Part shown: positions 1 through 64,000 of the stretch, in pieces
Layout of the letters: the number at the start of each line of letters is the position of its first letter
Position numbering within the stretch: position 1 is the stretch's first letter
DNA from: a virus
Taxonomy: Duplodnaviria > Caudoviricetes
Strand: one strand, 5' to 3'
IMG/VR virus record: IMGVR_UViG_3300014204_000011
Span: 21,751 to 85,750 of that record
DNA length: 64,000 nt
The notes under the pieces: generated by a model
Seen by the model: only the letters and a program-made list of their open reading frames with translations
Told to the model about the DNA's origin: nothing
Database searches by the model: none
Translations under genes and position numbers: made by a program

Positions 1-520
1 GAATTATGAAGAACAAAAAGAAATAGGAATTTTAAACGGAACTACTGTAATACCAACAGTTAAATTAACATGGTTTAGAATAAATAGTTTTAGAATAATA
101 GCTGCTGGTGTAAATAAATTACCAACAGGAAATTTAACCATTCGACATATAAACAATACTCCTGTTTATAGTTATATTACGACAAAATTCACTAGAGCGA
201 GAAATGCTATGTATAATACTGTTCCTTTAGGTAAAAATTTATATGTGACAGATGTTTCTGGTGGTTATGCAATAGCAGGAAGCCCAAACAAAGAATATTG
301 TAGAATTACAACAAAAGCAAATATTGATCCTACAACTAAATTTAAAACAGATGGAATATTTTATCCTTTTACCGATTTATTTGCACAAAATATATCTGTT
401 TCAATAATGTTTACTATGCCTACAAAATTACCTCAGAAGACAGATATAAAAATTTCAGCGATAGGCAGTGCGAGTGGATCAGTAATTTCAACATTAAGAG
501 GTTGGTTGGAATCAAATTAA
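1..520 (+). CDS. Hypothetical phage protein, 5' truncated by the window
   Basis: Frame 2 is open from base 2 (NYEEQKEIGILNGTTVIPTVKLTWFRINSF...) into the listed 209..520 ORF, so the true start lies upstream. Confidence 0.7.
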   Translation, partial: NYEEQKEIGILNGTTVIPTVKLTWFRINSFRIIAAGVNKLPTGNLTIRHINNTPVYSYITTKFTRARNAMYNTVPLGKNLYVTDVSGGYAIAGSPNKEYCRITTKANIDPTTKFKTDGIFYPFTDLFAQNISVSIMFTMPTKLPQKTDIKISAIGSASGSVISTLRGWLESN

Positions 521-558
521 ATTTAAAGTACGTCAGAGGACGAAAAAGGTATGAAGTC

Positions 559-873
559 ATGCAGCAACAACAATTTCAGATTTCAAATGAAATTTTATTA
601 CAGATTATTGTCTGGCTTGGTTCTGTCAGTATTGGTTTGTTATTTACTATCGGGGGTATTATTTTATATGTATTTAGAAAATCTACCAAAGACAATGACA
701 GTGAACACTGTAGAATTGAAACCGATAATAATTCAGAACATATTAGAATTGAAAAAACGATAACAGATAAATGTAGTGAAATATCTTCTAATCTCTGTAT
801 TTTTAGAAAAGAAATTAGAGATGATATAAAAGGAGTCCACGCTAGAATAGATTCACATTTAGAGGTAGAATAA
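559..873 (+). CDS. Single-TM membrane protein, holin/XhlA-like candidate
   Basis: ATG 559 follows an AAGG RBS. Hydrophobic segment ILLQIIVWLGSVSIGLLFTIGGIILYVF followed by a charged helical tail, in lysis-type context. Confidence 0.5.
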   Translation: MQQQQFQISNEILLQIIVWLGSVSIGLLFTIGGIILYVFRKSTKDNDSEHCRIETDNNSEHIRIEKTITDKCSEISSNLCIFRKEIRDDIKGVHARIDSHLEVE

Positions 874-1431
874 ATGAATAAATCACAAGCAAATATTTTA
901 ATTTCAATAATAGAAACTCATTTTCAGTTTCAAAAACAACATCCAGGAAAAAGATCTATTCTTTTTGATGATATTAAGAAAGTTCTGGAATGCTCTCAAG
1001 ATTATGCTGAAAAATTTGCTAGTACACATTGTAATATGGTTAGTTTTTGGGGACTTAATTATTCTCAGAAATTAACTACTATGCAGTATGATGAATTTTT
1101 TGAAAATATGCTTGAAAATAATTTTTGCAATAAAGAAGGTAAGATCAAAGTTGAAAAAGGTGTTGTCTGTGAACAAATCTTTGGATATGATTTTAAAATT
1201 AAATATTTTGAAGACTATGAAGATGTTTTAAACCCTTTGACAAGATTAAATCCTGAAAAAGGATATCAGCTTAAAATGAAAGGCGATACAAGCGGATTTC
1301 ATTTTATTGCATGTTATATAGATGTTGAAACCGGTTTAATGATGGGTGTAGATTCAAGTTATAGAGGTACACCTTTTATATTATCCGAAAAAGTTAATTC
1401 TAAAAATTTTATATGGTTATTAGAGGTTTAA
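874..1431 (+). CDS. Putative papain-like (C39/DUF261-like) peptidase, candidate endolysin
   Basis: Cys in STHCNMVS, His in SGFHFIAC and Asp in GVDSS follow Cys-His-Asp order. Lies between membrane-protein genes. Confidence 0.4.
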   Translation: MNKSQANILISIIETHFQFQKQHPGKRSILFDDIKKVLECSQDYAEKFASTHCNMVSFWGLNYSQKLTTMQYDEFFENMLENNFCNKEGKIKVEKGVVCEQIFGYDFKIKYFEDYEDVLNPLTRLNPEKGYQLKMKGDTSGFHFIACYIDVETGLMMGVDSSYRGTPFILSEKVNSKNFIWLLEV

Positions 1432-1432
1432 A

Positions 1433-1630
1433 ATGACTAAAAAGCATGAAATAGATAATAAATATGAAGCAGGTACAAGCATTTTCAAAGAAACTTTAAA
1501 AAAATGGTGGGCCGTAGCTTTTTTAATAATAATTTCAGGAGCAATATTTTTTATCTTGCAAATTAAAACATTTCAGTGTGGTAATGTAGTTATTGAGAAA
1601 GATCCAATAAAAACACCATTAAAAAAATAA
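1433..1630 (+). CDS. Small single-TM membrane protein
   Basis: KKWWAVAFLIIISGAIFFILQIK helix; translationally coupled to the upstream gene. Confidence 0.6.
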   Translation: MTKKHEIDNKYEAGTSIFKETLKKWWAVAFLIIISGAIFFILQIKTFQCGNVVIEKDPIKTPLKK

Positions 1631-1640
1631 GGAGAATATA

Positions 1641-2405
1641 ATGATTAGAGATTTTCTTATTGTAATATTTATTTTTTGTTTAACTCTTGCGTCTTATGCT
1701 TCAGAATATGAGTCTCCAATGTCAATTTACAAAGATAATTATATAATTGCCGGAGATAAAGACAATCAGGTAAAAATTCAATTATCAGCAAAATTTAATA
1801 TTTTTTATCCTTCAAATACCGGATTTAATTTGGGTTATACGCAATTAAGCAATTGGTATTGTTATGGCGACAGAGATACTTTTTATACTATGTACTGCCC
1901 TGAAGTTTTTTATAGATTTGAAAGTGGTAATAATCTATTTGATAATGCTGTTATACCTTTTATAGATTTTTTACAAGTATCTCCAATAGAACATAATAGT
2001 ACAGGTGTTGAAGGTGAAAATCATAGAAGTATAAATCAATATTATGCACAGGCTCAATTAAGTTATGGAGAGGTTTATAATGTAGGTGCTGGCGGTAAAT
2101 ATTTTAGATACTATTCTATAAGTGATAAAAATGAAGATATAAATAAATACAGAAAAAATTATGAAGCAGATATATTTTTTAAAATACGATCTAAAACTGT
2201 AAATTATTTAGATAAAGAGGAACTACATTTTAAATTTGGCGGTAATCCTTTAGGTAATGGCTGGTATTGTATAGAGGCTCAATTCAGGCTTATATCAAGT
2301 AAATTTCAGCCAAAATTTATGATCCAATACTATAAAGGATATTCGGAATTCATGGTTCAATATAATCGCAAAGATGAAGCGGTAAGGATAGGGTTAGTAT
2401 TTTGA
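1641..2405 (+). CDS. pldA: Outer membrane phospholipase A (OMPLA)
   Basis: Signal peptide MIRDFLIVIFIFCLTLASYA. Motifs KIQLSAKF, YTQLSNWY, YCPEVFY. Catalytic HNSTG...RSIN (1992-2036) parallels E. coli HDSNG...RSWN. Ends in barrel strand RIGLVF. Confidence 0.88.
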   Translation: MIRDFLIVIFIFCLTLASYASEYESPMSIYKDNYIIAGDKDNQVKIQLSAKFNIFYPSNTGFNLGYTQLSNWYCYGDRDTFYTMYCPEVFYRFESGNNLFDNAVIPFIDFLQVSPIEHNSTGVEGENHRSINQYYAQAQLSYGEVYNVGAGGKYFRYYSISDKNEDINKYRKNYEADIFFKIRSKTVNYLDKEELHFKFGGNPLGNGWYCIEAQFRLISSKFQPKFMIQYYKGYSEFMVQYNRKDEAVRIGLVF

Positions 2406-2569
2406 GTAATATAAAAATACCGGCAGAAATATGGTGTAGAACTTGCGGTTATTTTCGACCTATAGCAAATCAAAATAAAGGTAAAGCTGAAGAATTTAGA
2501 GAAAGAGTTAATTTAAAAGTTCCTTCTCATGAAGTTTTATCTTCTCAAGTTAAAAGGAGTATATCATGA
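2402..2569 (+). CDS. 55-aa NrdD C-terminal (glycyl-radical motif)-like peptide, missing from the ORF track
   Basis: TTG start overlaps the pldA stop and its TGA overlaps the next ATG. Translation MSNIKIPAEIWCRTCGYFRPIANQNKGKAEEFRERVNLKV... resembles the R-x-x-G-Y-x-R-P...N-x-G-K-x-x-E motif. Confidence 0.75.
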   Translation: MSNIKIPAEIWCRTCGYFRPIANQNKGKAEEFRERVNLKVPSHEVLSSQVKRSIS

Positions 2570-2898
2570 ATAAAATAAAAATAATAATTATATGTCTTTT
2601 AATTCTTTCCGGTGCTGCTAATATTTTTTTCTTATCTGGTTGTAAAAGCTTTGATCCTGTAATCGTTCCAGGTCAACCGGATGAATGTAATGATTTTTAT
2701 TCAGTTATGAAATATTATTCAGTTGAGGGCAAAGACAGTGCTTTTGTCGGTACAGTTTATAATGAATGTAAAATAGCAAGAACTAGTGTTCGTTTACAAA
2801 TTAGAGAGAAACACTGTAAAGAACTTATATATGGTCAAGTTGAATTAGATAAAGCTGATTATAAGAGATATTCAGAATATCAGGAATGTTTGAAATAG
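2566..2898 (+). CDS. Cys-rich lipoprotein, possibly o-spanin-like
   Basis: Basic N-terminus, hydrophobic core and lipobox LSGC; several additional Cys. Confidence 0.65.
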   Translation: MNKIKIIIICLLILSGAANIFFLSGCKSFDPVIVPGQPDECNDFYSVMKYYSVEGKDSAFVGTVYNECKIARTSVRLQIREKHCKELIYGQVELDKADYKRYSEYQECLK

Positions 2899-2904
2899 AT
2901 ATTT

Positions 2905-4293
2905 ATGCCTGATGATAAAGACCAACAACATGAAGTCAAAGAAGAAAGATATGTTGAAGATTTAATTCTTTATTATCAGACTTATGTAAATGCGGTTATA
3001 AATGAAATATTTGTAGGTATAGGCATAAGTCTTGGTCAGACAGAAAAACAAGCTTATGCAATGGCTAAGACAGATCCTAAAAAACTTGAAAAAGCATTTT
3101 TTAAAGATGTATTTGAAAAGTTTAAAAATGTATTCAAACATAAAATTCCTAAATTCAGATTAAAACAAAATATATTTAACAAAGGCAAGCCATTAACCGA
3201 AAAGCAATGGGATGTTATAAGTAAAGCAATAGCTGAATACTGGAAACAAAATACTTCCAAAGTCACTGAAGATGTAACTGTAAAAGGTTATGTGCTAGGC
3301 ATAAAATCCTCTAAATATCGTAAAACTAAAATTGATAACACTAAGAAAACCTTACCTGAAATAATCAAACATGAAGAAAAGGAAAGCGGAAAAAAATTTG
3401 CAGATAAGTTTGAAGAAGCTTATAAACGCTATGATTTTAAAAATAGTGAAAAAAATGCTATGAACAGGGCTTTTTCAAATATAGCTATGCACGTTTCTGA
3501 TACTGGTGATGGAGTTAAGCAAGCCATAAGAAAAGTTGTTACTGAAGGTATAAATGAAGGTAAAAGTCCGGTTGAAACTGCTTCAGATCTATATTGGAAT
3601 ATTCAGAAAGAAACCGGTAATGAAACTGCTGAAAGTGTAAGAAAAAATTGGAATAGGATTGCTGCAACAGAAATGAATTCAATATTTGAAGCCGGTATTT
3701 TAGCTCCTTATGAAGCACAGGCTATGGAAAGCTTGAAGACCGGTAAGGGTGTTTATTTTGTCAGAGTAAACGGAACGTGCGATTGGTGTAAACCAAGACA
3801 GGGTACTATAGTTAGATTAGTTCCTACAAGCATAGTAGGTGATGTAAATGATGACAGTTTAAAATCTATGGGTATTGATGATCCCTATACCGATATAGCT
3901 ATATGGGTAGGTAAAAACAATGTAGGTAGGAAAAAACAGGACTGGCTTATATGCTGTCCTGCTCACCCATTTAACAGAGCAAGCTTTTCACTTATTGATT
4001 TAGATACACAAGAATATGAACCTAAATTTGGAAGAGTAGTTAATAAAGTTCCTGAAAGTTTAAAACAATATGGAATTAAAAGAGATACATCTTTTGCAAC
4101 TCCGGAATATAAAGAAAGTAAAAAACCGGTTAAAATAGGTGATAATCTTGTAAGATTTTATGATAGTGTTTATGAAGCTGTAGACAAAGAAAATTATAAT
4201 AAGAAATTAGAATTATGGAAAAAAGATCCATCTCAACCTATACCTGTTAGTCGTAGCAGTACAGATTATAAACATATTTTTGGTGATTTATAA
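2905..4293 (+). CDS. MuF-like head morphogenesis protein
   Basis: WNRIAATEM, CDWC and CPAHPFNR motifs typical of MuF/SPP1 gp7. Contains an LEKA site at 3085-3096. Confidence 0.8.
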   Translation: MPDDKDQQHEVKEERYVEDLILYYQTYVNAVINEIFVGIGISLGQTEKQAYAMAKTDPKKLEKAFFKDVFEKFKNVFKHKIPKFRLKQNIFNKGKPLTEKQWDVISKAIAEYWKQNTSKVTEDVTVKGYVLGIKSSKYRKTKIDNTKKTLPEIIKHEEKESGKKFADKFEEAYKRYDFKNSEKNAMNRAFSNIAMHVSDTGDGVKQAIRKVVTEGINEGKSPVETASDLYWNIQKETGNETAESVRKNWNRIAATEMNSIFEAGILAPYEAQAMESLKTGKGVYFVRVNGTCDWCKPRQGTIVRLVPTSIVGDVNDDSLKSMGIDDPYTDIAIWVGKNNVGRKKQDWLICCPAHPFNRASFSLIDLDTQEYEPKFGRVVNKVPESLKQYGIKRDTSFATPEYKESKKPVKIGDNLVRFYDSVYEAVDKENYNKKLELWKKDPSQPIPVSRSSTDYKHIFGDL

Positions 4294-5066
4294 TGATCTT
4301 TGATATTAATCAAGATATTATCATGGACACCATAATGTCAAATATTGAAAATGCAAAAGAAGAATATATTCAAGAAATAATTGAACGTATAGATGATTCA
4401 ATTCCTGGAGTTTTAGAATTACTTTTAAATGATTCCACTGAATATTGGAAAGAAACCGCAATAGGCAAAGGTGGTGGATGGGGAGAAATATATGCCAGTG
4501 CCATTAAAAATAAAGGTACAAGTGATGGTGGCGAAGTTTATATTGATGAAAGTGTAAAAGGTAAAAATAATAAACCTGCAAAAATGTTTTCAGAAATGGT
4601 AGAAAAAGGTGTTAAAAGTTGGTCAATACAAGATGCACTCTTAGCAAGTTCAAAGGCTAAAACAAGTAAAGATGGGATAAAATATATTGTAGTACCTTTT
4701 CCTGTTCGTACACCTTCTAAAAAAGGACAGGGTAAAGTAGGTTCAAGGTTTGGCGGTAGAGAGATGTCCTCTGATGTGTATAAAATTGTAAAAAGTGGTG
4801 GTAAAATATCTAAAGGAACAATGCTTACAACTGCATCAGGAAAAGAAATAGATATTGGAGGTCTTACAAGATTTCAAACACAAAAATTTCATAGTGGTTA
4901 TGGTATATTTAGATGTGTAAGTAAAAATTCTAATGGATGGCAATATCCTGATAAATCTCCAAGACCGGTATTTCCAAGTGTTGTAGATTATGTAAATAAA
5001 AGAGTGGCAGAAATAATTGAAGAACTCTGCCAAGCTATTGTTAAAGAATTTGATATGAGAGATTAA
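4293..5066 (+). CDS. Virion morphogenesis / neck-like protein
   Basis: KYIVVPF and FRCVSKNSNGWQYP motifs resemble Twort-like neck proteins; coupled to MuF. Confidence 0.5.
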   Translation: MIFDINQDIIMDTIMSNIENAKEEYIQEIIERIDDSIPGVLELLLNDSTEYWKETAIGKGGGWGEIYASAIKNKGTSDGGEVYIDESVKGKNNKPAKMFSEMVEKGVKSWSIQDALLASSKAKTSKDGIKYIVVPFPVRTPSKKGQGKVGSRFGGREMSSDVYKIVKSGGKISKGTMLTTASGKEIDIGGLTRFQTQKFHSGYGIFRCVSKNSNGWQYPDKSPRPVFPSVVDYVNKRVAEIIEELCQAIVKEFDMRD

Positions 5067-5854
5067 TCAAAAACCTTAATCTTTATATTCTCACCAATTC
5101 TTGACGGATCTCCTCCATAAATATTAAGTTTATTTTTTATATCATCCTGAAGAGTATAATGAGTATTACCGTTCTTACATACTTTTAATTTAAAATACTC
5201 GTTTTCTGATTCAGGTTTTTTATTAGTTCTTAATTGATCTATAATTGTATGATCTGGTAATTTTTTTCCGTCCAGGATATAACAAAGTTTCTCAAGATCA
5301 TCTGTAATAGTTGGCTTATCTCTATAATAACCAAAAACACGAGAATAATCATATGTGGTTATAATAAAGGTTGTATCTATGCCGTTATTGTTACGTTTCT
5401 TTTTAGTGCTGGAATTGTAATTACTACCTCCAGTATAATAATAACTGTCTGTAATTCGTTCATAAACTGATTTCATCATGGTTTTGATATTATCATAAAT
5501 AATATCTTTTAAACTGGCTATATATCCTTCGGCGTTTTCAATAGTAAATACGGGAAAATCAAATTGATCAATTTGTTTCTGCATTTTTTCATAATCAGTA
5601 CAGAGCATATATTTTTCAAGTTCAAATAATCTGATAAGATATTGCCAGCATGTTCTATCAATGTATTTTTCAGCTCTGTTATCACTATAATTATCAAATC
5701 TATATTCAATTCGATAAGGTCGATAACCTTTAATTTCAGAAAGATCTTTTTCTATTTCATTATCAAGCTTTTCAAGCATTGATAATTGAGTTAAAAGTAT
5801 TTGTTTAAGATTAAATATTTCAGTTATTGATTTGCGCTTTACTGGTAAATTCAT
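5063..5854 (-). CDS. DUF4942-like protein
   Basis: IDRTCWQYLIRL, ITDDLEKLCYILDGK and ENEYFKLKVCKNGNTHYTL match my recollection of the family. Confidence 0.7.
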   Translation of the reverse strand: MNLPVKRKSITEIFNLKQILLTQLSMLEKLDNEIEKDLSEIKGYRPYRIEYRFDNYSDNRAEKYIDRTCWQYLIRLFELEKYMLCTDYEKMQKQIDQFDFPVFTIENAEGYIASLKDIIYDNIKTMMKSVYERITDSYYYTGGSNYNSSTKKKRNNNGIDTTFIITTYDYSRVFGYYRDKPTITDDLEKLCYILDGKKLPDHTIIDQLRTNKKPESENEYFKLKVCKNGNTHYTLQDDIKNKLNIYGGDPSRIGENIKIKVFD

Positions 5855-6057
5855 TTTATCACTTCCAGTTCAATATCTACAAAATTCAATCCACCTTGTT
5901 TATTTTGAATATATTCTAAATTCTCAGGACAATTATCAAGTTTAACAAGAAAACATTTAGATAAAAATCCGGTTTCAGCTTCTTTTGAGATTATAGTTCC
6001 TTCTCCGTAACAAGTTTTAACTCTATCGTTTATTTTCACTTTACCTTCCTCCTGCAC
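5851..6057 (-). CDS. Hypothetical protein (SH3/KOW-like beta fold possible)
   Basis: KINDRVKTCYGEGTII; overlapping operon organisation. Confidence 0.5.
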   Translation of the reverse strand: MQEEGKVKINDRVKTCYGEGTIISKEAETGFLSKCFLVKLDNCPENLEYIQNKQGGLNFVDIELEVIK

Positions 6058-6251
6058 TCTTCTAATAAGCTTTCAAGCTTTTCTATTGTAGGATTACGGT
6101 CAAGAATAATCCGTACATATGTAATACTTCTATCAAGCAATAGGCTTAATTTCTCTGTACTGCCTGCTCTGTGAATATAAAGCCCTATCTCTTTTGCGAG
6201 ATAGAGCTTTAATTCTGTTCGGACTTCTTTATAGTTTTTACTGGTGATCAT
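6036..6251 (-). CDS. Hypothetical protein, possible small DNA-binding protein
   Basis: ATG with GAGG RBS; basic and helical. Confidence 0.5.
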   Translation of the reverse strand: MITSKNYKEVRTELKLYLAKEIGLYIHRAGSTEKLSLLLDRSITYVRIILDRNPTIEKLESLLEECRRKVK

Positions 6252-6382
6252 TTATCCTCTGATTTTTTGAAAGTCTTTTTAGGTCTTTTACTGTCGTGAT
6301 GTTTGACGTATGCCATAACTTCAACGTCTGACATATTCACTTGTAATGCTTTTTTAAACTGCTTAATGCTTTTTTGTGTCAT
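6248..6382 (-). CDS. 44-aa hypothetical protein, missing from the ORF track
   Basis: MTQKSIKQFKKALQVNMSDVEV...; AAGG RBS; TGA overlaps the next ATG. Confidence 0.5.
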   Translation of the reverse strand: MTQKSIKQFKKALQVNMSDVEVMAYVKHHDSKRPKKTFKKSEDK

Positions 6383-6548
6383 TGTCCTTACCTTTTATCC
6401 CTTTTTTTATTTTTAATAAAGCTTTGATTCTTGCCTTGTAGTGTTCGTCACTTTCTTCATAATATTTGAGCTTACCCGTAAAGTCATAGATCGGAATTGT
6501 AAAGTTTTTGTTTTTAAAATTTCTTACCCTTCTTAAAATACAATTCAT
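6363..6548 (-). CDS. Hypothetical protein
   Basis: ATG with AGAGG RBS. Confidence 0.5.
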   Translation of the reverse strand: MNCILRRVRNFKNKNFTIPIYDFTGKLKYYEESDEHYKARIKALLKIKKGIKGKDNDTKKH

Positions 6549-6587
6549 AACTTGCCTCTTTTTTAGATGGAAGATCTGGTTATTTTG

Positions 6588-6755
6588 CTATATACAAAAT
6601 TGTGAAAAATATTTATTCATATCAATTTTTATTATTTTATTATTTTCTAGTTTAAAATAAAGATATTTATGACCAACTTTTACTAATGTTGAATTATTAT
6701 GAAAAGGGTGAGAAAGTTTCCCAAGATTTTCAATGGTGTTGAAATATTTTTTCAT
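6588..6755 (-). CDS. 55-aa hypothetical protein, missing from the ORF track
   Basis: GGAGA RBS then MKKYFNTIENLGKLSHPFHNN...; first gene after the leftward promoter. Confidence 0.55.
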   Translation of the reverse strand: MKKYFNTIENLGKLSHPFHNNSTLVKVGHKYLYFKLENNKIIKIDMNKYFSQFCI

Positions 6756-6789
6756 TTTGTATCTCCTTTAAAATCAATCTCTTATCTAT

Positions 6790-6900
6790 TTATACTATTA
6801 TCAAATCTGATAATGTTTGTCAACAATAAAAGTTAAAATTTTTTACTTTTTTTGATTTTTTTTCGTACTTGACAAAATCTGAATTTATTATGTAAATAAA
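6790..6900. promoter_or_regulatory. Divergent sigma70-like promoters
   Basis: TTGACA at 6823-6818 (minus) and 6869-6874 (plus), separated by A/T tracts. The -10 matches are imperfect. Confidence 0.6.
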
Positions 6901-6923
6901 CCATTATTAACCAGGAGTTATTT

Positions 6924-8936
6924 ATGAATAGAGATCAAATAATTGATTTAATAGATAGACAAATAGACTTTACTGATATGAAAAAAGCTGGTCTTGCACT
7001 GCAAAAACATTATGAAATTAATTCAAGACGCATGGAAGCAATAGATGTTAAAAACTGTCTTGCTAATGGTCATCCAATTGCCATACAGGGAAAATTGATT
7101 ATTGGTTATGATATGCAAAAAGCTTTTGAAAGTAGTGATAGCGAATTTTTTGATATAGAAAGACCGGTTGAAGCTATTGAAATTGTTGAAACTCTTCCAG
7201 AGCGAGAATATTTCGCTATTGTAGGTCGTAACGAATGGGGAGATATTTCAGAATTTAATAATATCATAGGTGATTTAAGACTTGGTGAAATATATCTGCC
7301 TAAACATTCTGCAATATTCAACTTCTTAAATCCTACGGAAAAGACTAAAAAAGAAAAAATTCAAAGTGTTCTTAACGGAGTTCAAGTAATTGTTTATGAA
7401 AGAGAAAACTATGTAGATAACTGCTTCCATGAGATCGGACACCTGTTCTGGAGAACTTGTACAAGATTTGAAGAAAAGATGCAATTTAAAGAATTATTTA
7501 AACATTTACGAACATCTTGTATTTATGAATACGAATGGGAGCGAAGTACGGAAGAAGAGGTTTTTTGTACAATTTATAAATGGTATATGAAGTCTGTGCT
7601 TATAAACAAGAGTTTTTACAACATACTTGAATACGAAGAAAGCTATGGACTTAAATTATTACAAAGTGTTTTTGACCGTATCGCTAAAGAACGGATCATT
7701 GACGATATATGGGAAATGAGCAAAGAAGATGTTATTGAATATTTAAACCCTCCCCTGGATAAAACGACCGGAAAATATATTCGTAAATCAGGTATGTTTG
7801 ATAAGATTAAAGATATAGAACTGCCTGAAAGCATATTGAACCGGATTGAAAGCGTACAGAATGGACAGGCTTTTGTTGGGCTTGGTAAAGCCGTAGTGCC
7901 GGTTAATAATAATCTGATTGATTTTGATAGAATTAAAATGATACCTTTGGAGAAAGCTAATGGTAAACCAACAATATATCTCGATCAAGATGGAATTGTT
8001 ACAAATTTTGCAGAAGCCTACAAGATAGCCTTTAATCGTGATGTATTTAAAGATGACAGTTTTACAGTGACAGAAATGTGTAAAACTGAGCCAAGATTTT
8101 TCTTAACTATACCAGTATTACAGCGTGGTAAAGAATTATATAATCGCTTGGTTAAAAAGTATAATATAATATTTCTCACAACCGCTATGGATGAACTTGA
8201 ATATTGTAGATCTGATAAAGTGACTTGGCTTAAACAGAATATATGTTCAGAGCCTACAATAATATTTTCTGATAATAAAGCTGATTATGCACATTCTGAA
8301 AAAGATATACTCGTGGATGATATGGCTCATAATTTAACCGCATTTTATGAAGCTGGAGGGACTGCAATCAATTTTAATTCTATGTCGAATGATGAGATAA
8401 TGCAAAAGATTGCAGAGACATTAAATCCACAGGAAGAAATAAGACAGATAAAGCAACAAATTAAAGAAATGAAAGTTAATGTAGAGCCGAGTGAAAAACA
8501 AAAAGAGAATGGAAATTACGCTAAAGGAAAAATAATATTTAAACAGATACCAATAACTATAGAAAATCCAAAGGGAAGTATAAGATCAGGCATAGGCGCA
8601 AACGGTGTGAAATGGTTGTCTAAAATGAGTTCACACTACGGATATATTAAAGGTACTGAAGGCAATGATGGAGATGAAATTGATTGCTTTATTGGAGATG
8701 ATTTCAGCACAAACAAAGCCTTTGTTGTAAACCAGGGTTTTAATAATTTATTCGATGAGCATAAAATTCTCCTCGGTTTTAATACAATAGAGGATGCCAG
8801 AACCGCTTTTCTGAAATGTTATTCTAAAGGTTGGGAAAAGAATATCATGAACATAGTACCGACCAATACAAAAGTGTTGAGACAGTGGCTAAAGACCGGC
8901 AATTATAAAGAGCCGTTTAGTGGTGAGTTTAAATAA
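6924..8936 (+). CDS. Polyvalent protein: zincin metallopeptidase + HAD 5'(3')-deoxyribonucleotidase-like + inorganic pyrophosphatase-like domain
   Basis: HEIGH at 7428-7442. TIYLDQDG...LVDDMAHN HAD motifs. ITIENPKGSIRSG...HYGYIKGTEGNDGDEIDCFIG...DEHKILLGF InPase motifs. Confidence 0.85.
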   Translation: MNRDQIIDLIDRQIDFTDMKKAGLALQKHYEINSRRMEAIDVKNCLANGHPIAIQGKLIIGYDMQKAFESSDSEFFDIERPVEAIEIVETLPEREYFAIVGRNEWGDISEFNNIIGDLRLGEIYLPKHSAIFNFLNPTEKTKKEKIQSVLNGVQVIVYERENYVDNCFHEIGHLFWRTCTRFEEKMQFKELFKHLRTSCIYEYEWERSTEEEVFCTIYKWYMKSVLINKSFYNILEYEESYGLKLLQSVFDRIAKERIIDDIWEMSKEDVIEYLNPPLDKTTGKYIRKSGMFDKIKDIELPESILNRIESVQNGQAFVGLGKAVVPVNNNLIDFDRIKMIPLEKANGKPTIYLDQDGIVTNFAEAYKIAFNRDVFKDDSFTVTEMCKTEPRFFLTIPVLQRGKELYNRLVKKYNIIFLTTAMDELEYCRSDKVTWLKQNICSEPTIIFSDNKADYAHSEKDILVDDMAHNLTAFYEAGGTAINFNSMSNDEIMQKIAETLNPQEEIRQIKQQIKEMKVNVEPSEKQKENGNYAKGKIIFKQIPITIENPKGSIRSGIGANGVKWLSKMSSHYGYIKGTEGNDGDEIDCFIGDDFSTNKAFVVNQGFNNLFDEHKILLGFNTIEDARTAFLKCYSKGWEKNIMNIVPTNTKVLRQWLKTGNYKEPFSGEFK

Positions 8937-9706
8937 TGCTTTATTTAAAGGTTGGTGAGAACAAATATATAAAGCTTGAAAGTCTTGAAAAGGCTAGAAG
9001 TCATAAATATGTAAGTAGAAAGCCTGATGGAAAGGGTGGGTGGAAATATTTTTATGCGGATAAAGATAATAAACCTTCGGTAAGAATGGCTAATTACAAT
9101 GACAAATCTTTAAGAATTTATAACAATTTTGAAGGTAATATTTTTAGTGAAAGGCATGGAATAATACAATCAACAAGTAAACAGTCTATCATTAAAAGTA
9201 TTGAAGTTGAAAAAGAAATTGTTAAGAATACAGATTTTGAAACCGGCGCAGCTTTTGACAAAAATGGGAAACTTCTAATAAAGAAAAAAGGTGTTTATGA
9301 TAAAGTTAATTTTGTAGATCCTGAATACAGAATAATAAATGGTTCGGAAATTTTTACACATAATCATCCAGAAGACAAATCTTTTAGTGATGACGATCTT
9401 ATTTTCGCTCTTGTTTTAGGCATTAAAGAAATGCGAATTATATCTCCCTTAAAAACATATTCTTTTAAAATTAGCCATAAAAATAAATCTAAAGATTTAC
9501 AAGAACTTTCTGATAATATAAAATATTATCAGAAAAAAATAATTCAACATCAAAAAATTATTCAATCTGAGAATAGTGATTTAATGAATCAAAATCCTGA
9601 TGAATATTTTTTAAAAAAAGATCATAAAGTGATAGAATCACTAAAGAATGATTCTAATTTTTTAAAACATTTTAACATAAATTACGAGGTAAAAAATAAT
9701 GAATGA
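8936..9706 (+). CDS. Leader-bearing protein with JAB/MPN-like domain
   Basis: 20-aa leader ending LEKA, then RSHKYVSRKPDGKGGWKYFY. ETG...HNHPEDKSFSDDD metal-binding motif. Confidence 0.75.
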   Translation: MLYLKVGENKYIKLESLEKARSHKYVSRKPDGKGGWKYFYADKDNKPSVRMANYNDKSLRIYNNFEGNIFSERHGIIQSTSKQSIIKSIEVEKEIVKNTDFETGAAFDKNGKLLIKKKGVYDKVNFVDPEYRIINGSEIFTHNHPEDKSFSDDDLIFALVLGIKEMRIISPLKTYSFKISHKNKSKDLQELSDNIKYYQKKIIQHQKIIQSENSDLMNQNPDEYFLKKDHKVIESLKNDSNFLKHFNINYEVKNNE

Positions 9707-9869
9707 TAATTTTTTTAATCCCATAAGTAAGGAAACGAAAGAAAAAGGTTTTTTTTCTTTAGGAGGTATGGAAAAAGATATAAAGAGGCAAGAAGAATTA
9801 AAGAATATAAACCTTAAAGATTTGGAAAAAGAAATAGAAGAACTGGAGAAGAGATTGGATCATGAATAA
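9699..9869 (+). CDS. 56-aa hypothetical coiled-coil peptide, missing from the ORF track
   Basis: GAGG RBS; MNDNFFNPISKETKEKGFF...LEKRLDHE; overlaps both neighbours. Confidence 0.55.
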   Translation: MNDNFFNPISKETKEKGFFSLGGMEKDIKRQEELKNINLKDLEKEIEELEKRLDHE

Positions 9870-10050
9870 TATTGAAATAAAAAATCCTGAAGTCCATATT
9901 GACGGATCTTCTAATAAATTATTTTATATTTTTGCAGATAAAGTCTTTAAAACAGGTAATAATCAAACCGAAAAAGAACAGCTAAAAGTTAAAATCAATA
10001 AATCAATACTTAATATCGAAGAAAAAAATATGCTATTAGGTTTTTTATGA
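9862..10050 (+). CDS. Hypothetical protein
   Basis: Overlapping operon organisation. Confidence 0.55.
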   Translation: MNNIEIKNPEVHIDGSSNKLFYIFADKVFKTGNNQTEKEQLKVKINKSILNIEEKNMLLGFL

Positions 10051-10325
10051 CAGATTTAGAGAGTAGAAATTATCGTAAAGTTTTTCATCCAAATGGAATG
10101 AGTATAGATACTATAGATATGAATGAATCTTTTAAATGGGAGAAATCTTGTGAATATAGTTTTTCTGAAAAATCAAAACTTATAACTAAGATATTAACAA
10201 AATATGGTATTGAGGATGAAATAATAGTTCAAAGATTAAAGAAATGTTTACCAAAAGGTAAAAATGAATTTTTATCTTATACAGATAATGAATACGAATC
10301 ATTAATAAAGGAGTTTAACTTATGA
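10047..10325 (+). CDS. Small protein, paralog of 14306..14611 (candidate immunity/partner)
   Basis: Shares SEKSK, R[LI]KKCLP, DNEY and KEFNL with the paralog. Confidence 0.7.
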   Translation: MTDLESRNYRKVFHPNGMSIDTIDMNESFKWEKSCEYSFSEKSKLITKILTKYGIEDEIIVQRLKKCLPKGKNEFLSYTDNEYESLIKEFNL

Positions 10326-13300
10326 AAACAAAAATAGACTTCTCGCTCTATACTCCTCAGATGTTGCGTGATCAGATTCAAGAAGAGCTTTTAAAAGTCG
10401 ATGATGCAAAGCAAGCGTCATACAATGCAATTGTTTTTCTCAATAATTTATATGGAGCAAAGAACATGCAGAAGGCAAAAGAACTTTCCAAACTTATAAA
10501 AAAACAAATTATTGATAAAACTGGTAAATCAACTACAGTTTATGTCAAACCCGAAGGATCTAAAACTGAATGGCTAAATAAATTCATTAGTTTCTTTGGA
10601 TTTAGTAATGCAGGTCAAGCTAATCAGCGTATTGAACAGGATTATAAAAAGCTTGAACTTGATAAAAAAGGCGTGACCTGGTCAGATTGGAAAAGTCATG
10701 TAAGTGAATATTTCAGCAATAAAGATAAATGGGACAGATTTTTTTCAGGTAAATCTTCAGAGAAAAAAGCTACAGAAAAAAAAGAAGATGCAAAAGCAAA
10801 GAAAGCTGAAAAGAAACCGGTTAAGCAGACTTTTAAATTATCTCTCATGAAAGTAGTTGCAGGATTGTACGGTAAAGCTCCGGAGAAGAAGAAAGAAGAA
10901 CCGGTAAAGGCGGTTGAAAAACCCATTGAAAAACCTATCGAAAAGCCAGTCGAAAACAATTTTGATACTATGCCAGAAACCGTTGCAGAACCTGAACCAG
11001 AACCAGTTAAAGAAGAGCCTGTTAAATCAGGTGAAGAAACTCTTCAGGGTAAATTCGATAGATGGAAAACAGGAGATTTAACAGGTGTTGAAGGTCATAA
11101 ATTTAATATGACTAAAACTATGATGGGTAAAGGTGGTCCTAAAACATTTTTTAATGAAATTATTATAGAGAAAATATCAAATGGATTTATGAGTTATGTT
11201 GATGCTGTAGGTGGTAGGGAAAGTTTTTCAGGTGGCATTTCTGAAAAAGGGTTTATTAATGATTTAAAAAATGGTTCGATGATTCCCGTAGGTCTGGAAA
11301 AAACCATTGATACCGGTAACGGATCTAAGATTGAAGCTGTTAAAGCCTACACTCCTGAACAGAGAAAAGAGGTTAATGCCGATGCTAAAGAAGCGGCGAG
11401 AGAGGGTTATTTTAACGAACGACCGGCTGAGATATTAAATGTCGGTAAAGATGTATGGGGTGCAGCTAGACATAATTATGATACTTATCAGCAAATGAAC
11501 GCTGATGTAAATCAAATGGAAAAAGAAGGAACTGCACAAGCATATGTAACAAAGAAGAACCTTTTCGGAGATTATGGACTTGCCAATAAAGATGAAAGAG
11601 TTGGCAAAGGTGAAACCGAATATAAGGTATTAGCAAGTTTTGTAATGAGAGAATATCTTTCTAAAATGCCTCCGAATAATCCTACAGATAGAGCAATGTA
11701 TATGGATTTTTGTCGTGCCATTTCAAGACTTGATCAAAATACAACTGATGCTAAAACATTTTATTTTGGTATGGCTGAGACTTTTGCTCAGATGTTTCCG
11801 ATAGAAGCACAAAAACCAGCCACTCCTGGACAGGGTATAAGCGTACTTGATATGATACCACAGAATAGAAAAGGTAAAAAACCTGAAGACATTATAGGCC
11901 CTGTTCTTACGGCTTTATTCTATTCACTGAATCAGCAGGCTAATCAGAGCCGGAACATATATTACGGTATGGATAAGAAAGAACGTAAGCAGATGGATGT
12001 AATGAGTGCAGCACTTCTAGCTGAAATCGGTAAGACTAATAAGACTTATAATGAACTTGAAGTTATGATTTTTGGAGAAACAAAACTATCCGGCATTAAA
12101 ATGAAAAAAGGTGATGCGGTTGTGTTTGCTGAAAATCTTGCTGATCATGTTTATGCTATAAGAATAGATTATGCTAGTGATGAAGATAAATTAAAGCATG
12201 ATGCTTTAATAAAAGAAATTAATAATATTGGAGCAGATGGTCATTTTCTATATCTTTCAAATAAAGAAAAAGAAAAGAAATTACCTGAACTCAATAAGAA
12301 ATATGGAACTAATTTTACTATGGATAAATCGTGGGAAGTTACGAAATATATAGATGAATTAGTAAGAGAAAAATCAGTTGAAGCTGCTAAATATAGAATA
12401 AGAACTAAAATTTTCCCAGAAGAAAAAGGACAGATTATAAAAGTTGGTAAAAGTGATATAGAGGTTGCATTCAAATTTCCTAATGGAACAATTAAAGGTT
12501 TTAGAATGAAACCAAGTGAATTAAAACCTGAGAATGTAGAATCTATTTCAAAAGACATAAAAAGGAAAGAGACACTAATATTGAATCTTGCCGTTGAAAA
12601 AAAAGTAATTCGTAAAGGTGGTAAAGATTTCTCAGGTCTTTCAATTACTGAACTTCAAAATAAACTTACCGAAGATTTTAAATTCAAAGCTATTCAGTAC
12701 GGAAACAGTGTACCAGATGACGAAAGACAGTATCATACACAATGGACTCTTGAATCAATGTCTGATCTTGAAGATATTACAGGCATACCATTAGAGCAAC
12801 TTACAGCACGGGGTAAACTTGGTATAGCTTTTGGAGCAAGAGGTAAGCCTATCCCTGGAATTGGAGCAGGTGCTTTAGCTCATTATGAACCTACAACTAA
12901 AATGATAAATATTACCCGTGCCAATGGTTACGGCAGTCTTGCTCATGAGTGGGCGCATTTCGCCGATAATATTTTATCACCAGATATGAATGATTATATT
13001 ACTATTCAGCCCAAAGCTATTGTAAAAGAAGTAAACTCTTCTAATATTAAAATAGGTTCGATTTATGAACACGAAACAAGGAAAGGTAAAAAGACAATTA
13101 CAGAAAGATACTATTATGATGGTAAAGATCCAGAATGGCCTTTTGCTAAATTAAATAATGGTCAGAGTGAACCCGATAGTAAATCAATGCACTCTAACTT
13201 TTATAAATTTAAAAACGGGCAATCTCTAAAAGTTTTAGAACCTGATAATTTACCTTTTATGGAGATAGCTTCTAAAATTGCAAGATTATCACAACAGTCT

Positions 13301-13678
13301 TTGCACGATCAAGCCAATAAGATCGATGATGGAATAAACAAAAAGCATATATTAGAAGATCCATATTTAAATGACAGAAAAGAATGTTTCGCCAGAGCTT
13401 TTGAAATATATATTGCAGATAAACTCAAAGAAAAGGGAAGAGTGAATACATATCTTGTAAGTCATAGAAAAACATTTGAACAGGATGGAGCTTCAATTTA
13501 TCCGCAGGGAACATTTAGAACCGAAATAAACAAAATGTTTGATGAGTTTTTTATAGAAATAAACAAAAATCAGGAGATGAAAAAAGCAATAGACAAATTA
13601 TTAAAACAGAATAAAAATGTTTATATAAAGAAACTCAATCCCATAACTCAAAAGCCCGAATACAGGAAGGTAAAGTGA
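10322..13678 (+). CDS. Large polyvalent protein with C-terminal LPD1-like metallopeptidase region
   Basis: AIQYGNSV, GKLGIAFGARG, AHYEP, GSLAHEWAHFAD (HEWAH 12944-12958), ECFARAFE, YPQG. MQKA at 10466-10477 and MKKA at 13577-13588. Confidence 0.85.
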   Translation: MKTKIDFSLYTPQMLRDQIQEELLKVDDAKQASYNAIVFLNNLYGAKNMQKAKELSKLIKKQIIDKTGKSTTVYVKPEGSKTEWLNKFISFFGFSNAGQANQRIEQDYKKLELDKKGVTWSDWKSHVSEYFSNKDKWDRFFSGKSSEKKATEKKEDAKAKKAEKKPVKQTFKLSLMKVVAGLYGKAPEKKKEEPVKAVEKPIEKPIEKPVENNFDTMPETVAEPEPEPVKEEPVKSGEETLQGKFDRWKTGDLTGVEGHKFNMTKTMMGKGGPKTFFNEIIIEKISNGFMSYVDAVGGRESFSGGISEKGFINDLKNGSMIPVGLEKTIDTGNGSKIEAVKAYTPEQRKEVNADAKEAAREGYFNERPAEILNVGKDVWGAARHNYDTYQQMNADVNQMEKEGTAQAYVTKKNLFGDYGLANKDERVGKGETEYKVLASFVMREYLSKMPPNNPTDRAMYMDFCRAISRLDQNTTDAKTFYFGMAETFAQMFPIEAQKPATPGQGISVLDMIPQNRKGKKPEDIIGPVLTALFYSLNQQANQSRNIYYGMDKKERKQMDVMSAALLAEIGKTNKTYNELEVMIFGETKLSGIKMKKGDAVVFAENLADHVYAIRIDYASDEDKLKHDALIKEINNIGADGHFLYLSNKEKEKKLPELNKKYGTNFTMDKSWEVTKYIDELVREKSVEAAKYRIRTKIFPEEKGQIIKVGKSDIEVAFKFPNGTIKGFRMKPSELKPENVESISKDIKRKETLILNLAVEKKVIRKGGKDFSGLSITELQNKLTEDFKFKAIQYGNSVPDDERQYHTQWTLESMSDLEDITGIPLEQLTARGKLGIAFGARGKPIPGIGAGALAHYEPTTKMINITRANGYGSLAHEWAHFADNILSPDMNDYITIQPKAIVKEVNSSNIKIGSIYEHETRKGKKTITERYYYDGKDPEWPFAKLNNGQSEPDSKSMHSNFYKFKNGQSLKVLEPDNLPFMEIASKIARLSQQSLHDQANKIDDGINKKHILEDPYLNDRKECFARAFEIYIADKLKEKGRVNTYLVSHRKTFEQDGASIYPQGTFRTEINKMFDEFFIEINKNQEMKKAIDKLLKQNKNVYIKKLNPITQKPEYRKVK

Positions 13679-14322
13679 CTAACAGACTTATAATTAAACT
13701 GGCTGATGGTCTTTATATAGATTTAAGTAAAGCCCGAAGTCATAAATATATCAGTCGCAAACCTGATGGTAAAGGAGGTTGGATTTATACTTATTATAAA
13801 AAACCTGTTGGAAATAGTTATGCTGTAAATTATAATGATATGAGAGATTTTGATTATGAAAAAGCAGTTCAAATATATAAAGATACAGAATCTATAAGAA
13901 ATATTAAAAATTATGAACATTCAAAAATATATGATAATAAAGGGATAGTGTTACTTTATAAAATATTTCCTAAAACTGGAGGGAGTTTTACTAATGAAGA
14001 ATTAAATAAAATTGAAAATTCAAAATTATTAATACATAATCATCCTTCAGGAGATTCTTTTTCCACAAAAGATATTCAGTTAATTATCGAAAAAAATATA
14101 AATGAAATTAGAGCCATAGGTCAAAAAGAAAAAACAAAAACTATTTTTTCTTTAAAATTGGAAAAACAAATTCCAATTGAATTAAAAAGAGATTTATTGA
14201 ATTACCATTTTAGCTTATGGAATATAAATAAAACAACTGGAGATAAATTTTTTGCTCATAAAACAATGCAAGATTTTATAAAAGTTTATGGAGAATATTT
14301 TAAATATGAAAGAATTAAATAA
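13675..14322 (+). CDS. Leader-bearing protein with JAB/MPN-like domain, paralog of 8936..9706
   Basis: GTG start. 20-aa leader ending LSKA, then RSHKYISRKPDGKGGWIYTY. YEH...HNHPSGDSFSTKD. Confidence 0.75.
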   Translation: MTNRLIIKLADGLYIDLSKARSHKYISRKPDGKGGWIYTYYKKPVGNSYAVNYNDMRDFDYEKAVQIYKDTESIRNIKNYEHSKIYDNKGIVLLYKIFPKTGGSFTNEELNKIENSKLLIHNHPSGDSFSTKDIQLIIEKNINEIRAIGQKEKTKTIFSLKLEKQIPIELKRDLLNYHFSLWNINKTTGDKFFAHKTMQDFIKVYGEYFKYERIK

Positions 14323-14611
14323 AAAAGATTTTAAAAGAAATAAAATTTATCATGAATTGTTTTATCCAAATTCGCCTTTAGGTTTAGATGGAGAAGAAAT
14401 GTCTTCTGAAAAATTTGCGGAAAAAATAAAATCTTCTAAAATATCTGAATCAGAAAAAAGTAAAATAATTAAAATATTGATACAAAATTATGATTTTATA
14501 GATAAAAATATATACAACAGAATAAAAAAATGTCTACCAAATGGATTTAATTCAATGTATTCAATAGAGGATAACGAATATTTTGAATTAAAAAAAGAGT
14601 TTAATTTATAA
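14306..14611 (+). CDS. Small protein, paralog of 10047..10325 (candidate immunity/partner)
   Basis: Overlaps the JAB gene end; GGAG RBS before ATG 14306 (14288 is an alternative start). Confidence 0.7.
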   Translation: MKELNKKDFKRNKIYHELFYPNSPLGLDGEEMSSEKFAEKIKSSKISESEKSKIIKILIQNYDFIDKNIYNRIKKCLPNGFNSMYSIEDNEYFELKKEFNL

Positions 14612-14652
14612 AAAAACATGAATATTATTAATAAAATGGAAGGTTAAATAAC

Positions 14653-17600
14653 ATGGCAAATAAAATATTTTTTAAAACAGTTGAAGGTAAATATGTATCA
14701 CTTGATAAAGCTTCAAATCCCGAAGATAAAGTTCGTAAGGTTATGGGTGAGTTTAAAAGAGGTACTTTACATTCCAGTTCCGGTCAAAAGGTAACTTCAA
14801 AAGACCAGGCTTTGGCAATCGCAATGTCGGAGAGTGGATTATCTAAACAAATGGTTGCTGATATTCTTATTGATTATGATGATATGGAAAAAGCAAGTCA
14901 GATAAAAGAAGGGATTAAAGTAGAAAAAGAACATATTCCTACTATGAAATATATTAAAGATAAGTTTGGAAAATATCATAAAATGGCTAATACTGAAGAT
15001 ATTGCCGAGCACATCGCCGGAGACCATCTTGAAGAGATAAAAGATTATTATACAAGATTACTTGAAATGGAAAAACAGGCTAAAGGCGATAAAAAAAGAC
15101 CTCAAATCGAAATTGATGTAATTAAATTTTTAATTGATAATCCGAATCCTGCGGATAGTAAAGTTCATACTTTTAGTGATAAAATAGGCATAGACACACA
15201 TAAACTTGAAGCGATATTCTATAAACTTGCTACTGAAAGAGCTGAAATGAGTAAAGACATGCAGAAAGCTAAGTCTGCAATAGGTACTACTGCAACTTGG
15301 GCTGACGGTAAACAATATCGTAAAGTAGCTGAAGGTCAATGGGAACAGGTTAAGGGTGACGGTAAAAGCCATAATGCTAAATTAGGTGGCGGAGCACATG
15401 GTTATGGCAAACACGATGTAAGTACAGCACCGAAGCTTCATAAGAGATTTATGGATTATCTACAGAACATGAGCCAGGAACATCGGGACATATTCAGAGG
15501 CGGTAAGTTTGATTTTGAAAAGAAAACATTTACAGCTATAGGCGGTAAAGTAGCTTTGCTTTGGAAAGATGATAAAGTTAATATTGTTAAGACTGATAAA
15601 ATGGATAAAGCCCGTGTGACCAAATATATAAAAAGAGTGCCGAAGCCGTCAGGTAAGGGTTATTATTATTTCTATACAAAGCAGCAGTTTAACCAGTATA
15701 AAGAGACTGGAAAAGTTCCTGAACAAGAAAAAGGCGATTCAGCTTTACAAAAGATATTCAAATTTTTAGGTGTTGATAATTGGATGGACGGTAGTAAAAA
15801 AATAGGTTCAATATACGAATCTAATAAAAGCTCTCTTCTTGAAAATAATGTCGATAAAAAGACTTTTGCTGAATACAGTGTAGAATACTTATCTAATAAG
15901 GAAAAATGGGATTCTCGTTTAAGTGGTGAGAAAAAAGAAAAGTCAGAGTCAAAGCCTAAGTCTGAACAGCCTAAATCTGAGAAAAAAGAGAGTGGTGATA
16001 AAAAAGAAGGTAAATGGAACATGGGTGTAATGCGAGCTATTGCAGGGATTTATGGAAGCGGAGAAATAAAGAAAATTGATACAGAAATGCCTATGCCTAC
16101 TACTCCCAACAAAAAAGATGATAAGAATAAAAAAGATAAGGAAGCCCCTAAAAAAGGTTTTGAAGATGAGCTAAATGAACGGGAAAAAGAAGGTAACAAT
16201 AAAACTTATACTAATAAGATAAAGCAATTACAAAATGAAATAAATAGTTTTTCCAAAACAGCTTCCGGAGGAAGTAAATATTCTCTTGATTCTAAAGGAA
16301 ATGAAGATTCTGGAGAAATGTCTATTCAATTAAAAGATAGTGTATCTGGTAAAATTATTCCTAATACACAAATAACTGGTAAAATTAAAGATTTTTTAAA
16401 TATTAAAAATCAATTGATTGAAAAAATGAAAGAAATAGACAGTAATGACAAATCCCCTGACAACTTCGATACTATGCCGGAGGGGGACGATATAGAAAAA
16501 GGCATAGAGGATTATTATAAAAAAATTACAGAAGAATTTAGTAATGAAAAACCTGATTTAAATAAAATCAAGAAAGTTGCTAAAGAAAAAGCTGATAAAA
16601 TAAATTCAATTATGAATAAAGAAATTTCTTTAGATACAGGCGGAATAGTTAAGTCAAATAAGAAGTTTATACTTGAAAAATATGATCCAAAAGAAGATAA
16701 AATGACTTTTAAAGATAATAACGGAAAAACTCAGGAAATAACTTTTTCTAAATTTGAAAAAGAAAATCCTAAATTTTTTAACAGTCAAAAACCCTCCGCA
16801 ACCGAAGCACTGAAAACTTTTACGATAGTAGATAATAATAATCCTGAAAGAACCGTAAAAGTGCAAGCTAAAGATGAAAATGAAGCTAAAGATAAAGGTG
16901 CTTCAGAACTTAAAACTACAAACATAAGAACTTATGAGTCAAGTAATAAAGTAGAAGCACTGAAAGATGAGTTGGGGAAGAAAAAGAGCGAGAGTAGAGA
17001 AAGAGAAATAACTGTTTTTGGTAAACAGCAAAAAGTTAAAACTAAGCCGATAGAATTAAACTTGGGATATGGTCATCCTTTTGAGATTGCTAAAAGAGAA
17101 TTTGGAAGTGGTCGCTCAGATTGGATTATTCTTGAAAGTAGTACGGGTTTAAAGGTTGGAGATGGCAAAACTCAAAAAGAGGCTATTAGTAACGCTGAAT
17201 CTATGATAAAAAATTATACTCCAACAGAGAATGAATTTAAAAAATTAATTGAAAAAAGTTTATCTTCCGAAAATGTTTTAAAACGTGAAAAAGAAATAGA
17301 AAAAAATAAAGAAATAGATAAAAAAGTTGAAAAAGATTTTGAAGATAAATCTGAAAAAGGCCAGTCCCAAATAAAGAAAAACGAAGAAGATGATAAGCGA
17401 AAACAGGTTCAAAAAGATAAATTAAATTCTTCAGATCCACAGAAAAAATATGATGCAATGAAGGAAGAAATTAGAGATTTTTCAGAAAGAAATAATATAT
17501 CTGAAAAAGAAATAACAAAAGAATGGATAAATGAAGAAAGAAAACGTTTTCAACAGGATATAAAAGATGCTTATAAGTATAAAAAACCGAAAGAAGCTGG

Positions 17601-18111
17601 AGTTTATAAAGTTGGATTAAAAGAACTTGATAATATTGAAAAATATCAAAAAGAAATGATTTCTTTAAAAGAAGAACTACTCGGCCCGAAAATGTTCAAA
17701 GCCCTGTCAAATCTAAGAGAAGAGTTAATGTTTAAAGCCCAAACTACAAAATATATTAAAAGAATACCCGATCCAAAAGGCAAGGGATATATTTACTTTT
17801 ACACACAAGATCAGGTTAAAGCATATCAGAAAGATGGAACTATACCAAATCAGCAGAAAAAGCCTAAGACTAAACCAGAACAAGGTGGTAAAACTAACAT
17901 AGAAAAGCTTAAAGAAACTACAAAAAAAATAGCCACTATTGTTGCTGATGCTTTAAGTGCTAAAGATGCGGTAAATCCTGCTGGACAGGCAGTAGAACAA
18001 GCCGGAGAAGATATAAACGAAAAGAACAAAATGAAAAAAAGACTTGAAGAAAAGCAAGTACCTGATAAAAAGAAACAAGTTAATAAACCGGAGGAAAAAC
18101 CGAAAAAGTGA
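14653..18111 (+). CDS. Large multi-module polyprotein (DUF6496-like, DUF5661-like, repeated KY modules), likely internal virion protein
   Basis: KVMGEFKRGTLHSSSGQKVTSKDQALAIAMSE; GIKVEKEH...DHLEEIKDYYTRL; IGTTATWADGKQYRKVAEGQW; two KYIKR.P.P.GKGY.YFYT modules; five or more [LM]xKA sites. Confidence 0.75.
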   Translation: MANKIFFKTVEGKYVSLDKASNPEDKVRKVMGEFKRGTLHSSSGQKVTSKDQALAIAMSESGLSKQMVADILIDYDDMEKASQIKEGIKVEKEHIPTMKYIKDKFGKYHKMANTEDIAEHIAGDHLEEIKDYYTRLLEMEKQAKGDKKRPQIEIDVIKFLIDNPNPADSKVHTFSDKIGIDTHKLEAIFYKLATERAEMSKDMQKAKSAIGTTATWADGKQYRKVAEGQWEQVKGDGKSHNAKLGGGAHGYGKHDVSTAPKLHKRFMDYLQNMSQEHRDIFRGGKFDFEKKTFTAIGGKVALLWKDDKVNIVKTDKMDKARVTKYIKRVPKPSGKGYYYFYTKQQFNQYKETGKVPEQEKGDSALQKIFKFLGVDNWMDGSKKIGSIYESNKSSLLENNVDKKTFAEYSVEYLSNKEKWDSRLSGEKKEKSESKPKSEQPKSEKKESGDKKEGKWNMGVMRAIAGIYGSGEIKKIDTEMPMPTTPNKKDDKNKKDKEAPKKGFEDELNEREKEGNNKTYTNKIKQLQNEINSFSKTASGGSKYSLDSKGNEDSGEMSIQLKDSVSGKIIPNTQITGKIKDFLNIKNQLIEKMKEIDSNDKSPDNFDTMPEGDDIEKGIEDYYKKITEEFSNEKPDLNKIKKVAKEKADKINSIMNKEISLDTGGIVKSNKKFILEKYDPKEDKMTFKDNNGKTQEITFSKFEKENPKFFNSQKPSATEALKTFTIVDNNNPERTVKVQAKDENEAKDKGASELKTTNIRTYESSNKVEALKDELGKKKSESREREITVFGKQQKVKTKPIELNLGYGHPFEIAKREFGSGRSDWIILESSTGLKVGDGKTQKEAISNAESMIKNYTPTENEFKKLIEKSLSSENVLKREKEIEKNKEIDKKVEKDFEDKSEKGQSQIKKNEEDDKRKQVQKDKLNSSDPQKKYDAMKEEIRDFSERNNISEKEITKEWINEERKRFQQDIKDAYKYKKPKEAGVYKVGLKELDNIEKYQKEMISLKEELLGPKMFKALSNLREELMFKAQTTKYIKRIPDPKGKGYIYFYTQDQVKAYQKDGTIPNQQKKPKTKPEQGGKTNIEKLKETTKKIATIVADALSAKDAVNPAGQAVEQAGEDINEKNKMKKRLEEKQVPDKKKQVNKPEEKPKK

Positions 18112-18302
18112 AAGAAAAGATAATTATAAAAGATGCGGTTAAAAGAAACTGCCCGTTTTGTGGTACTATGTATGCTTACGAAAATAAAGAATTAGGGCAG
18201 GTTGTATATAGAAATGTAGCTTTTATATTTATAGATAAAGCAAAAAGCATTGAAACTATAAAATGTAAACAGTGCGGAAATGTAGTAGCAATCAATACTT
18301 AA
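18108..18302 (+). CDS. Zinc-ribbon protein (possibly Com-like)
   Basis: CPFC...CKQC; GTG start overlaps the previous stop. Confidence 0.65.
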   Translation: MKEKIIIKDAVKRNCPFCGTMYAYENKELGQVVYRNVAFIFIDKAKSIETIKCKQCGNVVAINT

Positions 18303-18311
18303 AATTAAGAC

Positions 18312-18341
18312 TTGACAGATTTTATATTTTTGTTTTAGAAT
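18312..18341 (+). promoter_or_regulatory. Sigma70-like promoter for head genes
   Basis: TTGACA-N18-TAGAAT upstream of the prohead protease. Confidence 0.65.
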
Positions 18342-18410
18342 GTACTCTAAATAATAAACAAATAATCCAGCCGTTACAAGGAAATGTTTATTTCTCTAAA
18401 GAGAGGTAAA

Positions 18411-19295
18411 ATGTTTTTTCAGATTAACGGCTTAACCATCCAAAACCTACAAAAAGCTTCAGACGACAAGCTTGTTAAAGTTGATATTATAGCCAATCAT
18501 CTTACCGAAGATAGTGACGGAGAAGTAATACTCAAAGAAGCATTTTCTCCCGAAGTTATCAATGATTTTCTTTCGACCGGCGTAATTAATTTCTGGCATG
18601 ATAATAAAAATCCTCTCTTATCAAAAGAAGAGCAAATGAACGCTTTACTTGGTAAACCCATAGCTTTTAGATGGGAGAATGGAAAGCCTGTAGTTACTGC
18701 ACAACTTACTAAATCACATCCTATCGTACAAACAATGATGCCTCATCTTGAAGCAGGTAATCCTGTGTATAGCGCAAGCGTAGATGGATCTAAAATGGTT
18801 ATGCTTGTAGAAAATAGTGAAGGTGAGAAAAAGAAAGTCATACCTAAAATCAAATGGAACGGACTTGCCATAGCCCCCTGTAATTCAGTAATCAATCGAG
18901 AACCAGGTGTTAATGTTAAATTGTTAAGTAAGGCAAATGATATAATTGCTGAATTTAACGATATGGATAGCTTTAAAATGATGTCTGGACAGATCTTCTC
19001 CCAAGAAACCGAACTCCGTAAAGCTTTATCTGCCCCTGAAAGTGTAGGTGATATGCAAAACACTTCAGGAGGAGTTATAACAAAACAAGATTTAGAAAAA
19101 AGCGTTACATCTTTAACCTTTTCCGAGGATGAAGCATGTAATCTTATAGATACAATATTAGGTATTAAAAATGGTTCGATACCAATAACAATAAATGAAT
19201 ATAAGAACCATTTTAAAAATAATGAAGAATTTGCTGATAAGTCTTATCGGCTGTTCGATAAATATTTCAAAAAAAACAACAAGGAGCAATCGTAA
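18411..19295 (+). CDS. Prohead maturation protease
   Basis: EDSDGEVI, INFWHD, YSASVDG, WNGLAIAP resemble Twort/SPO1-like proteases; directly upstream of scaffold and capsid. ATG 18411 has a GAGAGG RBS. Confidence 0.8.
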   Translation: MFFQINGLTIQNLQKASDDKLVKVDIIANHLTEDSDGEVILKEAFSPEVINDFLSTGVINFWHDNKNPLLSKEEQMNALLGKPIAFRWENGKPVVTAQLTKSHPIVQTMMPHLEAGNPVYSASVDGSKMVMLVENSEGEKKKVIPKIKWNGLAIAPCNSVINREPGVNVKLLSKANDIIAEFNDMDSFKMMSGQIFSQETELRKALSAPESVGDMQNTSGGVITKQDLEKSVTSLTFSEDEACNLIDTILGIKNGSIPITINEYKNHFKNNEEFADKSYRLFDKYFKKNNKEQS

Positions 19296-19296
19296 C

Positions 19297-20076
19297 ATGA
19301 TAACAAAAGAAGAATTGTTACAGAAAGGAATTGATCCTGCCGAAGCTGATAAGATAATTTCGGCTCTCGAAGGACAAGCTGAAAATTCCTCTCCCCTTGA
19401 AGCTCTAAATAAGGCTCTAAAAGATGATTCAGAAATGGATTCTCTTTTTAAAGCAGCCAAAAAGGGAGAGGGTGATGAGGATGACGAAGAGGATGAAGAG
19501 GAATATGACGAAAAGTTCATGAAAAAGATGAAAAAGTACATGAAGTCAAAAGGCAAAGAAGACAGTGGTGATGACGATGACGACAAAGGCTTTTTCGGAA
19601 AAGAAATGAAAAAAGCTGTTGATGACATTAATCCTGATTCAGATGGACTTGTTATTGAAATGGCTGATTTTAAACCGGTTTTTGAGTCTATGGTATCGAC
19701 AATACAAAAGATGTCAAAAGCTATATCCGGACTTGAAAGAAAGGTTGAAGTTCTTTCAGAGCAAAACTCTGATTCTTACAGTCTTTTGGCTAAAGCTGCT
19801 GCTGTTACTGCCGAAACTGCGGAGATTGTAACTGGAATGGGTAATATTCCGGCTGGAAGAAAAGGTGCTTTAATAGCAGACATGAAAAAAGCTAAACAAG
19901 TCGAAAATGTAGATCCTCAAAAAGTTTGGACAGCTCTCGCTAAGGCTGTAAATGCCGGTGATTTGAAAGCTGGAGAAATTGGATCTAAATTTGAAAGTGC
20001 TGGAAAAAGATTCGGTTTTCTATCTGATCCAGAACAGGCTTATGTTATGGAACTTATGAAAAAGGAGGCTAACTAA
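19297..20076 (+). CDS. Capsid scaffolding protein
   Basis: Acidic and helical with many KA sites, between protease and capsid. AAGGAG RBS favours ATG 19297. Confidence 0.75.
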   Translation: MITKEELLQKGIDPAEADKIISALEGQAENSSPLEALNKALKDDSEMDSLFKAAKKGEGDEDDEEDEEEYDEKFMKKMKKYMKSKGKEDSGDDDDDKGFFGKEMKKAVDDINPDSDGLVIEMADFKPVFESMVSTIQKMSKAISGLERKVEVLSEQNSDSYSLLAKAAAVTAETAEIVTGMGNIPAGRKGALIADMKKAKQVENVDPQKVWTALAKAVNAGDLKAGEIGSKFESAGKRFGFLSDPEQAYVMELMKKEAN

Positions 20077-20077
20077 G

Positions 20078-21592
20078 ATGGATGAACTATATATGTTAGC
20101 AGAAAACGGGATGGGGGACATGGGGCTTGGCTCTCTATCGCAACTTGAAGCATTAAGTAAAGCTCTTTCTGCCCCTGCGAGTTATACAGATCTTTATACA
20201 ACTCCAGGTGGCTCACTTACAATGCAATCATTGGAAATGATGCTTGCAACTCTTACTCTTAAAGCTACTGATTTTACTCTATGGCAGGATATGAACAAGA
20301 TGAAAGCATATTCTACTGTTGAAGAATATGATCAGCAGACTGGTCTTGGTATCTCTGATGGTGGATTTGTTGACCAATTCAGCAATCCTACATTTCAAGA
20401 CGCTGATTTTATCAAACAAATCTCAATTGTTAAGTTCATGAGAGAAGGTTGGAAGGTTGGTGATGTACAGGAAGCAACCAGAACAACTATAGACATAAGA
20501 ACAAAACAACAGCAAGCTGCTATGGCAAGGATGTTGAGAAACCTTGACCGTGCGCTTTATAACGGTAACTCTGCATGGATTCCTGAAAGTATTGATGGTC
20601 TTGCTAAAACCATTGCTGCTTCTTCTTCAGAACAGATTTATGATATGAGAGGCGGTAATGTAACTATGGGTACATTTAACCTTATCGGTCAGCTTATCAC
20701 TGAAGGAAATGGTCAGGTAGAAAATGCGAAAATATATGTTTCTCCGGCTGGAGTTCAAAATCTAAGCACTATTACTGAAGACGGTACTACTGCTGCTAAT
20801 AACAGAAAGATAATGAAATCTGGTGATGCTAATATTACTATCGGTGGTAAAATATCAGGTATTATGACAAATTTCGGTGAGATGAAACCGAGAATGGATA
20901 AAATACTTGGTCTTGAATTTGAAGCACAAGGCGTTCCTAAATACAGGAATAATACTACCGGTCTTTGGGTAGAAGGTGCTACTGCTGATAATGCTCCTTC
21001 AGCTCCGGCGGTTGCTCTTACTGTTAATGCTGTTGGTACAGGCTCTAAGTTTAGCGCAGGTACAACCAGACCTTCAGGCGTTGCATATTCTTATAGAGTA
21101 AGTGCAAGGAATAAATATGGAAGATCAATAGCTTGCGCTGCTGTAACGGCTGGTTCAACTGTAGCTGCCGGTGGATCTATTTCAATTGCTATTACTCCCG
21201 CTGCTGGAGATAGCGGTGCGAAAGTTCCTTCTTGTTTCGTAATTTATGCTAAAAAAACAGAAGATGCGAATAATGATTATAGATACATGGACACAATCGC
21301 TGCGGATGCAACTAATCCTCTTGCTGCCGTAACATATGAAGATAAAAATCTTTATATACCAGGTACAGCGAGAATGTATGTTATAGACCAAACTACACAG
21401 GGAGAAAGCAGAGTTCTTTCTTATGCTCAGTTACTTCCTATTCACAACACAGATCTTGCTAAAGTCGGGCCTTATAGCCAGGGACTTATCAATCTGTATG
21501 GTACTATGAAATATTACAAGCCGAATGTTCTTGTTGAAATCAGAAATATCGGTGTATCTCAGACAAATGCAAATCTTTACAATGTAGTTTAA
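20078..21592 (+). CDS. Major capsid protein (Twort/SPO1-like)
   Basis: Propeptide ending LSKA; SLTMQSLE, AYSTVEEY, SIDGL; FN3-like insertion YSYRVSARNKYGRS; LINLYG. Confidence 0.9.
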   Translation: MDELYMLAENGMGDMGLGSLSQLEALSKALSAPASYTDLYTTPGGSLTMQSLEMMLATLTLKATDFTLWQDMNKMKAYSTVEEYDQQTGLGISDGGFVDQFSNPTFQDADFIKQISIVKFMREGWKVGDVQEATRTTIDIRTKQQQAAMARMLRNLDRALYNGNSAWIPESIDGLAKTIAASSSEQIYDMRGGNVTMGTFNLIGQLITEGNGQVENAKIYVSPAGVQNLSTITEDGTTAANNRKIMKSGDANITIGGKISGIMTNFGEMKPRMDKILGLEFEAQGVPKYRNNTTGLWVEGATADNAPSAPAVALTVNAVGTGSKFSAGTTRPSGVAYSYRVSARNKYGRSIACAAVTAGSTVAAGGSISIAITPAAGDSGAKVPSCFVIYAKKTEDANNDYRYMDTIAADATNPLAAVTYEDKNLYIPGTARMYVIDQTTQGESRVLSYAQLLPIHNTDLAKVGPYSQGLINLYGTMKYYKPNVLVEIRNIGVSQTNANLYNVV

Positions 21593-21606
21593 GGAACGGT
21601 TAAGTC

Positions 21607-21927
21607 ATGGCAAATTACATATATGTACCTTATTCTGATAATCCTGTAGGGCATATTGCCCCACAGGATATGTACAGAAACCAGAGAATTTTATCTGGTA
21701 CAGATCCAGAATTATTAACGGCTGACGGTATATTTTTTCTTGATACTTTAGTCCTTGCAACTGGGGAAACTGTTAATATTAAAGACGGTAACGATAGAGT
21801 TGTTGTTGATAATATGCTTGGTGTTACATTGAACAATAATCATATCAGATGTGATTATGGTATTAAAATTACCGGAGATGTAATAATGGCTAAAGGCTAT
21901 CTTGTTGAGAATGTGTTAAATCCATGA
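21607..21927 (+). CDS. Hypothetical virion (head-associated) protein
   Basis: Position after capsid; beta-rich. Confidence 0.45.
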   Translation: MANYIYVPYSDNPVGHIAPQDMYRNQRILSGTDPELLTADGIFFLDTLVLATGETVNIKDGNDRVVVDNMLGVTLNNNHIRCDYGIKITGDVIMAKGYLVENVLNP

Positions 21928-22181
21928 TTTTAAACGTAAATGAAAGATTGCAGTTTCAATATCTATTACCAGCGCAAGGGAATTTTAAAACTCTTGAACT
22001 GGTAGATAGTATTTTACAAAAATTAAAAATAACAAATTTAGAAGAAACTGAAAAGGAATTTTCCTTTAGTCCGGACGAAAAAAATTTGATTCATGATTCT
22101 TTTCAAGCTCTTGATCAAAGTAGCAAACTTCCCTATCAATCTCTTTCTGTATTAAGAAAAATTAAGGAGGAACTTGTATGA
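21924..22181 (+). CDS. Hypothetical protein
   Basis: Coupled ORF in the head-neck operon. Confidence 0.55.
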   Translation: MILNVNERLQFQYLLPAQGNFKTLELVDSILQKLKITNLEETEKEFSFSPDEKNLIHDSFQALDQSSKLPYQSLSVLRKIKEELV

Positions 22182-22588
22182 CTCAATATATAGGCGATTA
22201 TGACGAAAGCCAGGGCAGTCTAAGTTTTGCAGCTCTACAAAATCTTATAGATAAACTTACACCTACTGTTATTAAATCAATCGAAAGAGTGTGTAAAACA
22301 GTAGTAAGTGGTTCGGCAGGTGTAGAAGCTGACATACCGATGGGTGCGGAAATTATAGATGTAACAAGTATATGTCTAAAATCAAACGGAAGTGGAAGTA
22401 TGACTGTTAAAACCAATGCTGATACTCCGGTTGATATTTCAAACGCTCTTCAAGCTGCTACTGCTGATGAAGTTGCGAGAGCTGCTACAATTGATACTAC
22501 TTATTCGATTGTCGGAGTTGACGGTATTTCAATTTTCGGAAATGGTGCTGCGGATTACGCTGCCGTTTATATCAAATATTTGCTATAA
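22178..22588 (+). CDS. Putative head decoration/structural protein
   Basis: Ala/Gly/Thr-rich, beta-type composition; position. Confidence 0.45.
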   Translation: MTQYIGDYDESQGSLSFAALQNLIDKLTPTVIKSIERVCKTVVSGSAGVEADIPMGAEIIDVTSICLKSNGSGSMTVKTNADTPVDISNALQAATADEVARAATIDTTYSIVGVDGISIFGNGAADYAAVYIKYLL

Positions 22589-22598
22589 AGGATAAAAA

Positions 22599-23531
22599 AT
22601 GACCTGTTCTAATTTAGTAGGTTTTGCTTTTAATAATCCTGATATTACCAATGATTATCACGCCCCCAAATGGGGGCTTTTGGTAAGTCCTCATGAACTT
22701 CGATATGATGAACTTTTCGGAAACCCATTAATAGCCGAAGCTGATTCTTTTACATTTACAGATGAACAATTAATGGATTATGCTAGAACTGCTATAGGAT
22801 TTATGGAAAGAGAATTAAATATTGATATATTACCGAGACTTATAAGATATAGAGATCCGATTGATTCTAATGGAAATGAATTAGCCAGAACTGATATTGA
22901 TGATAGTGCATATCTAACATCTCTAAAAACAGGAAAACAAAAAAATGCTCTTTATATTAGAGAATTAGGATATGGATATAAAATAATTCAGGCAAGGCAC
23001 GAAGCCAGGGTTAAATTGAGGAGAAGACCTGTTCGAGCAGTATTATCGGCTAAATTTTCTACGCCGTATATTGATACTACTGCAATAGATCTTATGCCTT
23101 TTCGTATGTTAAAAAAAGATTTTTCTGGAGTTCTAACCTTTAGACCAAACAGAACACCTTTAAGAAGTTTAGGTTGGGATCAGGTTTGGCAGACATATTT
23201 ACTTGCTCCATATCTTCGAGATTTACAGGATATATTTTTAATAGATTATACAACTGGTTATGAAAATTGTGAAGATGTTCCAGAAGACATAAGGTATATA
23301 ACAAAAAGAATAGCTGCATGTACTCTTATGGCTACATATGGAGATGGAAAAATGTCATCCATAGCAAGCAGATCTGTAAACCTAAACTCAGTAAGTGAGG
23401 CTATTTCAACTACAATGTCTGCAACTTCCGCAGCTTTTGGAGCTAGAATTTTACAATATCAAAAAGAAATAAAAACATGGTTCGCTACTAATCGCCAAAA
23501 ATACAGTAATACAAGTATAGGTGTTTTATGA
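22599..23531 (+). CDS. Head-tail adaptor (neck 1)
   Basis: IGFMERELNIDI, DYTTGY, VPEDI, SRSVNLNSVSE, FGARILQYQKEI resemble myovirus adaptors. Confidence 0.7.
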   Translation: MTCSNLVGFAFNNPDITNDYHAPKWGLLVSPHELRYDELFGNPLIAEADSFTFTDEQLMDYARTAIGFMERELNIDILPRLIRYRDPIDSNGNELARTDIDDSAYLTSLKTGKQKNALYIRELGYGYKIIQARHEARVKLRRRPVRAVLSAKFSTPYIDTTAIDLMPFRMLKKDFSGVLTFRPNRTPLRSLGWDQVWQTYLLAPYLRDLQDIFLIDYTTGYENCEDVPEDIRYITKRIAACTLMATYGDGKMSSIASRSVNLNSVSEAISTTMSATSAAFGARILQYQKEIKTWFATNRQKYSNTSIGVL

Positions 23532-23914
23532 TAACTCAATCTTTTAAAAATGGTAAATCTGAAATAAGATTTGAAAATGCAGAATCTATGGAAGATGCGA
23601 AAAAAAACGGATTTACTGATGGAGTATATACCAGGTTTTTTATAGATAATAAACCGGTTCAAAACTATATGGCTTTAATGCAATATATTGTAGATGAAAC
23701 AAGAAAAACCGGTAAGCGTTTTATACCTCCTACTCATGAAGATTTAAAGAATTTACAAAAAAAAGTTATACAAACTCAAAATAACGAAATGAGAACACAA
23801 ATACAAAACTTGAAAAATCAATATATTCAAATGAACGCTCCAGAGCATGTTTTAAAACAACTTGATGAAGCTATAGATAAAATAGATTTAGTTGGCATGA
23901 GAGTAGTTCAATAA
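23528..23914 (+). CDS. Hypothetical protein
   Basis: Coupled ORF. Confidence 0.55.
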   Translation: MITQSFKNGKSEIRFENAESMEDAKKNGFTDGVYTRFFIDNKPVQNYMALMQYIVDETRKTGKRFIPPTHEDLKNLQKKVIQTQNNEMRTQIQNLKNQYIQMNAPEHVLKQLDEAIDKIDLVGMRVVQ

Positions 23915-25101
23915 TGGGCCAGAATCTAAACATAGGACAGGAAAACAGTCTTGTAGTTTATGGCAATCCCGAAAGCTTTAAAAAGCTGATTAAAAATCAT
24001 GGTCAATTATGTAAAATAAAACAGGCAATCTTATGCCCCTGTGTCACAGCAAATAATGGTAGTGCTGATATGTATTGTACTATTTGCAAAGGCACTGGTT
24101 TTGTATATACTTATCAAAGACGTTTTATGGTCGCAGATGAACAAAGTCAGGTTAATTGTGATGTCACTGAAGTAAATCCTTATTATATACCCGTTCTTGA
24201 AGTTTCAAAAGTTGAAAGAGTAACGAGTGTTGTTCAAGGTGGAATTCAGACTATGCCTGTAACAAGTTTTAATGAAACTACTATTTTTGTAGAAAATAAT
24301 ATAGACGCAAAATATTATGATAAAATGAGAGTTACTTATTTTTTCGATGGATGGACGAAAGTTGAAGGTGATATTTTAACTGTAAATGAAGAGCATGGTT
24401 TAATGTGGCCTACTGAAACTTTTTTTGATGCAGGGTATCAAAGCAGTAATCCTTTACAAGCTGAAGCCGATATTACTCAGATCAATAGAGTTTATAATAT
24501 TGTTACGGGTGTGGAAATTACAGAATATACGAGATTAGGAAATGCAATAAAAACAAAAGAACCTATTGTTTCCGGTCAAATGGCTGCTGATTATTATTAT
24601 GCAGATCTTACTCAGATTATTACCGCAGATTTAAAAATAAAAGATGACAATGAAGTTTGGACTTATGAAATGTCATCCGGAAATTTAAGACTTGCTTTAT
24701 TTCCGTGGTGGAATGTTGCAAAAGGAGATATTGTTGTAATTGCTGCGGATGCTCAATTTAAAACAGAACTTTTTGTTCATAGAGGAGATCTTGATCAACT
24801 TTTTCAAATGGAAGTTGTAGAACTTAATGATGTCTGTATGGATAGTGACGGTAATACTTATTATAGAGATGAAGATTATATTCTTGTAGGTAATAGATAT
24901 GTTTCATGGATTTCTGACAATAAACCAAAAGATGAAAAAACAGTTTCTTTAAGGTACGGATTTAAACCGGCATTTATTTGTTTTGAAGATCAGCCGGAGC
25001 GTAATAATTTAGAGAATAAAAAGTACCCCACAATTATATATGTAAAAGCATGGACTAAAGAAAACAAAGATGATATTACTAAATTGTTAACGGCGGTATA
25101 A
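23914..25101 (+). CDS. Head closure (neck 2) protein with Zn-binding motif
   Basis: CPCV...CTICKGTGF as in Twort-like neck proteins. Confidence 0.7.
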   Translation: MGQNLNIGQENSLVVYGNPESFKKLIKNHGQLCKIKQAILCPCVTANNGSADMYCTICKGTGFVYTYQRRFMVADEQSQVNCDVTEVNPYYIPVLEVSKVERVTSVVQGGIQTMPVTSFNETTIFVENNIDAKYYDKMRVTYFFDGWTKVEGDILTVNEEHGLMWPTETFFDAGYQSSNPLQAEADITQINRVYNIVTGVEITEYTRLGNAIKTKEPIVSGQMAADYYYADLTQIITADLKIKDDNEVWTYEMSSGNLRLALFPWWNVAKGDIVVIAADAQFKTELFVHRGDLDQLFQMEVVELNDVCMDSDGNTYYRDEDYILVGNRYVSWISDNKPKDEKTVSLRYGFKPAFICFEDQPERNNLENKKYPTIIYVKAWTKENKDDITKLLTAV

Positions 25102-25880
25102 TGACAGTTATAGCTAAATATAGCGATTATTCAGTTCAAAGTATTGAATATTTTATAGATGCTATTAAGGATGAATTAGCGTTAAGAGATATTTCAGGAC
25201 TGACTAATAACACTATACAAAAAATAAATGTAACGAAACAACATCCACTTGTAACGCTCATGGATAGTTCAATTAATCCGAATAAAAATCTTGATGATAC
25301 AAGATCAAGTATAATACCTGCAATTTCTGTAACTCCTGGTAATATGGCTGATGAAGCTGCAACTATGGGTAAATCTTATCAAGCTTTTGTTATTGATGAC
25401 GATTGGATTACTGAATTTAAAGAAATTGTAAATAAGACACAAAAAGAAATTTTGGAAGATGGATTGATAACAGTTGATCAGGCTAATGCTATTATGACTG
25501 AATATAGGCGTGGTCAGGGTGTAATGCGTTGTCAAAAACATATGTGGGGATGGAATGAGGAGATAAATATTAGTTTGTGGTCTAACACTCCGGATGTTGA
25601 TGTTGTTATGGCTACACTTCTTGATAGTATTCTTGCTGAAATTGCTATGGGTACGGTAGGTGATAATTCCGCTTTAAAAAACATGAAATATAGACCTACA
25701 AAAGGTCTGACTAATTTCAATTTCGGGCGTGTTCTTTTCGGTACAGAATATAACTTGACATTTTTCAATACTTACCATAATTATACGATATTCACTGAAG
25801 ATCTTATATCAGGACATGATCTTCAAGGTACATTCACAGTTCCAGGGAGCACGGAAACATGGCAAACACCGACCGAATGA
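25101..25880 (+). CDS. Tail completion/terminator protein
   Basis: Position before sheath; IIPAISV, INISLWS. Confidence 0.6.
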   Translation: MTVIAKYSDYSVQSIEYFIDAIKDELALRDISGLTNNTIQKINVTKQHPLVTLMDSSINPNKNLDDTRSSIIPAISVTPGNMADEAATMGKSYQAFVIDDDWITEFKEIVNKTQKEILEDGLITVDQANAIMTEYRRGQGVMRCQKHMWGWNEEINISLWSNTPDVDVVMATLLDSILAEIAMGTVGDNSALKNMKYRPTKGLTNFNFGRVLFGTEYNLTFFNTYHNYTIFTEDLISGHDLQGTFTVPGSTETWQTPTE

Positions 25881-26044
25881 CGCTAGATACTTACCTTGCT
25901 AATTATTCAACAAAACGTAGAATAGATGGAGTTATAAAACAATGGTTTGCGTCTAATTATGGTGCAAAATATTGTGTTAAAACTAAAGAAGAATGGGAAA
26001 AAGATATAAAAGATTTTTTTTCTAAGACTGAAAAGAAAATTTAA
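25877..26044 (+). CDS. Small protein preceding tail sheath
   Basis: ATGA overlap with upstream stop; MTLDTYL...KTKEEWEK. Confidence 0.6.
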   Translation: MTLDTYLANYSTKRRIDGVIKQWFASNYGAKYCVKTKEEWEKDIKDFFSKTEKKI

Positions 26045-26060
26045 TTAAGAGGTAAAAGGT

Positions 26061-27848
26061 ATGGCAGTATATTATGATTTTGCCGGACAGAAGATTATAA
26101 AACCTGGTTCATATACTAAAAGGTCTTTTCCTGCCGAACAAGGGTTGGGAAATCTTACCGGTCGTGTTATTATCATGGGAGAAGCTACAAAAGGCGGTAT
26201 TCCTTTTGATGCTTATACAGATGTCGAAGACGTAATAAATACTGTAAATGGTCAAGCCCAGGCATTGAATGTTTTCGGAGGAGGCCCTTTATATTATAGT
26301 ACAGAATTTTTTCTCACACCTACAAAAGATCCGAGATTTAATACACCTTCAAAAGCTGATTGTATAGTTGTAAATCAAATGACTCAGGCTTCCGGAACTC
26401 TCAATAATAGCGCAACACCTATTATTGATGTTAAGTTTAACAAGTTTGGTACAGACGGAAATCAGGCTGCAATTAAAGATAGTGCCGGATCTTCTACCGG
26501 TAAACTACTTCAATTACTTTATAAGGGCGAAGAGCTTCTAAACAAAGATAATCTTACATTGCCAATGTTTAGTCTTCAATATACTGGAGCTAGTACAGGC
26601 GCATTGTTAAGCATAAGTGCTACAAAAATAACTACTGTATGTTCTGGTGCTACAGGGGATAACCTTGATATTACTCTTTCAGAGTATGATGATTTAGGCA
26701 GTCTTGTAAATTATATAAACAGTAAATCAGTTTATACATGTTTATTGACTGGTAAAAGTGACGAAAAAGTAAATATTTTTGATGTTGTAACTTCTCAGGA
26801 TATTTTAACAGCAGCTTATCCATGTGTAGCTATTGTAGAAGCTCTGATAAGAGCAATTACCGGAAGTGAATCTTTTACAGCGACACTACATACCGGAAGT
26901 ACAAGGCTTGTACCTGATAATCTTAGTGATTATTTGTTTATGGCAGGTGGCACAGTAAGCGCAGCAACTACACAAAACTGGACAGACGCACTTGAAAAAC
27001 TTGAAAAGTATGATGTAAACTGTCTTGTAATTGCAAGCGGAAGCGCAACTATTAAAGCTCTTGTAAGTTCTCATATTACTAAAATGAATGGCTTGACTGT
27101 TAAAAAATATAGACAAGCTATATCCGGAGCAAGTACAGTTGAAAATACAAAATCTTCAAGAATTGCAGAAATGAAATCTTTGAATAATGCTTATTTTGAA
27201 TACTGTGTAAGCCCATTTAAACGATATGATTATGTAAATAAAGAAGTTCCTACAAATGATTTTGAAGCATATTATCTTGGTGCAATGATCGCAGGTCTTA
27301 GATATTCAAATAATGTAGGTATGGATGTAGTTTTTAAATATCTTGATGTACTTTCTACTCCGGAAATAGCTGAAGAAGATCAAAACGATTATGCTGAAGC
27401 CGGTGCAACACTTATTCAAAAAACAAATAATGTTTTTAACGGTACTCAGAATTTTGAAATATTGATAAATAACAGCACTTTCCAGGGGAGTCAGGTAACA
27501 AGAACTAATCCTGCATGTGTTTATGAAATCAATGTTTTGACTAAGTATTATGAAGAATACATCACGGAGCAGTTAAGAGCATTAGATGGCGTTGCAAATT
27601 CTGTAGTTATCGCAACAATACAGAATAAAATAACAACCTATCTTTTCCCTGTTCTTTTCAGGGATTCATACAAATGGATTACTGATTATACAGATCCAGA
27701 TACAGGCGCAGTTCAAGCAGCTTTTTCAAATGTAGTTTTTAGGCAAGAGGGTGAACAGTTTATAACTACGGCAGTTTTTACAATGTCTGTAACACCTAGA
27801 TTTGCTTTCAATTTCTTTACTTTTATAACACCAGGACAGAATGTTTAA
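26061..27848 (+). CDS. Tail sheath protein
   Basis: KPGSY, VIIMGEATKGG, WTDALEKLE, SSHITKM; typical sheath length and position. Confidence 0.9.
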   Translation: MAVYYDFAGQKIIKPGSYTKRSFPAEQGLGNLTGRVIIMGEATKGGIPFDAYTDVEDVINTVNGQAQALNVFGGGPLYYSTEFFLTPTKDPRFNTPSKADCIVVNQMTQASGTLNNSATPIIDVKFNKFGTDGNQAAIKDSAGSSTGKLLQLLYKGEELLNKDNLTLPMFSLQYTGASTGALLSISATKITTVCSGATGDNLDITLSEYDDLGSLVNYINSKSVYTCLLTGKSDEKVNIFDVVTSQDILTAAYPCVAIVEALIRAITGSESFTATLHTGSTRLVPDNLSDYLFMAGGTVSAATTQNWTDALEKLEKYDVNCLVIASGSATIKALVSSHITKMNGLTVKKYRQAISGASTVENTKSSRIAEMKSLNNAYFEYCVSPFKRYDYVNKEVPTNDFEAYYLGAMIAGLRYSNNVGMDVVFKYLDVLSTPEIAEEDQNDYAEAGATLIQKTNNVFNGTQNFEILINNSTFQGSQVTRTNPACVYEINVLTKYYEEYITEQLRALDGVANSVVIATIQNKITTYLFPVLFRDSYKWITDYTDPDTGAVQAAFSNVVFRQEGEQFITTAVFTMSVTPRFAFNFFTFITPGQNV

Positions 27849-27859
27849 GGAGGTTTTAT

Positions 27860-28318
27860 ATGGCTTTTAGATCAGGTGGAGAACCACAAGGGCCTGTTGG
27901 AAGTGGTATAGATTGCTTCCTTATGCAGGATAATACAATTCTCGGTTATTCGACCGAGATGAATGTCAATGAAGACTACATGTTGGACGGCGTTCAGAGT
28001 CTTGGATATTACGGTTACAGAGATTTACTCAGTTTGGGATATAACTGTGATTTTGACTTGGGAACTTTTTTACTTAGAGGTGCAGATGTAACCGGATCTG
28101 TCTCAATGCCAGGTTGGCAGCCAGACGGAAATAACAATATAAACAGTGCCGGTTTATTTACATTTACCGCATTGGATATTCACACTTTAACAGTTCTTTT
28201 TACTTTAATGGGTGCTAAATATGGCGGTGGAAATTTAACTGTTGCTGTAGGTGCGTTAATGAAACGCCAGACAAGATGGCGTTGCAGAATGTTGCTCCCC
28301 GGTTTACAAACTTCTTAA
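27860..28318 (+). CDS. Tail tube protein
   Basis: Directly after sheath; ILGYSTEMNVNEDY. Confidence 0.8.
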   Translation: MAFRSGGEPQGPVGSGIDCFLMQDNTILGYSTEMNVNEDYMLDGVQSLGYYGYRDLLSLGYNCDFDLGTFLLRGADVTGSVSMPGWQPDGNNNINSAGLFTFTALDIHTLTVLFTLMGAKYGGGNLTVAVGALMKRQTRWRCRMLLPGLQTS

Positions 28319-28340
28319 ATACTAAAATACTTTGAATTTT

Positions 28341-28377
28341 AAAAATCGGGATTATCAAATTGATTTTCCCGATTTTT
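28341..28377 (+). terminator. Intrinsic terminator after tail tube
   Basis: AAAAATCGGGA...TCCCGATTTTT inverted repeat. Confidence 0.75.
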
Positions 28378-28402
28378 CTATTTTGTAAATTATTTTTCTT
28401 AC

Positions 28403-28430
28403 TTGACAAAAAATAAATATCAATTACCTT
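28403..28430 (+). promoter_or_regulatory. Sigma70-like promoter
   Basis: TTGACA-N16-TACCTT. Confidence 0.5.
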
Positions 28431-28461
28431 AAAACAAATTAAATAAAAATGGAGAAAAACT

Positions 28462-28836
28462 TTGAATTTATTAAATATGGAAGAAGAGAAATTTAAGGAA
28501 ATAGAAGTTAAGGGTTATAAATTTAAAATCAGGGCTATGTCTCCTAAAGACAGGCGAATTATAACACAAAGAAGAGTATTTTTACAAAATGGTCAACCCG
28601 TATCATCTTTTACAGATGATGATTTTTATTATCTTGAAAGCCTGGCTATGAATGATATTTGCATTGAAAAAATGCCTGATCCGGAAGGAGATAATTTTAA
28701 ACCGAATATGTCTTGCGATAATTGGGATGATGTGGATTTGATAAATCTTGTCGCAAATGAAATAAGAAAACACACCGCTTACATTGAAGAGGAGTTAAAA
28801 AAAAATAGACCTTCTACTGGAATCGTCAAAGGATGA
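28462..28836 (+). CDS. Tail assembly chaperone (G-like)
   Basis: Between tube and tape measure; GGAG RBS and TTG start; A9 tract near the 3' end. Confidence 0.75.
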   Translation: MNLLNMEEEKFKEIEVKGYKFKIRAMSPKDRRIITQRRVFLQNGQPVSSFTDDDFYYLESLAMNDICIEKMPDPEGDNFKPNMSCDNWDDVDLINLVANEIRKHTAYIEEELKKNRPSTGIVKG

Positions 28837-29275
28837 TTATTTTATAGACGGGTTTTTGCTCCGTCATTTTAATATATTCCCTCCTACTTTAGATAAGGAA
28901 AATCTTTATGAAGAACAGAAGATTTTCCTTATCTATTTAATGGCTCAAATACCTGAAATAGACCACTGGAAAAGAAATGTCGAATACAAAACTAAACTTG
29001 CCGAAATTAAACAATTAGATGTAAATAAAATAAAAATAGATAAAACCATAATTGATCTTGCTTCTATAAATGGCAAGGATATGAAAAAATTAAAAAAAGA
29101 ACAACTTTTACTTGAAAAGAAAAAACGTATTACTGAGCTTAATAAAGAATATGGTATTAAAGATCCGGAAAAAGAAGCAGAAAAAACAGTTGATATAAAA
29201 CAAGATATAAATAATAATAATCATAATCCTACAAGATTATGGGATATTTTACATGGTAAGGGACTGGTAAAATAA
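28799..29275 (+). CDS. Tail assembly chaperone extension (T-like), likely expressed by frameshift
   Basis: Frame opens right after TAA 28796-28798 inside the A9 tract (KKIDLLLESSKDDYFIDGFLLRHF...). The listed TTG 28856 has no obvious RBS. Confidence 0.65.
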   Translation, partial: KKIDLLLESSKDDYFIDGFLLRHFNIFPPTLDKENLYEEQKIFLIYLMAQIPEIDHWKRNVEYKTKLAEIKQLDVNKIKIDKTIIDLASINGKDMKKLKKEQLLLEKKKRITELNKEYGIKDPEKEAEKTVDIKQDINNNNHNPTRLWDILHGKGLVK

Positions 29276-30886
29276 ATGGATTATAATATAAATTTTAAAT
29301 ACAAGTCTGGTGGTGGTACGGCAAGTTCTGGTATGTCTGCAATTACAGGGGCTAGACAAAAAGCTATGCAAGCCAATACTAAACAAAATGCAACATTAAG
29401 ACCTGATGAAAATTCTCGAAAACTTATTGATACAAATATAAAACTCAGTACAAATATTCTAAAACTAAATCAATCTATTGCTATGCTTACAGGTGTTATA
29501 AAAAATCGTGGTTTAGGCGGTGGCGGTGGTGGAGGTTCGCCAGCTTTAGGCGGTAATTCTGGTTTAGGGAGTGTAGGTTCTGCTCTAGGATATATTGGTG
29601 TACCAGTAGCATTAGCCGGTTTTGCAATACAAAAGATAAATCAAATAGGTAGTGCATATATAGAAAAAGTTAGTCAACAAAAAGGAACTGTAGGTGTTGG
29701 TGGTTTCCGTAAAGAAAGAGAGGGTGCTTATCTTGGGCCAGAAGTTGGGGCTGCTTATAAAGCTCATAGAATGGCAGTTGGAAAATTCACAGGTGAAGTC
29801 GATCCTATGGCTTTTAAGATGGGGACTATTTTTGGTCAATCGGCTGAAGAAGTTGGTACACAATCAGGTCAAATAGCAAGATATGGAAAATCTTATGGAG
29901 ATATTGCTGCAACTGGAATGGGGGCAGGTATAGAAACAGATTTACCTAAATTTATGCAAGCCATTGCAGGTGAACTTGAAGATGCGGTTAAAAATGGTGT
30001 AAATTCTTCAAATATGAGTAGTGACATAGGTGATGAATTATCGGTTTTAACATCTAAAACAAATACAAAAAGTGTAGAAATGGCTTTAGGTATAGTCAGC
30101 AAAACTAAAGCTTCAAAAGAAAGTGCTTCAATGGGGCAAATAGGGGGTGTAGAATCTTTAATGACATGGAAAGCTGGACAGACTAAGCTTTTAGAAGAAT
30201 TAAATGCTCCTAATGCGAAAAAATCTCAAAAAATAAATAGTCTCATAGGTCAAGGACTTTTAACAGATGCAGAAGGTGTTGAACTTTTAAAAAAAGATAA
30301 AGTTGATGAACAATTTATTAGAAATAAAATTGGTCAAAGTGGATTTTCAACCTTAGTTAGAAATGAAATAGATAGTATGAATAGTGTAGAATCAGCAAGA
30401 TTATCTATGAAAGAAACTCAAAAATCTTTGAAGCTTCCAGAGGGAGTTGAGGGGATGAGAAGATTAAATGCTATACTTCCTCAATATGGAAGTTCATTAA
30501 AAACATCTGAAGTACAAGCTTTATATGCAACAGTTAATGATCCTGAAGCATTTAAGAAAGTCATGGAATCTCAAGATGTAGGTCGTCAAAAATTGCAACA
30601 AAAATTTACTCAAGTTGAAGGTTTTGAACCTATGCTTGGAGTTCAAAAAGCGCAAATGATGGATAATTTATTATATAAACATGGCCCAATGCTTGCAGAA
30701 GCTAGTTTAAAACTCGAAAAAACATTAATTAAAATGGCTGATTCTTTAGCAACTACAGCAAAATCAGTCATTGATACACTTTCAGGTGGTAATATTCTTT
30801 CAGCAGAAGAAAGAGCTGCGGTTCAGCAACGCATGAATAATACACCAATGTCAACATGGGGAGATGATCTTTCTGGTGGTTTGTAA
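29276..30886 (+). CDS. Tape measure protein
   Basis: Helical Ala/Gly/Ser-rich; follows the chaperones. Confidence 0.75.
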   Translation: MDYNINFKYKSGGGTASSGMSAITGARQKAMQANTKQNATLRPDENSRKLIDTNIKLSTNILKLNQSIAMLTGVIKNRGLGGGGGGGSPALGGNSGLGSVGSALGYIGVPVALAGFAIQKINQIGSAYIEKVSQQKGTVGVGGFRKEREGAYLGPEVGAAYKAHRMAVGKFTGEVDPMAFKMGTIFGQSAEEVGTQSGQIARYGKSYGDIAATGMGAGIETDLPKFMQAIAGELEDAVKNGVNSSNMSSDIGDELSVLTSKTNTKSVEMALGIVSKTKASKESASMGQIGGVESLMTWKAGQTKLLEELNAPNAKKSQKINSLIGQGLLTDAEGVELLKKDKVDEQFIRNKIGQSGFSTLVRNEIDSMNSVESARLSMKETQKSLKLPEGVEGMRRLNAILPQYGSSLKTSEVQALYATVNDPEAFKKVMESQDVGRQKLQQKFTQVEGFEPMLGVQKAQMMDNLLYKHGPMLAEASLKLEKTLIKMADSLATTAKSVIDTLSGGNILSAEERAAVQQRMNNTPMSTWGDDLSGGL

Positions 30887-30909
30887 AATGATAATAGGAA
30901 TTAAATTAA

Positions 30910-32703
30910 ATGCCAACAAGTAATATAGTACAATATTCTAAAGATATGATGAATAGTCCAAGCATTAGTGGAAATACTAATGCTCATAAAATTATATTCA
31001 ATGCTGGAATTGAGTCTTCTCTTGAATATGCCGAACCTAAAAAAAATATAGTTCCTAAAATCCAACTTCTATTTTCTCCTTTTGGATTGCCTTTTATACC
31101 TTTGGAAATAGTCGGTTCTGATATGGGTAAAATAATATCTCAATTGGGCTGGACTAAAGATAGAACAAATGCTGGAGGCGTATTATCTATTTCTATTACC
31201 CCTGATTCTAAAAGTATTAAAGATATGGTTAATATTTTAAATAAATATTCAGGTAATTATTATTCTAAAATTTGGGGAGAACTTGGCGTTGATTTAGAAG
31301 ATTTATTCAAACCTATGACATTATGCCAGCTTTGGATTAATGGTTATCATGTTATGACTGGTACTGTTAATTCATGTAGAAGAGGTGCTTCTGTAGGTAA
31401 TAATTCAAAAGAAGTTTATTATAATATAAGCATAAATGAATTAGGTTGTTTATATGATTTTAATATAATAAGCCTTGATACTAATATTTTTGATGGACTT
31501 AAAACTGTTACAAAAGATTCTATAAAATCAGCTTTAGAATTAGTTTCTAATATAAAAGGCCCTTCATTATCTCAAGGGATTCAAGCTTTAGTTACGGCTT
31601 TTTTAACTACATTTTTACAATCCGGTGTCAGCCTTAGTGATGGATTACCTTTATTTCTAAGAATGATCGCAAAAGAAAGTCCTTTGGGCGGTTTATCTAA
31701 TCTTTCATATGCTCAAAATATGATTGTAGATACAGCAATGTTTGAACTTAGCGGAGGTCAATCATTCTGGAGTTTTTTAAAAAATTTCATCCCTAATCCG
31801 TGGATGGAAATTTTTACAGAAAGTGGAGGTAGAACTTTTGTTTCTGATAATTTAGGAACTCCGGCTGTTCTTTTCCCTGGATTTAATTATATAATTTCAA
31901 GATCAGTACCTTATTCAAATCCTTTATTAGGTATAGTAAATCCATCTATGTTAGCACAAACCGTACCTTTTGATTTAAGTGCATTAAATCTTTTATTAGG
32001 TGGAGATTTTATAATTATTACAGATGATGATATTCAAGATAAAGATCTTGGATTTGATTCATCTAATCAAAGCACAATTTTCCATGTCAGATATTCTGCA
32101 AATGGTGGGATGATGCCTTTAGATAATGATGATAAGCCCATTCATTCCATAGGCCCATTAAACCCCCTTGCAAGTGGGGGTATGAAAACTTTTGGATTAA
32201 GGGATATGTTTCAAACTATAAATTGTACTCATTTATTTAATATGGGTACAGCTTCAAATTATGTTGAACGTCTTGCTAAAAACAAACTTGGATTTCCTTT
32301 GGAGATAATGTCTAAACCTGCAATGGCTAATCTTTTGGCGGTTTGGTTTAGAAATCAAAGTAGATTTAGAGAAGGTAGCGTTACGACAAGATGTATCCCT
32401 TATGCAAGAGCAGGTATGTATTGTCTTTATCTTCCAACTATAAGCGGTAAAAAAGTAGAAAATTTAAGAGATATTGGAATTTATTATATTGATAGTTTAA
32501 GTCATAATTATGCAATAATGAATAATTCAGTATCTTTCACTACAAATCTTAATTTAATTAGAGGCGTACCTTTACCTTTAACCGTAGCTCAAACAGCTTT
32601 ATTATTATTTGATTATGAAATATTACCTCCTGAAAGTGGTTTATGGGACGGAGAATATGCGATTTTATCAGCTTTAAGAAAATCTTTAGAATTTGGAATT
32701 TAA
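30910..32703 (+). CDS. Baseplate hub protein
   Basis: Position after TMP; PWMEIFTE, GSVTTR, YYIDSLSHNY. Confidence 0.6.
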   Translation: MPTSNIVQYSKDMMNSPSISGNTNAHKIIFNAGIESSLEYAEPKKNIVPKIQLLFSPFGLPFIPLEIVGSDMGKIISQLGWTKDRTNAGGVLSISITPDSKSIKDMVNILNKYSGNYYSKIWGELGVDLEDLFKPMTLCQLWINGYHVMTGTVNSCRRGASVGNNSKEVYYNISINELGCLYDFNIISLDTNIFDGLKTVTKDSIKSALELVSNIKGPSLSQGIQALVTAFLTTFLQSGVSLSDGLPLFLRMIAKESPLGGLSNLSYAQNMIVDTAMFELSGGQSFWSFLKNFIPNPWMEIFTESGGRTFVSDNLGTPAVLFPGFNYIISRSVPYSNPLLGIVNPSMLAQTVPFDLSALNLLLGGDFIIITDDDIQDKDLGFDSSNQSTIFHVRYSANGGMMPLDNDDKPIHSIGPLNPLASGGMKTFGLRDMFQTINCTHLFNMGTASNYVERLAKNKLGFPLEIMSKPAMANLLAVWFRNQSRFREGSVTTRCIPYARAGMYCLYLPTISGKKVENLRDIGIYYIDSLSHNYAIMNNSVSFTTNLNLIRGVPLPLTVAQTALLLFDYEILPPESGLWDGEYAILSALRKSLEFGI

Positions 32704-32704
32704 A

Positions 32705-33622
32705 ATGCCTATAGGAAAACAAAGACGCTTTGCTAAAAATAATGGAAGAGATACACATGTTAGAAGTGTTGAACGAGATTTATTTAAAGTACAATCTACA
32801 AAAACTTTTGAAATAAAAACAGGTGAAGTTTTTTTAAATCAGGTTGAACCGGCTTTTAAACAAAATGCAGTATCAATAAAATTATCTAAAGGTGGTCGAA
32901 TTGACGGAGTGCCTTTACCTGGTGCTTTCATTGATCCTTTTACCGGAAATTTACATGGAAGTTATGAAGGTGTTATACCTGGTCAAATGATAAGCATAGG
33001 TTTTGTTGATGGTAATAGCGCAGCTCCAATAATTTTAAATAGATATCCTTATCAAGGCAAAGGAAATACTTTAGTTGAAGATCAGTTTCTTACACCTATG
33101 TATAAAGCCGGATATATGGCAACAGATGTTCTTTTGGGACATTTTAGCGGATCTAAAATTGGTTTATACACTGGCGGTGGTCTTAATGGGGCATTGCCTG
33201 GAAGTATAGGTATAGATGCTTTTACAGAATGTAATGTCACGGCTAAAACAAATATATTATTAGATGCTCTTGTCAGTGCTGAAGTTAAATCAGCTATGAT
33301 TAAATTAACAGGTAGCACAAGTATTGAATCTTCTGCTCCATCAATTAAATCCAACGGAAGTACAACGAATGAAATAAGTGCGCCTTTAGTTAAAATAGAT
33401 GGAAGTGCAACTGTAGAAATAAATGGGAATACAAAACAATTTGTAACATGGTTGGAATTAAATACAGCACTTCAATTGCTTATATCTGCAATTACAGTTC
33501 CTTTAGTTGTAACAGGTGCAGTTCCGGCTTCTCCCCCTAATCCTGTAACAGCTTCATGGACTATTCCACCAACAATAGATATAACACTTGCTAAAACAAC
33601 AAAAACATTATGCGGTGCTTAG
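32705..33622 (+). CDS. Baseplate central spike (gpV/gp5-like)
   Basis: OB-like N-terminus (PGQMISIGFVDGN) and beta-helix-like repeats (IKLTGSTSIESSA, VKIDGSATVEING). Confidence 0.65.
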   Translation: MPIGKQRRFAKNNGRDTHVRSVERDLFKVQSTKTFEIKTGEVFLNQVEPAFKQNAVSIKLSKGGRIDGVPLPGAFIDPFTGNLHGSYEGVIPGQMISIGFVDGNSAAPIILNRYPYQGKGNTLVEDQFLTPMYKAGYMATDVLLGHFSGSKIGLYTGGGLNGALPGSIGIDAFTECNVTAKTNILLDALVSAEVKSAMIKLTGSTSIESSAPSIKSNGSTTNEISAPLVKIDGSATVEINGNTKQFVTWLELNTALQLLISAITVPLVVTGAVPASPPNPVTASWTIPPTIDITLAKTTKTLCGA

Positions 33623-34644
33623 AGAAAATTCTTATGTTTTTCTTTTATCATTGATTCAATACTTTTATTTATTCCACTGCCTCTACAGCCAAGAGGACAT
33701 ATATTTGGATTAAAACCTTTGTTCGTTACATGATTAAACATTAACTGTCTTTCATAAAAATAATTTTCATAATCACAAAGATTTGTGATTCTATAATCAT
33801 CTAAATGTATTACATGACAGCATTGATAAATGTCTCCGTCTGCGGTAATAGTAACTATAAATTCACTTGCATGGCATGTACTGAATCCGAAGTCTTTACT
33901 GTTATTAAATATATCCTGCCATTTTTCGCTGATAATGACTTTTTTATCATTTAATAAAAAATCAAATTCTTCTTTTATAATTTTTAAATTCAAACCGGTA
34001 TATATTTTTTCGTTTATTTTTGATTCAATTGGCCTGATATTTATATAATCAATATCAGGAAATATAATTGATAATTCACGAACTATTTCTACTATTATAT
34101 CACAATTAAATTCATTTACAACAATTTGAATACCAACAACAAGTCCGGATTTACTTTCTTTTTTATTAGCTAATAATTTACTTATATTATTTTTAACAAT
34201 TTCAAAACTATGCGTGCCTCTGATATTAAAATAAGTCTCATCATCTGCTGAATCTAAACTGATTCTTACCCATCTGAAATCACGCACATATCTTTTTATC
34301 AACTCGTCAGGCATTACAATTCCGTTTGTAATCATACCCAACTCAATATTTTTCAACTCATCAATAACCATAAGAATATCTCTATTAAGTGTTGATTCCC
34401 CTCCTCCGCTAAAATAACAGGCTTTTACACCGACACTATCTATAAACTTACGCAAGAGCTTTATATTTTCAAGACTCATGTTTTCATTTTTATGATTCTG
34501 CTTCTGTCCACAATAAGTGCAGGCATTATTACATCTATTACTTAAATGTATTTCAGCCGTTACAGGCTTGACGGTTTCATCATTAATCCATGCCTTTAAA
34601 CGATCAGGATGATAGAATATTTTATCCGGTGCAATGTATTTCAT
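33619..34644 (-). CDS. Radical SAM/SPASM-twitch protein
   Basis: CNNACTYC, SGGGE, ITNG, ISLD, DGDIYQCC, CPLGC. Confidence 0.9.
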   Translation of the reverse strand: MKYIAPDKIFYHPDRLKAWINDETVKPVTAEIHLSNRCNNACTYCGQKQNHKNENMSLENIKLLRKFIDSVGVKACYFSGGGESTLNRDILMVIDELKNIELGMITNGIVMPDELIKRYVRDFRWVRISLDSADDETYFNIRGTHSFEIVKNNISKLLANKKESKSGLVVGIQIVVNEFNCDIIVEIVRELSIIFPDIDYINIRPIESKINEKIYTGLNLKIIKEEFDFLLNDKKVIISEKWQDIFNNSKDFGFSTCHASEFIVTITADGDIYQCCHVIHLDDYRITNLCDYENYFYERQLMFNHVTNKGFNPNICPLGCRGSGINKSIESMIKEKHKNFL

Positions 34645-35738
34645 TTAAGCAGTTCTCCTCTAATTATTTTCATACTATCATCTAAAGCATTTTTAACCGT
34701 TACATCCATGTCATTGTATTTATAAGTACCAAGCCGACCTGCGAAATGCACATTTTTTTCTTCTTGTGCCATTTCAAAATATTTCATATAAGTATCAATA
34801 TTTTTATTATTTTCAACAGGATAATAAGGTTCTTCCGGATTATTGCAGGGATATTCTTCAGCATATACAGTATAATCTTTTTCAAATGCTTCGTTGAATG
34901 GATTGAAATGTTTGAATTCTGTAATTCTAGTATAATCATATTTTTTTTCAGGATAGTGTATGACACTTATACCCTGAAAATCTTTAACAGATAATTCTTT
35001 AAATTCAAAACGAAGTGATCTCCAATCTAATTTTCCATGATAATTAAAAAAGTATTCATTTATTGGGCCGGTATAGATTATTTTATCAGCTAAAGATTTT
35101 AAATAAGGCATATCGTTTAATAAAAAATGCGTATTTAATCTGATTTCAATTCCTTCTAATAAATTTTCAAACAAAGCATTATATCCTTTAAAAGGTATGC
35201 CTTGATAATAATCGTTAAAATAGCTATCATCGTAATTATCTCTAACCGGTATTCGTTTAATAATAGATACCGGTAATAATTTAGGATCACAATTCCATTG
35301 TTTTTCAGTATATCCTTTTATAAATTTAGCATATAATATGATTCCAACTTTCGAAATTGCATATTCTTCAAAATTTTGAGGATTATCATTTTCAACTATA
35401 TCCGGAATTTTATTCATCCCCCATACATCAAAAATTGTTTTTTTATTTATTGGAAAATTAAACACTCTTTCTACTGAATCAACCATTATCTTATGAGTAA
35501 ATTGCCTGAATTCTCCGAACCTGTTTATATAATTCCACACCTGTTTATCGCTAGTATGGAAAACATGAGGCCCATATAAATGAACATCAATTCCGTTCAT
35601 ATCAGCACTTGCGCAATTACCGCCTATTCTATCTCTTTTATCAATGACAAGAACCTTATAACCTGCATCAGTTAAACGTCTTGCCATAACAGATCCGTAT
35701 AGCCCTGCGCCTACGATTAAAATTTCGTAATGTTTCAT
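34641..35738 (-). CDS. glf: UDP-galactopyranose mutase
   Basis: GAGLYG FAD site, IGGNC, HLYGPHVFHT, GYTEKQW, YQGIP, GRLGTYKYNDMD. Confidence 0.95.
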   Translation of the reverse strand: MKHYEILIVGAGLYGSVMARRLTDAGYKVLVIDKRDRIGGNCASADMNGIDVHLYGPHVFHTSDKQVWNYINRFGEFRQFTHKIMVDSVERVFNFPINKKTIFDVWGMNKIPDIVENDNPQNFEEYAISKVGIILYAKFIKGYTEKQWNCDPKLLPVSIIKRIPVRDNYDDSYFNDYYQGIPFKGYNALFENLLEGIEIRLNTHFLLNDMPYLKSLADKIIYTGPINEYFFNYHGKLDWRSLRFEFKELSVKDFQGISVIHYPEKKYDYTRITEFKHFNPFNEAFEKDYTVYAEEYPCNNPEEPYYPVENNKNIDTYMKYFEMAQEEKNVHFAGRLGTYKYNDMDVTVKNALDDSMKIIRGELLK

Positions 35739-36589
35739 ATATTAAACATCTCCAGATTAATATCTATTCTGAAAGAATCTGTTTTATTTTTATTTTTTTC
35801 AATCATTAAATCCCAAAGATGTTTTAATTCGGGATCTTCTTCAAGCATTTTTTCAGCAACATGAAAATATTTCGGATATCCTATTTTTATCCAGTTTTCA
35901 ACTTGTAATTTCATTTTGTTTTTAAATTGTAAATTATTTCTATGCGGAAAATGAGCGTAAAAAGCTATATCTGGATTTATTTTATAAATTTCTAGAGGTT
36001 CAATCCCGTCATCGAACCTAATGCAAGAATCTGTTCCTAAATCAGTAAGTTCATTTATATTATTAACTATAGTATGAAATCCCGAACAATAAACCATACC
36101 ATCATTAAATTTACCTATTGATTTATAAAAATCTCTTGGTTCTTTTGCAAAATATTTTAATTCGATAAATGGATTTTCATCTTTAATGTCTTTATCAATT
36201 TTACATTCATACCATGTAAAATTTAAAGATAAATGACTAATATGATCATAATCTATTATTAAATCTTCTATTGTTTTATGTTTTTTTAAAACAAGTAATT
36301 CATCCGCATCACTGCCTATAACCCATTTAAAGCCATCGGTTTTTGCTTGATCTAATAATATTTTACTTTGTTTTTCGTGTCTGTGGTCATCATCATCAGA
36401 ATAGAAAATTTTAAATTTTGAAGAATATAATTTATCAAAAACATCTTTAATTATATTAGTTAATTTATCGTTAGATTTATGCAACATTAAATAAAAATCA
36501 CGAATACCTAAATTATAATAATATATTAATGTATAATATATAATATCACTATCAGCAGGATGAATCACAGATATATAAGCTATTTTCAT
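35735..36589 (-). CDS. GT-A family 2 glycosyltransferase
   Basis: YYYNLGIRDFY, WVIGSDADE DxD motif, YAHFPHR. Confidence 0.8.
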   Translation of the reverse strand: MKIAYISVIHPADSDIIYYTLIYYYNLGIRDFYLMLHKSNDKLTNIIKDVFDKLYSSKFKIFYSDDDDHRHEKQSKILLDQAKTDGFKWVIGSDADELLVLKKHKTIEDLIIDYDHISHLSLNFTWYECKIDKDIKDENPFIELKYFAKEPRDFYKSIGKFNDGMVYCSGFHTIVNNINELTDLGTDSCIRFDDGIEPLEIYKINPDIAFYAHFPHRNNLQFKNKMKLQVENWIKIGYPKYFHVAEKMLEEDPELKHLWDLMIEKNKNKTDSFRIDINLEMFNI

Positions 36590-37422
36590 TTAAACATCTC
36601 CGGATTTATAGGATCTAAAAAATATTCCATTTTATTTTCACTTTTAAGACTTTTATCGTTATTGCAAACCTGCCTTTGACCATTAGTTGTTATCAATCTG
36701 TCAGGCCATATCTGTTTTAAATAATCAGGATTTTCTTCAAGGTCTTTATCAAGATAAAAAAAACCGTATCGCCTTAACCAGTTTTTACGCTGAAGCAAAG
36801 TCTTTTGTTCGTATTGTTTAAAATTACGTTCGGGAAAATGAGCATAAAAAGCTTGTTCGGGACAGACTTCGACAATGTTTTCGCAACCACTGATATCGTG
36901 AAAACCGGTTATAAACTCCATGCCTTGACTGAATTTACCGCTGCTTTTTATCCAGCCCTTATCAGTAATATCCATATATTCTTTACAACGATACCGCATG
37001 TTAGCGAAAGCATTTTCACTAACATCAGTTTCTGCTCTATAATCAATCCATTTAAAATGAAGAACTACTGTTTCAAGAATATTATATTCTTGTAGAAAAT
37101 TTTCAATATTTTTATGTTGTTTTAATACAATCAATTCATCTGCGTCACTGCCAATAATCCAATCCATACCATCTCTTAAAGCTATATCGGTTAAAACTTT
37201 TACATTTTCATCATGATTATGTTCATCTTTATCATTAAAATACCATGAAACTCTTACATCATAATCTCTTTCAAAAACAAAAGAAATATCTCTCAATACT
37301 CTATCTGCTTTATGAAGCATAAGATAATAATTTCGTATGCCAAGATTATAATAATATACAAGCATAAAATCAATTATATCATTATCTTGAGGATGAATTA
37401 CACTTACAAGAGCTATATTCAT
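36586..37422 (-). CDS. GT-A family 2 glycosyltransferase, tandem paralog
   Basis: YYYNLGIRNYY, WIIGSDADE, YAHFPER. Confidence 0.8.
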   Translation of the reverse strand: MNIALVSVIHPQDNDIIDFMLVYYYNLGIRNYYLMLHKADRVLRDISFVFERDYDVRVSWYFNDKDEHNHDENVKVLTDIALRDGMDWIIGSDADELIVLKQHKNIENFLQEYNILETVVLHFKWIDYRAETDVSENAFANMRYRCKEYMDITDKGWIKSSGKFSQGMEFITGFHDISGCENIVEVCPEQAFYAHFPERNFKQYEQKTLLQRKNWLRRYGFFYLDKDLEENPDYLKQIWPDRLITTNGQRQVCNNDKSLKSENKMEYFLDPINPEMFK

Positions 37423-38006
37423 TTCTTCACCCTACAAACTACAGTTGAACCATTTCCTACTTTTGAATCTGTTTCTTCATAATCAATTATCTCCCATCCT
37501 AGATTATGTTCTTTGTTGCAATAATCAATTAAACCAACCATAGATGATAATGTAAATATCCAGATATGACAATGTTCATCTGTTAAAGGTTGTGGATTAT
37601 TATATTGTTTATAAAAATCTGATATTTCAGAGATAGGTCGATTTACATCATTCGGATCTGCATCACGTTTTGGAAATATCATAAAAACTATTCCCTGATC
37701 TTTTAATATCCTATTCCATTCAAAAAAAGCTTTTATCGGATTAGGAACATGCTCAATTACATGAGAACTTATAACATAATCAAGACTGCTATTTTCAAGT
37801 GGAATATTTTCTGCATCACCATACATATCTGGTTTAATAAATTCTCCACATGAATTTATTTCTGATTCTCTCCAAAATTCAACTCTTTCTTTATTGGCAA
37901 GGAATAGACAATCTTTTAAATTAAACGGATTGTGTGCTGCTGCGCCAATTTCCAACCCGTGACCGATACAATATTTGTGAGCAAGTGCGCTTTCGGGGAA
38001 TTTCAT
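37419..38006 (-). CDS. SAM-dependent methyltransferase (type 11-like)
   Basis: GLEIGAA, DYVISSHVIEH. Confidence 0.85.
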   Translation of the reverse strand: MKFPESALAHKYCIGHGLEIGAAAHNPFNLKDCLFLANKERVEFWRESEINSCGEFIKPDMYGDAENIPLENSSLDYVISSHVIEHVPNPIKAFFEWNRILKDQGIVFMIFPKRDADPNDVNRPISEISDFYKQYNNPQPLTDEHCHIWIFTLSSMVGLIDYCNKEHNLGWEIIDYEETDSKVGNGSTVVCRVKK

Positions 38007-38007
38007 A

Positions 38008-39003
38008 TTAAATCATCCATTCAGGATTTTCTAAAGTCCATTTAACGGTTTGCTCTAACGATTCTCTAAAAGTCATAGGTGGAATCCATCCCATTTCTTT
38101 TAATTTTGAACCATCGAGAGCGTAACGCCTATCATGACCACTTCTTGTTTTATGAAAATCTTCAAGTTTATAATATAGTGGCTTTTGTAATATATCAGCA
38201 ATTATTTCAGCAACTTGAAGATTATTTAATTCTATTTCTCCAACTATATTATATCTATCTGGAACAATTATACTATCAATATTATCTTCATACATTTTAA
38301 CAGTAGTTTTTTGTAAGATAAATAGTAAAGCATCGGCTTTATTCCTTGCATGGATATAAAATCGTGATCCAATGTCTCCCTCACTTCCATGAATAATAAC
38401 TTCTTTTCCGGAATTTATATTCTTAATAAGCATTGGTATGAATTTTTCTGAATCCTGACGTGGACTAAAAACATTCATGGTATTTGTTAAAACAACAGGG
38501 ACTTTAAAAGTTCGCCAATAAGAAATAGCTAGAGCTTCTTGTGACGCTTTACTTGCACTATAGGGGTTTGAGGGTAGTATGGTTGACCATTCTTTATGCC
38601 GAGTATTATGTAAAGCAGGGCCGTAAACTTCATCGGTTGAAATTTGAATAAACATTTCTGGTTTAACCTTACGGGCATATTCAAGCATAGTAAGCACAAG
38701 CTTGAAATTATTCTCACAAAAACTTACCGGATCAGTAATAGATCTATCAACATGACTTTCACTTGCCATATTAACAATAAAATCTATGTTACCAATTTTA
38801 TGTATTAATCTATCTGATATAGGAGAAGTTAAATCATGAGTAATTATTTTATATCTTTTAGGATCTTGATAAATACGCAAAGAATCTCCCCTATGTCTAA
38901 AACTATCAATTCCTATAATTTCCCAATCTGTATTTTCAAGTATATGATCAACTAAATGACTTCCTATGAATCCTGCGCTTCCTGTAATTAAAACTCTTTT
39001 CAT
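38008..39003 (-). CDS. rfbB: dTDP-glucose 4,6-dehydratase
   Basis: GSAGFIGSH, ASESHVDRSI, STDEVYG, NPYSASKA, GHDRRYALD. Confidence 0.9.
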   Translation of the reverse strand: MKRVLITGSAGFIGSHLVDHILENTDWEIIGIDSFRHRGDSLRIYQDPKRYKIITHDLTSPISDRLIHKIGNIDFIVNMASESHVDRSITDPVSFCENNFKLVLTMLEYARKVKPEMFIQISTDEVYGPALHNTRHKEWSTILPSNPYSASKASQEALAISYWRTFKVPVVLTNTMNVFSPRQDSEKFIPMLIKNINSGKEVIIHGSEGDIGSRFYIHARNKADALLFILQKTTVKMYEDNIDSIIVPDRYNIVGEIELNNLQVAEIIADILQKPLYYKLEDFHKTRSGHDRRYALDGSKLKEMGWIPPMTFRESLEQTVKWTLENPEWMI

Positions 39004-39977
39004 ATATTCTCCTCAATTATTTGTATTCGTTTTTGATTTATTTTTGAAAGTAAAAGATTTTCCTGAATATAATCTAAGCTTTGCAAATAGTTTTCCTGTC
39101 TGAAAGATTTACTCTTTATAGCTTTTTCAAGTAAATATTGAAAATTATCTTTATAATTTACACATCCTGGTTTATTAAATTCTGGAAGATTTGGTGCAAT
39201 ACAACAAGCTCCAGCATAAGTACCCTCGATCCAACTTATATTTGATTTTGCGGAGTTAAATACGCTATTAATAAGAGGAACTATATGTATTGCTGGTGTA
39301 ATTTCAGATAATAATTTATTATATTTAATAAGTTCAAGTTCACTATTTATTACTGCACTATTTATTATATCTTCCGATATAAACCATACATCTGATCCGA
39401 TAAAAATCCAATCCCAATCAGGATTATTTATAGAAGCATATTCCATTCCATCTTTACAAGATAACAAATCTCGTCTATGTGTAGAACTTCCACGCCAAGA
39501 TATTCTTTTTGAAGTTATATCTTTTTTAATGAGTTTATAATTATAATCATTAAAAGCATTTTCTATGACTATAATATCAGGATTTATATGTTTATAATAA
39601 TTTTTGATTGTTTCTGTACTTACGGTTACAATATCTGAATTTTTAATTGAATATTCTACATTATCAAGAATACGTTTTTGGCTAAAATAAGCATATCCTG
39701 GATTATCTTCTGGAAGCTCAGGAAACAAATCATCAAAATCAGACCAGACTTTAATTCCAAAATCTTTTGCCATATCAAGACTTTCGATATAATTATCTCC
39801 AACAGGGCGTAAGAAATAAAGAATATCACAATCGCTAAGATAATTCCAGTTCATAGAATCTATGAATTCTACATCAATATCTGGTCTTATTTTTCGTAGT
39901 TTAGAAAGAACTCCCCAACCACGATAATAACTACAAGCTCCTTTTGGAGCAACATCACATATTTTTATTTTTATCAT
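39000..39977 (-). CDS. GT-B glycosyltransferase
   Basis: DFDDL, DIVTVST, WRGSSTH, FNSAKSNISWIE. Confidence 0.75.
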   Translation of the reverse strand: MIKIKICDVAPKGACSYYRGWGVLSKLRKIRPDIDVEFIDSMNWNYLSDCDILYFLRPVGDNYIESLDMAKDFGIKVWSDFDDLFPELPEDNPGYAYFSQKRILDNVEYSIKNSDIVTVSTETIKNYYKHINPDIIVIENAFNDYNYKLIKKDITSKRISWRGSSTHRRDLLSCKDGMEYASINNPDWDWIFIGSDVWFISEDIINSAVINSELELIKYNKLLSEITPAIHIVPLINSVFNSAKSNISWIEGTYAGACCIAPNLPEFNKPGCVNYKDNFQYLLEKAIKSKSFRQENYLQSLDYIQENLLLSKINQKRIQIIEENI

Positions 39978-40114
39978 TTGTTTTCCATTTGAATATTTTT
40001 TTTAATTCTTTGTTTAAAATCTTCGTCAGTCTCATCTTTCATTTTTAAAAATGAATCAAGTTTTTTTTAATCCTGAATAACTTTTAATAAAATTGGTTTT
40101 CCCCTGTTTTTCAT
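39974..40114 (-). pseudogene. Small ORF interrupted by an in-frame TAA
   Basis: ATGA overlaps at both ends. MKNRGKPILLKVIQD*KKLDSFLKMKDETDEDFKQRIKKNIQMENK, with TAA at 40067-40069. Confidence 0.45.
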
Positions 40115-40497
40115 TTATTTTTAAACTCCGGATGATCTTTTTTGAGGGCTTGAATGGTTGCAAACATTTGATTAAATAAAAAATATGGAGATTCAGAATC
40201 CTTATATTCTGTTTTCATTTTTTCAGTTTCTTCAACCAATATTTCAAGATCGGATTTTGGAATAACACCGTTTTTTTTAAACAAATCTACGAACTGTTTT
40301 CTAAGTTCGCTACTTATTTCAGATATAGGAAATACTGGAAAAATATTATTAATAATAAAATCATTTGCTTCTTCTTTTGTCATTTGTATTTTTTTTATAG
40401 GTTCATTAGTAACCCATTTAGTACAATACCTCAATCCTATTGTTCTAAATTGTTTATGTTCACATATTATTTGACCGCAAGAATCACAACTTTCCAT
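40111..40497 (-). CDS. Hypothetical protein with N-terminal Cys cluster
   Basis: CDSC...C...C; GGAGAGG RBS. Confidence 0.6.
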   Translation of the reverse strand: MESCDSCGQIICEHKQFRTIGLRYCTKWVTNEPIKKIQMTKEEANDFIINNIFPVFPISEISSELRKQFVDLFKKNGVIPKSDLEILVEETEKMKTEYKDSESPYFLFNQMFATIQALKKDHPEFKNK

Positions 40498-40529
40498 ATT
40501 AAAACACCTCTCCTTTTTTTATTTAAAAA

Positions 40530-40635
40530 AATTTAACTATTTTTAAAAAACCTGTCAAGAACTTTTGTAAAAAATTTTATCATTTTTTTTGTAAATTTTA
40601 ATACTTGACAAGAACTGTATTTAATACAAAATAAA
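40530..40635. promoter_or_regulatory. Divergent sigma70-like promoters
   Basis: Minus: TTGACA 40558-40553, N17, TAAATT. Plus: TTGACA 40605-40610. Confidence 0.6.
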
Positions 40636-40682
40636 GCTATAAACCGACTCTTATAAGGTAACTGGAATGAAAAGGAAAAGTT

Positions 40683-42461
40683 TTGCAAATACCTCTAATC
40701 ATAAAGGCTTTAACCGGAGAGTTTGTTTTAAGTGGCTTGTATTCTTTCGAGTTCGTAGATAAGAATAGAAATACTATCACTGAAATCTTCTTTATGATAC
40801 CTCCTAAAAAAAAGGATATGGCGGAGGTTACAAGATCATCCACAAACCCCACACTTTCGAGCAATTATATAACTGATGCTGGTAACGGCACAAAACAACT
40901 TAATTTATCTGGTGAACTTTTCTTCCCGTATGTCGGTAGTCCCGATAATCCTGTAGCCAGAGATAGTTCACAACTTGAAAATCAAATAGATGGTATGACG
41001 GAATTTTTTAAACTTCAATGGATGCTTATTCGCTATCGTGATTATACCATGACTAAAAATGGTAAAATGGTTATACCTTCTACGGTTATGAATTCCAGTC
41101 CTGAAATTACAGCTTTATATAAAAAAGTCAGTCAATTAGTTAAAAATAAAATTGGTGCTTTATATGATGAGATACAACTTATTGTTCATGATTACGATAT
41201 GGATGATCATTATTATTGTAGAGTCATTTCTTTCAGCGGTTCTCAAAGTGATACAAAATATATTGCAGTAGAATATAATATCAGTTTAGAATTGCACGAA
41301 CGAGATAATATGCAAAGTGCAAAAACTGTAGAAATAAGAAGAAGTTTAAATGAAAGTGTAGATGTTGCAAATACTCAAATGCAAAATACCAATTTCAGTG
41401 TTACATTTGAAGATATTCAGTCTCAAATCAGTTATAACGCCGATTTTTATACTTTTACCCTGGATATTGACGCTTTACTCACCAGTATAGATACAGAAAA
41501 TACTAATATTCAGTCTGGAATTTCTACACCTATGGATTTATTACCTTCTCTTTTAACATCTTTATTATCTACAATTGATATGGTTAAAAGATCGTTTTTA
41601 ACTGTTTTTTTTACGGATGCACAAATAGCTCTTTATGAGACAGGCGATTTAACAATTGATGAAGTTTTAAATATAGATTTATTATCTTTTTATAATAGTA
41701 TTACCAAAATAGGGATATACGCCGAAGGATTACTTGGAGTTATAAATTCAACAGTAAAAAAAGATGAAATAAGATATTATGCAAACGCTGATGATTATAC
41801 CCTGACTACAGAACAATTTGATGAAGATGGAAGTAACAAAGTCTTAAATGATACATCTTTTAAATACTATACAGTTCAAGATGGAGATACCGCCCGTATT
41901 ATTGCACTTAGAGAATTAAATGATTCTGAAAAATTCATATCAATATTAAAAATAAATTCAATAACTGAATCTGATTTCATAGAAGGAACTTTAATTGGTC
42001 AAAAAATAATTATTCCAATAAGCGCAAGCTCGTTAAGCAGATCTGAAGAAAATCTTGTTTATGTTGCTGATGACAGCGATATTAACAATTTTTTACATGG
42101 AGGGGATATAAAACTAGGTATCAATGGAGAAATGCTTGTCAGTGCAACCGGAGATATACTTGGTCAAACCGGAGTTCAAGTTACATATGATTCTCTTTTA
42201 AACAGAATAGAGTCAAGAAAAGGTTCTTTAAATGTTTTCTCTCCCGATTGGGGTGTTACAAGTATCGGAAGTGGAAATGCTCCCTTAATGGTAAGAATAC
42301 AACGATATATTACGGATCTTACAAATCAATTACAAACAGATCCCCGTGTAGAAAGTGTTAAAATAGACATGAAAAGTCTTAGACTTGAAGGTGAAGTTTT
42401 AAGATTAAATGGTACGATAAATTTTATTGGTACTGAAGAATCTAAAGAGGTACAAATATAA
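40683..42461 (+). CDS. Baseplate protein: tube-initiator-like N-terminus + LysM + gp25-like C-terminus
   Basis: YYTVQDGDTARIIALREL...GQKIIIP (LysM); PDWG...DPRVESVKI (gp25/W-like). Confidence 0.7.
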   Translation: MQIPLIIKALTGEFVLSGLYSFEFVDKNRNTITEIFFMIPPKKKDMAEVTRSSTNPTLSSNYITDAGNGTKQLNLSGELFFPYVGSPDNPVARDSSQLENQIDGMTEFFKLQWMLIRYRDYTMTKNGKMVIPSTVMNSSPEITALYKKVSQLVKNKIGALYDEIQLIVHDYDMDDHYYCRVISFSGSQSDTKYIAVEYNISLELHERDNMQSAKTVEIRRSLNESVDVANTQMQNTNFSVTFEDIQSQISYNADFYTFTLDIDALLTSIDTENTNIQSGISTPMDLLPSLLTSLLSTIDMVKRSFLTVFFTDAQIALYETGDLTIDEVLNIDLLSFYNSITKIGIYAEGLLGVINSTVKKDEIRYYANADDYTLTTEQFDEDGSNKVLNDTSFKYYTVQDGDTARIIALRELNDSEKFISILKINSITESDFIEGTLIGQKIIIPISASSLSRSEENLVYVADDSDINNFLHGGDIKLGINGEMLVSATGDILGQTGVQVTYDSLLNRIESRKGSLNVFSPDWGVTSIGSGNAPLMVRIQRYITDLTNQLQTDPRVESVKIDMKSLRLEGEVLRLNGTINFIGTEESKEVQI

Positions 42462-43870
42462 TGTCTGATATTATAAAAGTATATACATCTGATCAGCTTT
42501 ATACAATGGCAAGAGATTTAGTTCTTGCTAAAGCTATAGGGATTACTGATTTTAATGATGGCGGTAAAACGAAAGCATTATTGCAGATGTTTGCAGATAT
42601 TGTAAGCACTGTCATGATGGACGAAAAAGAAGGGATATATAAAGCCATTCCAATTGCATTATATGAAGGTTTTGGATTTAAGAAAAAGGCAGCAACTTCA
42701 GCAACAGGATATATAAGACCTAGAAGAAAACCGGCTATGACTATAAAATATACCGGAGCTGGAACTTCTGCTTTACTTACTATTACAAGTACAAATATAA
42801 CCGCTTCTTGTACTGGTGCGCCAGCGGATGCCTTTACTTATGCTTTTTCCTCTTATCCTAAAACCAGTAATTTAGCAGCGGTTATAAATGCTCTTGCAAA
42901 TTGGGAATGTACGGCTGTTAAAGATGTAGATTGCAATACGTTATATCAATATACTACAGTTGAAATTATTGGGAAAACAAATTATTATGCTGTAACAGGC
43001 ATGGATATAATGCTTGCCATAGACACTGCAATTACTGTTTTAACCGGTTATTCAGTATCTATTGATTCTATGCAGATACTTACGACCGCAGATGCAACAA
43101 TTTTAGCCGGTACTTCGGGAATTCAATGTGCTTCCGAGAATACAACAACAGGAACTACCGGAAATATCGCTGTAAATGCAATTGATACCGCTTCCGGTAA
43201 AGGATATATAAATTCAGTTATAGACGGAATTGAAAATGTAATAAATGACAGTGCTTTTTCCGGTGGAGCAGTTGCGGAAACAGATGAAGAAAGAGCCACT
43301 AGATTTTCTGAAACTGTTAATGCTTTGAATGCAGGAACGAAAGAGGGTATATTAGTTGCAGTTGAAGCTATTGATGGAGTAAAAAGCGCAGGTATGAGGG
43401 TTTCATATCCTTTTAGAGGTTCAAATACTATTATAGTTGATGATGGAAGTGGTAGTATTAGTGCTGCATTATTAGCGGAAATTATAAAAGTTTTAGACGG
43501 TGATCCTAGCGATTTAACAAATTACCCAGGGAAAGGAATTGCCGGTATAGGATATATAGTAGAAGCCCCTGTTATTGTTAATTCAAATATTGGTATAACC
43601 GCTACAAGACTTGCAAGTGTTGGAGTAGATTTACTTGAAATTAAAAACAGTATTCAAACTGCCGTTGAACAATATATAAATACTCTTCAACTTGGAGAGG
43701 ATGTATTATTGTCTGAGGTTGTAAGAGTAGGTAAAAATTCAAATAGTGCGGTATATGATTTAATAGTTGTAAGTCCATCTTCAAATATTGTAGTAAACGA
43801 AAATGAATTTGCCAGGACTGGAGCTGGAACAACGGGGACTGTAACTGTTACGGTTACAATAGCTACTTAA
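42461..43870 (+). CDS. Baseplate J-like wedge protein
   Basis: ITDFNDGG, GGAVAETDEERATRF, YINTLQLGEDV. Confidence 0.85.
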   Translation: MSDIIKVYTSDQLYTMARDLVLAKAIGITDFNDGGKTKALLQMFADIVSTVMMDEKEGIYKAIPIALYEGFGFKKKAATSATGYIRPRRKPAMTIKYTGAGTSALLTITSTNITASCTGAPADAFTYAFSSYPKTSNLAAVINALANWECTAVKDVDCNTLYQYTTVEIIGKTNYYAVTGMDIMLAIDTAITVLTGYSVSIDSMQILTTADATILAGTSGIQCASENTTTGTTGNIAVNAIDTASGKGYINSVIDGIENVINDSAFSGGAVAETDEERATRFSETVNALNAGTKEGILVAVEAIDGVKSAGMRVSYPFRGSNTIIVDDGSGSISAALLAEIIKVLDGDPSDLTNYPGKGIAGIGYIVEAPVIVNSNIGITATRLASVGVDLLEIKNSIQTAVEQYINTLQLGEDVLLSEVVRVGKNSNSAVYDLIVVSPSSNIVVNENEFARTGAGTTGTVTVTVTIAT

Positions 43871-43871
43871 T

Positions 43872-44522
43872 ATGAGCGAAAAAATAACAATAAGAATAAA
43901 TGATGCTCTTAGAGCTATATATGAAGTAGATAATGATCCTATTTACAAAGCCGTAATTTGCGATAATACCGGTGTTCCTGCTTCTACAATTACTAAACCT
44001 ACTGATTTTAATATTGGAGCTATAGCTAATAATATTGAATATCTGAGAAGATTTTCTCAGGATATTGTTAAACAATTATATATAGATCAAGCTAGTGGGG
44101 AATTTTTAAAATATGAACTTGAAACTTTTTTTAAAAGTTTAAGACTTCAGAATGAAACCGAAAGTGAATGGATTGCCAGAACAATAGCTTTAGTTTTTCA
44201 ACCACGAATATCAAAAGCTTCAATTATTTATGCTCTTCGACCATATTCATCTCTTGAACCAGAGATTGTGAACGGTGGTGGAGATAGCATGTTCGCAGAT
44301 GTAAGTTTTGCAGATCGTTATACAAAATATACTACAACTTTTGAGGGTGATATTTTTGTAGTATATCCTGCATATGCTCAAACAGATAGCAGTTCTTATT
44401 ATTCTATAGTAATAGTTCTTTATGATACGTTATCCAGTGATTTATATACTGTTTCGGACATTATAAATAAATATATTGCAGCCGGTATTAGTTTCAAAAT
44501 AGAAATACGAATAACACCATGA
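43872..44522 (+). CDS. Baseplate wedge (gpI-like) protein
   Basis: QASGEFL, NETESEWIAR, YIAAGI. Confidence 0.7.
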   Translation: MSEKITIRINDALRAIYEVDNDPIYKAVICDNTGVPASTITKPTDFNIGAIANNIEYLRRFSQDIVKQLYIDQASGEFLKYELETFFKSLRLQNETESEWIARTIALVFQPRISKASIIYALRPYSSLEPEIVNGGGDSMFADVSFADRYTKYTTTFEGDIFVVYPAYAQTDSSSYYSIVIVLYDTLSSDLYTVSDIINKYIAAGISFKIEIRITP

Positions 44523-44532
44523 GGTAAAATAA

Positions 44533-46344
44533 ATGGCTTCAAGAGATCTTAGAATTGTAAATATGGTTGAAGGGCAGAAAGCTGAATCTGATAAAGTTTT
44601 CAAACGTATTGGAGAAATATCTTATAGAGATATTGGTGTTTTATCTAAAATAGGATTATTTGACAGTGGAAAAGCTTTAATTACTTCCGGATTAAGAGTT
44701 GTTAGTGGTGGAGGTATGACAGTCTCAATACCTATGGGAAATATTTTGCAAAGAATGCCTTCTGGTGATTTATTACCTTGTATAGCTGTTGCCGATCAAA
44801 CTCTGACTATGGACTCTGCTTCGGGGGTATCAAGGGTAGATATTGTAGAATGCCAGGTAAAATCTCTTACAGATAAAGATGATGTTTCACAAGCTGTACT
44901 TGATTCAAGTACGGGTGTTCTAAGTGTTGAAACTATAAAACGAGATATAAAATATTATCTTAGTGTGCAGAAAAAAATGGGAAGTACAACCGCAACCGCA
45001 GCTACAGCAGGAGTTTTAAGTGGTACTGTAGGTATTGCCGGAACTATAGATTTAAGTGCTAATTATTTACTTAATTTAGCAGATGGAGAAGATGGAAGTT
45101 TTCAAGAAATTGATTTAAGAGGCGTAACTCCACAGGCAACCACTCTAGCTGAAATTGTTGCGAATATTAACGCAGCAGTTGGAAGAACAATGGCAAGTGT
45201 TGGTGGTGGAAATGTCGCAATGTTAACCGGATATGGTACAGGTATTTCTTCTTATTTTGAAATTAAACCGCCTGTAACTGATTCTGATGCTGATGTTTTG
45301 CAAGTTGTATTCGGTGTTTCAAGCTCTGGTGCTTATGATTATATCTATAAAGGTGTGAATGATTGGATAAAACTTGCCGAAATTGACATAGGCGCAGCAA
45401 CAACTGTTATTACTTCAGGTTTAATTCGCAATATAGATCAAAAAAGTACATGGGCTAGTGATAGTACGGATATAATAACTGCTCCTCCGGCAATACAACC
45501 TTTAAGTGAAAGAACAGAACAATTGACTATTGCTGATACAGATTTAATTCCTATAGAAACTGCAACAGGTAAAAGTTTATATGCTACTGCTTTAAATTTA
45601 AGACAAGGTAAAGCCAATATAATTGTTCCTACTGAAAAAACAGATGATTACAATATTTTAGATACCGACATTTACACCCATTATATATTAAGAGGCGCAG
45701 GAGCGAATAAAACATTTACATTGCCAACTCTTGCCGATAATATAAATAAAGAATATGTTATTTGGAATAATGATACTACTTACATGCTTACAGTTGATGG
45801 TGAAGGCTCGGAAACAATAGACGGAATGCTAACGATCCAACTACCTAAACAAGGAAACTATATTCGTGTTGTCGGTACAGCATCAGAATGGAAAATACTC
45901 GGGGAAAGTATCTCGGCTCAATTAAGATTAAATACTTTCGCAGGATATGGATCAACCGACAATAAAATTATGCAATTCACAAATTTGGCTGAATATTACG
46001 GGAATATATTTAGCCACAACCATGGGTCGTATGGGGTACATGGGCTAGAAGTAATTATAAATAAAACCGGGAAATATTTCGTAGGAGGTACATCTCTACC
46101 AGAAAGTGCAGGTGATGACGTAGGGATATCGGTAAATTCAAATCAATTGACGACAGCATTTTATTCTATTAATTCATCCAATTTTTTGACGACTGGGCAT
46201 ACTGCTATAGGAGCGACGTTAAATTACGGTGTAGAGACAATATTGGAAAAGAATGATGTATTAAGAGTTCACACAAATAATGCTGCAACTTCGAGCACTT
46301 ACGCGGATAAATGTACGTTTATCTTATCTTATATAGAGACATAG
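44533..46344 (+). CDS. Tail fibre / receptor-binding protein
   Basis: SGLRVVSGGGMTVSIPMG baseplate-attachment region; TFTLPTLADN...TIDG repeat; C-terminal beta-sandwich. Confidence 0.75.
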   Translation: MASRDLRIVNMVEGQKAESDKVFKRIGEISYRDIGVLSKIGLFDSGKALITSGLRVVSGGGMTVSIPMGNILQRMPSGDLLPCIAVADQTLTMDSASGVSRVDIVECQVKSLTDKDDVSQAVLDSSTGVLSVETIKRDIKYYLSVQKKMGSTTATAATAGVLSGTVGIAGTIDLSANYLLNLADGEDGSFQEIDLRGVTPQATTLAEIVANINAAVGRTMASVGGGNVAMLTGYGTGISSYFEIKPPVTDSDADVLQVVFGVSSSGAYDYIYKGVNDWIKLAEIDIGAATTVITSGLIRNIDQKSTWASDSTDIITAPPAIQPLSERTEQLTIADTDLIPIETATGKSLYATALNLRQGKANIIVPTEKTDDYNILDTDIYTHYILRGAGANKTFTLPTLADNINKEYVIWNNDTTYMLTVDGEGSETIDGMLTIQLPKQGNYIRVVGTASEWKILGESISAQLRLNTFAGYGSTDNKIMQFTNLAEYYGNIFSHNHGSYGVHGLEVIINKTGKYFVGGTSLPESAGDDVGISVNSNQLTTAFYSINSSNFLTTGHTAIGATLNYGVETILEKNDVLRVHTNNAATSSTYADKCTFILSYIET

Positions 46345-46353
46345 AACGAGGAG

Positions 46354-46941
46354 ATGAAAATGCACAAAAGATATTGCAAAACAAACACAGAAGATTATAT
46401 TTACGACTTATTTTTTGAACATCAAAAAAATAAATTTGACGGTACTGAAAAATATTTGGACGAAGTAGAAAGCCCTGCGAATGTCTATATAAACGATAAA
46501 ATAATATATGACGAATCTGGAACTCCATTATTTAAATATAATAATGGAGTTCCAATCGAGGCCGTAGATAATATTAAACTTTTAGAATATTATAAAAAAG
46601 AAAAAGTAAAAGAAATAAAAAATGCTTTTGAAAATGAATTTGTAGAAGGACATTTCGCGTCTACTGCATTAGGTATCGAAGTTGATTGTAGAAGAAGCGG
46701 CACGAGAAATGATCTGCAAAATGTGAATGAAATGATAGATAATTATGATTATCTTCCAGAAAAGAAAAAATATTTTAAAGGTCTTTCAGAGACAACTACT
46801 TTTAAATTAACTCTTGATCAATGTAAAGCATTAAAACTGGAAATGTTTCTTTTAGTTGCAAATCGTTATGCAAAAAAAGACGAATTGTTAGAACAAATTG
46901 AAAATGCTACAATCGAAACCATCAAAAATATAAAATGGTGA
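46354..46941 (+). CDS. Tail fibre assembly chaperone (DUF4376-like)
   Basis: Follows the fibre gene; KEKVKEIKNAFE, DLQNV, TLDQCKAL. Confidence 0.65.
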   Translation: MKMHKRYCKTNTEDYIYDLFFEHQKNKFDGTEKYLDEVESPANVYINDKIIYDESGTPLFKYNNGVPIEAVDNIKLLEYYKKEKVKEIKNAFENEFVEGHFASTALGIEVDCRRSGTRNDLQNVNEMIDNYDYLPEKKKYFKGLSETTTFKLTLDQCKALKLEMFLLVANRYAKKDELLEQIENATIETIKNIKW

Positions 46942-46945
46942 TATA

Positions 46946-46973
46946 AAAATCCCCTCCAAGTTGAGGGGATTTT
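46946..46973. terminator. Bidirectional intrinsic terminator
   Basis: AAAATCCCCTC-CAAGTT-GAGGGGATTTT between convergent genes. Confidence 0.85.
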
Positions 46974-47065
46974 GCTTTAAATTATAACATTATTTTATAT
47001 AAATTTTATTTTAACCGTATAGCTTTTCACAGCTACATATCGTGCCTCCAAAAATAATTTATTAT

Positions 47066-48490
47066 TTACCAAAACCTCGCATTCCATGTACCATACATAA
47101 ATCCACCATCGGAAGTGTATGTGTAATCTGTACCACACATTTTTAGACCAGCTTCTCCGTTCTCCACAAAAATAGATCTTCCTCTATGGTAAATTCCTTC
47201 AATATAATCGGCACATATCTTATATCCGTATAGAGTTCCAACATTCCAAGTATTTGATCCATCCGTAAGATTAGGACTCGCATAACTATAAATACCAGAA
47301 TTGAGAGACTGAATAGTAGATGCTGGCTTTTCTGGTAAGTTACTTATTTCAGTCACAACACCACTTTCTTGTTTATAATGTTTGATAATCGTTCCACTAT
47401 CGAAACTTAATGTAAAATAAAGTATTTTGGAGCTACCGCTTAATTGATTGCTAAAAAACTCAAGAATTATATTCGGTTCATCAGTTGTAGTAGTCCCAAG
47501 ATAAGTTTTGCTTACATGAAAATGATTTGTACTATCTAATAATCCAGATTTCATCCAAAGAATCCTTGCGCCAAGTCCGTCCGGAAACTCTCTAATTGTA
47601 GGTGCAGGACTAGTCCATCCCGAAGGAATGACAGGACATCCAATATACCAGTCTACGCCGATATAAGCAATTGGGCTGACAGTAAATATTTTTAAGGTTG
47701 TATCTATTAATGATCTCTGAGTCATAACCTGTGCTTTAACTGTCGCAATATCAGGGCAACTACCATATAGAGAGTTAAGATTTGATGTTATTATGGCAAT
47801 ATCAACAGCAGAAAAACTAGAATCAAGAATAGTTAAATCTATCGTTCCATCTGCTAAATCTGCGGAAAGTGCAGTCAATAAGCTTGACACTTCTGCAACC
47901 GTTCTATTTTTACAAATTGCAGCGGACAAAAATAAAAGATTGGCGTTTGTGGCTACACTCGAAGTATTTGGATCAATTGCAGTCCACCCCAGACCTGAAA
48001 ATAATTCAGTTACAGCCTGTGTTTTTGCAGATTCAAAAGTTGAACCATTCTCGATCAAATACTCCATTCTATCTTTTATAATATGAGTAAGAATGTTGAT
48101 ATTCCATGTACCTTTGTCTGAGTCCACAAATCCATATAATTTTAGAGTAGAAGATGACACTATCGCCGTATTTTCATTATAAAAATATCCCTCTGCTTTA
48201 ACATAAAGGATGTCTTTAATATTTGCAGATTTAAGCGTGTAATTCCCCAGATTATCCGTAGTGGTTGTTATGAAGGATTCACCACCTAATCCCGAAACAG
48301 CATCCCATGAATAGGCGATAACTTCAGCACCTTGTTGGAAAGCTCCCTTTTCAAGTCTTCCCTTATATTCATTAATTGTTGGATTAGAAGGTGAGTCAGG
48401 ATCATTCGATCCACCGCTTCCACCCGATCCACCGCAGGCACTTAATATTATCAGTGCCATAAAATAAATTATAAAAAATAATCGTTTCAT
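47066..48490 (-). CDS. Surface lipoprotein (moron-like)
   Basis: GGAGG RBS and ATG 48490. MKRLFFIIYFMALIILSAC lipobox, GS linker, GRLEKGAF...NINILTH domain. Confidence 0.8.
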   Translation of the reverse strand: MKRLFFIIYFMALIILSACGGSGGSGGSNDPDSPSNPTINEYKGRLEKGAFQQGAEVIAYSWDAVSGLGGESFITTTTDNLGNYTLKSANIKDILYVKAEGYFYNENTAIVSSSTLKLYGFVDSDKGTWNINILTHIIKDRMEYLIENGSTFESAKTQAVTELFSGLGWTAIDPNTSSVATNANLLFLSAAICKNRTVAEVSSLLTALSADLADGTIDLTILDSSFSAVDIAIITSNLNSLYGSCPDIATVKAQVMTQRSLIDTTLKIFTVSPIAYIGVDWYIGCPVIPSGWTSPAPTIREFPDGLGARILWMKSGLLDSTNHFHVSKTYLGTTTTDEPNIILEFFSNQLSGSSKILYFTLSFDSGTIIKHYKQESGVVTEISNLPEKPASTIQSLNSGIYSYASPNLTDGSNTWNVGTLYGYKICADYIEGIYHRGRSIFVENGEAGLKMCGTDYTYTSDGGFMYGTWNARFW

Positions 48491-48521
48491 ATAAAACCTC
48501 CGTAATAGATTTAATAATATT

Positions 48522-48577
48522 ACATTAATAAAACTCTTTAGGAATGTCAAGTAATTTTGTAAAAATTTTTTACTTTT
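48522..48577 (-). promoter_or_regulatory. Promoter of the lipoprotein gene
   Basis: TTGACA 48550-48545, N17, TAATGT; upstream AAAAGTAAAAAATTTT element. Confidence 0.7.
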
Positions 48578-48582
48578 TTTAT

Positions 48583-48909
48583 TCAACTTTTATAAAATTC
48601 TTTAACATTACATTTTTTATTATCACATCCGTAATTACATATTTCTCTATTATATTTTAAATATTGAGTATATTTTGAATCTGAATCTATTTCAGAGATA
48701 ATAATTTCATAATCATATTTACCGCCTCTATCCATTGCTTCTTTTTCACCGGCTCTATATGCTTTTTCCATAGTAGAATGAACGGATAAAAAATAACTAT
48801 GATTTTCCCTGCTTCCCCATCTTGTCATGTTGACTATATAGATTTTCTCTTTAAAATATTTGCGATAAAAATTATACATATGAAATTTATATTTTAATTT
48901 TTTAATCAT
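48583..48909 (-). CDS. Hypothetical protein
   Basis: IYIVNMTRWG...LSVHSTMEKA small phage family pattern. Confidence 0.55.
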   Translation of the reverse strand: MIKKLKYKFHMYNFYRKYFKEKIYIVNMTRWGSRENHSYFLSVHSTMEKAYRAGEKEAMDRGGKYDYEIIISEIDSDSKYTQYLKYNREICNYGCDNKKCNVKEFYKS

Positions 48910-49262
48910 CTCTTATACTCCCAAAGTCTTAATTTGCCTTTTACATTTAATATAGGTTTATCGTATAAAACCGCATCTTTTAATAACCAATGCCAGTGAT
49001 TAGATTGCGCCCATATTGAATCATCATCCATTACACAATCCCAAATATCAACTTCTCCAATTATTGCAGATAATATTCTATTAGATGGAAGCATATTTTC
49101 ATATACATATGGATTAGGTAAATAATACATTATATCTGATTTAGCTGGTACATGAACGTATATTCTGCCCCGATAATTAGTTTTCCATGTCCTATTTTCT
49201 ACATCTTTAATACCAGCACAAATATGATAGCTCCATGGATCTTTTATTGATAGTGCTTTCAT
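48906..49262 (-). CDS. ASCH domain protein
   Basis: MKALSIKDPW, GIKDVENRTW, YRGRIYVH, KGKLRLW. Confidence 0.9.
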   Translation of the reverse strand: MKALSIKDPWSYHICAGIKDVENRTWKTNYRGRIYVHVPAKSDIMYYLPNPYVYENMLPSNRILSAIIGEVDIWDCVMDDDSIWAQSNHWHWLLKDAVLYDKPILNVKGKLRLWEYKR

Positions 49263-49861
49263 TTTTGATATTCTTTTAATAATATTGGCATAATAACAGC
49301 GACATGATTTTCTTCATTATCTTGTATTCGTATTGGATCAGTACCGGAATAATTACCTTCAACAATTTTTATCAATACACTCATAGATGTATCTGACCTA
49401 AAAGCCTGTTTCATAAAATTCATATCAAAACCAAAGCTAATATTTTTATTACCAACTTTTTGATAAAAATTTTGATACAGTCTCGGCAAAGTTCTATCTG
49501 TTAAACCAATAGAAGTTTGAATTATTTCAGTGAGTATTTCATCATTTTTAATTAAAGATTTATAATCAGGGAATTTATCTTCACAATCACTTTGACTTAA
49601 AATGATTTTTTTATTATCACTAACAAGTACATCATAAAGTCCTGGATTTATTTCAAAACTATTATTTATTAAGTGCATACGTTTTGCATCGGTACAAACC
49701 AGTCTTTTTTTATCCGCATATACTTTTGAAAAGATAGGCTTCCAATCAATTCTATCTGGTTGTCGTGCTTTTAACAGCCATTTAATTGATTCAAAGTCTT
49801 CGTTTAATCCGCTTTTAATTTTTGAAATTTCAATAACTGTTTTTTCTTTGATCTTAATCAT
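49259..49861 (-). CDS. Beta sliding clamp-like protein (partial DnaN-like)
   Basis: LVCTDAKRM, KFPDYKSLI, FGFDMNFM, AVIMPI. Confidence 0.6.
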   Translation of the reverse strand: MIKIKEKTVIEISKIKSGLNEDFESIKWLLKARQPDRIDWKPIFSKVYADKKRLVCTDAKRMHLINNSFEINPGLYDVLVSDNKKIILSQSDCEDKFPDYKSLIKNDEILTEIIQTSIGLTDRTLPRLYQNFYQKVGNKNISFGFDMNFMKQAFRSDTSMSVLIKIVEGNYSGTDPIRIQDNEENHVAVIMPILLKEYQK

Positions 49862-49879
49862 TAACTTTTACTCTCCTTT

Positions 49880-50053
49880 TTATTCTATTTTTATACTTAT
49901 TCTTTTTTCCCATATATACAATATCTTACCAATACTTTGATATTCTTCTTTTTGTATTATTTCGTCCGGACACATGTTTCTGAGTATAGACTGTAATGCC
50001 CGAATATTTGCAAGATTTGAAACATCGATATAATCTTTTTCGGTTATAGACAT
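49880..50053 (-). CDS. 57-aa hypothetical protein, missing from the ORF track
   Basis: AGGAGG RBS; MSITEKDYIDVSNLANIRALQSIL. Confidence 0.6.
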   Translation of the reverse strand: MSITEKDYIDVSNLANIRALQSILRNMCPDEIIQKEEYQSIGKILYIWEKRISIKIE

Positions 50054-50233
50054 AAATCCTCCTTTTTAAGGTTTAATTACTTAACACCGCTTTTGTAAGG
50101 TCAGTTTTTTCAAAAGTCTTGTATAAGCCCCATGCTCTGCTCTATTTGCTCTGTATTGAGTCCTGTTTTTGATATAATATCCGGATTTATTAGAATTTTT
50201 AAAATCACCTATAAAAGCTTAGAATTGTTATTT

Positions 50234-50851
50234 TTATTCCAATTCCTCAATTTGCGCTCTTATTTCATCAAGACTTTTCTTTAATTCATCTCTCTGTTCT
50301 TTCATTCTTAAAATATCTTTATTTAGTATTGATTCCATATATGTATTAAATCCATCAGCATCAGCCTCTATAAGTCTGTTTATAAAACCTTTAACTATCT
50401 CAGATTGAGGATAGCCTTTTGTTATATCTGAAAAATACCAATATTGAAAATAACGATCATACGGCTTTAGTCTTTCATAAAATCCATCTTGTGCTATTGC
50501 ATTAAGAATAACTTCCTTGTTTTCTTCATATATTTTTCTGCGAAAAGATTCAGCGGTATATCCAAGACCTGACAACATTTCATTTATTTTTGTTCGATCT
50601 TCTATTGCAACATGACAAGCACTTAAACCAAGTAAATGATTTACAATTGCATCAAAGAAATATCTTTTAGTATTACCAATTCTTTCATATATCCATTTTT
50701 CAATATCAATTGAAATAGTATCAAATATTTCTTTTCTGAATTTATCTACAGCATTAGAAAAATATTCACTTGTTTTAATAAATATTTCTTTTTCAAGTTC
50801 TTCTAATCCTTGCTCTTTAATTTCTTTTGTTAATTCATAATAACTTATCAT
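50234..50851 (-). CDS. Hypothetical protein
   Basis: GGAGG RBS; helical with C-terminal coiled coil. Confidence 0.65.
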   Translation of the reverse strand: MISYYELTKEIKEQGLEELEKEIFIKTSEYFSNAVDKFRKEIFDTISIDIEKWIYERIGNTKRYFFDAIVNHLLGLSACHVAIEDRTKINEMLSGLGYTAESFRRKIYEENKEVILNAIAQDGFYERLKPYDRYFQYWYFSDITKGYPQSEIVKGFINRLIEADADGFNTYMESILNKDILRMKEQRDELKKSLDEIRAQIEELE

Positions 50852-51108
50852 TTTATTACCTCCTCTTTTGTAACTTTAATTTTTTTATTATTCCATCTAA
50901 TCCATAACCCAAAGCATAAAGGCTTAAAACATATGCCTTTATCATTTACATGATATGCAGGTTTTAAATTCCCCCATTTTTCAAATCCGAAAATAAACCA
51001 TATTTTTAAATTCCCCATTATTTTTCTCCTCTCCTTTATTTTAATTTAAAAACCCTCATCCCAGACCTCCGCTGGTTAGCGAAAAGGTCTGTGATGAAAA
51101 TTCTTATA

Positions 51109-51603
51109 CTACTTCTGCCACGGTTGAGCTTTCTTCGGAGCTTCGCTTCCCTGTCCAGCAGGTTTTTGAAAACCTGTCTGAGCCGGTGCAGAAGGAGCTG
51201 AACCGCTTGCAGGGAGGTGCTTTTTGATTTTGTTCTGAGCGTCATAATCTCCCTGTGCTGCTTTTACACCTACATCAAGAAGCATGGGTATGCCGTGAAG
51301 TTGTGCGCTGTCCTGAACAGTTTGAACTCCGCAGGCAAGGCAAATACTGTTAAGGCTTTTTTTTGCAATCTGTGCAGCTTGTGCGTTTTCATTTTCAAGG
51401 TTAAGATTTTCAAAAATCTTTCTGCCTTTAAACTCACCATCTATAATCTCGTAAGTGAGTTTAAGAATCATACCCGTATTTTTTTTATTAGGAACATAAT
51501 CGCTTGCACTGATTACAGCAATATATTCTCCAGCCGGAACTATATCAAAACTTTCCTCTGTTTCGTTTGGATCTGGTACATAATTTCCACCAAGTTGTGC
51601 CAT
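51109..51603 (-). CDS. DUF669-like single-stranded DNA-binding protein
   Basis: VPAGEYIAVI, GEFKGRKIFENLNL, AQNKIK, PWQK tail. Confidence 0.85.
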   Translation of the reverse strand: MAQLGGNYVPDPNETEESFDIVPAGEYIAVISASDYVPNKKNTGMILKLTYEIIDGEFKGRKIFENLNLENENAQAAQIAKKSLNSICLACGVQTVQDSAQLHGIPMLLDVGVKAAQGDYDAQNKIKKHLPASGSAPSAPAQTGFQKPAGQGSEAPKKAQPWQK

Positions 51604-51605
51604 AA

Positions 51606-52418
51606 TTATTTTTCTCCTTTTTTATTAGTTTTAGTTACGGTTTCATCATAAGGGCCGGTAAGAATCCATTCCATAATATCAGTACAAGCTTCAAGTTCAA
51701 CAGTAATATCAGTTAAACCAAAACTATTGCCTGATATCATAGCAGCACTTTCACCGGCAAGTTTTAGAAGTCTATTGTTTGTAGTAACAGCTTTACCCGT
51801 AGTCTTTAAAGCATTACCAGATTTTTGAACAAAAATTTCTTTTGAGTAGAACGCTATAATATCAGCCCACTCTTCAACAACACTTAAAGAATTTTTATCA
51901 ATTTTCATGACGTACTTATCGTATTCGTCACCGTCTGGTGGATTGACTTTTATTGTTTGTGCATGACTTACAAGTATTACATCAATTCCATTATCTCTGA
52001 GAACATCACAATTATGAAGAAAAGATTTCCACGCTGAAACTGCATGATATTTTAAACCTTTGCTGAAAGCAGTTTCCTTATTATGATCATCGGTTATGCT
52101 TTTCCAATTATGCTTTTCACAGAGATGATTCCATATCAGCGGTTCAAGCCAATCAATACTATCAATGATAACTCTTTTGAAAGTATGATTTTCTGTTATA
52201 AGAGAATCAAAAACTTCAATAACTTGTGTATAATTTGTAACAACTGGAGTTTTTGCACAGTCTATATGGCTGACTCTATCTTCGGTAGGTATCATCAGCG
52301 CATTTTTTGTAGCTCCAACTAAAGTTGATTTTCCAAGTTTCGGCATCCCATACAATACAACTTTACGGGCTTTGCGCTGAACGCCTTTTTGCACATCTTT
52401 TGTTAAACTAAATGCCAT
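51606..52418 (-). CDS. AAA_24 / Sak4-like ATPase
   Basis: YGMPKLGKST, VIIDSIDWLE, SHAQ, EEWADII. Confidence 0.85.
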   Translation of the reverse strand: MAFSLTKDVQKGVQRKARKVVLYGMPKLGKSTLVGATKNALMIPTEDRVSHIDCAKTPVVTNYTQVIEVFDSLITENHTFKRVIIDSIDWLEPLIWNHLCEKHNWKSITDDHNKETAFSKGLKYHAVSAWKSFLHNCDVLRDNGIDVILVSHAQTIKVNPPDGDEYDKYVMKIDKNSLSVVEEWADIIAFYSKEIFVQKSGNALKTTGKAVTTNNRLLKLAGESAAMISGNSFGLTDITVELEACTDIMEWILTGPYDETVTKTNKKGEK

Positions 52419-52429
52419 ATCTCCTCCTT

Positions 52430-52828
52430 TTATTTTTTTTCAATTACTACAGATGTTTTACCATCTTTTTCAGTTACACAGTTACTTACTTTTATAAAGT
52501 TTTCTCTATCATTTTCCTTTAACCATTCATACCCTTTTGAGTCTATAGAGAATTTTACCTTTTCCGGTCTTCTATCTTCGGGTATTTGCGGTCTTATTGC
52601 TAGATAAGCATCCTGGTCAAGAGTCTGATTCACAGTCTTTTTAATGGTAATTTTAAAACTGTTCTTACCAATCTTTTCATTGATAGTCTTGCTTTTACCT
52701 TCAATCTGATCTTCGTAAAGCTCTGCAACCTGCTCTTCCAGTTCAATTCTTTTGTCTTTAGCTACGTCTTCTGCTTTTTTAGCTTTTAACAAATCATTAA
52801 ACAACTTCTCCTTTTCTTTTTCATCCAC
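52430..52828 (-). CDS. Hypothetical (Gam-like coiled-coil) protein
   Basis: LKAKKAEDVAKDKRIELEEQV; recombination-module context. Confidence 0.5.
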   Translation of the reverse strand: MDEKEKEKLFNDLLKAKKAEDVAKDKRIELEEQVAELYEDQIEGKSKTINEKIGKNSFKITIKKTVNQTLDQDAYLAIRPQIPEDRRPEKVKFSIDSKGYEWLKENDRENFIKVSNCVTEKDGKTSVVIEKK

Positions 52829-53000
52829 TGATCTTGCCTCCTTTTTTCTTGAATTCGATGAAACCTAATCGTATAATCTCACGGTAGGCATCCTGAAACT
52901 TTTTGATACGCTTTTCAAAGAAAAATTCTTCCATATCGTTCTTTACTTCGGGTTCAACATATACAGCGATTTGAATTTTTTTATCTTCAGCTTCGGACAC
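52821..53000 (-). CDS. 59-aa ribbon-helix-helix-like regulator, missing from the ORF track
   Basis: GGAGG RBS and GTG start. KIQIAVYVEPEVKNDMEEF...AYREIIRLG strand-helix-helix pattern; first gene after the divergent promoter. Confidence 0.6.
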   Translation of the reverse strand: MSEAEDKKIQIAVYVEPEVKNDMEEFFFEKRIKKFQDAYREIIRLGFIEFKKKGGKISG

Positions 53001-53029
53001 TTATTACCTCCTTATGAATTGATAAAAAA

Positions 53030-53130
53030 ATCATTAGTTTTTATGTGATAAAATGTCAATACTTTTTTTTATTAAATAATAAAAAGTTTTTTTCTTGACT
53101 TTTTATATGGAATAATTCAAGAGTATTTTA
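53030..53130. promoter_or_regulatory. Divergent promoter region
   Basis: TTGACA 53059-53054 (minus) and TTGACT 53095-53100 (plus). Confidence 0.55.
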
Positions 53131-53151
53131 AATAAAAAGTAAGGAGAAAAT

Positions 53152-53571
53152 ATGAAAGAATTAAAACTAAACAAAAAAACAAAAGAAATAAATATCATGA
53201 TGGAAATTTTATATGATTATTTTGATGAAGAAGACGTTAGCTATTCAGAGGATATAGAATGTATATCTTTTCCTCTGGGAATGATAGTTTTTATATCCGA
53301 AGAAAAAGTATGGTGTTTTGAAATAGATTTTACATTTACTAATGATAAAAAACTTTCTATAATTTTAATGATGATCCTAAACGATATATCAAAAAATAAA
53401 ATAACATTAGAAATAGGGAATGGATATCAATCCTGTTATGATAAAAATAATATTTGCACAGGATTAGTTTTTCAAGATGATATTTATGATTTAATGAAAG
53501 AAAAAGAAATGTCAGAAAAAGAAGCTGAAAAAATACTTAAAAAAAATCTAAAGGAAAATAAAAATGACTAA
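53152..53571 (+). CDS. Hypothetical acidic protein
   Basis: AAGGAG RBS. Confidence 0.6.
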   Translation: MKELKLNKKTKEINIMMEILYDYFDEEDVSYSEDIECISFPLGMIVFISEEKVWCFEIDFTFTNDKKLSIILMMILNDISKNKITLEIGNGYQSCYDKNNICTGLVFQDDIYDLMKEKEMSEKEAEKILKKNLKENKND

Positions 53572-54712
53572 ACTAGATTATATCGCTGATAATCAAACGC
53601 TTGCCGAGGTTGACAAAGCTCTTGAATTGCAACAGCAACTTGAAAAACCACGCAATTACATGGGGATGTCGATGATCGGACATGAATGCTGGAGAAAAGT
53701 TTTTTATGACTTTAGAAATGTTACTAAAAGAAAAATTTCAGCTTCAGGCATTAGAGCTATAAGTGACGGCTTTAAACAGGAAGATATAATGGTAGAAAGA
53801 TTGAGAATGCTTCCATTTATAGAACTTATTACAACTGATACCGATGATCCAACAAAACAAATTGCGGTAGAGGGCTTGCTCTCCCATTTTCGTGGACATC
53901 TTGACGGTGTTATAAAAGGCTTGAAAGAAGCCCCTGCCACTTACCATGTTTGGGAGAATAAATCAGTAAACCAAAAAAAATTCGATCTTTTAAATAAATT
54001 AAAAGTAGAAAAAGGCGAAAAAAACGCACTCAAAGAATGGGATATTATCTATTATTCACAGGCTCAATGTTACTGTCATTATACTGAACTCGACAGACAT
54101 TACATGACTGTTGAAACTCCAGGTGGAAGAGATTATACTTCTATTCGCACTGATTATAATCGCAAATATGCGGAAATGATTATTGATAAAGCTCAACAGC
54201 TTATATTTAATAATTTTGATTTGCCAGCTCGTATATCGGATAAAAGAGAGTTTTTTCAGTGCGGATGGTGTGAATTTAAAGGCATATGCCATGACGGAGA
54301 TTTTCCGGACGTGCATTGCAAGAGCTGTAGATATCGTGAGCCAGTCGATGGTGGAAAAAGTCTTTGCCTTGCCACAGACACAATAATAGAAGATACATTG
54401 CTAAATGTAGGCTGTCCATCTCATATCTATAATCCTGCCCTGATCCCGAATGTTGTCCTTGTTGAGCATCAGTCGGATGGTTGCTTATATAAGGTAGAAG
54501 GTAAAGACTTTTTCTTTTCAAATACTAATCTTACAGGTTTTCCTGAAGTTAAAGGCAGATGTGATGCTATCTTTACCAGTAAGCAATTAAAAGAAGATAT
54601 AAAGAATATCAATCATATTGATAATAAAATAGTAAAAGAATTTAAAGGTACAGTAATACCTCAAGAACAGGCGAAAAAAGCTTGGGATAAATCTAATAAG
54701 TGGGAGATATGA
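53564..54712 (+). CDS. Cas4-like PD-(D/E)XK exonuclease
   Basis: ECWRK, GHLDG, WENKS, YYSQAQCY, CGWC...C. Confidence 0.85.
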   Translation: MTKLDYIADNQTLAEVDKALELQQQLEKPRNYMGMSMIGHECWRKVFYDFRNVTKRKISASGIRAISDGFKQEDIMVERLRMLPFIELITTDTDDPTKQIAVEGLLSHFRGHLDGVIKGLKEAPATYHVWENKSVNQKKFDLLNKLKVEKGEKNALKEWDIIYYSQAQCYCHYTELDRHYMTVETPGGRDYTSIRTDYNRKYAEMIIDKAQQLIFNNFDLPARISDKREFFQCGWCEFKGICHDGDFPDVHCKSCRYREPVDGGKSLCLATDTIIEDTLLNVGCPSHIYNPALIPNVVLVEHQSDGCLYKVEGKDFFFSNTNLTGFPEVKGRCDAIFTSKQLKEDIKNINHIDNKIVKEFKGTVIPQEQAKKAWDKSNKWEI

Positions 54713-54906
54713 TTATGGAATGTGTATGTGGATATGATGAAATTGATGAGGATGAAGGTACTAGAAGAACATTTATTCCTATTTTAGTTTTAGTAAATAC
54801 TGGAAACTGTACAGGAACTTTTGAAAGAACAGATAAATATTTTCCATATAGACATGTTTCGGCTTTTGCTTGTCCTTTATGTGGAACTTTAAAGGTGGAG
54901 ATATGA
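54709..54906 (+). CDS. Zinc-ribbon hypothetical protein
   Basis: CVCG...CPLCG. Confidence 0.55.
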   Translation: MIMECVCGYDEIDEDEGTRRTFIPILVLVNTGNCTGTFERTDKYFPYRHVSAFACPLCGTLKVEI

Positions 54907-55139
54907 CAGACTTTCAAGCCATACAACAGAAGTATTATGAATTTAGAGAAACGGCTAATAATCATTTCGGCGGTCAGGTTGATGATATTGAAAATTATGT
55001 TAATGCTTTGGAAGGGAGAGAGTTAAAAATGTTAAACATTTTTAAAGAAATTATAACAATATATGACTGCAAATATTTATTACAGCCTATTATTGAAGAA
55101 ATGACAGGTCAAACAATTGAGGAGGTGTTGAAGAAATGA
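54903..55139 (+). CDS. Hypothetical protein
   Basis: GGTGGAG RBS before ATG 54903. Confidence 0.55.
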   Translation: MTDFQAIQQKYYEFRETANNHFGGQVDDIENYVNALEGRELKMLNIFKEIITIYDCKYLLQPIIEEMTGQTIEEVLKK

Positions 55140-55291
55140 AAGTATTTATAGTTAATGAAGAAATCAGTGATCAATACGGAACTGATAAAGTTACATGTGT
55201 TTGTGGTACGAAAGAAATTGCAGATAGAGAGGCAAGAAACATAAAGAAACATAGAACTTTTATACAAGAATTTGAGGTTATAGATATATGA
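55136..55291 (+). CDS. 51-aa hypothetical protein, missing from the ORF track
   Basis: MKVFIVNEEISDQYGTDKVTCVCGTKEIA; ATGA overlaps at both ends. Confidence 0.6.
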   Translation: MKVFIVNEEISDQYGTDKVTCVCGTKEIADREARNIKKHRTFIQEFEVIDI

Positions 55292-56553
55292 CACAGGAAA
55301 AAGCCATAGAGCTGGCATTGAGGGGGTATAATATCTTTTTGACCGGTAGAGCTGGTACTGGAAAAACATTTACCCTGAATAAAATAATAGAAGCACTTGA
55401 AAAAAGTGGTAAAGAAGTTGCAATTACAGCAAGTACAGGTATTGCCGGAACTCATATAGGTGGTAATACCATTCATTCATGGGCTGGAATAGGTATTAAA
55501 GATAAATTAGAAATAGAAGACTTGTGGAAATTAAAAAATAATAAATTCAGTTATGAAAGATTAAGTAAAGCCGAGATATTGATTATTGACGAAATAAGTA
55601 TGCTTCATGATTATAGATTTGATATGGTTGATGAAGTTTTGAGATTTATAAAAAATAACGACAAGCCTTTTGGTGGTATTCAGATAATAACATCAGGAGA
55701 CTACTTCCAGCTCCCACCGGTTGAAAAGAATGGAAAAAACAATTATACCTTTAATGCCGTGACATGGAATTTACTCGATTTTAAAGTCTGTTATTTGGAA
55801 AAAATATACAGACAGGAAGATGACGTAGAATTTATGAATATATTAAATGCTATAAGAGAAAACAGTATCAGTGCCGAACAAAAAGCTGTACTCAGTGCTT
55901 TAAAAGATAATGATAAGCACAAGGCAAAAGCTATAAATCTTTACAGCAAAAATATTGATGTTGAGAAAGAAAATAACTATAAACTCGATTGCATTGAAGG
56001 TGAAAAATACAGCTTTGGCGCAGAAGTAAGCGGAGAACCTTTTCATGTGCAGCGGATATTAAAAAACTGGTTAGGTCGTGAATTTCTTCATCTTAAAATC
56101 GGTGCAAAAGTTATGTTTATTGTAAATGATCATAAGCAAGGTTTTTACAACGGCACTATGGGAGAAGTAATTGATTTCGATGAAGAAAGTGGCTATCCAA
56201 TTGTTAAGATATTTAAAACCAGTAAGAAAATAACTGTTTATAAAAATGAATGGAAAATTGAAGAAAAAGACGAAATTACTGGTATAGAGAAAAAACTTGC
56301 TTCTATACTTCAATTTCCTCTCAGACTTGCATACGCCATTACAATACATAAAAGCCAGGGCTGTACTTTTGATTATGTCAATCTTGATATGAGTGATGTC
56401 TTTGTTCTGAATATGGGATATGTAGCACTGAGTCGGATCACTAGTCTTGAAGGATTATGGCTGAAGGGTTATAATTTTATCAGCTTACATACTGATGCAG
56501 TGGTTATAAATAAAGATAAAGAATTTTTACAAAAAAGCAGGGAGATAGAATAA
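55288..56553 (+). CDS. PIF1-like SF1B helicase
   Basis: GRAGTGKT, IIDEISML, GDYFQLPPV, QFPLRLAYAITIHKSQG, YVALSR. Confidence 0.92.
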   Translation: MTQEKAIELALRGYNIFLTGRAGTGKTFTLNKIIEALEKSGKEVAITASTGIAGTHIGGNTIHSWAGIGIKDKLEIEDLWKLKNNKFSYERLSKAEILIIDEISMLHDYRFDMVDEVLRFIKNNDKPFGGIQIITSGDYFQLPPVEKNGKNNYTFNAVTWNLLDFKVCYLEKIYRQEDDVEFMNILNAIRENSISAEQKAVLSALKDNDKHKAKAINLYSKNIDVEKENNYKLDCIEGEKYSFGAEVSGEPFHVQRILKNWLGREFLHLKIGAKVMFIVNDHKQGFYNGTMGEVIDFDEESGYPIVKIFKTSKKITVYKNEWKIEEKDEITGIEKKLASILQFPLRLAYAITIHKSQGCTFDYVNLDMSDVFVLNMGYVALSRITSLEGLWLKGYNFISLHTDAVVINKDKEFLQKSREIE

Positions 56554-56756
56554 TGATTGATTCAATTAAAAAATCTATTTTAAAATTTAATTCTACTAAA
56601 GAATTACAAGAATTAAAAAAAGCGATTAATATAGAATTAAAGGTAAAAAAAAAGTGTAAGCATAAAGATAAAGTAGAAATAATCAAAGACTATATGGATG
56701 CTTATGTTTTAGAACAATGCAGAGATTGTGGTGAAAAATTTTATTCTGATCTATAA
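56553..56756 (+). CDS. Hypothetical protein with Zn motif
   Basis: CKH...CRDCG. Confidence 0.6.
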   Translation: MIDSIKKSILKFNSTKELQELKKAINIELKVKKKCKHKDKVEIIKDYMDAYVLEQCRDCGEKFYSDL

Positions 56757-56820
56757 ATTTTTCTTGACGTAAATATTTTTAACAATTAAACAATAACAGA
56801 TTAAAGCAAAGCTTGTGCTT

Positions 56821-56935
56821 CCTTGACCGGAATAAGCGTTTCTTTAATAGAGACATTTATAAAAGGCTTATCACTCTCTTTCAGGTCAAGGCAATTTATG
56901 AAAATAAATTGGGAAAGAGAGGGTAAGTCTTTTTT
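56821..56935 (+). promoter_or_regulatory. Structured leader RNA / attenuator upstream of the SF2 helicase
   Basis: Long terminator-like stem enclosing an 8-bp GAAA-capped hairpin, plus CCTTGACC/GGTCAAGG complementarity. Confidence 0.6.
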
Positions 56936-56952
56936 AATTTAAGGAGAGAATA

Positions 56953-58641
56953 GTGTCGGCTATAATTCCAAGATATTACCAATATGATGCTTTTGAAGCG
57001 TTTAAAGAATATACGGCTGAAAAACATCAATCCAATCCCTTGATAGTGCTTCCCACAGGAACTGGTAAGGCATATTTACAAGCTATGATAGTCAAATGGA
57101 TGCTTGAATGGCCTAATACTAAAATATTATTACTTACTCATGATCAGAATCTTATACAGCAGAATTATGATGAATTTACAGCACTTGTAAATGATCAGTT
57201 AATAGATGTCGGCATATACTGTGCTGGACTTAAAAGAAAAGAATATAAGAATAGAATAGTTTTTGCTTCGATACAAAGCGTTCATAAAAAGAGCTGGTCG
57301 GCTATTGGCTTTAGAGATTTAATTTTAATTGATGAAGCTCATCTTGTGCCTCATAAAGAAGAGGGCATGTACCGGACGTTTTTAACCGAGATGAAAAATA
57401 TCAATAAAAACATAGTAATAGGGGGACTTAGTGCGACTCCATATCGTATGAAAGGCGGTATGCTTACAAAAGGTAAAACTAAAATATTTGATGATATTTG
57501 TTATGAAGCTACCATACCAGAACTTATAAATCCTAATCATCCTAAAAACAGAGATAAAAAACAATATCTTTGTAATGTAATAACACCTAAAAAAGCAATG
57601 AAAAGTAAGGTTGATTTATCCGGTGTACATATCAGAGCCGGAGAATATGCACTTGATGAACTTGATATAGCTTTTAATAAAGATGATCTTGTCGAACGCA
57701 GCGTAAAAGAGATTATTGAATATACTCAGGATAGAAAACACGTTCTTACATTTTCTGTGAGTATTGAACACTGTGAAAAGATTGCAGAAGCTTTTAAAAA
57801 ATTCGGACAGGCTTATGATTTTGTACATAGTAAAAGAACTGATATTGAAAACCAACGTGCTTTATCAGATTTTAGAACGGGTAAAATCAAATATCTTATC
57901 AATGTGGATAAATTAACAACCGGTTTTAATCAAAAAAATATTGATTGTATTGCAATTCTAAGAAGTACAAAAAGTACAGGTCTTTATGTTCAAATCGTAG
58001 GAAGAGGTACAAGAATAGATCCGTCAAAAAATGATTGTCTCATTCTTGACTTCGGCAACAACATAACTACTCATGGCCCGATAGATAAGATCGAAATAAA
58101 AGAAGCTAGAGATGGCAGTACAGAAATAGGCACTATGCCCGAAAAAGAATGTCCGGCTTGCCATAGTATGATGTTTTTAGCTGTCATGATCTGCCCCGAT
58201 TGCGGTTATGAATTTGAGAGAAAAGATAAGCATGAAGATCAAGCTAGTGAAGCCGATATAATTAGCAAATGGAAAAAGCCAGAAACATATGATGTGAGCT
58301 ATATTGATTATAGCGTACATCAAAAAATTGGTAGCCCCGATTGTTTAAGAGTTAAATATTATGTTGGAGATCTATTGCATTATGATGAATATGTATGTCC
58401 TTTGCATACTGGATTCGCACAAAAAAAGGCAAAGCGTTGGCTTGATCAGAGATTGCCAGTAGAAAGACTTGACGAACCGCTTTATAGTATAGAAGATATT
58501 GTCAAAAATAAAGATAAAATAATAGAACCAGTTCAAATAATAGTAGATTTAAACGGTAAATTTCCGAATATTTCAGGATTTCTTTTTCAAAAAATAGAAC
58601 AGCAGGAGAATGAAAATGTCAGAACCGAAGCAAGTATTTAA
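56953..58641 (+). CDS. SF2 DEAH helicase (RadD/YejH-like) with Zn finger
   Basis: LPTGTGK, IDEAH, SATPYR, NVDKLTTGF, QIVGRGTR, CPAC...CPDC. Confidence 0.92.
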   Translation: MSAIIPRYYQYDAFEAFKEYTAEKHQSNPLIVLPTGTGKAYLQAMIVKWMLEWPNTKILLLTHDQNLIQQNYDEFTALVNDQLIDVGIYCAGLKRKEYKNRIVFASIQSVHKKSWSAIGFRDLILIDEAHLVPHKEEGMYRTFLTEMKNINKNIVIGGLSATPYRMKGGMLTKGKTKIFDDICYEATIPELINPNHPKNRDKKQYLCNVITPKKAMKSKVDLSGVHIRAGEYALDELDIAFNKDDLVERSVKEIIEYTQDRKHVLTFSVSIEHCEKIAEAFKKFGQAYDFVHSKRTDIENQRALSDFRTGKIKYLINVDKLTTGFNQKNIDCIAILRSTKSTGLYVQIVGRGTRIDPSKNDCLILDFGNNITTHGPIDKIEIKEARDGSTEIGTMPEKECPACHSMMFLAVMICPDCGYEFERKDKHEDQASEADIISKWKKPETYDVSYIDYSVHQKIGSPDCLRVKYYVGDLLHYDEYVCPLHTGFAQKKAKRWLDQRLPVERLDEPLYSIEDIVKNKDKIIEPVQIIVDLNGKFPNISGFLFQKIEQQENENVRTEASI

Positions 58642-58924
58642 TATAACACCGGAATTAATTGAAAAATTAAATACGATTTATAATTATTTTGGTCAAAGAC
58701 CAAATAAATTAGAGAAACTTTTTGAAGAATGTAGTGAATATCGTGATAGATATATACTTAATCGCATGAGCGTCAAACTTGAACCTAAAATAGTTGTTGA
58801 AATATGTGATATTATAAGCGTAGTTTTGCAGTTACTTTTTAATGAAGAAATATTACAGGAAGGTTTGATTATGGTAGTAGATAAAGCGATTAAAAAAATA
58901 GAAGAGGGATATTATGAAAACTGA
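58610..58924 (+). CDS. MazG-like nucleotide pyrophosphohydrolase
   Basis: KLFEECSEY...EICDI. Confidence 0.65.
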   Translation: MKMSEPKQVFNITPELIEKLNTIYNYFGQRPNKLEKLFEECSEYRDRYILNRMSVKLEPKIVVEICDIISVVLQLLFNEEILQEGLIMVVDKAIKKIEEGYYEN

Positions 58925-59060
58925 ACAAGAAATACAAGAAAAAATAGATAAATTAAAAATAACATTCAACCAATTGAAAGAATCCGAAGATCCTGATGAT
59001 GAAATTGATTTAGCAATAACTGAATATGCTATTAGCAATTTAGAATGGGTTTTAAAATGA
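58914..59060 (+). CDS. 48-aa hypothetical protein
   Basis: GAGGG RBS; MKTEQEIQEKI...LEWVLK. Confidence 0.55.
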   Translation: MKTEQEIQEKIDKLKITFNQLKESEDPDDEIDLAITEYAISNLEWVLK

Positions 59061-59179
59061 CCTGTTCTAAATGTAAAAAAGAAATGAAAAGAGATCGAAA
59101 AAGTAATCAAAATACAGAACTTGCAAAATTATGGATTTGTAGTTGTGGTCACAGAGTTTTAGAGGAGACTGATAAATAA
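59057..59179 (+). CDS. 40-aa zinc-ribbon peptide
   Basis: CSKC...CSCG; ATGA overlap. Confidence 0.5.
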   Translation: MTCSKCKKEMKRDRKSNQNTELAKLWICSCGHRVLEETDK

Positions 59180-59191
59180 GCTTCTAGTCGG

Positions 59192-59247
59192 CCTGCGGTC
59201 AATCCTACCAACACACAACCGGCACTTTAGACCGCAGGTTATTTTTT
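59192..59247 (+). terminator. Large-loop hairpin with U tract upstream of primase
   Basis: CCTGCGGTC (59192-59200) / GACCGCAGG (59230-59238) followed by TTATTTTTT. Confidence 0.6.
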
Positions 59248-59330
59248 ATATAAATAAAAAGGTGAGAAATGGAAAAGTTAAAGAGACATAAAAACGCTGA
59301 ATATTCTAATATAATTAAGCATATATATCT

Positions 59331-61481
59331 ATGAAAGAATTAATTGATAAATTTGTAAATCAAGGTTTTAAAATATTTCCTTGTCATGCAGATAAAACAC
59401 CTGCGCTTAGTTCCGGATTTAAAGCAGCACATAATGATTTAAGAAAACTATATACTCAATTTTATAAATCTAATATGCTTATAGGTCTTCCAACTGGAAA
59501 TATTAATGGTATTGTAATTATAGATATAGATATAAAAGACGGTAGAAGTGTTGATGAATTAAAAGAAGAGCTAAACCAATACGGAGAATTACCTCCTACT
59601 TTTGAAGTAGAAACAATGAGTGGTGGTAGGCATTTATATTATAAATGTCAAAGCACGAATTTAAGATCTGCGGTTAGATTTTTTGAAAAGACTTTACCAG
59701 TAGATATAAGAGCCGAGGGAGGATATTGTGTAACTTTTGATTATAAACAATATTTTCCCCTTGATTGTGAAGACGATGAAAATATAAAAGAATTAATGGC
59801 AGAACTTCCTGAATGGGTTGAAAATTATAAAAAGCCTAATGAATATATTGAAAATCTTGTACCCGATGAAACGCTTTTTCCACCTTCAGAAGTAAGAGAA
59901 CTTAGATCAGCTCTTGCTTTTCTTGATGCCGATGACAGAGACTTATGGGTAAGAATAGGTCATGCATGTAAAAGCGTGGGTTCACTACAGGCTAAAGGAC
60001 TTTGGGTTGAATGGAGTATGAAGTCTGATAAGTTTGATCCTGTAGATACTGAAAAGAAATGGATAAGTTTTCAGCCACATGATATAACTATCGCCAGTAT
60101 ATTCGGTCTTGCTAAACAAAAAGGCTGGATAACTACCTATACTGGTGCTGATAATAATAATTTTAGTCTTGCACTTACTCCAGAGCAGATAGAAGCTAAA
60201 GTTGTAATTCCTAAAAGTTATGAAAAAGCTAAATTTCCTGAAGATCTTTTAAATCCTCCTGGATATGTAGGTGAAGTCGTAAAATATATGAATTCTCAAG
60301 CTATTCAGGATCAACCAATTTTACATCTTGCTGCTGCTCTGACTTTTACCGGTACTTTATTAGGTCGTAAAGTCAGGACTGAAAAAAATGCCCGTACTAA
60401 TATTTATTGTGTAGGTCTTGGTGAGAGTGGATGCGGTAAAGATAATGCAAGACAGTGTATAAAAGAAATAGTATATTGCTGTAATGATCCAAAAATGTCA
60501 GGTATCGCAAGTGTTGAAGCTTTAGCCAGTGATGCTGCGGTTTATAATTTTTTACAACTTAATCCATCATCATTATTTTTAATTGATGAAATAGGCAGAT
60601 TTTTACAGACTACAAACTCAGCACAAAACAGTCATTTACATGGTGTTGTAGATGTATTTTTAAAAGCTTATAGTAGTGCAAGGACTATAATGCCTGGTAA
60701 AAATTATGCAGATTTAAAACGAAATATAACTATAAATAATCCAAATCTTTGTATTTATGGTACTGCAACACCAGATCAATTCTATGAAGCTCTGACAAAA
60801 AAGAGTATAGAAGAAGGATTAATTGCGAGAATGCTTATTTTTGAAAGTGAAAATCCTTTTCCTGATACAAATGATGATGTAGAGATAAAAAAGCCTGAGA
60901 GAGATCTTGTTGAAAAAACAAAAATACTTTTTCACAGAACAACCAATTGTAATCCGCAAGGCAATGTAGCTGGTTCAGAATTCGTAGATCCGCTAATTAT
61001 TCCCTATACAAAAGAAGCAAAAGAAATGATTAAAATATTTAATAAAGAAATTCAGATACTTAGAAAAAAACTAGAAGCAGAGAATAAAATTCATAGTATT
61101 TATAATAGATGTGGACTTATATGTGAACAAATAAGTCTTATACTTGCTTGCGGTTGCCAGGTCGAAGTTGAGCAACCTATTATAAAACCTGAACATGTTG
61201 CATATGCTAAAAAACTGACTAAACATATATTCGATAATCTTCATTATGATGCAGAAACCCGTATAAGCTCAAGCCCCCAAGAAAAACATGTTAAGGATGT
61301 ACTAAGAGAAATAAGAAAACATGGTAAAATATTGAATAAAGATCTGATAAAAAAATTTCATCATCTTAAAAGTAATGAAAGAAAAGATGTTTTAGAAACT
61401 CTAATCAATTCAGAGCTTATAGAAGAAGTGCTTGAAATATGTGCAGATGGTAAAAGAAAAAAAGTATTTATAGCGGTGTAA
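59331..61481 (+). CDS. Bifunctional primase-polymerase + PriCT-2 + DUF3987-like helicase
   Basis: IFPC...KTP, GLPTG, DID, SGGRHLYY, DIRAEGGY; RDLWVRIG...WVEWS; GESGCGKD, IDEIG. Confidence 0.88.
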   Translation: MKELIDKFVNQGFKIFPCHADKTPALSSGFKAAHNDLRKLYTQFYKSNMLIGLPTGNINGIVIIDIDIKDGRSVDELKEELNQYGELPPTFEVETMSGGRHLYYKCQSTNLRSAVRFFEKTLPVDIRAEGGYCVTFDYKQYFPLDCEDDENIKELMAELPEWVENYKKPNEYIENLVPDETLFPPSEVRELRSALAFLDADDRDLWVRIGHACKSVGSLQAKGLWVEWSMKSDKFDPVDTEKKWISFQPHDITIASIFGLAKQKGWITTYTGADNNNFSLALTPEQIEAKVVIPKSYEKAKFPEDLLNPPGYVGEVVKYMNSQAIQDQPILHLAAALTFTGTLLGRKVRTEKNARTNIYCVGLGESGCGKDNARQCIKEIVYCCNDPKMSGIASVEALASDAAVYNFLQLNPSSLFLIDEIGRFLQTTNSAQNSHLHGVVDVFLKAYSSARTIMPGKNYADLKRNITINNPNLCIYGTATPDQFYEALTKKSIEEGLIARMLIFESENPFPDTNDDVEIKKPERDLVEKTKILFHRTTNCNPQGNVAGSEFVDPLIIPYTKEAKEMIKIFNKEIQILRKKLEAENKIHSIYNRCGLICEQISLILACGCQVEVEQPIIKPEHVAYAKKLTKHIFDNLHYDAETRISSSPQEKHVKDVLREIRKHGKILNKDLIKKFHHLKSNERKDVLETLINSELIEEVLEICADGKRKKVFIAV

Positions 61482-61518
61482 AAAGTAAAAAATATTTCAT
61501 AAAAAGTAAAAAAATTTA

Positions 61519-61547
61519 TTGACAAAATACAACATAAGACATAAATT
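61519..61547 (+). promoter_or_regulatory. Sigma70-like early promoter
   Basis: TTGACA-N17-TAAATT, preceded by two AAAAGTAAAAAA elements. Confidence 0.7.
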
Positions 61548-61564
61548 TAAAAAAGAGGTTATAA

Positions 61565-61807
61565 ATGATTAAAATTTCAGACTTAGAACACATACAGGAT
61601 AATCTTGAAATACTTGGATATAATGTAGAAAATACAAAAACTTTATTTATTTATATGAAAGAAAATAATAGATTTCATGTTGATATAGAAATGGAAGAAG
61701 TCAGATTTTATATGAAGACAAAAACATGGAATTTACAGAAAACTTTTACATTTTCAGAATTTGTAATTTTAACTCATGACTGGATAAAGAAACATAAATT
61801 AAAATAA
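61565..61807 (+). CDS. Hypothetical protein
   Basis: GAGG RBS. Confidence 0.6.
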   Translation: MIKISDLEHIQDNLEILGYNVENTKTLFIYMKENNRFHVDIEMEEVRFYMKTKTWNLQKTFTFSEFVILTHDWIKKHKLK

Positions 61808-61846
61808 CTATAATATAATCGTAGTTATGTTATTAAAGGAGAGATT

Positions 61847-62050
61847 ATGAAAACGACAATATTAGACGAAAACAAAAAAGATATTATTTGTTCCAACGGA
61901 GTAATATTTATTCATTTAACTCGTAGAGAAGCAATATCTACTATACGATCTTTAGCTGAACAATTAGATAGGAATAATTCTAATGTAAATAGATTAGAAG
62001 ATTATGACGAAAACGGAAATTATTTTTCTATATCTGTAGAGGAAGAGTAA
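61847..62050 (+). CDS. Hypothetical protein
   Basis: AGGAG RBS. Confidence 0.6.
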   Translation: MKTTILDENKKDIICSNGVIFIHLTRREAISTIRSLAEQLDRNNSNVNRLEDYDENGNYFSISVEEE

Positions 62051-62103
62051 TAACGAAATAACAATTATGCCTGAGATAAAATTGAAGATGAGAGGTTGAG
62101 GAA

Positions 62104-62562
62104 ATGAAATTAAATGCAGTTAAATGTAATAAATGTGGACATATACATAGCACGACAGAGGGATGTCCTATAAATAATTTAACAACAGAACAACAACTAA
62201 AAGACGACTGCACACCGGATGATATTAAGTGCATGGTTGAACTTGCGGAAGGGTTTGAGTGGAGCGAATCAATTCATTTCGGTGATATTTCATCAAGCAT
62301 TAAATATTCTAAAAACGGTGAGGCAACAGTTTTAGCTACATCATGGATTTTGTTTCCTCTTCTCATTCATCGGGCAGTTGAAGGATGGAATAAGAAATTT
62401 GAAGATAAAAATATATGGATCGGGCATAAAGGTATTGGATATATACAATATTATAATCCTAAAGATTATGAATTTAAAAACTATCAACCACAATCACTAA
62501 CCCAAGCCGAATGTGCAATGTTACACTGTCTGCTTGATATATTTAAGGAGGAAAGGGAATGA
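62104..62562 (+). CDS. Hypothetical protein with N-terminal Zn motif
   Basis: CNKCGH...C. Confidence 0.6.
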   Translation: MKLNAVKCNKCGHIHSTTEGCPINNLTTEQQLKDDCTPDDIKCMVELAEGFEWSESIHFGDISSSIKYSKNGEATVLATSWILFPLLIHRAVEGWNKKFEDKNIWIGHKGIGYIQYYNPKDYEFKNYQPQSLTQAECAMLHCLLDIFKEERE

Positions 62563-63119
62563 GTAAAGATATGATTTTAGAAAATAAATATTTTGATGAG
62601 TATAAAATAATAGATGGATTAAATCAACATCCAGAAGGATTAACTTATCAGCAATGGTTAGAAAAATATCATCCATTAAATAATAAAACAATATTAAAAG
62701 TTAAAATAAGTAAAACAAGAGATGAATATATAAGTTGGCTCAAAAATACAAAATGGTATCACGATCCAGTTGTTATAAATTATGTTTCTGAATTAAAAAA
62801 TAATATTTCAGAACTTGAACAGGCAAATGATGGTCTATTGTTAGCACTTCAAGAAAGCACTAGAGTTCTAAATATTAAAATTAAAGAACTTGAACAGCAG
62901 AATGCGGAACTTAAAAATAAAAATGTATTACTAACGAAAAAAATAAATTGCCTTATAGATGATTGGTCTAATGTCGTAAATAAAAATAGAGAGATTGAAA
63001 ATCAAAAAATGGAGTTGATAGATTTACTAATTGAAGCTACTGAAGGATATGACGCAATGTCTATAGAATCATACGAAAAAATTTTAAAATATAAATTACA
63101 AAAGGAGGAAAGGAAATGA
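62559..63119 (+). CDS. Coiled-coil hypothetical protein
   Basis: Heptad repeats. Confidence 0.6.
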   Translation: MSKDMILENKYFDEYKIIDGLNQHPEGLTYQQWLEKYHPLNNKTILKVKISKTRDEYISWLKNTKWYHDPVVINYVSELKNNISELEQANDGLLLALQESTRVLNIKIKELEQQNAELKNKNVLLTKKINCLIDDWSNVVNKNREIENQKMELIDLLIEATEGYDAMSIESYEKILKYKLQKEERK

Positions 63120-63361
63120 GTAAGGCAGAGCAAGAATATGAAGATTACCTTCGTAAAATGTTTTTAAAAGATCGTTGTGAACATCCCATAACTGCTACAT
63201 ATATAGATGAATTAAAACAGCAGAAAGCGGAGCTGGTAGAATTTGTAAATAAAGTCGAACAATTTTTAGGTCCTTATACTAACTCCGGAATTAGCAGAGG
63301 CGACCTGTATAATTTGTCTGAGCTTCTTAAAAATAAATATAAATTACAAAAGGGGAATTAA
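63116..63361 (+). CDS. Hypothetical protein related to the upstream gene
   Basis: YIDELKQQKAEL; both genes end with KYKLQK. Confidence 0.6.
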   Translation: MSKAEQEYEDYLRKMFLKDRCEHPITATYIDELKQQKAELVEFVNKVEQFLGPYTNSGISRGDLYNLSELLKNKYKLQKGN

Positions 63362-63367
63362 GTAATT

Positions 63368-63526
63368 ATGAAAGTTGTATGCAATAAAAAAGATAATTGT
63401 GTCCACAACAAGCATTTGATTTATCGGTTTAATGAGCCTTGCGGAGGAAGTATTCCGCATTATCCTGATTAAGAGTATGGAAAATGTCCAGTTGATAAAG
63501 AAGCGAAATGTATTGAAGTAGAATAA
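63368..63526 (+). pseudogene. Small Cys-rich ORF interrupted by an in-frame TAA
   Basis: MKVVCNKKDNC...CGGSIPHYPD*EYGKCPVDKEAKCIEVE, with TAA at 63470-63472. Confidence 0.5.
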
Positions 63527-63549
63527 CTAAACCGGAGGGAGTGTATAGA

Positions 63550-64000
63550 ATGAAGCCTAAAGAAATAATAAAAAAACCAAAAGGACACTGCGAGGGTAAT
63601 TTGGTAATTAAAAATTTAACTGGAATAGGTGAAATTAAAATGTCATCTAAAAATCAGAAAAAAATAATAAAATGTTTGATTAATAAAGCTATAGCTAGGG
63701 GAACTAAAATTGATAACTTTAAGATTGAATTAGAATCTCTTATTAACAAGCACGGTATAGACTCCTTATTTAATTGTCAAGATTTTATACTTACTAACTA
63801 TATAATGAATTGCCTTGAAGCATATGGAGATTTAGAAGATCATAAGAATAAAATGAGGGTGGAAACCAAAGGAGGGCAAGAGATGAAATCGGAAGAACAA
63901 AAACTCAATCTTTGTAAGACCTGTAAATATATTAATTGTTTTATGCGAGGTATGCTCAGTAGAACCATTATATGCCAGAAAGAAATTGATATGGAAAATA
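63550..64000 (+). CDS. Hypothetical protein, 3' truncated by the window
   Basis: Open from ATG 63550 to the window end; contains FKIELESLINKHGIDSLFNCQDFILTNYIMNCL. Confidence 0.55.
   Translation, partial: MKPKEIIKKPKGHCEGNLVIKNLTGIGEIKMSSKNQKKIIKCLINKAIARGTKIDNFKIELESLINKHGIDSLFNCQDFILTNYIMNCLEAYGDLEDHKNKMRVETKGGQEMKSEEQKLNLCKTCKYINCFMRGMLSRTIICQKEIDMEN

Follow-up and report, generated by a model that had tools for sequence, protein, structure and literature searches.

We found that a block of six genes in the 64,000-nucleotide stretch of phage DNA analyzed here (the window) very probably represents the lysis cassette of its phage, as judged by comparison with related loci, and that this block includes a gene for an outer-membrane phospholipase A (OMPLA, PldA). 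We estimate at about one in two the probability that PldA, given its sequence features and position, serves there as an accessory lysis enzyme that disrupts the outer membrane. The source phage, which is uncultured, has a complete 85.7-kb genome with terminal repeats. It encodes an integrase and an anti-repressor and is therefore probably temperate. The host is probably a member of the Spirochaetota, an assignment based on matches to that phylum, the sole one searched.

Table 1. Genes of the block and its two borders, with positions in the window.
Feature	Position	Strand	Description
Upstream border	2..520	+	C terminus of a 446-aa putative virion protein; PHROG 8198, PHROG 5838
TM104	559..873	+	104 aa, bitopic; one N-terminal TM, 65-aa charged C-terminal domain
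p185	874..1431	+	185 aa, soluble, without signal peptide
TM65	1433..1630	+	65 aa, bitopic; basic 24-aa N terminus, one TM, 21-aa tail
PldA	1641..2405	+	254 aa, outer-membrane phospholipase A homolog
NrdDc55	2402..2569	+	55 aa, stand-alone NrdD C-terminal glycyl-radical motif region
Lipo110	2566..2898	+	110-aa lipoprotein; lipobox LSGC, Cys26
Downstream border	2905..4293	+	MuF/SPP1 gp7-like head-morphogenesis gene; PHROG 2468 and 3517 'head morphogenesis'

A preliminary description of positions 559-2898 had listed two transmembrane (TM) proteins, an enzyme candidate and a lipoprotein as co-transcribed with pldA. Six co-directional ORFs are indeed present at these positions, including all those listed, and their geometry is tight, as expected of co-transcribed genes (Table 1). 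The TAA stop codon of TM104 is followed without a gap by the ATG of p185, and a single nucleotide separates p185 from TM65. The 10-nt gap between TM65 and PldA contains GGAG. NrdDc55 overlaps both PldA and Lipo110 by 4 nt, a geometry that couples it translationally to its two neighbors, and Lipo110 ends 6 nt before the MuF-like gene. Scanning the block for sigma-70 promoters and terminators gave no signal above shuffled controls. Upstream, residues 258-435 of the 446-aa border protein match PHROG 8198, a family of unknown function, whereas its residues 11-94, encoded upstream of the window, match PHROG 5838 'virion structural protein'. Downstream, the copies of the MuF-like gene in loci L014 and L016 are 72-77% identical to that of the window. 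No PHROG family was found for any of the six proteins, and none of the neighbors of PldA could be assigned to an established family of holins, endolysins or spanins in Pfam, PHROG or NCBIfam, which counts against a role in lysis.

By sequence, the fourth ORF encodes a genuine member of the OMPLA/PldA family. It matches the Pfam PLA1 model (PF02253; gathering cut-off, 27 bits) with 75.8 bits, residues 22-253 aligning on model positions 35-256 of 257, and a six-frame search of the window with the same model gave 74.9 bits. In a phmmer comparison with the Escherichia coli OMPLA structures 1qd6 and 1fw2, HNSTG...RSIN aligned on HDSNG...RSWN (E = 2.5e-4), such that H118, S120 and N132 correspond to E. 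coli H142, S144 and N156. The E. coli enzyme uses the triad His142-Ser144-Asn156 and is regulated by dimerization and calcium (PMC5043575). The triad of the phage protein is intact, and in an alignment of 44 family members His118 and Ser120 are present in all sequences and Asn132 in 41, the terminal column being Phe in 41 of the 44 as well. The N terminus of PldA is hydrophobic and ends with S-Y-A before S-E-Y, and signal-peptide-like N termini were found in all 12 family sequences looked at. Together with the C-terminal aromatic beta-signal, this predicted signal peptide is what export to the outer membrane calls for. The signal peptide, catalytic motif and terminal Phe ascribed to this PldA-type protein in the preliminary description were thus all recovered. 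OMPLA forms a 12-stranded beta-barrel whose active site lies on the outer face, and a barrel is predicted for the phage protein from the full-length profile match.

The phage protein scored 35 bits against the enterobacterial PldA equivalog model NCBIfam NF008031, below its cut-off of 369, and its sequence marks it as a distant member of the family, orthology to E. coli PldA being excluded. In E. coli OMPLA, D149 and S152 presumably contribute calcium-site side chains. The column aligned to D149 holds Gly in 41/44 sequences and that aligned to S152 holds His in 33 and Ser in 10. Because of these replacements, the regulation of PldA may differ from that in E. coli. The GC content of the gene (28%; GC3, 16%) equals the values of the phage itself.

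The enzyme candidate had been described as papain-like, and for p185 this proved right at the level of the fold. An AF2 model (pLDDT 96, pTM 0.92) was used in a fold search (VIA), which returned the C39 domain of PCAT1 (Z 9.3, rmsd 3.0, 132 aligned residues), staphopain C (Z 9.1), ComA (Z 8.9) and the pseudomurein endoisopeptidase PeiR (Z 8.8). C53, H143 and D160 are invariant among 19 aligned homologs, and Q18 is nearly so. The modeled fold identifies p185 as a papain/C39-like cysteine peptidase of clan CA. Within a set of 1.84 billion proteins, clustering at 50% identity divides the p185 family into 104 clusters, and the longer proteins with a C-terminal p185 domain show no informative Pfam domain at their N terminus. 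A tblastn search of 50,697 cultured-phage records gave no match for p185.

We consider p185 a candidate endolysin of a new family. It sits in what appears to be the endolysin slot, since L041 and L038/L039 hold endolysin-type enzymes at that place (see below). No other endolysin was recognized when about 60 ORFs of the complete genome were compared with PHROGs, and six-frame searches of that genome for Phage_lysozyme, Amidase_2, SLT and Peptidase_M15_4 gave no match. This absence is weak evidence, because neither p185 nor a member of the six endolysin families searched was found in G405, a complete 155-kb phage genome with PldA; most of the records lacking p185 in which a canonical endolysin was sought are fragments.

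The small membrane proteins are compatible with this setting. TM104 has no K/R before its TM segment and four after it, which predicts an N-out/C-in topology. Its small size, its charged C-terminal tail and its place beside a candidate endolysin fit the architecture of a holin, but it matches no holin family; in L014 and L016, homologs occupy the corresponding position. Searches of Pfam, PHROG and NCBIfam gave no match for TM104, including DUF2730 at E values up to 0.1, and the protein at the TM104 position of the Spirochaetota prophage L039 has a full-length, sub-threshold match to DUF2730 (17.8 bits). TM104 is thus a candidate holin or releasin-like lysis membrane protein, a holin role being at least as likely because p185 has neither a SAR nor a signal sequence. 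TM65, whose tail carries a conserved Q-C-G-N motif, has homologs in L014, L016 and L039 (the last with 38% identity and a profile score of 32.6 bits), and in L039 the homolog again lies between the peptidase and the lipoprotein. We propose that it is a second small lysis membrane protein. BLAST, iterated HMM and hhalign comparisons detected no homology between the TM proteins of two cassette lineages, whose correspondence is positional only.

Lipo110 has Lys at position +2 of Cys26 and four further Cys that are invariant in an alignment of 34 sequences. Its mature domain is predicted to form three helices (AF2 pLDDT 85.5 overall; most of the domain exceeds 90, and residues 51-60 fall lower). 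A fold search found generic helical matches and no specific fold (best Z, 5.6), and an atlas search gave scores of 0.80 only. Lipo110 homologs close the cassette in L014, L010/L011, L041, L038 and L039, and this conserved placement indicates that Lipo110 is a core gene and the last one of the cassette.

The argument that the block is a lysis cassette, as had been put forward, comes from relatives in which the slot of p185 is filled by recognizable enzymes. L041 belongs to the lineage of the window phage (TerL and portal, 63% identity each; p364, 53%). Immediately after p364 it encodes a 79-aa TM protein, a 141-aa M15 peptidase, a 60-aa ORF, PldA and a Lipo110 homolog. The peptidase has matching proteins with 26-39% identity in 171 cultured-phage records, in most cases covering at least 80% of its length; among 40 of these records that were listed, about ten carry the annotation endolysin and three more that of an M15 or D-Ala-D-Ala carboxypeptidase-type peptidase. 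L039, located in a 396-kb contig, and L038 are ends of Spirochaetota prophages. Both run from tail-like large ORFs through an N-terminal-TM protein, a Peptidase_C39_2 protein (36.4 and 26.1 bits; cut-off, 24) and a TM protein, which in L039 is the TM65 homolog, to a Lipo110 homolog, followed by genes on the opposite strand; PldA is lacking. The L039 peptidase is 32% identical to a feature annotated as endolysin in Synechococcus phage S-B68, and hhalign found no match between it and p185. The gene set is repeated in an unrelated backbone, L010/L011, as TM protein, p185 homolog, PldA, TM protein and Lipo110 homolog. L016 has kept PldA and has a 151-aa TM protein where Lipo110 would be.

Within this cassette, PldA and NrdDc55 are, by sequence comparison, insertions, and PldA is mobile. 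Among two or three backbones (window/L014/L016, L041 and L010/L011), there are two distinct sites at which PldA was inserted into lysis cassettes, and the cassette type does without it in L038, L039 and L023-L025. NrdDc55 matches the very end of the Pfam NRDD model (22.2 bits, model positions 533-560 of 562) and the C termini of the NCBIfam NrdD models; the window genome contains neither a full nrdD nor nrdG. Its L016 copy is 79% identical, and it recurs beside Lipo110 or p185 homologs in L023-L025 and L032. NrdDc55 is probably co-inserted cargo rather than a lysis gene.

The PldA clade is found in metagenomes only, with at least 47 clusters in about 15 phage settings. A tblastn search with PldA of the same 50,697 cultured-phage records and a pattern scan of genome contigs with the PldA alignment gave no match, and the literature searched contained no paper on a phage OMPLA. 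In a tree, the phage copies group together in a clade that excludes the sampled cellular Spirochaetota PldAs, to which the phage PldA is 33-39% identical. This separation suggests that PldA has long resided in phages.

We propose the following course of lysis. TM104 as the holin- or releasin-like protein, p185 as a cytoplasmic endolysin, TM65 as a second membrane protein and Lipo110 as a terminal outer-membrane lipoprotein would make up the core cassette, with PldA and the NrdD-tail ORF as a mobile insert. PldA would be produced alongside the late genes, exported by Sec and assembled in the outer membrane as a latent barrel. Once the inner membrane has been permeabilized and the wall cut, PldA would be switched on and would hydrolyze outer-membrane phospholipids, weakening the last barrier and making release faster or more complete. 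Such behavior has a precedent in host OMPLA, which is activated by envelope perturbation and needed for colicin release by lysis lipoproteins. Host OMPLA is also said, in work attributed to Cronan and Wulff (1969), to be activated late in T4 infection.

PldA could instead be an envelope 'moron', i.e., a mobile accessory gene of benefit to the infected cell or lysogen, in a cassette that merely tolerates insertions. Possible benefits include repair of outer-membrane lipid asymmetry, a changed surface, superinfection exclusion and altered vesicle formation. This alternative is rather doubtful to us, even though the mobility of the gene speaks for it. PldA occurs alone in many unrelated contexts, among them replication and nucleotide-metabolism genes, and three such placements count against a lysis role: beside DnaE-like genes (L004, L009), adjoining NrdG/NrdD (L005 and the P0044 contig) and adjoining giant tail-fibre-like genes (L019, L040). 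In the tree, the window allele groups with that of L004, an unrelated backbone, whereas L014, of the same lineage as the window phage, is basal at 34% identity, a topology showing that PldA alleles are swapped between phage backbones. PldA also travels with unrelated cargo, the NrdD tail; the phage has lysogeny-type genes in its integrase and anti-repressor; and in the distant relative L022 the region between portal and MuF carries variable cargo. Nevertheless, the short ribosome-binding gap upstream of pldA and the overlap downstream leave no room for a promoter of its own, and its arrival in lysis cassettes at two separate sites, across two or three backbones, goes beyond a single accident. 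The gene has also fully ameliorated to the composition of the phage, and the distinct phage clade likewise speaks against this explanation.

It may also be that PldA is the sole disruptor of the outer membrane, replacing spanins, with Lipo110 as its activator in the manner of colicin lysis lipoproteins for host OMPLA. We consider this improbable, despite the lack of any spanin family match among the roughly 60 ORFs of the window genome compared with PHROGs. The one spanin family signal obtained was a weak match to PHROG 739 'Rz-like spanin' (20.6 bits) on a 126-aa TM protein of L010. Moreover, the predicted orientation of TM104 is wrong for an i-spanin, the outer tail of TM65 is only 21 aa long, and Lipo110 is structured, unlike typical o-spanins. 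PldA and Lipo110 are neighbors in four backbones. About 15% of phages lack recognized spanins according to bioRxiv 10.1101/515445, and disruptin exists as another device. The distribution of the two genes nevertheless argues against a dedicated pair. Lipo110 homologs end the PldA-less cassettes of L038 and L039 and occur without PldA in L023-L025, which makes five such phage or prophage settings; in 9 of the 13 PldA-bearing loci compared with the window, a lipobox ORF is lacking within 2.5 kb; and L016 combines PldA with a different protein in the terminal position. The suggestion in the preliminary description that the lipoprotein is a dedicated activator of PldA thus gained no support, since Lipo110 is a core gene that is also found without PldA. 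Cassettes devoid of PldA must open the outer membrane otherwise, and therefore Lipo110, perhaps with TM65, may be the disruptor.

A further explanation assigns p185 and the NrdD tail to a nucleotide-metabolism module, e.g., one that trims or repairs class III ribonucleotide reductase damaged by oxygen, making the block mixed cargo. In L032 an NrdD-tail ORF does immediately precede a p185 homolog, in L005 NrdG-NrdD is closely followed by a p185 homolog and PldA, and the p185 homolog of L024 is found among tail-fibre-like genes with no adjacent TM proteins. We nonetheless hold this to be very improbable, as in L041, L038 and L039 recognized endolysin-type enzymes fill the p185 slot, with members of the same TM and lipoprotein families on either side, and the window genome is devoid of nrdD and nrdG.

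If PldA is a lysis enzyme, it adds an enzymatic route to an outer-membrane breach known for spanins and one peptide, disruptin, and it ties phage lysis to the switching on of host OMPLA in colicin release and late in phage infection. The comparison further delineates a hitherto unannotated type of lysis cassette, carried by phages that seemingly infect Spirochaetota. This cassette type and the candidate endolysin family of p185 would aid the annotation of many metagenomic phages. Our most far-reaching proposal, which we make tentatively and with some doubt, is that phage OMPLA is a third, enzymatic device for outer-membrane lysis. It would spread as a self-contained mobile gene among unrelated phages that share one host group, probably Spirochaetota, and would sit in a previously unrecognized cassette type that combines a TM protein resembling a releasin or holin, a C39-like cysteine-peptidase endolysin, a second small TM protein and a lipoprotein with four Cys.

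Among known systems, E. coli OMPLA/PldA (PF02253; 1qd5, 1qd6, 1fw2) shares with the phage protein the family, the His-x-Ser-x-Gly...Arg-Ser-x-Asn arrangement, a Sec signal and an aromatic C terminus, but the phage protein is about 35 residues shorter at the N terminus, is phage encoded and belongs to a clade separate from the sampled cellular Spirochaetota PldAs. Like PCAT1, ComA, staphopain and PeiR of clan CA, p185 has a papain-like fold (Z 8.8-9.3 over 131-141 residues) and the order Gln...Cys...His...Asp; unlike members of the C39 and C39_2 families, it has no match in Pfam (PF03412, PF13529), PHROG or NCBIfam. The releasin of phage Mu, gp25 (DUF2730, PF10805), has an N-terminal TM and a charged cytoplasmic domain in N-out/C-in orientation (PMC9239132). 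TM104 and its positional equivalents share this architecture and adjoin the endolysin slot, but TM104 differs in having no DUF2730 match.

Colicin and bacteriocin release likewise involves a small lipoprotein and an outer-membrane phospholipase A, here encoded in one block. The lysis proteins of colicin systems are lipopeptides about 30 residues long, whereas Lipo110 has 85 residues, four Cys and a predicted three-helix structure, and each of Lipo110 and PldA is found without the other. A two-component spanin of the Rz/Rz1 type pairs an outer-membrane lipoprotein with an inner-membrane partner of N-in/C-out topology that has a long periplasmic coiled coil. Lipo110 has a lipobox with Lys at +2, yet it is predicted to be a structured three-helix, four-Cys protein; TM104 is predicted to be C-in, and TM65 is short-tailed. 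The spanins (lambda Rz/Rz1) and disruptin (phiKT gp28) act at the same outer-membrane step that we propose for PldA and in the same lysis-cassette setting, but spanins work by membrane fusion and disruptin as a cationic peptide, whereas PldA, as an integral outer-membrane lipase, would work enzymatically. The literature searched contained no description of such a lysis route in any phage. What we take to be the nearest analogue, the LysB esterase of mycobacteriophages, is soluble and acts on the mycolate layer.

All six open reading frames (ORFs) of the block were found, co-directional and tightly spaced. The successive junctions are a TAA directly followed by ATG, a 1-nt gap, a 10-nt gap containing GGAG, two 4-nt overlaps and a 6-nt gap before a MuF-like gene, and a terminator scan revealed no notable terminator-like site within the block. 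The parent record (85,750 bp, 31% GC), of which the window covers bases 21751-85750, has direct terminal repeats and is 100% complete according to CheckV. Genes for an integrase, an anti-repressor, the small and large terminase subunits and the portal lie upstream of the block, separated from it by genes for proteins of 364, 202 and 446 aa, two of which weakly match virion-structural PHROGs. Downstream come the MuF-like head-morphogenesis gene, large multidomain virion proteins and the major capsid protein, in that order. The latter shares no more than 28% identity with its counterpart in any cultured phage; Bacteroides DAC phages rank first, and Leptospira phage LE1 reaches 26%. Located antisense between the head-morphogenesis genes and the gene of a 670-aa virion protein are a DUF4942 gene (67 bits) and several small ORFs. 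This protein has a 5'-3' deoxyribonucleotidase-like region and a C-terminal domain also present in giant virion or 'DarB-like' proteins, and its homolog in L016, a contig of the same lineage, matches Pfam ART-PolyVal and InPase.

Coordinates of the features in the window and in the compared loci
Sequence	Feature	Position (strand)
Window	TM104, transmembrane (TM) protein	559-873 (+)
Window	p185, papain/C39-like protein	874-1431 (+)
Window	TM65, small TM protein	1433-1630 (+)
Window	PldA, outer-membrane phospholipase A (OMPLA)	1641-2405 (+)
Window	NrdD-tail ORF	2402-2569 (+)
Window	Lipo110, lipoprotein	2566-2898 (+)
Window	DUF4942 gene, with several small ORFs	5063-5854 (-)
Window	670-aa virion protein	6924-8936 (+)
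L041	PldA	4872-5705
L038	Prophage-end cassette	7273-8893
L039	Prophage-end cassette, within a 396-kb contig	7207-9121

The identification of PldA as an OMPLA was upheld by its match to Pfam PLA1 (75.8 bits, cut-off 27), which covers nearly the whole model. So was its catalytic arrangement, as H-N-S-T-G...R-S-I-N aligns on H-D-S-N-G...R-S-W-N of the solved Escherichia coli OMPLA, whose triad is His142-Ser144-Asn156 (PMC5043575). In an alignment of 44 family members His and Ser are invariant, and Asn and a last-column Phe are each found in 41; the N-termini were signal-peptide-like in 12 of 12 members inspected. The PldA of L041, a more distant phage of the lineage, has Asp (R-S-T-D) at the triad Asn position and a long N-terminal extension ahead of its hydrophobic segment. 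The window protein and the enterobacterial ortholog are only distantly related (equivalog score 35 bits, cut-off 369), and E. coli D149 and S152, which we take to be calcium ligands, are replaced by Gly and His/Ser in the phage proteins.

At least 47 relatives (42-91% identity) were found, all metagenomic, some on contigs of 70-150 kb. No phage OMPLA was found in cultured-phage records, PHROGs or the literature searched; JGI pipelines give the phage genes automatic labels. Rooting the PldA tree on cellular Spirochaetota proteins places the phage proteins in a single clade in which genomic contexts are intermixed. The window allele groups with that of L004, of unrelated backbone, and L014, of the same lineage, is basal. 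Together with a composition matching that of the phage, this indicates an old, phage-adapted and often exchanged gene.

TM104, p185, TM65 and Lipo110 had no match in Pfam, PHROG or NCBIfam. TM104 has a single N-terminal TM segment and a charged 65-aa tail, and is predicted to be N-out/C-in because no basic residue precedes the segment and four follow it. Its residues 47-68, approximately, form a 22-residue insertion that duplicates an acidic S-E-H-x-R-I-E motif and has no counterpart in the L014 and L016 homologs. The papain-like assignment of p185, which has no signal peptide, was borne out at the fold level. The good structural matches of its very confident AlphaFold model (pLDDT 96) are all clan-CA cysteine peptidases (Z 8.8-9.3), including the C39 domains of PCAT1 and ComA, staphopains and the pseudomurein endoisopeptidase PeiR, and C53, H143 and D160 are invariant in 19 sequences, distant ones included. 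This unannotated clan-CA family comprises 104 clusters at 50% identity, and in some 10 longer proteins it forms the C-terminal domain after N-terminal regions of no assigned kind. TM65 is bitopic, with a conserved Q-C-G-N directly after its TM segment. Lipo110 has a lipobox, four more invariant cysteines and a mature domain predicted to be a three-helix bundle, for which a fold search returned no specific structural relative. The 55-aa ORF preceding it is a stand-alone NrdD glycyl-radical tail (R-T-C-G-Y-F-R-P...N-K-G-K), 79% identical in L016, above its neighbors there, and adjoining Lipo110 or p185 homologs in six loci (L014, L015, L023-L025, L032). Neither nrdD nor nrdG was found in the phage genome, and the ORF could act in the manner of GrcA, as a spare part for the class III reductase of the host.

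Three comparisons favor the proposal that the block is a lysis cassette. The close relatives L014 and L016-L018 (portal 79-89% identity; the last three are copies of one contig) carry it in the same slot, its genes having diverged far more quickly than those on either side (PldA 34-64% and p185 40-52% identity, MuF 72-77%). In L041 (TerL and portal 63%, p364 53% identity), p364 is directly followed by a TM protein of 79 aa, a peptidase of 141 aa, an ORF of 60 aa, a PldA belonging to a different sub-clade (38% identity to that of the window) and a Lipo110 homolog. The peptidase shows the M15 H..D...H pattern, with a below-threshold Peptidase_M15_3 match, and matches 171 cultured-phage records (26-39% identity, with at least 80% of its length aligned in most cases); among the 40 listed, about 10 are annotated as endolysins and 3 more as M15 or D-Ala-D-Ala carboxypeptidase-type peptidases. 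p185 therefore occupies the slot of a recognizable endolysin in a related phage.

The third comparison comes from Lipo110 homologs at apparent prophage ends (L039 and L038, of Spirochaetota genomes G330 and G065, respectively), which have nothing in common with the window phage beyond the cassette. The series in L039 starts after large ORFs of tail-like appearance. First is an N-terminal-TM protein of 81 aa, which DUF2730 matches over the full length but below threshold. The next protein (197 aa) belongs to Peptidase_C39_2 (36.4 bits against a cut-off of 24) and shares 32% identity with a cyanophage feature that bears an endolysin annotation. A TM65 homolog, a two-TM protein resembling VanZ and the Lipo110 homolog complete the series, before genes on the opposite strand; the L038 cassette is similar. 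Mu gp25 releasin, of the DUF2730 family, is N-out/C-in, adjoins the endolysin and also occurs with cytoplasmic endolysins (PMC9239132). The recurrent set of N-terminal-TM protein, Peptidase_C39_2, small TM protein and four-Cys lipoprotein looks like an undescribed lysis-cassette type of Spirochaetota phages. PHROG scans and endolysin-family searches recognized no further endolysin in the complete window phage genome; this was discounted because the complete 155-kb PldA phage G405 also lacks both p185 and the tested endolysin families.

A 157-kb Spirochaetota MAG contig carries a portal (40%) and MuF (32%) pair matching the window phage. Among 401 Spirochaetota genomes, 22 encode cellular PldAs (33-39% identity), 2 encode p185 homologs and 2 Lipo110 homologs. 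As Spirochaetota were the sole phylum searched, a Spirochaetota host is a lead rather than a finding. L021 (CAZVMT010000115.1), a 9.6-kb, 31% GC contig in a Bathyarchaeia MAG bin, with portal 62-64% and p364 48% identical to those of the window phage, is most likely phage DNA that was binned wrongly.

Since the PldA-less L038 and L039 keep the order of the window, PldA and the NrdD tail appear to have been inserted after TM65, ahead of the terminal lipoprotein. PldA is cassette-linked in the window, L014, L016-L018, L041 and the unrelated L010/L011, where it has a p185 homolog on one side and, on the other, a small TM protein and then a Lipo110 homolog, whereas elsewhere it is outside the cassette: beside DnaE-like genes (L004, L009), after giant tail-fibre-like proteins (L019, L040) or adjoining coiled-coil TM proteins (L006, L008, L012), all without cassette genes, and just downstream of NrdG-NrdD in L005, which has a p185 homolog, and in the P0044 contig. 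The main rival reading, that PldA is an envelope moron merely lodged in a permissive region, seems to us rather unlikely.

The stronger proposal, that PldA is the sole disruptor and is activated by the lipoprotein, appears improbable. The only PldA loci with a lipobox ORF within 2.5 kb are those with Lipo110 homologs. Against a dedicated activator, which was not borne out, Lipo110 clearly appears from gene order to be a core cassette gene, present without phage PldA in L038, L039 and L023-L025, in the last three usually near an NrdD-tail ORF.

The most economical reading, to which we give a probability of about 0.5, is that PldA may serve as an accessory disruptor of the outer membrane. Produced together with the late genes, it would be parked in the outer membrane and switched on at lysis by envelope perturbation, like host OMPLA, which is switched on when colicins are released and late in infection by T4.

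Follow-up and report, generated by a model that had tools for sequence, protein, structure and literature searches.

What do the large genes directly upstream of the prohead protease of this phage encode, and how might their products act? The source is an uncultured complete myovirus of ~85.6 kb (86 kb), known only from metagenomes, with SPO1-like head genes. The window, the whole stretch of 64,000 nucleotides analysed here, holds its structural module. Since the phage encodes OMPLA, its host is probably Gram-negative. A block of ~11 kb lies directly upstream of the protease, on the same strand as the head genes, and codes for five larger proteins, of which three are long polyvalent proteins and the other two RadC/JAB-like. 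Their domains (zincin, HAD, InPase, RadC/JAB, LPD1, DUF6496 and DUF5661) are of the polyvalent type, with matches to PHROG families that carry minor head or virion protein annotations. A sequence-only reading had regarded the block as an array of cargo that is loaded into proheads, cut into separate enzymes at [LM]xKA tetrapeptides and injected with the DNA.

The head genes themselves reveal how such a tetrapeptide would be used. The prohead serine protease (18411..19295, plus strand like all genes described here, 294 aa) is of the HK97/S78 type, SPO1 branch. It aligns with SPO1 gp3.2 (hhalign 98.2%, E 4e-14), which itself matches Pfam S78, and with its fold Foldseek finds T4 gp21 (prob 1.0) and the herpesvirus proteases (assemblins). 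LQKA, LSKA and LRKA are indeed present in it, giving the self-sites K15↓A, K174↓A and K204↓A (the arrow marks the predicted cut), and hydrophobic-x-K-[AST] is kept at all three in the superfamily alignment. In that alignment (21–38% identity), H63, S123 and the site lysine K204 are among only six invariant columns. The N-terminal site falls in a disordered segment, and beyond K204 the sequence is similar to the capsid protein's N-arm (48% over 42 aa, E 4e-10). The scaffolding protein (19297..20076, 259 aa), located between protease and major capsid protein (MCP) as in SPO1, has [LM]xKA at 7/8 of its KA dipeptides, and in a weak alignment with SPO1 gp3.3 K↓A here is paired with K↓S there. The MCP (20078..21592, 504 aa; phrog_752, 2e-69) carries a propeptide of residues 1–28 (20078–20161) ending in LSK↓A, which was confirmed at 20153–20164.

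This protein aligns to the SPO1 capsid protein Gp6.1 in PDB 9vel and to the MCP of phi812. The staphylococcal phage capsid sequence in PDB 5lii (463 aa) reads ...VVK↓SFQTGYG, whereas the one in PDB 9row_B (439 aa) starts at SFQTGYG, and the start of this shorter deposited sequence lines up with A29 of the MCP in the window. In the SPO1 scaffold a hydrophobic residue occupies P3 before 11/14 K[AST], and further SPO1 sites are found in the MCP (ALNK↓AL), the protease (PLDK↓SL) and the N-terminus of the portal. Hydrophobic-x-Lys↓Ala/Ser thus punctuates scaffold, protease and capsid propeptide in both phages. The prohead protease of this phage very probably reads [LM]xK↓A as its cleavage code and would cut after Lys in Leu/Met-x-Lys↓Ala, Ser at P1′ also being allowed in relatives. 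The protease would thereby trim the capsid propeptide (K28↓A29), degrade the scaffold at seven sites and process itself at three. In the Herelleviridae (SPO1 gp3.2/gp3.3/gp6.1; Twort-like phi812, PDB 5lii, 9row), the protease and capsid protein are homologous, the gene order is alike, the cut follows Lys before Ala/Ser, the scaffold is full of hydrophobic-x-K↓S/A, and the protease segment after the last site likewise resembles the capsid N-arm. The differences are that capsid identity is only 23–28%, that the host here is probably Gram-negative, and that in the stretches examined of SPO1 and S2G3 the portal gene immediately precedes the protease and no cargo block intervenes.

The same tetrapeptide recurs in the block. 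All the sites listed earlier are present, at 7947, 10466, 13577, 14884, 15259, 15601 and 17728, and further ones were found at 6978, 7113, 7881 and 17692, together with the seven in the scaffold. Between 6924 and 21592, Leu or Met is at P3 in 25/42 KA dipeptides versus 15/93 in the rest of the genome (Fisher p=1e-6, for a motif defined post hoc from these same sequences). Could this excess merely reflect the composition or helix periodicity of Lys-rich proteins? Lysine does reach 13% in the block compared with 9%, and the scaffold is probably helical. However, composition-preserving shuffles do not support the idea: the five cargo proteins have 14 sites against 2.04 expected (counts that are partly non-independent, as 5/14 lie in repeats of a site together with its KY tag, and two of the leaders are paralogues), the protease, scaffold and MCP have 11 against 0.96, and 0/5000 shuffles reach the observed number in either set. 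In addition, P3 is Met, a rare residue, in 12/25 block sites, Ala follows [LM]xK in 25/91 cases in the block versus 15/219 elsewhere, and the aligned scaffold sites read K↓A here and K↓S in SPO1. We therefore give a compositional artefact practically no credence. Six related contigs, which form a single clade, show the same pattern (cargo 47/124, head 54/77), with tail genes as the internal control (3/31). Since the codons at the sites differ (five Leu codons, AAA/AAG, GCT/GCC/GCA), [LM]xKA is a peptide motif rather than a DNA repeat.

Within the cargo proteins, the sites stand where short N-terminal propeptides end and where domain cassettes meet, and orthologue alignments show cassettes gained or lost exactly between sites. 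The first polyvalent protein (6924..8936, 670 aa) consists of a propeptide-like N-terminal stretch, a zincin-like domain with the motif HEIGH (by eye), an HAD/NT5C domain (346–496; NT5C 3e-07) and an InPase domain (524–657, 4e-44; both by Pfam). It matches minor head and virion proteins in PHROG. Its sites are at nt 6978, 7113, 7881 and 7947, and its orthologue in one related contig (L003) has an additional cassette between two sites. No [LM]xKA is present between HAD and InPase, so that a cutting of the cargo into separate enzymes would hold only in part. The five small proteins of the block are also without sites. What the analysis does support is that the block encodes effectors of the polyvalent type bearing the protease code at propeptides and cassette joints.

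The second polyvalent protein (10322..13678, 1118 aa) has a helical N-terminal propeptide up to MQKA (10466) followed by a degenerate copy of the KY tag described below, a zincin-like region with HEWAH (again by eye), PHROG matches over residues 760–905, and LPD1 (1012–1082, Pfam 2e-16) with MKKA (13577) immediately after it; the motif fits in only 2/10 of its KA dipeptides. The third (14653..18111, 1152 aa) begins with a leader (14653–14712), followed by DUF6496 (24–61) and DUF5661 (78–141) by Pfam. It carries sites at 14701, 14884, 15259, 15601, 17692 and 17728, two KY tags (~15613–15675 and ~17740–17802) and a conserved C-terminal tail (~17917–18010) whose motif occurs in one copy per related genome. 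In its orthologue alignment, cassettes are missing exactly between sites. A small Cys-rich, zinc-ribbon-like protein (18108..18302) lies between the cargo block and the protease, and its orthologue in another contig (L005) gives a faint Zn_ribbon_4 match.

The first RadC/JAB-like protein (8936..9706, 256 aa) has a hairpin leader (8936–8995) ending in LEKA and then a KY tag (~8996–9055). Its paralogue (13675..14322, 215 aa; 32% identity, E 7e-19) has a leader (13675–13734) with a predicted cut at K19↓A20, a KY tag (~13735–13797) and the JAB domain at 53–215. In an AF2 model of the latter (pLDDT 86.9), a hairpin of residues 5–17 is followed by a site-bearing loop (18–24), a second hairpin (25–40) and then the domain, and the best Foldseek matches of the model are RadC 2qlc and JAB/MPN proteins. 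The motif H-x-H...S-x-x-D is conserved in the alignment of JAB-like proteins.

Three leaders, each of 20 aa, were found as described before: MLYLKVGENKYIKLESLEKA (8936), MTNRLIIKLADGLYIDLSKA (13675, GTG start) and MANKIFFKTVEGKYVSLDKA (14653). The length of exactly 20 aa is true of this genome and not a general rule, orthologous leaders being of 15–22 aa; a cut at K↓A would remove 19 residues here. This β-hairpin leader is common to two unrelated protein families, as the DUF6496 polyvalent protein is headed by the same leader as the JAB proteins in every relative. It might be a capsid address, or only a removable propeptide or substrate element; a leader HMM search did not detect the N-terminus of the protease, leaving an address element shared with it without statistical support.

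A basic hairpin tag, KY...G..YxY, begins 2–5 residues after most propeptide and joint sites, and in the 16 proteins scanned 29/30 KY tags have [LMIVF]xK[AS] 2–5 residues upstream. These tags raise another explanation, namely that the head sites are real and the cargo tetrapeptides are merely part of portable modules (the leader; 'MxKA-xxx-KYIKR...YxY') spread by duplication and recombination and never cut, in which case the proteins might enter the head intact or work in the cytoplasm. The tag follows 5/14 cargo sites, site and tag form one conserved unit in those 29/30 cases, the two JAB-like genes are paralogous, and so are parts of the second and third polyvalent proteins, which have a post-tag module in common (E 3e-5). 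Moreover, transfer without processing is described for N4 vRNAP and for several polyvalent proteins of conjugation (Iyer et al. 2017, PMC5512222). Nevertheless, the nine other cargo sites are untagged and stand in unrelated contexts, compared with two sites of any kind expected by chance; the tetrapeptide also occurs, with identical preferences at P3 and P1′, in the untagged scaffold, protease and capsid propeptide; the sites lie at cassette borders; and in the model of the second JAB-like protein the site is predicted in an exposed loop. We consider uncut portable modules rather unlikely.

If the cargo is cut, is the prohead protease the one that cuts it? The zincin-like motifs HEIGH and HEWAH are in the cargo itself, and PMC5512222 proposes autoprocessing, with P1 DdrB as a precedent, so the embedded metallopeptidase domains could be responsible instead. 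However, the JAB proteins and the third polyvalent protein carry sites and have no recognisable zincin-like motif, and capsid, scaffold and protease share the identical motif, which SPO1 keeps as well; no such metallopeptidase domain is present in the SPO1 head proteins examined. A single protease reading a single code explains this more simply, and self-cutting by the zincin-like domains seems improbable to us.

A further possibility concerns the duplicated cassette of JAB gene, small protein and large protein. The small downstream partners (10047..10325, 92 aa; 14288..14611, 107 aa) are paralogues, both without [LM]xKA, with ...KCLP.G...NEY..L.KEFNL common to their C-termini by eye. Together with the JAB-like genes, they could form toxin–immunity or enzyme–inhibitor pairs acting in the producing cell, the leader being regulatory or of a secretion type. 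The duplication of the cassette and the absence of sites from the small partners suit this idea. Against it, the unrelated DUF6496 protein shares the leader in all relatives, the leader ends in the motif of the head protease and has no hydrophobic core of the signal-peptide type, and the genes are inside the head module. Besides, an inhibitor silencing a packaged enzyme in the producer cell fits the cargo model too. Pairs acting in the producing cell thus appear hardly probable.

The proteins are probably loaded into the capsid and cut, because the cutting signal of the protease is found at their starts and domain joints. As the best explanation, which we favour with some reserve, we propose that the polyvalent and JAB proteins co-assemble into the prohead and that the head protease cuts after the Lys of [LM]xK↓A, stripping leaders from the cargo and parting some domains. 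The products (zincin-like, HAD-InPase, JAB, LPD1, DUF6496 and DUF5661 pieces) would remain in the head, enter the cell with the DNA and act as early effectors. That the cargo is packaged and cut, that the leader directs it there and that the products are injected is what we infer.

In T4, IPI-III and Alt bear a capsid targeting sequence, which the gp21 prohead protease cleaves off (Mullaney & Black 1996, cited in PMC12991175; review PMC9026906). Common to both phages would be a short N-terminal peptide ending in the phage's own prohead-protease motif, the use of that motif by capsid protein, scaffold and protease, and cargo of enzymes believed to target the host once injected. In contrast to T4, the protease here belongs to the S78/SPO1 branch and would take Lys at P1 (L/M-x-K↓A rather than L/I-x-E), the leader is a hairpin of 15–22 aa rather than ~10 aa, and the putative substrates, large polyvalent proteins of many domains, also have sites in their interior, targeting and cleavage being predicted here from sequence. 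In phiKZ, 201phi2-1 and SPN3US, the prohead protease recognises a short motif in many internal or ejection proteins and cuts them there (PMC10052503, PMC5694885), with short N-terminal propeptides (20 and 24 residues among them), multi-site propeptides and a self-cutting protease. These jumbo phages use a T4-like protease whose P1 residue is Glu, and cleavage was measured there by mass spectrometry, whereas the present phage is of 86 kb with a Lys-based code known from sequence alone. Packaging does not require cleavage, since 42 SPN3US head proteins escape it entirely (PMC10052503).

Delivery of polyvalent proteins with the DNA was predicted by Iyer, Burroughs, Anand, de Souza and Aravind in 2017 (PMC5512222), and that paper presents a matching domain repertoire (InPase, LPD1, RadC/JAB and zincin-type) encoded next to virion genes. 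It proposes processing by embedded metallopeptidases and, in the passages searched, describes no prohead-protease sites, hairpin leader or KY tag, whereas the joints here bear the code of the head protease. A fragment released by a cut at such a site would carry the KY tag, where present, at its head. The principle is already known from the precedents of T4 IP/Alt and phiKZ/SPN3US, and it is the form inferred for this phage that is new.

The window spans bases 21751–85750 of an 85,750-bp contig (~30% G+C) that bears a 99-bp direct terminal repeat, and the genome is therefore taken to be complete. Since TerL and the portal are encoded upstream of the window, and a MuF-like protein (2905–4293), a tail sheath and baseplate proteins within it, the phage is a myovirus. 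Its major capsid protein (MCP) is 23–28% identical to the MCPs of Bacteroides DAC phages, SPO1-like Bacillus phages and other cultured phages. The cargo block, whose large genes are g6924, g8936, g10322, g13675 and g14653 (named by their start nucleotides), gave no nucleotide match to cultured phages by megablast. Metagenomes often contain homologues of the protease at 54–80% identity, carried on contigs of ~80–94 kb. An outer-membrane phospholipase A1 encoded at 1641–2405 (Pfam PLA1, 5e-21) suggests a Gram-negative host and may have a role in lysis. A 1.7-kb block (5063–6755, − strand) encoding a DUF4942 protein and four small genes separates the MuF-like region from the cargo block and so splits the head module; in the related contig L004, the cargo genes directly follow the upstream head genes. 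In another relative, L005, radical SAM, methyltransferase and glycosyltransferase genes (769–7028) lie just upstream of a cargo gene. A second opposite-strand block (33619–40497, − strand), with reversed GC skew, lies among the window's tail and baseplate genes.

The product of 18411–19295, encoded directly upstream of the scaffold (19297–20076) and MCP (20078–21592) genes, is a prohead protease, as judged from profile comparison, from its distant relatives and from its predicted fold. The protein itself has no direct Pfam match, and a PDB sequence search with it returned noise only. However, the profile of its superfamily aligns with SPO1 gp3.2 over 225 columns (hhalign, 98.2% probability, E 4e-14); SPO1 gp3.2 matches Pfam Peptidase_S78 (PF04586; 23.7 bits vs a cutoff of 21), as does a staphylococcal phage homologue, and distant relatives of the window protease match phrog_1028, 'head maturation protease'. 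In the AF2 model (pLDDT 67, with ~60–90 per 10-residue block over the core, residues 21–150), the first 17 residues are disordered. The model matches T4 gp21 (5jbl; prob 1.00, E 8e-4) and then herpesvirus proteases/assemblins in a Foldseek search, so that an assemblin-like fold is predicted. An alignment of 34 homologues at 21–38% identity contains only six invariant columns, among them His63, Ser123 and Lys204, the last being the lysine of the third self-site. In SPO1 gp3.2 the counterparts of His63 and Ser123 lie in the motifs FDHDN and FSVEG, and this predicted catalytic order, His then Ser, is kept across the 34 homologues, in which all three self-sites also retain hydrophobic-x-Lys-Ala/Ser/Thr.

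The protease also resembles the capsid protein. Following its third self-site (19014–19140) it reads LRK↓ALSAPESVGD..GGVITKQDLE, and following the maturation site the capsid protein (20153–20260) reads LSK↓ALSAPASYTD..GGSLTMQSLE, the two segments being 48% identical over 42 residues (E 4e-10). The resemblance to the capsid N-arm is likewise seen in SPO1 and in distant family members, and a protease profile search retrieved, via residues 17–64, proteins of ~500 residues that were taken as capsid proteins. Imitation of the capsid N-arm may allow the protease to be co-assembled. The strongest sigma-70-like match in the region (18312–18341; 11/12, TTGACA-18-TAGAAT) is positioned just upstream of the protease gene, and protease, scaffold and capsid protein may thus be expressed above the cargo genes; beyond this site, a promoter and terminator scan gave nothing decisive on co-transcription.

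The position of the capsid cut is supported by deposited structures of staphylococcal phages. The full-length phi812 capsid protein in PDB 5lii contains EDVVK↓SFQTGYG, and in PDB 9row the capsid protein, of 439 residues, has SFQTGYG as its very first residues, in agreement with the Lys-Ser maturation site that the sequence-only reading had given for Twort/A511-like capsids. Gapless extension of the alignment puts the start of the 9row chain at Ala29 of the window capsid protein, and the cut is therefore placed between K28 and A29. A similar code is found in SPO1, as ALNK↓ALEAG in the capsid protein, as ADILK↓S and PLDK↓SLEAG in the protease and as two sites (LSK↓A and LEK↓S) at the portal N-terminus. 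In the scaffold gp3.3, 11/14 K[AST] have a hydrophobic residue at P3; the three downstream SPO1 proteins that were checked contain no sites. In a weak scaffold–scaffold alignment, three K↓A sites of the window phage pair with K↓S in SPO1. From these comparisons, the Lys code is predicted to be ancestral to the SPO1 branch. Taken together, [LM]xK↓A is very probably the head protease site on the capsid protein, the scaffold and the protease itself. Motifs of this form also occur in the MuF-like protein (LEK↓A, residues 61–64) and in the portal, which is encoded at 17543–19201 of the genome, 4.2 kb before the window, and whose C-terminus reads GMEK↓AKSIRLI, with the site seven residues from the end.

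The sequences and coordinates given in the sequence-only reading all proved correct when checked in the window, and the motif is more frequent in this block than elsewhere. Leu or Met stands two residues before Lys in 25/42 Lys-Ala dipeptides of the block (6924–21592), as against 15/93 in the remaining 115 genes (Fisher p=1e-6), with Met at P3 in 12 of the 25 block sites. Viewed from the other side, [LM]xK is followed by Ala in 25/91 cases in the block and in 15/219 elsewhere. In per-protein shuffles, the five cargo proteins have 14 sites where 2.04 are expected, and protease, scaffold and capsid protein have 11 where 0.96 are expected; none of 5000 shuffles reached the observed number in either set. 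Across six related contigs, the motif fraction is 47/124 in cargo, 54/77 in head proteins and 3/31 in tail genes. A DNA-level repeat or recombination could in principle have spread such a motif, but this source is ruled out by the diversity of codons at the sites, which locates the signal in the peptide.

Judged by their domain content, the cargo proteins belong to the polyvalent class described by Iyer et al. 2017. Multiple unrelated effector-type domains are joined in single polypeptides: g6924 combines NT5C/HAD with InPase, g10322 carries LPD1, and g14653 carries DUF6496 and DUF5661 (all by Pfam). The phage encodes a portal and TerL, and the cargo genes adjoin virion genes. By eye, g6924 also contains a HEIGH motif and g10322 a HEWAH motif, candidates for an embedded zincin (MPTase) domain, and neither region has a Pfam match. 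PHROG matches of the cargo include 'minor head protein', 'virion structural protein' and giant polyvalent families, DarB-like ones among them. g8936 and g13675 are paralogous (E 7e-19) and their family conserves an H-x-H...S-x-x-D motif, the spacer of which is one residue shorter than in RadC. The top Foldseek match of the g13675 model is RadC 2qlc (prob 0.99, E 6e-3), followed by Rpn11, CSN5 and BRCC36, with E-values that are weak; a JAB-family profile found no match among PDB sequences. Based on the modelled fold and the predicted metal-site motif, both proteins are assigned a putative RadC/JAB (MPN) domain.

The cargo genes between 8936 and 18111 form a tandemly duplicated three-gene cassette, consisting of a JAB-like protein, a small protein of 92 or 107 residues and a large polyvalent protein. 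Between the two large proteins, similarity is confined to the peptide NFDTMPE and a module of ~110 residues after the KY tag described below (E 3e-5). In all related contigs, the cargo protein encoded nearest to the protease finishes with a conserved tail, ..I(V/F)ADALSAKDAV.P.G.AVE..GE (17917–18010 in the window). This tail is also found at the end of one protease homologue (P0092) and, in contig L012 (9239–9400), directly behind a hairpin leader, and it resembles a third portable module.

In each of the five large cargo proteins an [LM]xKA falls within residues 17–52, so that each starts with a propeptide-like stretch ending in the motif common to the capsid, scaffold and protease sites. Three types of stretch can be distinguished: the hairpin leader of g8936, g13675 and g14653, a helical leader of ~50 residues in g10322 and its orthologues, and a 21-residue stretch in g6924. 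The internal sites had been proposed to fall at domain boundaries, which holds for the site before the HAD domain of g6924 (7947), that between DUF6496 and DUF5661 of g14653 (14884) and that after LPD1 of g10322 (13577), whereas no [LM]xKA lies between HAD and InPase in g6924. A further site of g14653 (15259) comes 62 residues after the end of the DUF5661 match. None of the block's five small proteins contains [LM]xKA. In orthologue alignments, whole cassettes are gained or lost with sites as their exact borders. One relative lacks DUF6496 and DUF5661, and its leader runs directly into MEKA and a KY tag; in another, a cassette of ~200 residues precedes the HAD domain, starting with FEKA followed by KYISRKPDGKGGW and ending in MTKA. 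We consider prohead cleavage of the cargo proteins at some or all of these sites probable, though less so than cleavage of the head proteins themselves.

Two peptides accompany the sites. A profile built from 23 leaders, as had been suggested, matches exactly three genes in the genome, the three already recognized. Their leaders are 20 residues long as described, but this length is not conserved, since orthologues range from 15 to 22 residues. Its presence at the start of two protein families that are otherwise unrelated marks the leader as a portable module and would fit an address or a propeptide function; that it is a capsid address is a tentative proposal. The protease N-terminus (MFFQINGLTIQNLQKA) looks like the leader by eye and goes undetected by the leader HMM, and a shared address element is not claimed. 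The second peptide, the basic KY tag (K-Y-x-x-R/K...G..Y-x-Y), begins 2–5 residues past a site in g8936, in g13675 and twice in g14653, and follows a site in degenerate form in g10322. Among 16 proteins from a search with the tag region, including g14653 of the window, 29/30 KY tags are preceded 2–5 residues upstream by [LMIVF]xK[AS], and more contigs of the clade show the same arrangement. In the g13675 model, the leader forms a β-hairpin (5–17), the site lies in a loop (18–24), and a second hairpin (25–40), which is the KY tag, leads into the JAB domain. The tag matches no Pfam family even at E 10 and gave no usable ESM Atlas match, and no described family was found; a protein search with the tag region and a scan of viral contigs returned matches from the same clade only. 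Cutting at the sites would make the KY tag the N-terminus of each released fragment, where it may serve in DNA or capsid retention, as an ejection signal or as a protease exosite.

These elements can be joined in one reading, which as a whole we hold to be rather unlikely: an SPO1-type S78 Lys code, a leader and the KY tag would together serve modular effector cargo in a clade of ~85-kb phages. By a code of the form hydrophobic-x-K↓A/S, this large clade of uncultured phages would build its cargo, load it and release it. A removable N-terminal hairpin leader would send proteins to the prohead, and the retained basic KY...YxY tag would hold each fragment on DNA or capsid or guide its ejection. 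The principle of head proteins processed by the head protease is established in T4 and phiKZ-like phages, where cleavage was measured (PMC10052503), whereas the present phage is known from metagenomic sequence alone. For polyvalent proteins, Iyer et al. 2017 predicted delivery with the DNA and ascribed processing to embedded metallopeptidases; in contrast, the cargo joints here carry the code of the head protease. The novelty lies in a Lys-based code in a head of the S78/SPO1 type, in the use of this code on polyvalent proteins and in the unit formed by site and tag.

According to a recent report, prohead proteases set off CBASS when they cut sensor loops (PMC12991175), and the specificity of these enzymes therefore matters for host immunity. 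If the code holds, the polyvalent class would be tied to a concrete processing enzyme besides the proposed embedded metallopeptidases, and a Lys-based leader-and-site system would be at hand for loading foreign proteins into capsids, comparable to the T4 capsid targeting sequence. The group of SPO1-like and Herelleviridae-like phages takes in therapeutic staphylococcal and Listeria phages. Should the joint reading be true, the system would be readable straight from sequence across Herelleviridae-like phages, and, if the code holds, the virion-carried effectors of SPO1-like and Herelleviridae-like phages would become predictable from sequence.

Follow-up and report, generated by a model that had tools for sequence, protein, structure and literature searches.

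The locus studied here raises the question of whether two JAB-like proteins of a tailed phage, JAB-A and JAB-B, are enzymes that travel in the phage head and are injected with the DNA, and whether the small paralogous proteins encoded behind them act to restrain them in the cell in which they are made. The initial annotation had proposed both, describing packaged effectors with cognate, unpackaged inhibitors. The explanation that we consider best, with a probability of about 0.5, is that both proteins are capsid-carried solo JAB hydrolases ejected with the DNA, and that the short B-type enzyme has a dedicated partner, most likely a silencer.

The window (the whole stretch of 64,000 nucleotides that was analysed) comes from a complete tailed-phage genome of 86 kb with terminal repeats. 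The phage is myovirus-like, and a major capsid protein (MCP, phrog_752) and a tail sheath are both encoded in the window; no sign of a temperate lifestyle was found in its annotated parts. Both JAB genes belong to an array of head-cargo genes located between the head-morphogenesis and the capsid genes, where they sit among InPase, NT5C, LPD1 and DUF5661 cargo proteins (Table 1). The stop of the 670-aa gene overlaps the start of JAB-A, and that of partner-A overlaps the start of the 1118-aa gene. The N-terminal module of the 1118-aa protein is of the same kind as the extension found on C-type JABs, and the 1152-aa protein contains, at aa 317-341 and aa 1026-1050, two internal junctions made of M-x-K-A and a hairpin.

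Table 1. Features of the cargo array and of the capsid genes that follow it; positions are those of the window.
Feature	Position	Strand	Length	Remarks
670-aa cargo protein	6924..8936	+	670 aa	HEIGH motif, NT5C, InPase
JAB-A	8936..9706	+	256 aa	leader aa 1-19 (ends LEK/A), basic hairpin aa 20-40, JAB/MPN+ aa ~78-256
56-aa ORF	9699..9869	+	56 aa	overlaps JAB-A stop by 8 nt
62-aa ORF	9862..10050	+	62 aa	near-identical in relative L014
Partner-A	10047..10325	+	92 aa	leaderless; C-terminal core KKCLPxGxN...S..DxEY..L..EF
1118-aa cargo protein	10322..13678	+	1118 aa	LPD1 aa 1012-1082 including HEWAH; context, outside the pairs
JAB-B	13675..14322	+	215 aa	GTG start; leader aa 1-19 (LSK/A), hairpin aa 20-40, short B-type JAB domain
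Partner-B	14306..14611	+	101 aa	alternative ATG at 14288 gives 107 aa
1152-aa cargo protein	14653..18111	+	1152 aa	DUF6496, DUF5661; leader of the same type as in the JABs (...SLDK/A)
303-aa protein, scaffold-like protein, MCP	within 18384..21592	+		context

JAB-A and JAB-B are both real open reading frames and are paralogs (32% identity, E 7e-19 by BLASTP), and the earlier description of two leader-bearing proteins with a common HNHP-x3-SFS-x2-D motif is confirmed. Their leaders share LxKA followed by KYxSRKPDGKGGWxYxY, with 76% DNA identity over 66 nt; in JAB-A the basic hairpin at aa 20-40 reads KYVSRKPDGKGGWKYFY. The catalytic residues are E102, H142, H144, S151 and D154 in JAB-A and E81, H121, H123, S130 and D133 in JAB-B. 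E, H, H, S, F, S and D are invariant across the 15-17 homologues that were aligned, and E, H, H, S and D are conserved at 90% or above in 111 loci. The His-to-Ser spacing of the two proteins is x6, one residue shorter than the x7 of canonical JAMM proteins. JAB-A contains a long helical insert (aa 186-245), and JAB-B ends in ...YGEYFKYERIK.

None of the JAB models in Pfam, NCBIfam and PHROG recognises the domain, and no solved structure was matched at the sequence level. The assignment to JAB-like proteins made in the initial annotation is nevertheless backed by an AF2 model (pLDDT 77), in which HxH closes a strand and S..D opens the next helix, and by structure searches. Compared by VIA-align with 48,161 chains, the model found JAB/MPN proteins at all of ranks 1-16 (Z 9.0-6.3, 101-127 residues aligned), among them PfJAMM1 (9.0), Cap3 (7.8), 8tyy (7.5), Sst2 (7.4), Rpn11 (7.3), RadC (2qlc, 7.2) and BubCD (6.3). 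Since the tool cautions that matches with Z values of 7-9 can reflect a common arrangement, the assignment is carried by the consistency of the hit list together with the motif. Foldseek placed AMSH and RadC first, with probabilities of up to 0.97 but E of ~0.01. Neither Pfam RadC (PF04002) nor Toxin-JAB1 (PF15659) or DUF4329 (Tox-JAB-2, PF14220) matched JAB-A or JAB-B at E<=1; RadC also gave no match at E<=0.05 for the fused homologues P0039-P0044 described below, and the ESM Atlas feature scores reached only 0.81 for a RadC cluster and 0.80 for a DUF4329 cluster. The modelled fold and the E/HxH/S/D set support membership of the JAB/MPN+ (JAMM) superfamily, with a predicted hydrolase activity. 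In the explanation that we favour, the two genes encode solo members of a JAB/MPN+ zinc hydrolase clade that is widespread but has no name.

The JAB motif is C-terminal in 108 of 111 related loci, where 91-161 aa separate it from the end of the protein. Of these 108 proteins 75 are at least 400 aa long; the carriers are mostly longer head proteins. Phage_Mu_F was present in five of ten sampled JAB homologues and Phage_min_cap2 in one, while two gave no match; HINT-type domains (Hint_2, PT-HINT or Intein_splicing) occurred in the same sample in two MuF-less proteins (L042 and L050) and in one MuF protein (L039). A structure search of the ESM Atlas independently returned JAB fusions to MuF, portal, min_cap2 and VG15. 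Other fused homologues join the JAB to ART-PolyVal (P0039), to a RelA_SpoT polyvalent protein (P0041) or to a lambda-type portal (P0043), and P0039, P0040 and P0041 carry the domain at E values of 1e-16 to 1e-94. The ORFs that follow MuF-JAB fusions differ from one locus to the next, some of them being unrelated phage genes (Prp protease, Tad2-like). As a whole, the clade occurs in phages whose hosts are very diverse, methanogens and Saccharibacteria among them. The JABs of the window are solo proteins with a 40-aa leader and without MuF (PF04233). P0040 consists, in frame, of NT5C-InPase, an LKA-hairpin junction and the JAB, and is 43% identical to the whole 670-aa protein; judged from this alignment, JAB-A has split off from an NT5C-InPase-JAB protein, of which it was the C-terminal module. 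An LxKA plus hairpin junction precedes each module in the homologous polyproteins.

The [LMIF]xKA motif, at aa 17-20 in both JABs and in the 1152-aa protein, is found again in the major capsid protein (ALSKA/LSAP at aa 26-29) and at seven sites in the acidic, 293-aa scaffold-like protein. The 303-aa protein is possibly the prohead protease, a candidacy suggested by its position and its ELRKA/LSAP motif; family scans matched it to no protease family. Because capsid protein, scaffold and candidate protease share the LxKA motif with the leaders, we infer that the leaders would be removed by the prohead protease. Neither partner has an [LMIF]xKA site or a leader. The part of the initial annotation that regarded the JABs as packaged effectors, injected into the cell, is thus well supported, since the same JAB is fused elsewhere to MuF, min_cap2, portal and polyvalent proteins, since JAB-A is a split-off module, and since the LxKA of the leader recurs in MCP and scaffold.

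Partner-A and partner-B are homologous (BLASTP 2e-11, 50% identity over the C-terminal 44 aa) and match the profile of their family, which includes both, at E 1e-42 to 1e-48. Partner-B is predicted to be all-helical; the partners matched no known fold and no Imm family. A homologous, leaderless gene of ~95 aa had been placed behind each JAB: homology and leaderlessness hold for both copies, whereas direct succession holds for JAB-B, whose 3' end is overlapped by partner-B by 17 nt, and fails for JAB-A, which is followed by the 56-aa and 62-aa ORFs and only then by partner-A. The 56-aa ORF is kept directly after JAB-A in two relatives (L001, 55 aa; L014, 57 aa), so that the A-type JAB may have its true neighbour or partner here. 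The 62-aa ORF matched no family and does not resemble JAB remnants.

The partner family is tiny: 19 representatives were found in 1.84 billion, each 88-142 aa long and none of them fused. An intact JAB gene lies upstream of the partner in 14 of 16 contexts, directly in 11 and indirectly in three (JAB-A of the window, L001 and L014). The direct contexts, in which the frames usually overlap, are JAB-B of the window, L003, L005/6/7, L010/11, L012 (with two tandem partners), L013, L017, L128 and the ERZ1426851 contig, and the linkage persists over JABs down to ~30% identity. In L014 a DUF6794 protein follows the B-type JAB in the partner's stead, which by analogy suggests the kind of partner swapping known from toxin-immunity cassettes.

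The initial annotation had named partners independent of a JAB as evidence against its pairing, and this objection applies in part: in two relatives the partner outlasts the decay of the enzyme. In L008 (G001) the JAB is gutted by an internal deletion beside an intact partner, and no JAB core was detectable in this genome, which is 94% complete (the positive control works); in L130, the second and weaker case, on a short contig, the partner stands directly behind a tail-module gene. The JAB of this tail-module site has been replaced in L001 and gutted in L008 and is missing from L130, with the partner intact in all three, and no directly adjacent partner was found for the A/C-type JABs (L002, L003, L010, P0039, P0040). 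Such cases, and fold and family searches that gave no clue to an inhibitor, favour the view that the partner is a small late protein with a role of its own, for instance as assembly helper, regulator or anti-defence factor, in a recombination-prone cassette beside the JABs. We are inclined to doubt this, given the overlapping-frame linkage in 14 of 16 contexts across such divergent JABs and the failure to find the family anywhere outside this genomic neighbourhood. As the partner is retained without a JAB, its function would not be limited to the neighbouring enzyme; orphan immunity genes, on the other hand, are a common and normal feature of toxin-immunity systems, so that its persistence is compatible with an inhibitor role. 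An inhibitor or immunity protein of the JAB is plausible and circumstantially supported: of the cognate inhibitor originally proposed, what stands is the linkage in many lineages of a family seen nowhere else, and what does not carry over is an adjacent partner for the A/C-type JABs.

The activity of the packaged JAB can also be read in other ways. RadC and two toxin JAB clades are argued by Iyer et al. 2017 (PMC5512222) and Zhang et al. 2012 (PMC3482391) to lack the groove for Ubl tails and to act on nucleic acids, and JAB-B carries the RadC-like HNHPSG signature. A RadC-like or Tox-JAB-like nucleic-acid or nucleotide enzyme, serving DNA-end processing or protection or the degradation of host nucleic acid and being no peptidase, is therefore a tentative alternative, which the Z of 7.2 for RadC (2qlc), the canonical RadC-spaced JAB of a related phage polyvalent protein (L135) and the nucleotide enzymes nearby (NT5C, InPase) and in JAB homologues (RelA_SpoT and NUDIX modules) would fit. 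MuF and portal proteins, the fusion partners of the JAB, also contact DNA (SPP1 gp7). However, the RadC, Toxin-JAB1 and DUF4329 models are without a match, the top structural neighbours (JAMM1, Cap3, 8tyy, Sst2) are true isopeptidases, and we know of no biochemical demonstration of nuclease activity in a JAB. Removal of ubiquitin-like defence tags (conjugates of the Bil, Bub or CBASS Cap2 type) from phage or host proteins seems an unlikely task of the injected JAB: the JAMM catalytic set is intact, entry with the DNA would put the enzyme in the cell ahead of the defence, and Cap3 (Z 7.8), the bacterial Ubl-deubiquitinase 8tyy (Z 7.5) and BubCD (Z 6.3) are structural neighbours, yet the likeness to Cap3 and 8tyy (Z 7.5-7.8) is no stronger than that to RadC (7.2) and archaeal JAMM1 (9.0), and no Ubl, E1 or E2 family was matched among the 19 window proteins scanned. 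The clade moreover spans hosts, methanogens and Saccharibacteria included, in which Bil-, Bub- or CBASS-type systems are, to our knowledge, not general. The reading that we rate lowest makes the JAB a head-maturation or self-processing peptidase that cuts cargo polyproteins at the hairpin junctions or trims MuF or portal, as peptidase domains are proposed by Iyer et al. 2017 (PMC5512222) to cut polyvalent proteins into units. Although the JAB invariably goes together with head-assembly proteins (MuF, min_cap2, portal) and each polyprotein module is preceded by a junction, the presence of LxKA in MCP and scaffold points to a general prohead protease, and zincin-type motifs (HEIGH, HEWAH) already exist in the adjoining cargo proteins. 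In some MuF-family relatives a self-cleaving HINT precedes the JAB, which is thus treated as a released payload, and a maturation enzyme would have no need of a dedicated leaderless partner.

The reading as packaged effectors with a B-type partner can be compared with several known systems. MuF polymorphic toxins of temperate phages combine a head-associated delivery module with a variable C-terminal enzyme, sometimes with HINT, and are often followed by a small ORF (<150 aa) taken as the immunity gene (Zhang et al. 2012, PMC3482391; Jamet et al. 2017, PMC5576092). Homologues of the window JABs have exactly this architecture, and small ORFs lie directly downstream here as well, partner-B overlapping the stop of JAB-B and the 56-aa ORF that of JAB-A; unlike MuF toxins, the window JABs are solo, unfused to MuF and provided with a short, cleavable-looking leader, and JAB is absent from the MuF payloads given in those two papers. 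Solo versions of modules are explicitly expected in the work on polyvalent proteins (Iyer et al. 2017, PMC5512222), which the window resembles in its array of injected early modules (InPase, NT5C, LPD1, ART-PolyVal, RelA/SpoT) beside virion genes, and fused homologues of the window JAB do carry polyvalent domains. A difference is the JAB clade in phage polyvalent proteins, here another one that Pfam does not recognise; the passages of that work consulted describe neither the hairpin junction motif nor a dedicated small partner. Toxin JAB clades likewise use a JAB with E, HxH, S and D as a delivered conflict effector beside a small immunity protein (PMC3482391), but Tox-JAB-1 and Tox-JAB-2 are delivered via RHS and T2SS, T6SS or T7SS, the Pfam models of those clades find nothing here, and the partner belongs to an unrelated all-helical family instead of Imm65 or Imm-NTF2-2. 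With the JAMM isopeptidases (PfJAMM1, Cap3, 8tyy), their best structural matches, the window JABs have the metal-binding motif in common, and they differ in having no Ubl, E1 or E2 match among the 19 window proteins scanned, in the x6 His-to-Ser spacing and in an extra C-terminal helical region. Internal proteins of phage T4 are brought into the prohead by a short N-terminal capsid-targeting peptide, and the prohead protease cuts at a motif common to capsid proteins. As far as sequence goes, the JABs resemble them in a short N-terminal leader ending in a motif also present in capsid proteins, with [LM]-x-K/A in the window and L/I-x-E in T4.

We propose that a JAB that is elsewhere the C-terminal payload of MuF, min_cap2, portal or polyvalent proteins would here have been split into solo genes. 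The prohead protease would remove the ~19-aa leader ending in L-x-K/A, and the mature enzyme would begin with the basic beta-hairpin KYxxRxPDGKGGWxYxY, the same element that separates modules in the homologous polyproteins. The leaderless, helical protein of ~95 aa would serve the short (B-type) JAB as a dedicated accessory, most likely binding and silencing it in the producing cell, as immunity protein or inhibitor, and could survive as an orphan after loss of the JAB; the link between JAB-A and partner-A is indirect and probably a legacy of recombination. Once injected, the JAB, with its E/HxH/S/D centre intact, would hydrolyse a host target, for which a peptide or isopeptide bond is slightly more likely than nucleic acid.

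The source phage genome is complete (85,750 bp, with direct terminal repeats), and the window is part of it. PHROG matches recognise tail sheath and tail proteins in the window, besides the head proteins listed in the table. Amid these head and tail genes runs a chain of translationally coupled genes, which includes the leader-bearing paralogs JAB-A and JAB-B and two small, leaderless homologues, partner-A and partner-B. The domains of the chain are those of the polyvalent proteins described by Iyer et al. 2017, who argue that such proteins are packed in the virion and injected (PMC5512222). An N-terminal module of ~45 aa (DFSxYxPxxLRxxIxxELxKxxDAKxAxxxAL) is common to the 1118-aa LPD1 protein of the chain and to N-extended (C-type) JABs, for which it may serve as another type of docking or targeting element.

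Positions of the features discussed, in window coordinates unless a related locus of another contig (L) or a longer protein with fused or hairpin-linked modules (P) is named
Feature	Position	Strand	Remarks
Head-morphogenesis protein	2905-4293		weak PHROG match
Chain of coupled genes	6924-18111	+	
670-aa protein		+	first of chain; HEIGH motif, NT5C, polyvalent-type InPase (4e-44)
JAB-A, 256 aa	8936-9706	+	after the 670-aa gene
56-aa ORF	9699-9869	+	after JAB-A
62-aa ORF	9862-10050	+	after the 56-aa ORF
Partner-A, 92 aa	10047-10325	+	after the 62-aa ORF
1118-aa LPD1 protein		+	between the 92-aa ORF and JAB-B
JAB-B, 215 aa	13675-14322	+	
Partner-B, 101 aa	14306-14611	+	after JAB-B
1152-aa DUF6496/DUF5661 protein		+	last of chain
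303-aa, 293-aa and MCP genes	18384-21592		
Major head protein	20078-21592		phrog_752, 2e-69
~45-aa N-terminal module	window 10322-10480; L003 10956-11100; L002 2475-2620; P0039 N-terminus		
Hairpin copies	8984-9055, 13723-13794, 15601-15675, 17728-17802		last two inside the 1152-aa protein
Tail-gene junction	~23914		genes 23528-23914 and 23914-25101
JAB/partner cassette in three decay states	L001 10001-11466; L008 4710-5249; L130 341-721		
JAB with DUF6794 gene	L014 13103-14270		
RadC-spaced JAB	L135 814-2049		
Tad2-like / Prp genes	L025 3684-4250; L021 3696-4016		
Archaeal, Woesearchaeota and Saccharibacteria JAB loci	L097, L100, L104, L108, L113-L116, L118, L125, L127, L109, L117, L119, L120		

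The initial annotation had seen duplicated JAB-like proteins and homologous small genes, and both observations were borne out. JAB-A and JAB-B are 32% identical (E = 7e-19), and the C-terminal 44 residues of the partners are 50% identical (2e-11). We consider the JAB duplication to be old and kept by protein-level selection, because the leader DNA of the two genes is just 76% identical over 66 nt. Only 15 near-length homologues were present in a database of 5.8 billion proteins, and their alignment contains invariant residues (JAB-A numbering) in the leader (K19, K24, Y25, P30, G32, G34, G35, Y38, Y40) and further on (E92, E102, H142, H144, S149, F150, S151, D154, E165, R167, K178). No Pfam, PHROG or NCBIfam model matched the domain credibly, the clade did not match the Pfam profiles RadC, Toxin-JAB1 and DUF4329, and the single match in a profile search of PDB sequences was judged to be chance. 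In the alignment-based AF2 model (pLDDT 77), HxH ends a strand and S..D starts the next helix. A structure search of 48,161 PDB representatives returned exclusively JAB/MPN proteins at ranks 1-16, with Z values (9.0 for PfJAMM1, 7.8 for Cap3, 7.5 for a bacterial Ubl-deubiquitinase, 7.4 for Sst2, 7.3 for Rpn11, and 7.2 for both BRCC36 and RadC) that, taken alone, lie in the grey zone; Foldseek agreed weakly. Because this match list is homogeneous and the JAMM residues are invariant, the predicted JAB fold can be regarded as secure. The His-to-Ser spacing of the window JABs is x6, versus x7 in the canonical JAMM motif.

A JAB-core profile scan yielded 111 loci (79 viral and 32 genomic), a set that derives from a single narrow motif scan and forms 78 clusters at 90% identity. 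Conservation of E, HNHPS, SFS and D is 90% or more throughout this set; 108 of the 111 have the HNHP motif at a distance of 91-161 aa from the C-terminus, and 75 proteins have at least 400 aa. Among ten long proteins sampled, Phage_Mu_F was found in five, Phage_min_cap2 in one (2e-108) and HINT-type domains (Hint_2, PT-HINT or Intein_splicing, Pfam) in three, while two gave no match. The HINT-type domains lie upstream of the C-terminal JAB (L039, L042 and L050, with a MuF match only in L039), the layout by which polymorphic toxins release themselves, with JAB as the payload in this case. An ESM Atlas structure search independently recovered MuF, portal, min_cap2 and VG15 fusions of JAB; in the open-access literature we came across no account of JAB fused to MuF or to a portal. 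Other proteins join JAB to ART-PolyVal (P0039), NT5C-InPase (P0040), a RelA_SpoT polyvalent protein (P0041) and a lambda-type portal (P0043). P0040 is collinear with the 670-aa protein of the window, at 43% identity over its whole length, and continues into LKA, hairpin and JAB, so that JAB-A is a split-off C-terminal module.

The clade occurs in phages or putative prophages of Bacillota, methanogenic archaea, Saccharibacteria and others; among contigs from methanogens, from a Woesearchaeota MAG and from Saccharibacteria, its members are mostly short solo proteins. In L135, a phage polyvalent protein with an N-terminal module, a DUF5661-like region and a hairpin carries a JAB of canonical RadC spacing, HNHPSGEIDASNED. 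In the polyvalent-protein survey, RadC-type JABs are confined to conjugative elements (PMC5512222).

The motif [LMIF]xKA is found at residues 17-20 of JAB-A, JAB-B and the 1152-aa protein, at residues 26-29 of the capsid protein (ALSKA/LSAP), near the C-terminus of a 303-aa protein encoded upstream of the scaffold (ELRKA/LSAP), and at seven positions in the acidic, scaffold-like 293-aa protein; there is none in the partners or in the 56-aa and 62-aa ORFs. In the 303-aa, 293-aa and MCP genes it is a candidate prohead-protease site code, and the 303-aa protein matched no protease family. From the shared sites we infer that a ~19-aa targeting peptide would be removed from the JABs by the prohead protease, as in T4 internal proteins. 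The hairpin KYxxRxPDGKGGWxYxY precedes successive modules in P0039, P0041 (four copies), P0042 and P0044, and its looser form, KYxxRxPxxGKGxxYxY, is usually preceded by [LM]xKA. In unrelated polyvalent proteins the modules after it are RelA_SpoT, Kinase-PolyVal, ART and NUDIX, and the hairpin has the look of an element that generally marks junctions or cleavage points in the cargo polyproteins of phages. We estimate at about 0.75 the probability that the JAB is a packaged effector.

The notion that each JAB is followed by its small partner held for JAB-B; JAB-A and partner-A are parted by the 56-aa and 62-aa ORFs, which each overlap their neighbours and have nothing credible in Pfam, PHROGs or NCBIfam. 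The charged, coiled-coil-like 56-aa product is always encoded 3' of A-type solo JABs (window, L001 and L014), with an 8-nt overlap, and could be JAB-A's true accessory. The 62-aa ORF was considered as a JAB remnant like that of L001 and rejected, having neither tblastn nor HMM signal.

The partner family (core motif KKCLPxGxN...S..DxEY..L..EF) has only 19 members of 88-142 aa and no fusions, as established when 1.84 billion representatives were searched exhaustively with its profile; scans for the partner in viral and in metagenome data gave just one locus apiece. Nothing credible was obtained for the partners in Pfam, PHROGs or NCBIfam, nor any match in the ESM Atlas. Blastn against the phage collection returned nothing. 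The AF2 model (pLDDT 68) is all-helical, without a usable structural match (best VIA Z 4.5). Two candidate relationships were rejected: an origin of the partner as a split-off helical insert of A/C-type JABs (hhalign probability 0.1%), and homology to a 64-aa ORF 3' of a portal-JAB fusion. The short B-type JABs (211-221 aa) lie directly upstream of a partner, mostly overlapping it, in the window (JAB-B), L003, L005/6/7 (JAB 51% identical), L010/11, L012 (two tandem partners), L013, L017, L128 and contig ERZ1426851; no partner lies immediately after the C-type JABs. The specific linkage of JAB and partner is real. One close relative, L014, has a B-type JAB with a variant hairpin, KLIKKHVVDKNGRVTTVWVKV, and next to it, where the partner would stand, the gene of a 164-aa DUF6794 protein (Pfam 1.3e-26); we found no mention of DUF6794 in the open-access literature.

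Is the partner an inhibitor? Between tail genes of L001 stand JAB-A, a 55-aa ORF, what is left of the C-terminal part of a B-type JAB (60% identity, 5e-20) and a partner. At the same site in L008 the JAB has shrunk to leader and tail beside an intact partner, and in L130 a partner lies directly 3' of the tail gene. The L008 genome (94% complete) gave no JAB core in a search that recovers both JABs from the genome of the window. A partner can thus persist after loss of its enzyme, as would be expected of orphan immunity and just as much of a function independent of JAB; that it is a JAB-B-binding inhibitor or immunity protein is a tentative reading, somewhat short of an even chance. In these relatives the cassette, in three decay states, occupies a hot spot where the 128-aa and ~390-aa genes of the tail module meet; at the equivalent position of the window the two genes abut with nothing between. 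The ORFs 3' of MuF-JAB genes, in a comparison confined to JAB-bearing MuF genes, form several unrelated clusters: Cys-rich of 66-96 aa (20 members), 104 aa (16), acidic of 60 aa (10), Prp and Tad2-like. Among the genes after min_cap2-JAB or solo JAB genes, one product is Tad2-like, of the anti-Thoeris kind (8e-26), and another is a Prp cysteine protease (1e-12).

RHS-type toxins are known to include JAB tips that are paired with immunity proteins (Tox-JAB-1/2, PMC3482391), and small ORFs after MuF toxins were already known (PMC5576092). The present clade is carried by MuF, portal or polyvalent proteins or, in the window, by a short leader, with a partner family of its own. A peptide or isopeptide is a plausible substrate, at just under even odds, and a nucleic acid or nucleotide a doubtful one, at roughly one chance in three; specific removal of Ubl tags is improbable. 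Quite unlikely too is that the injected JAB is a weapon of conflict, stripping ubiquitin-like defence tags on arrival or harming partner-less cells or competing phages. If such cells or phages were harmed, the orphan partners of JAB-less relatives would be immunity against the JABs of superinfecting kin, and if the orphan-immunity reading were true, this would be a capsid-delivered toxin-immunity system acting between lytic phages.

Virion-packaged effectors govern the first minutes of infection and, to our knowledge, activities are known for few of them. The analysis defines a clade of JAB hydrolases, missed by current family libraries, that is consistently tied to capsid-delivery modules, and brings phage-injected cargo within the range of the JAB superfamily, whereas the polyvalent-protein survey had RadC-type JABs in conjugative elements only. 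Comprising two paralogs and two partners, with decay intermediates available in nature, the system is small and tractable for learning what a delivered JAB acts on, and suited to asking whether lytic phages need in-cell inhibitors of their own packaged enzymes.
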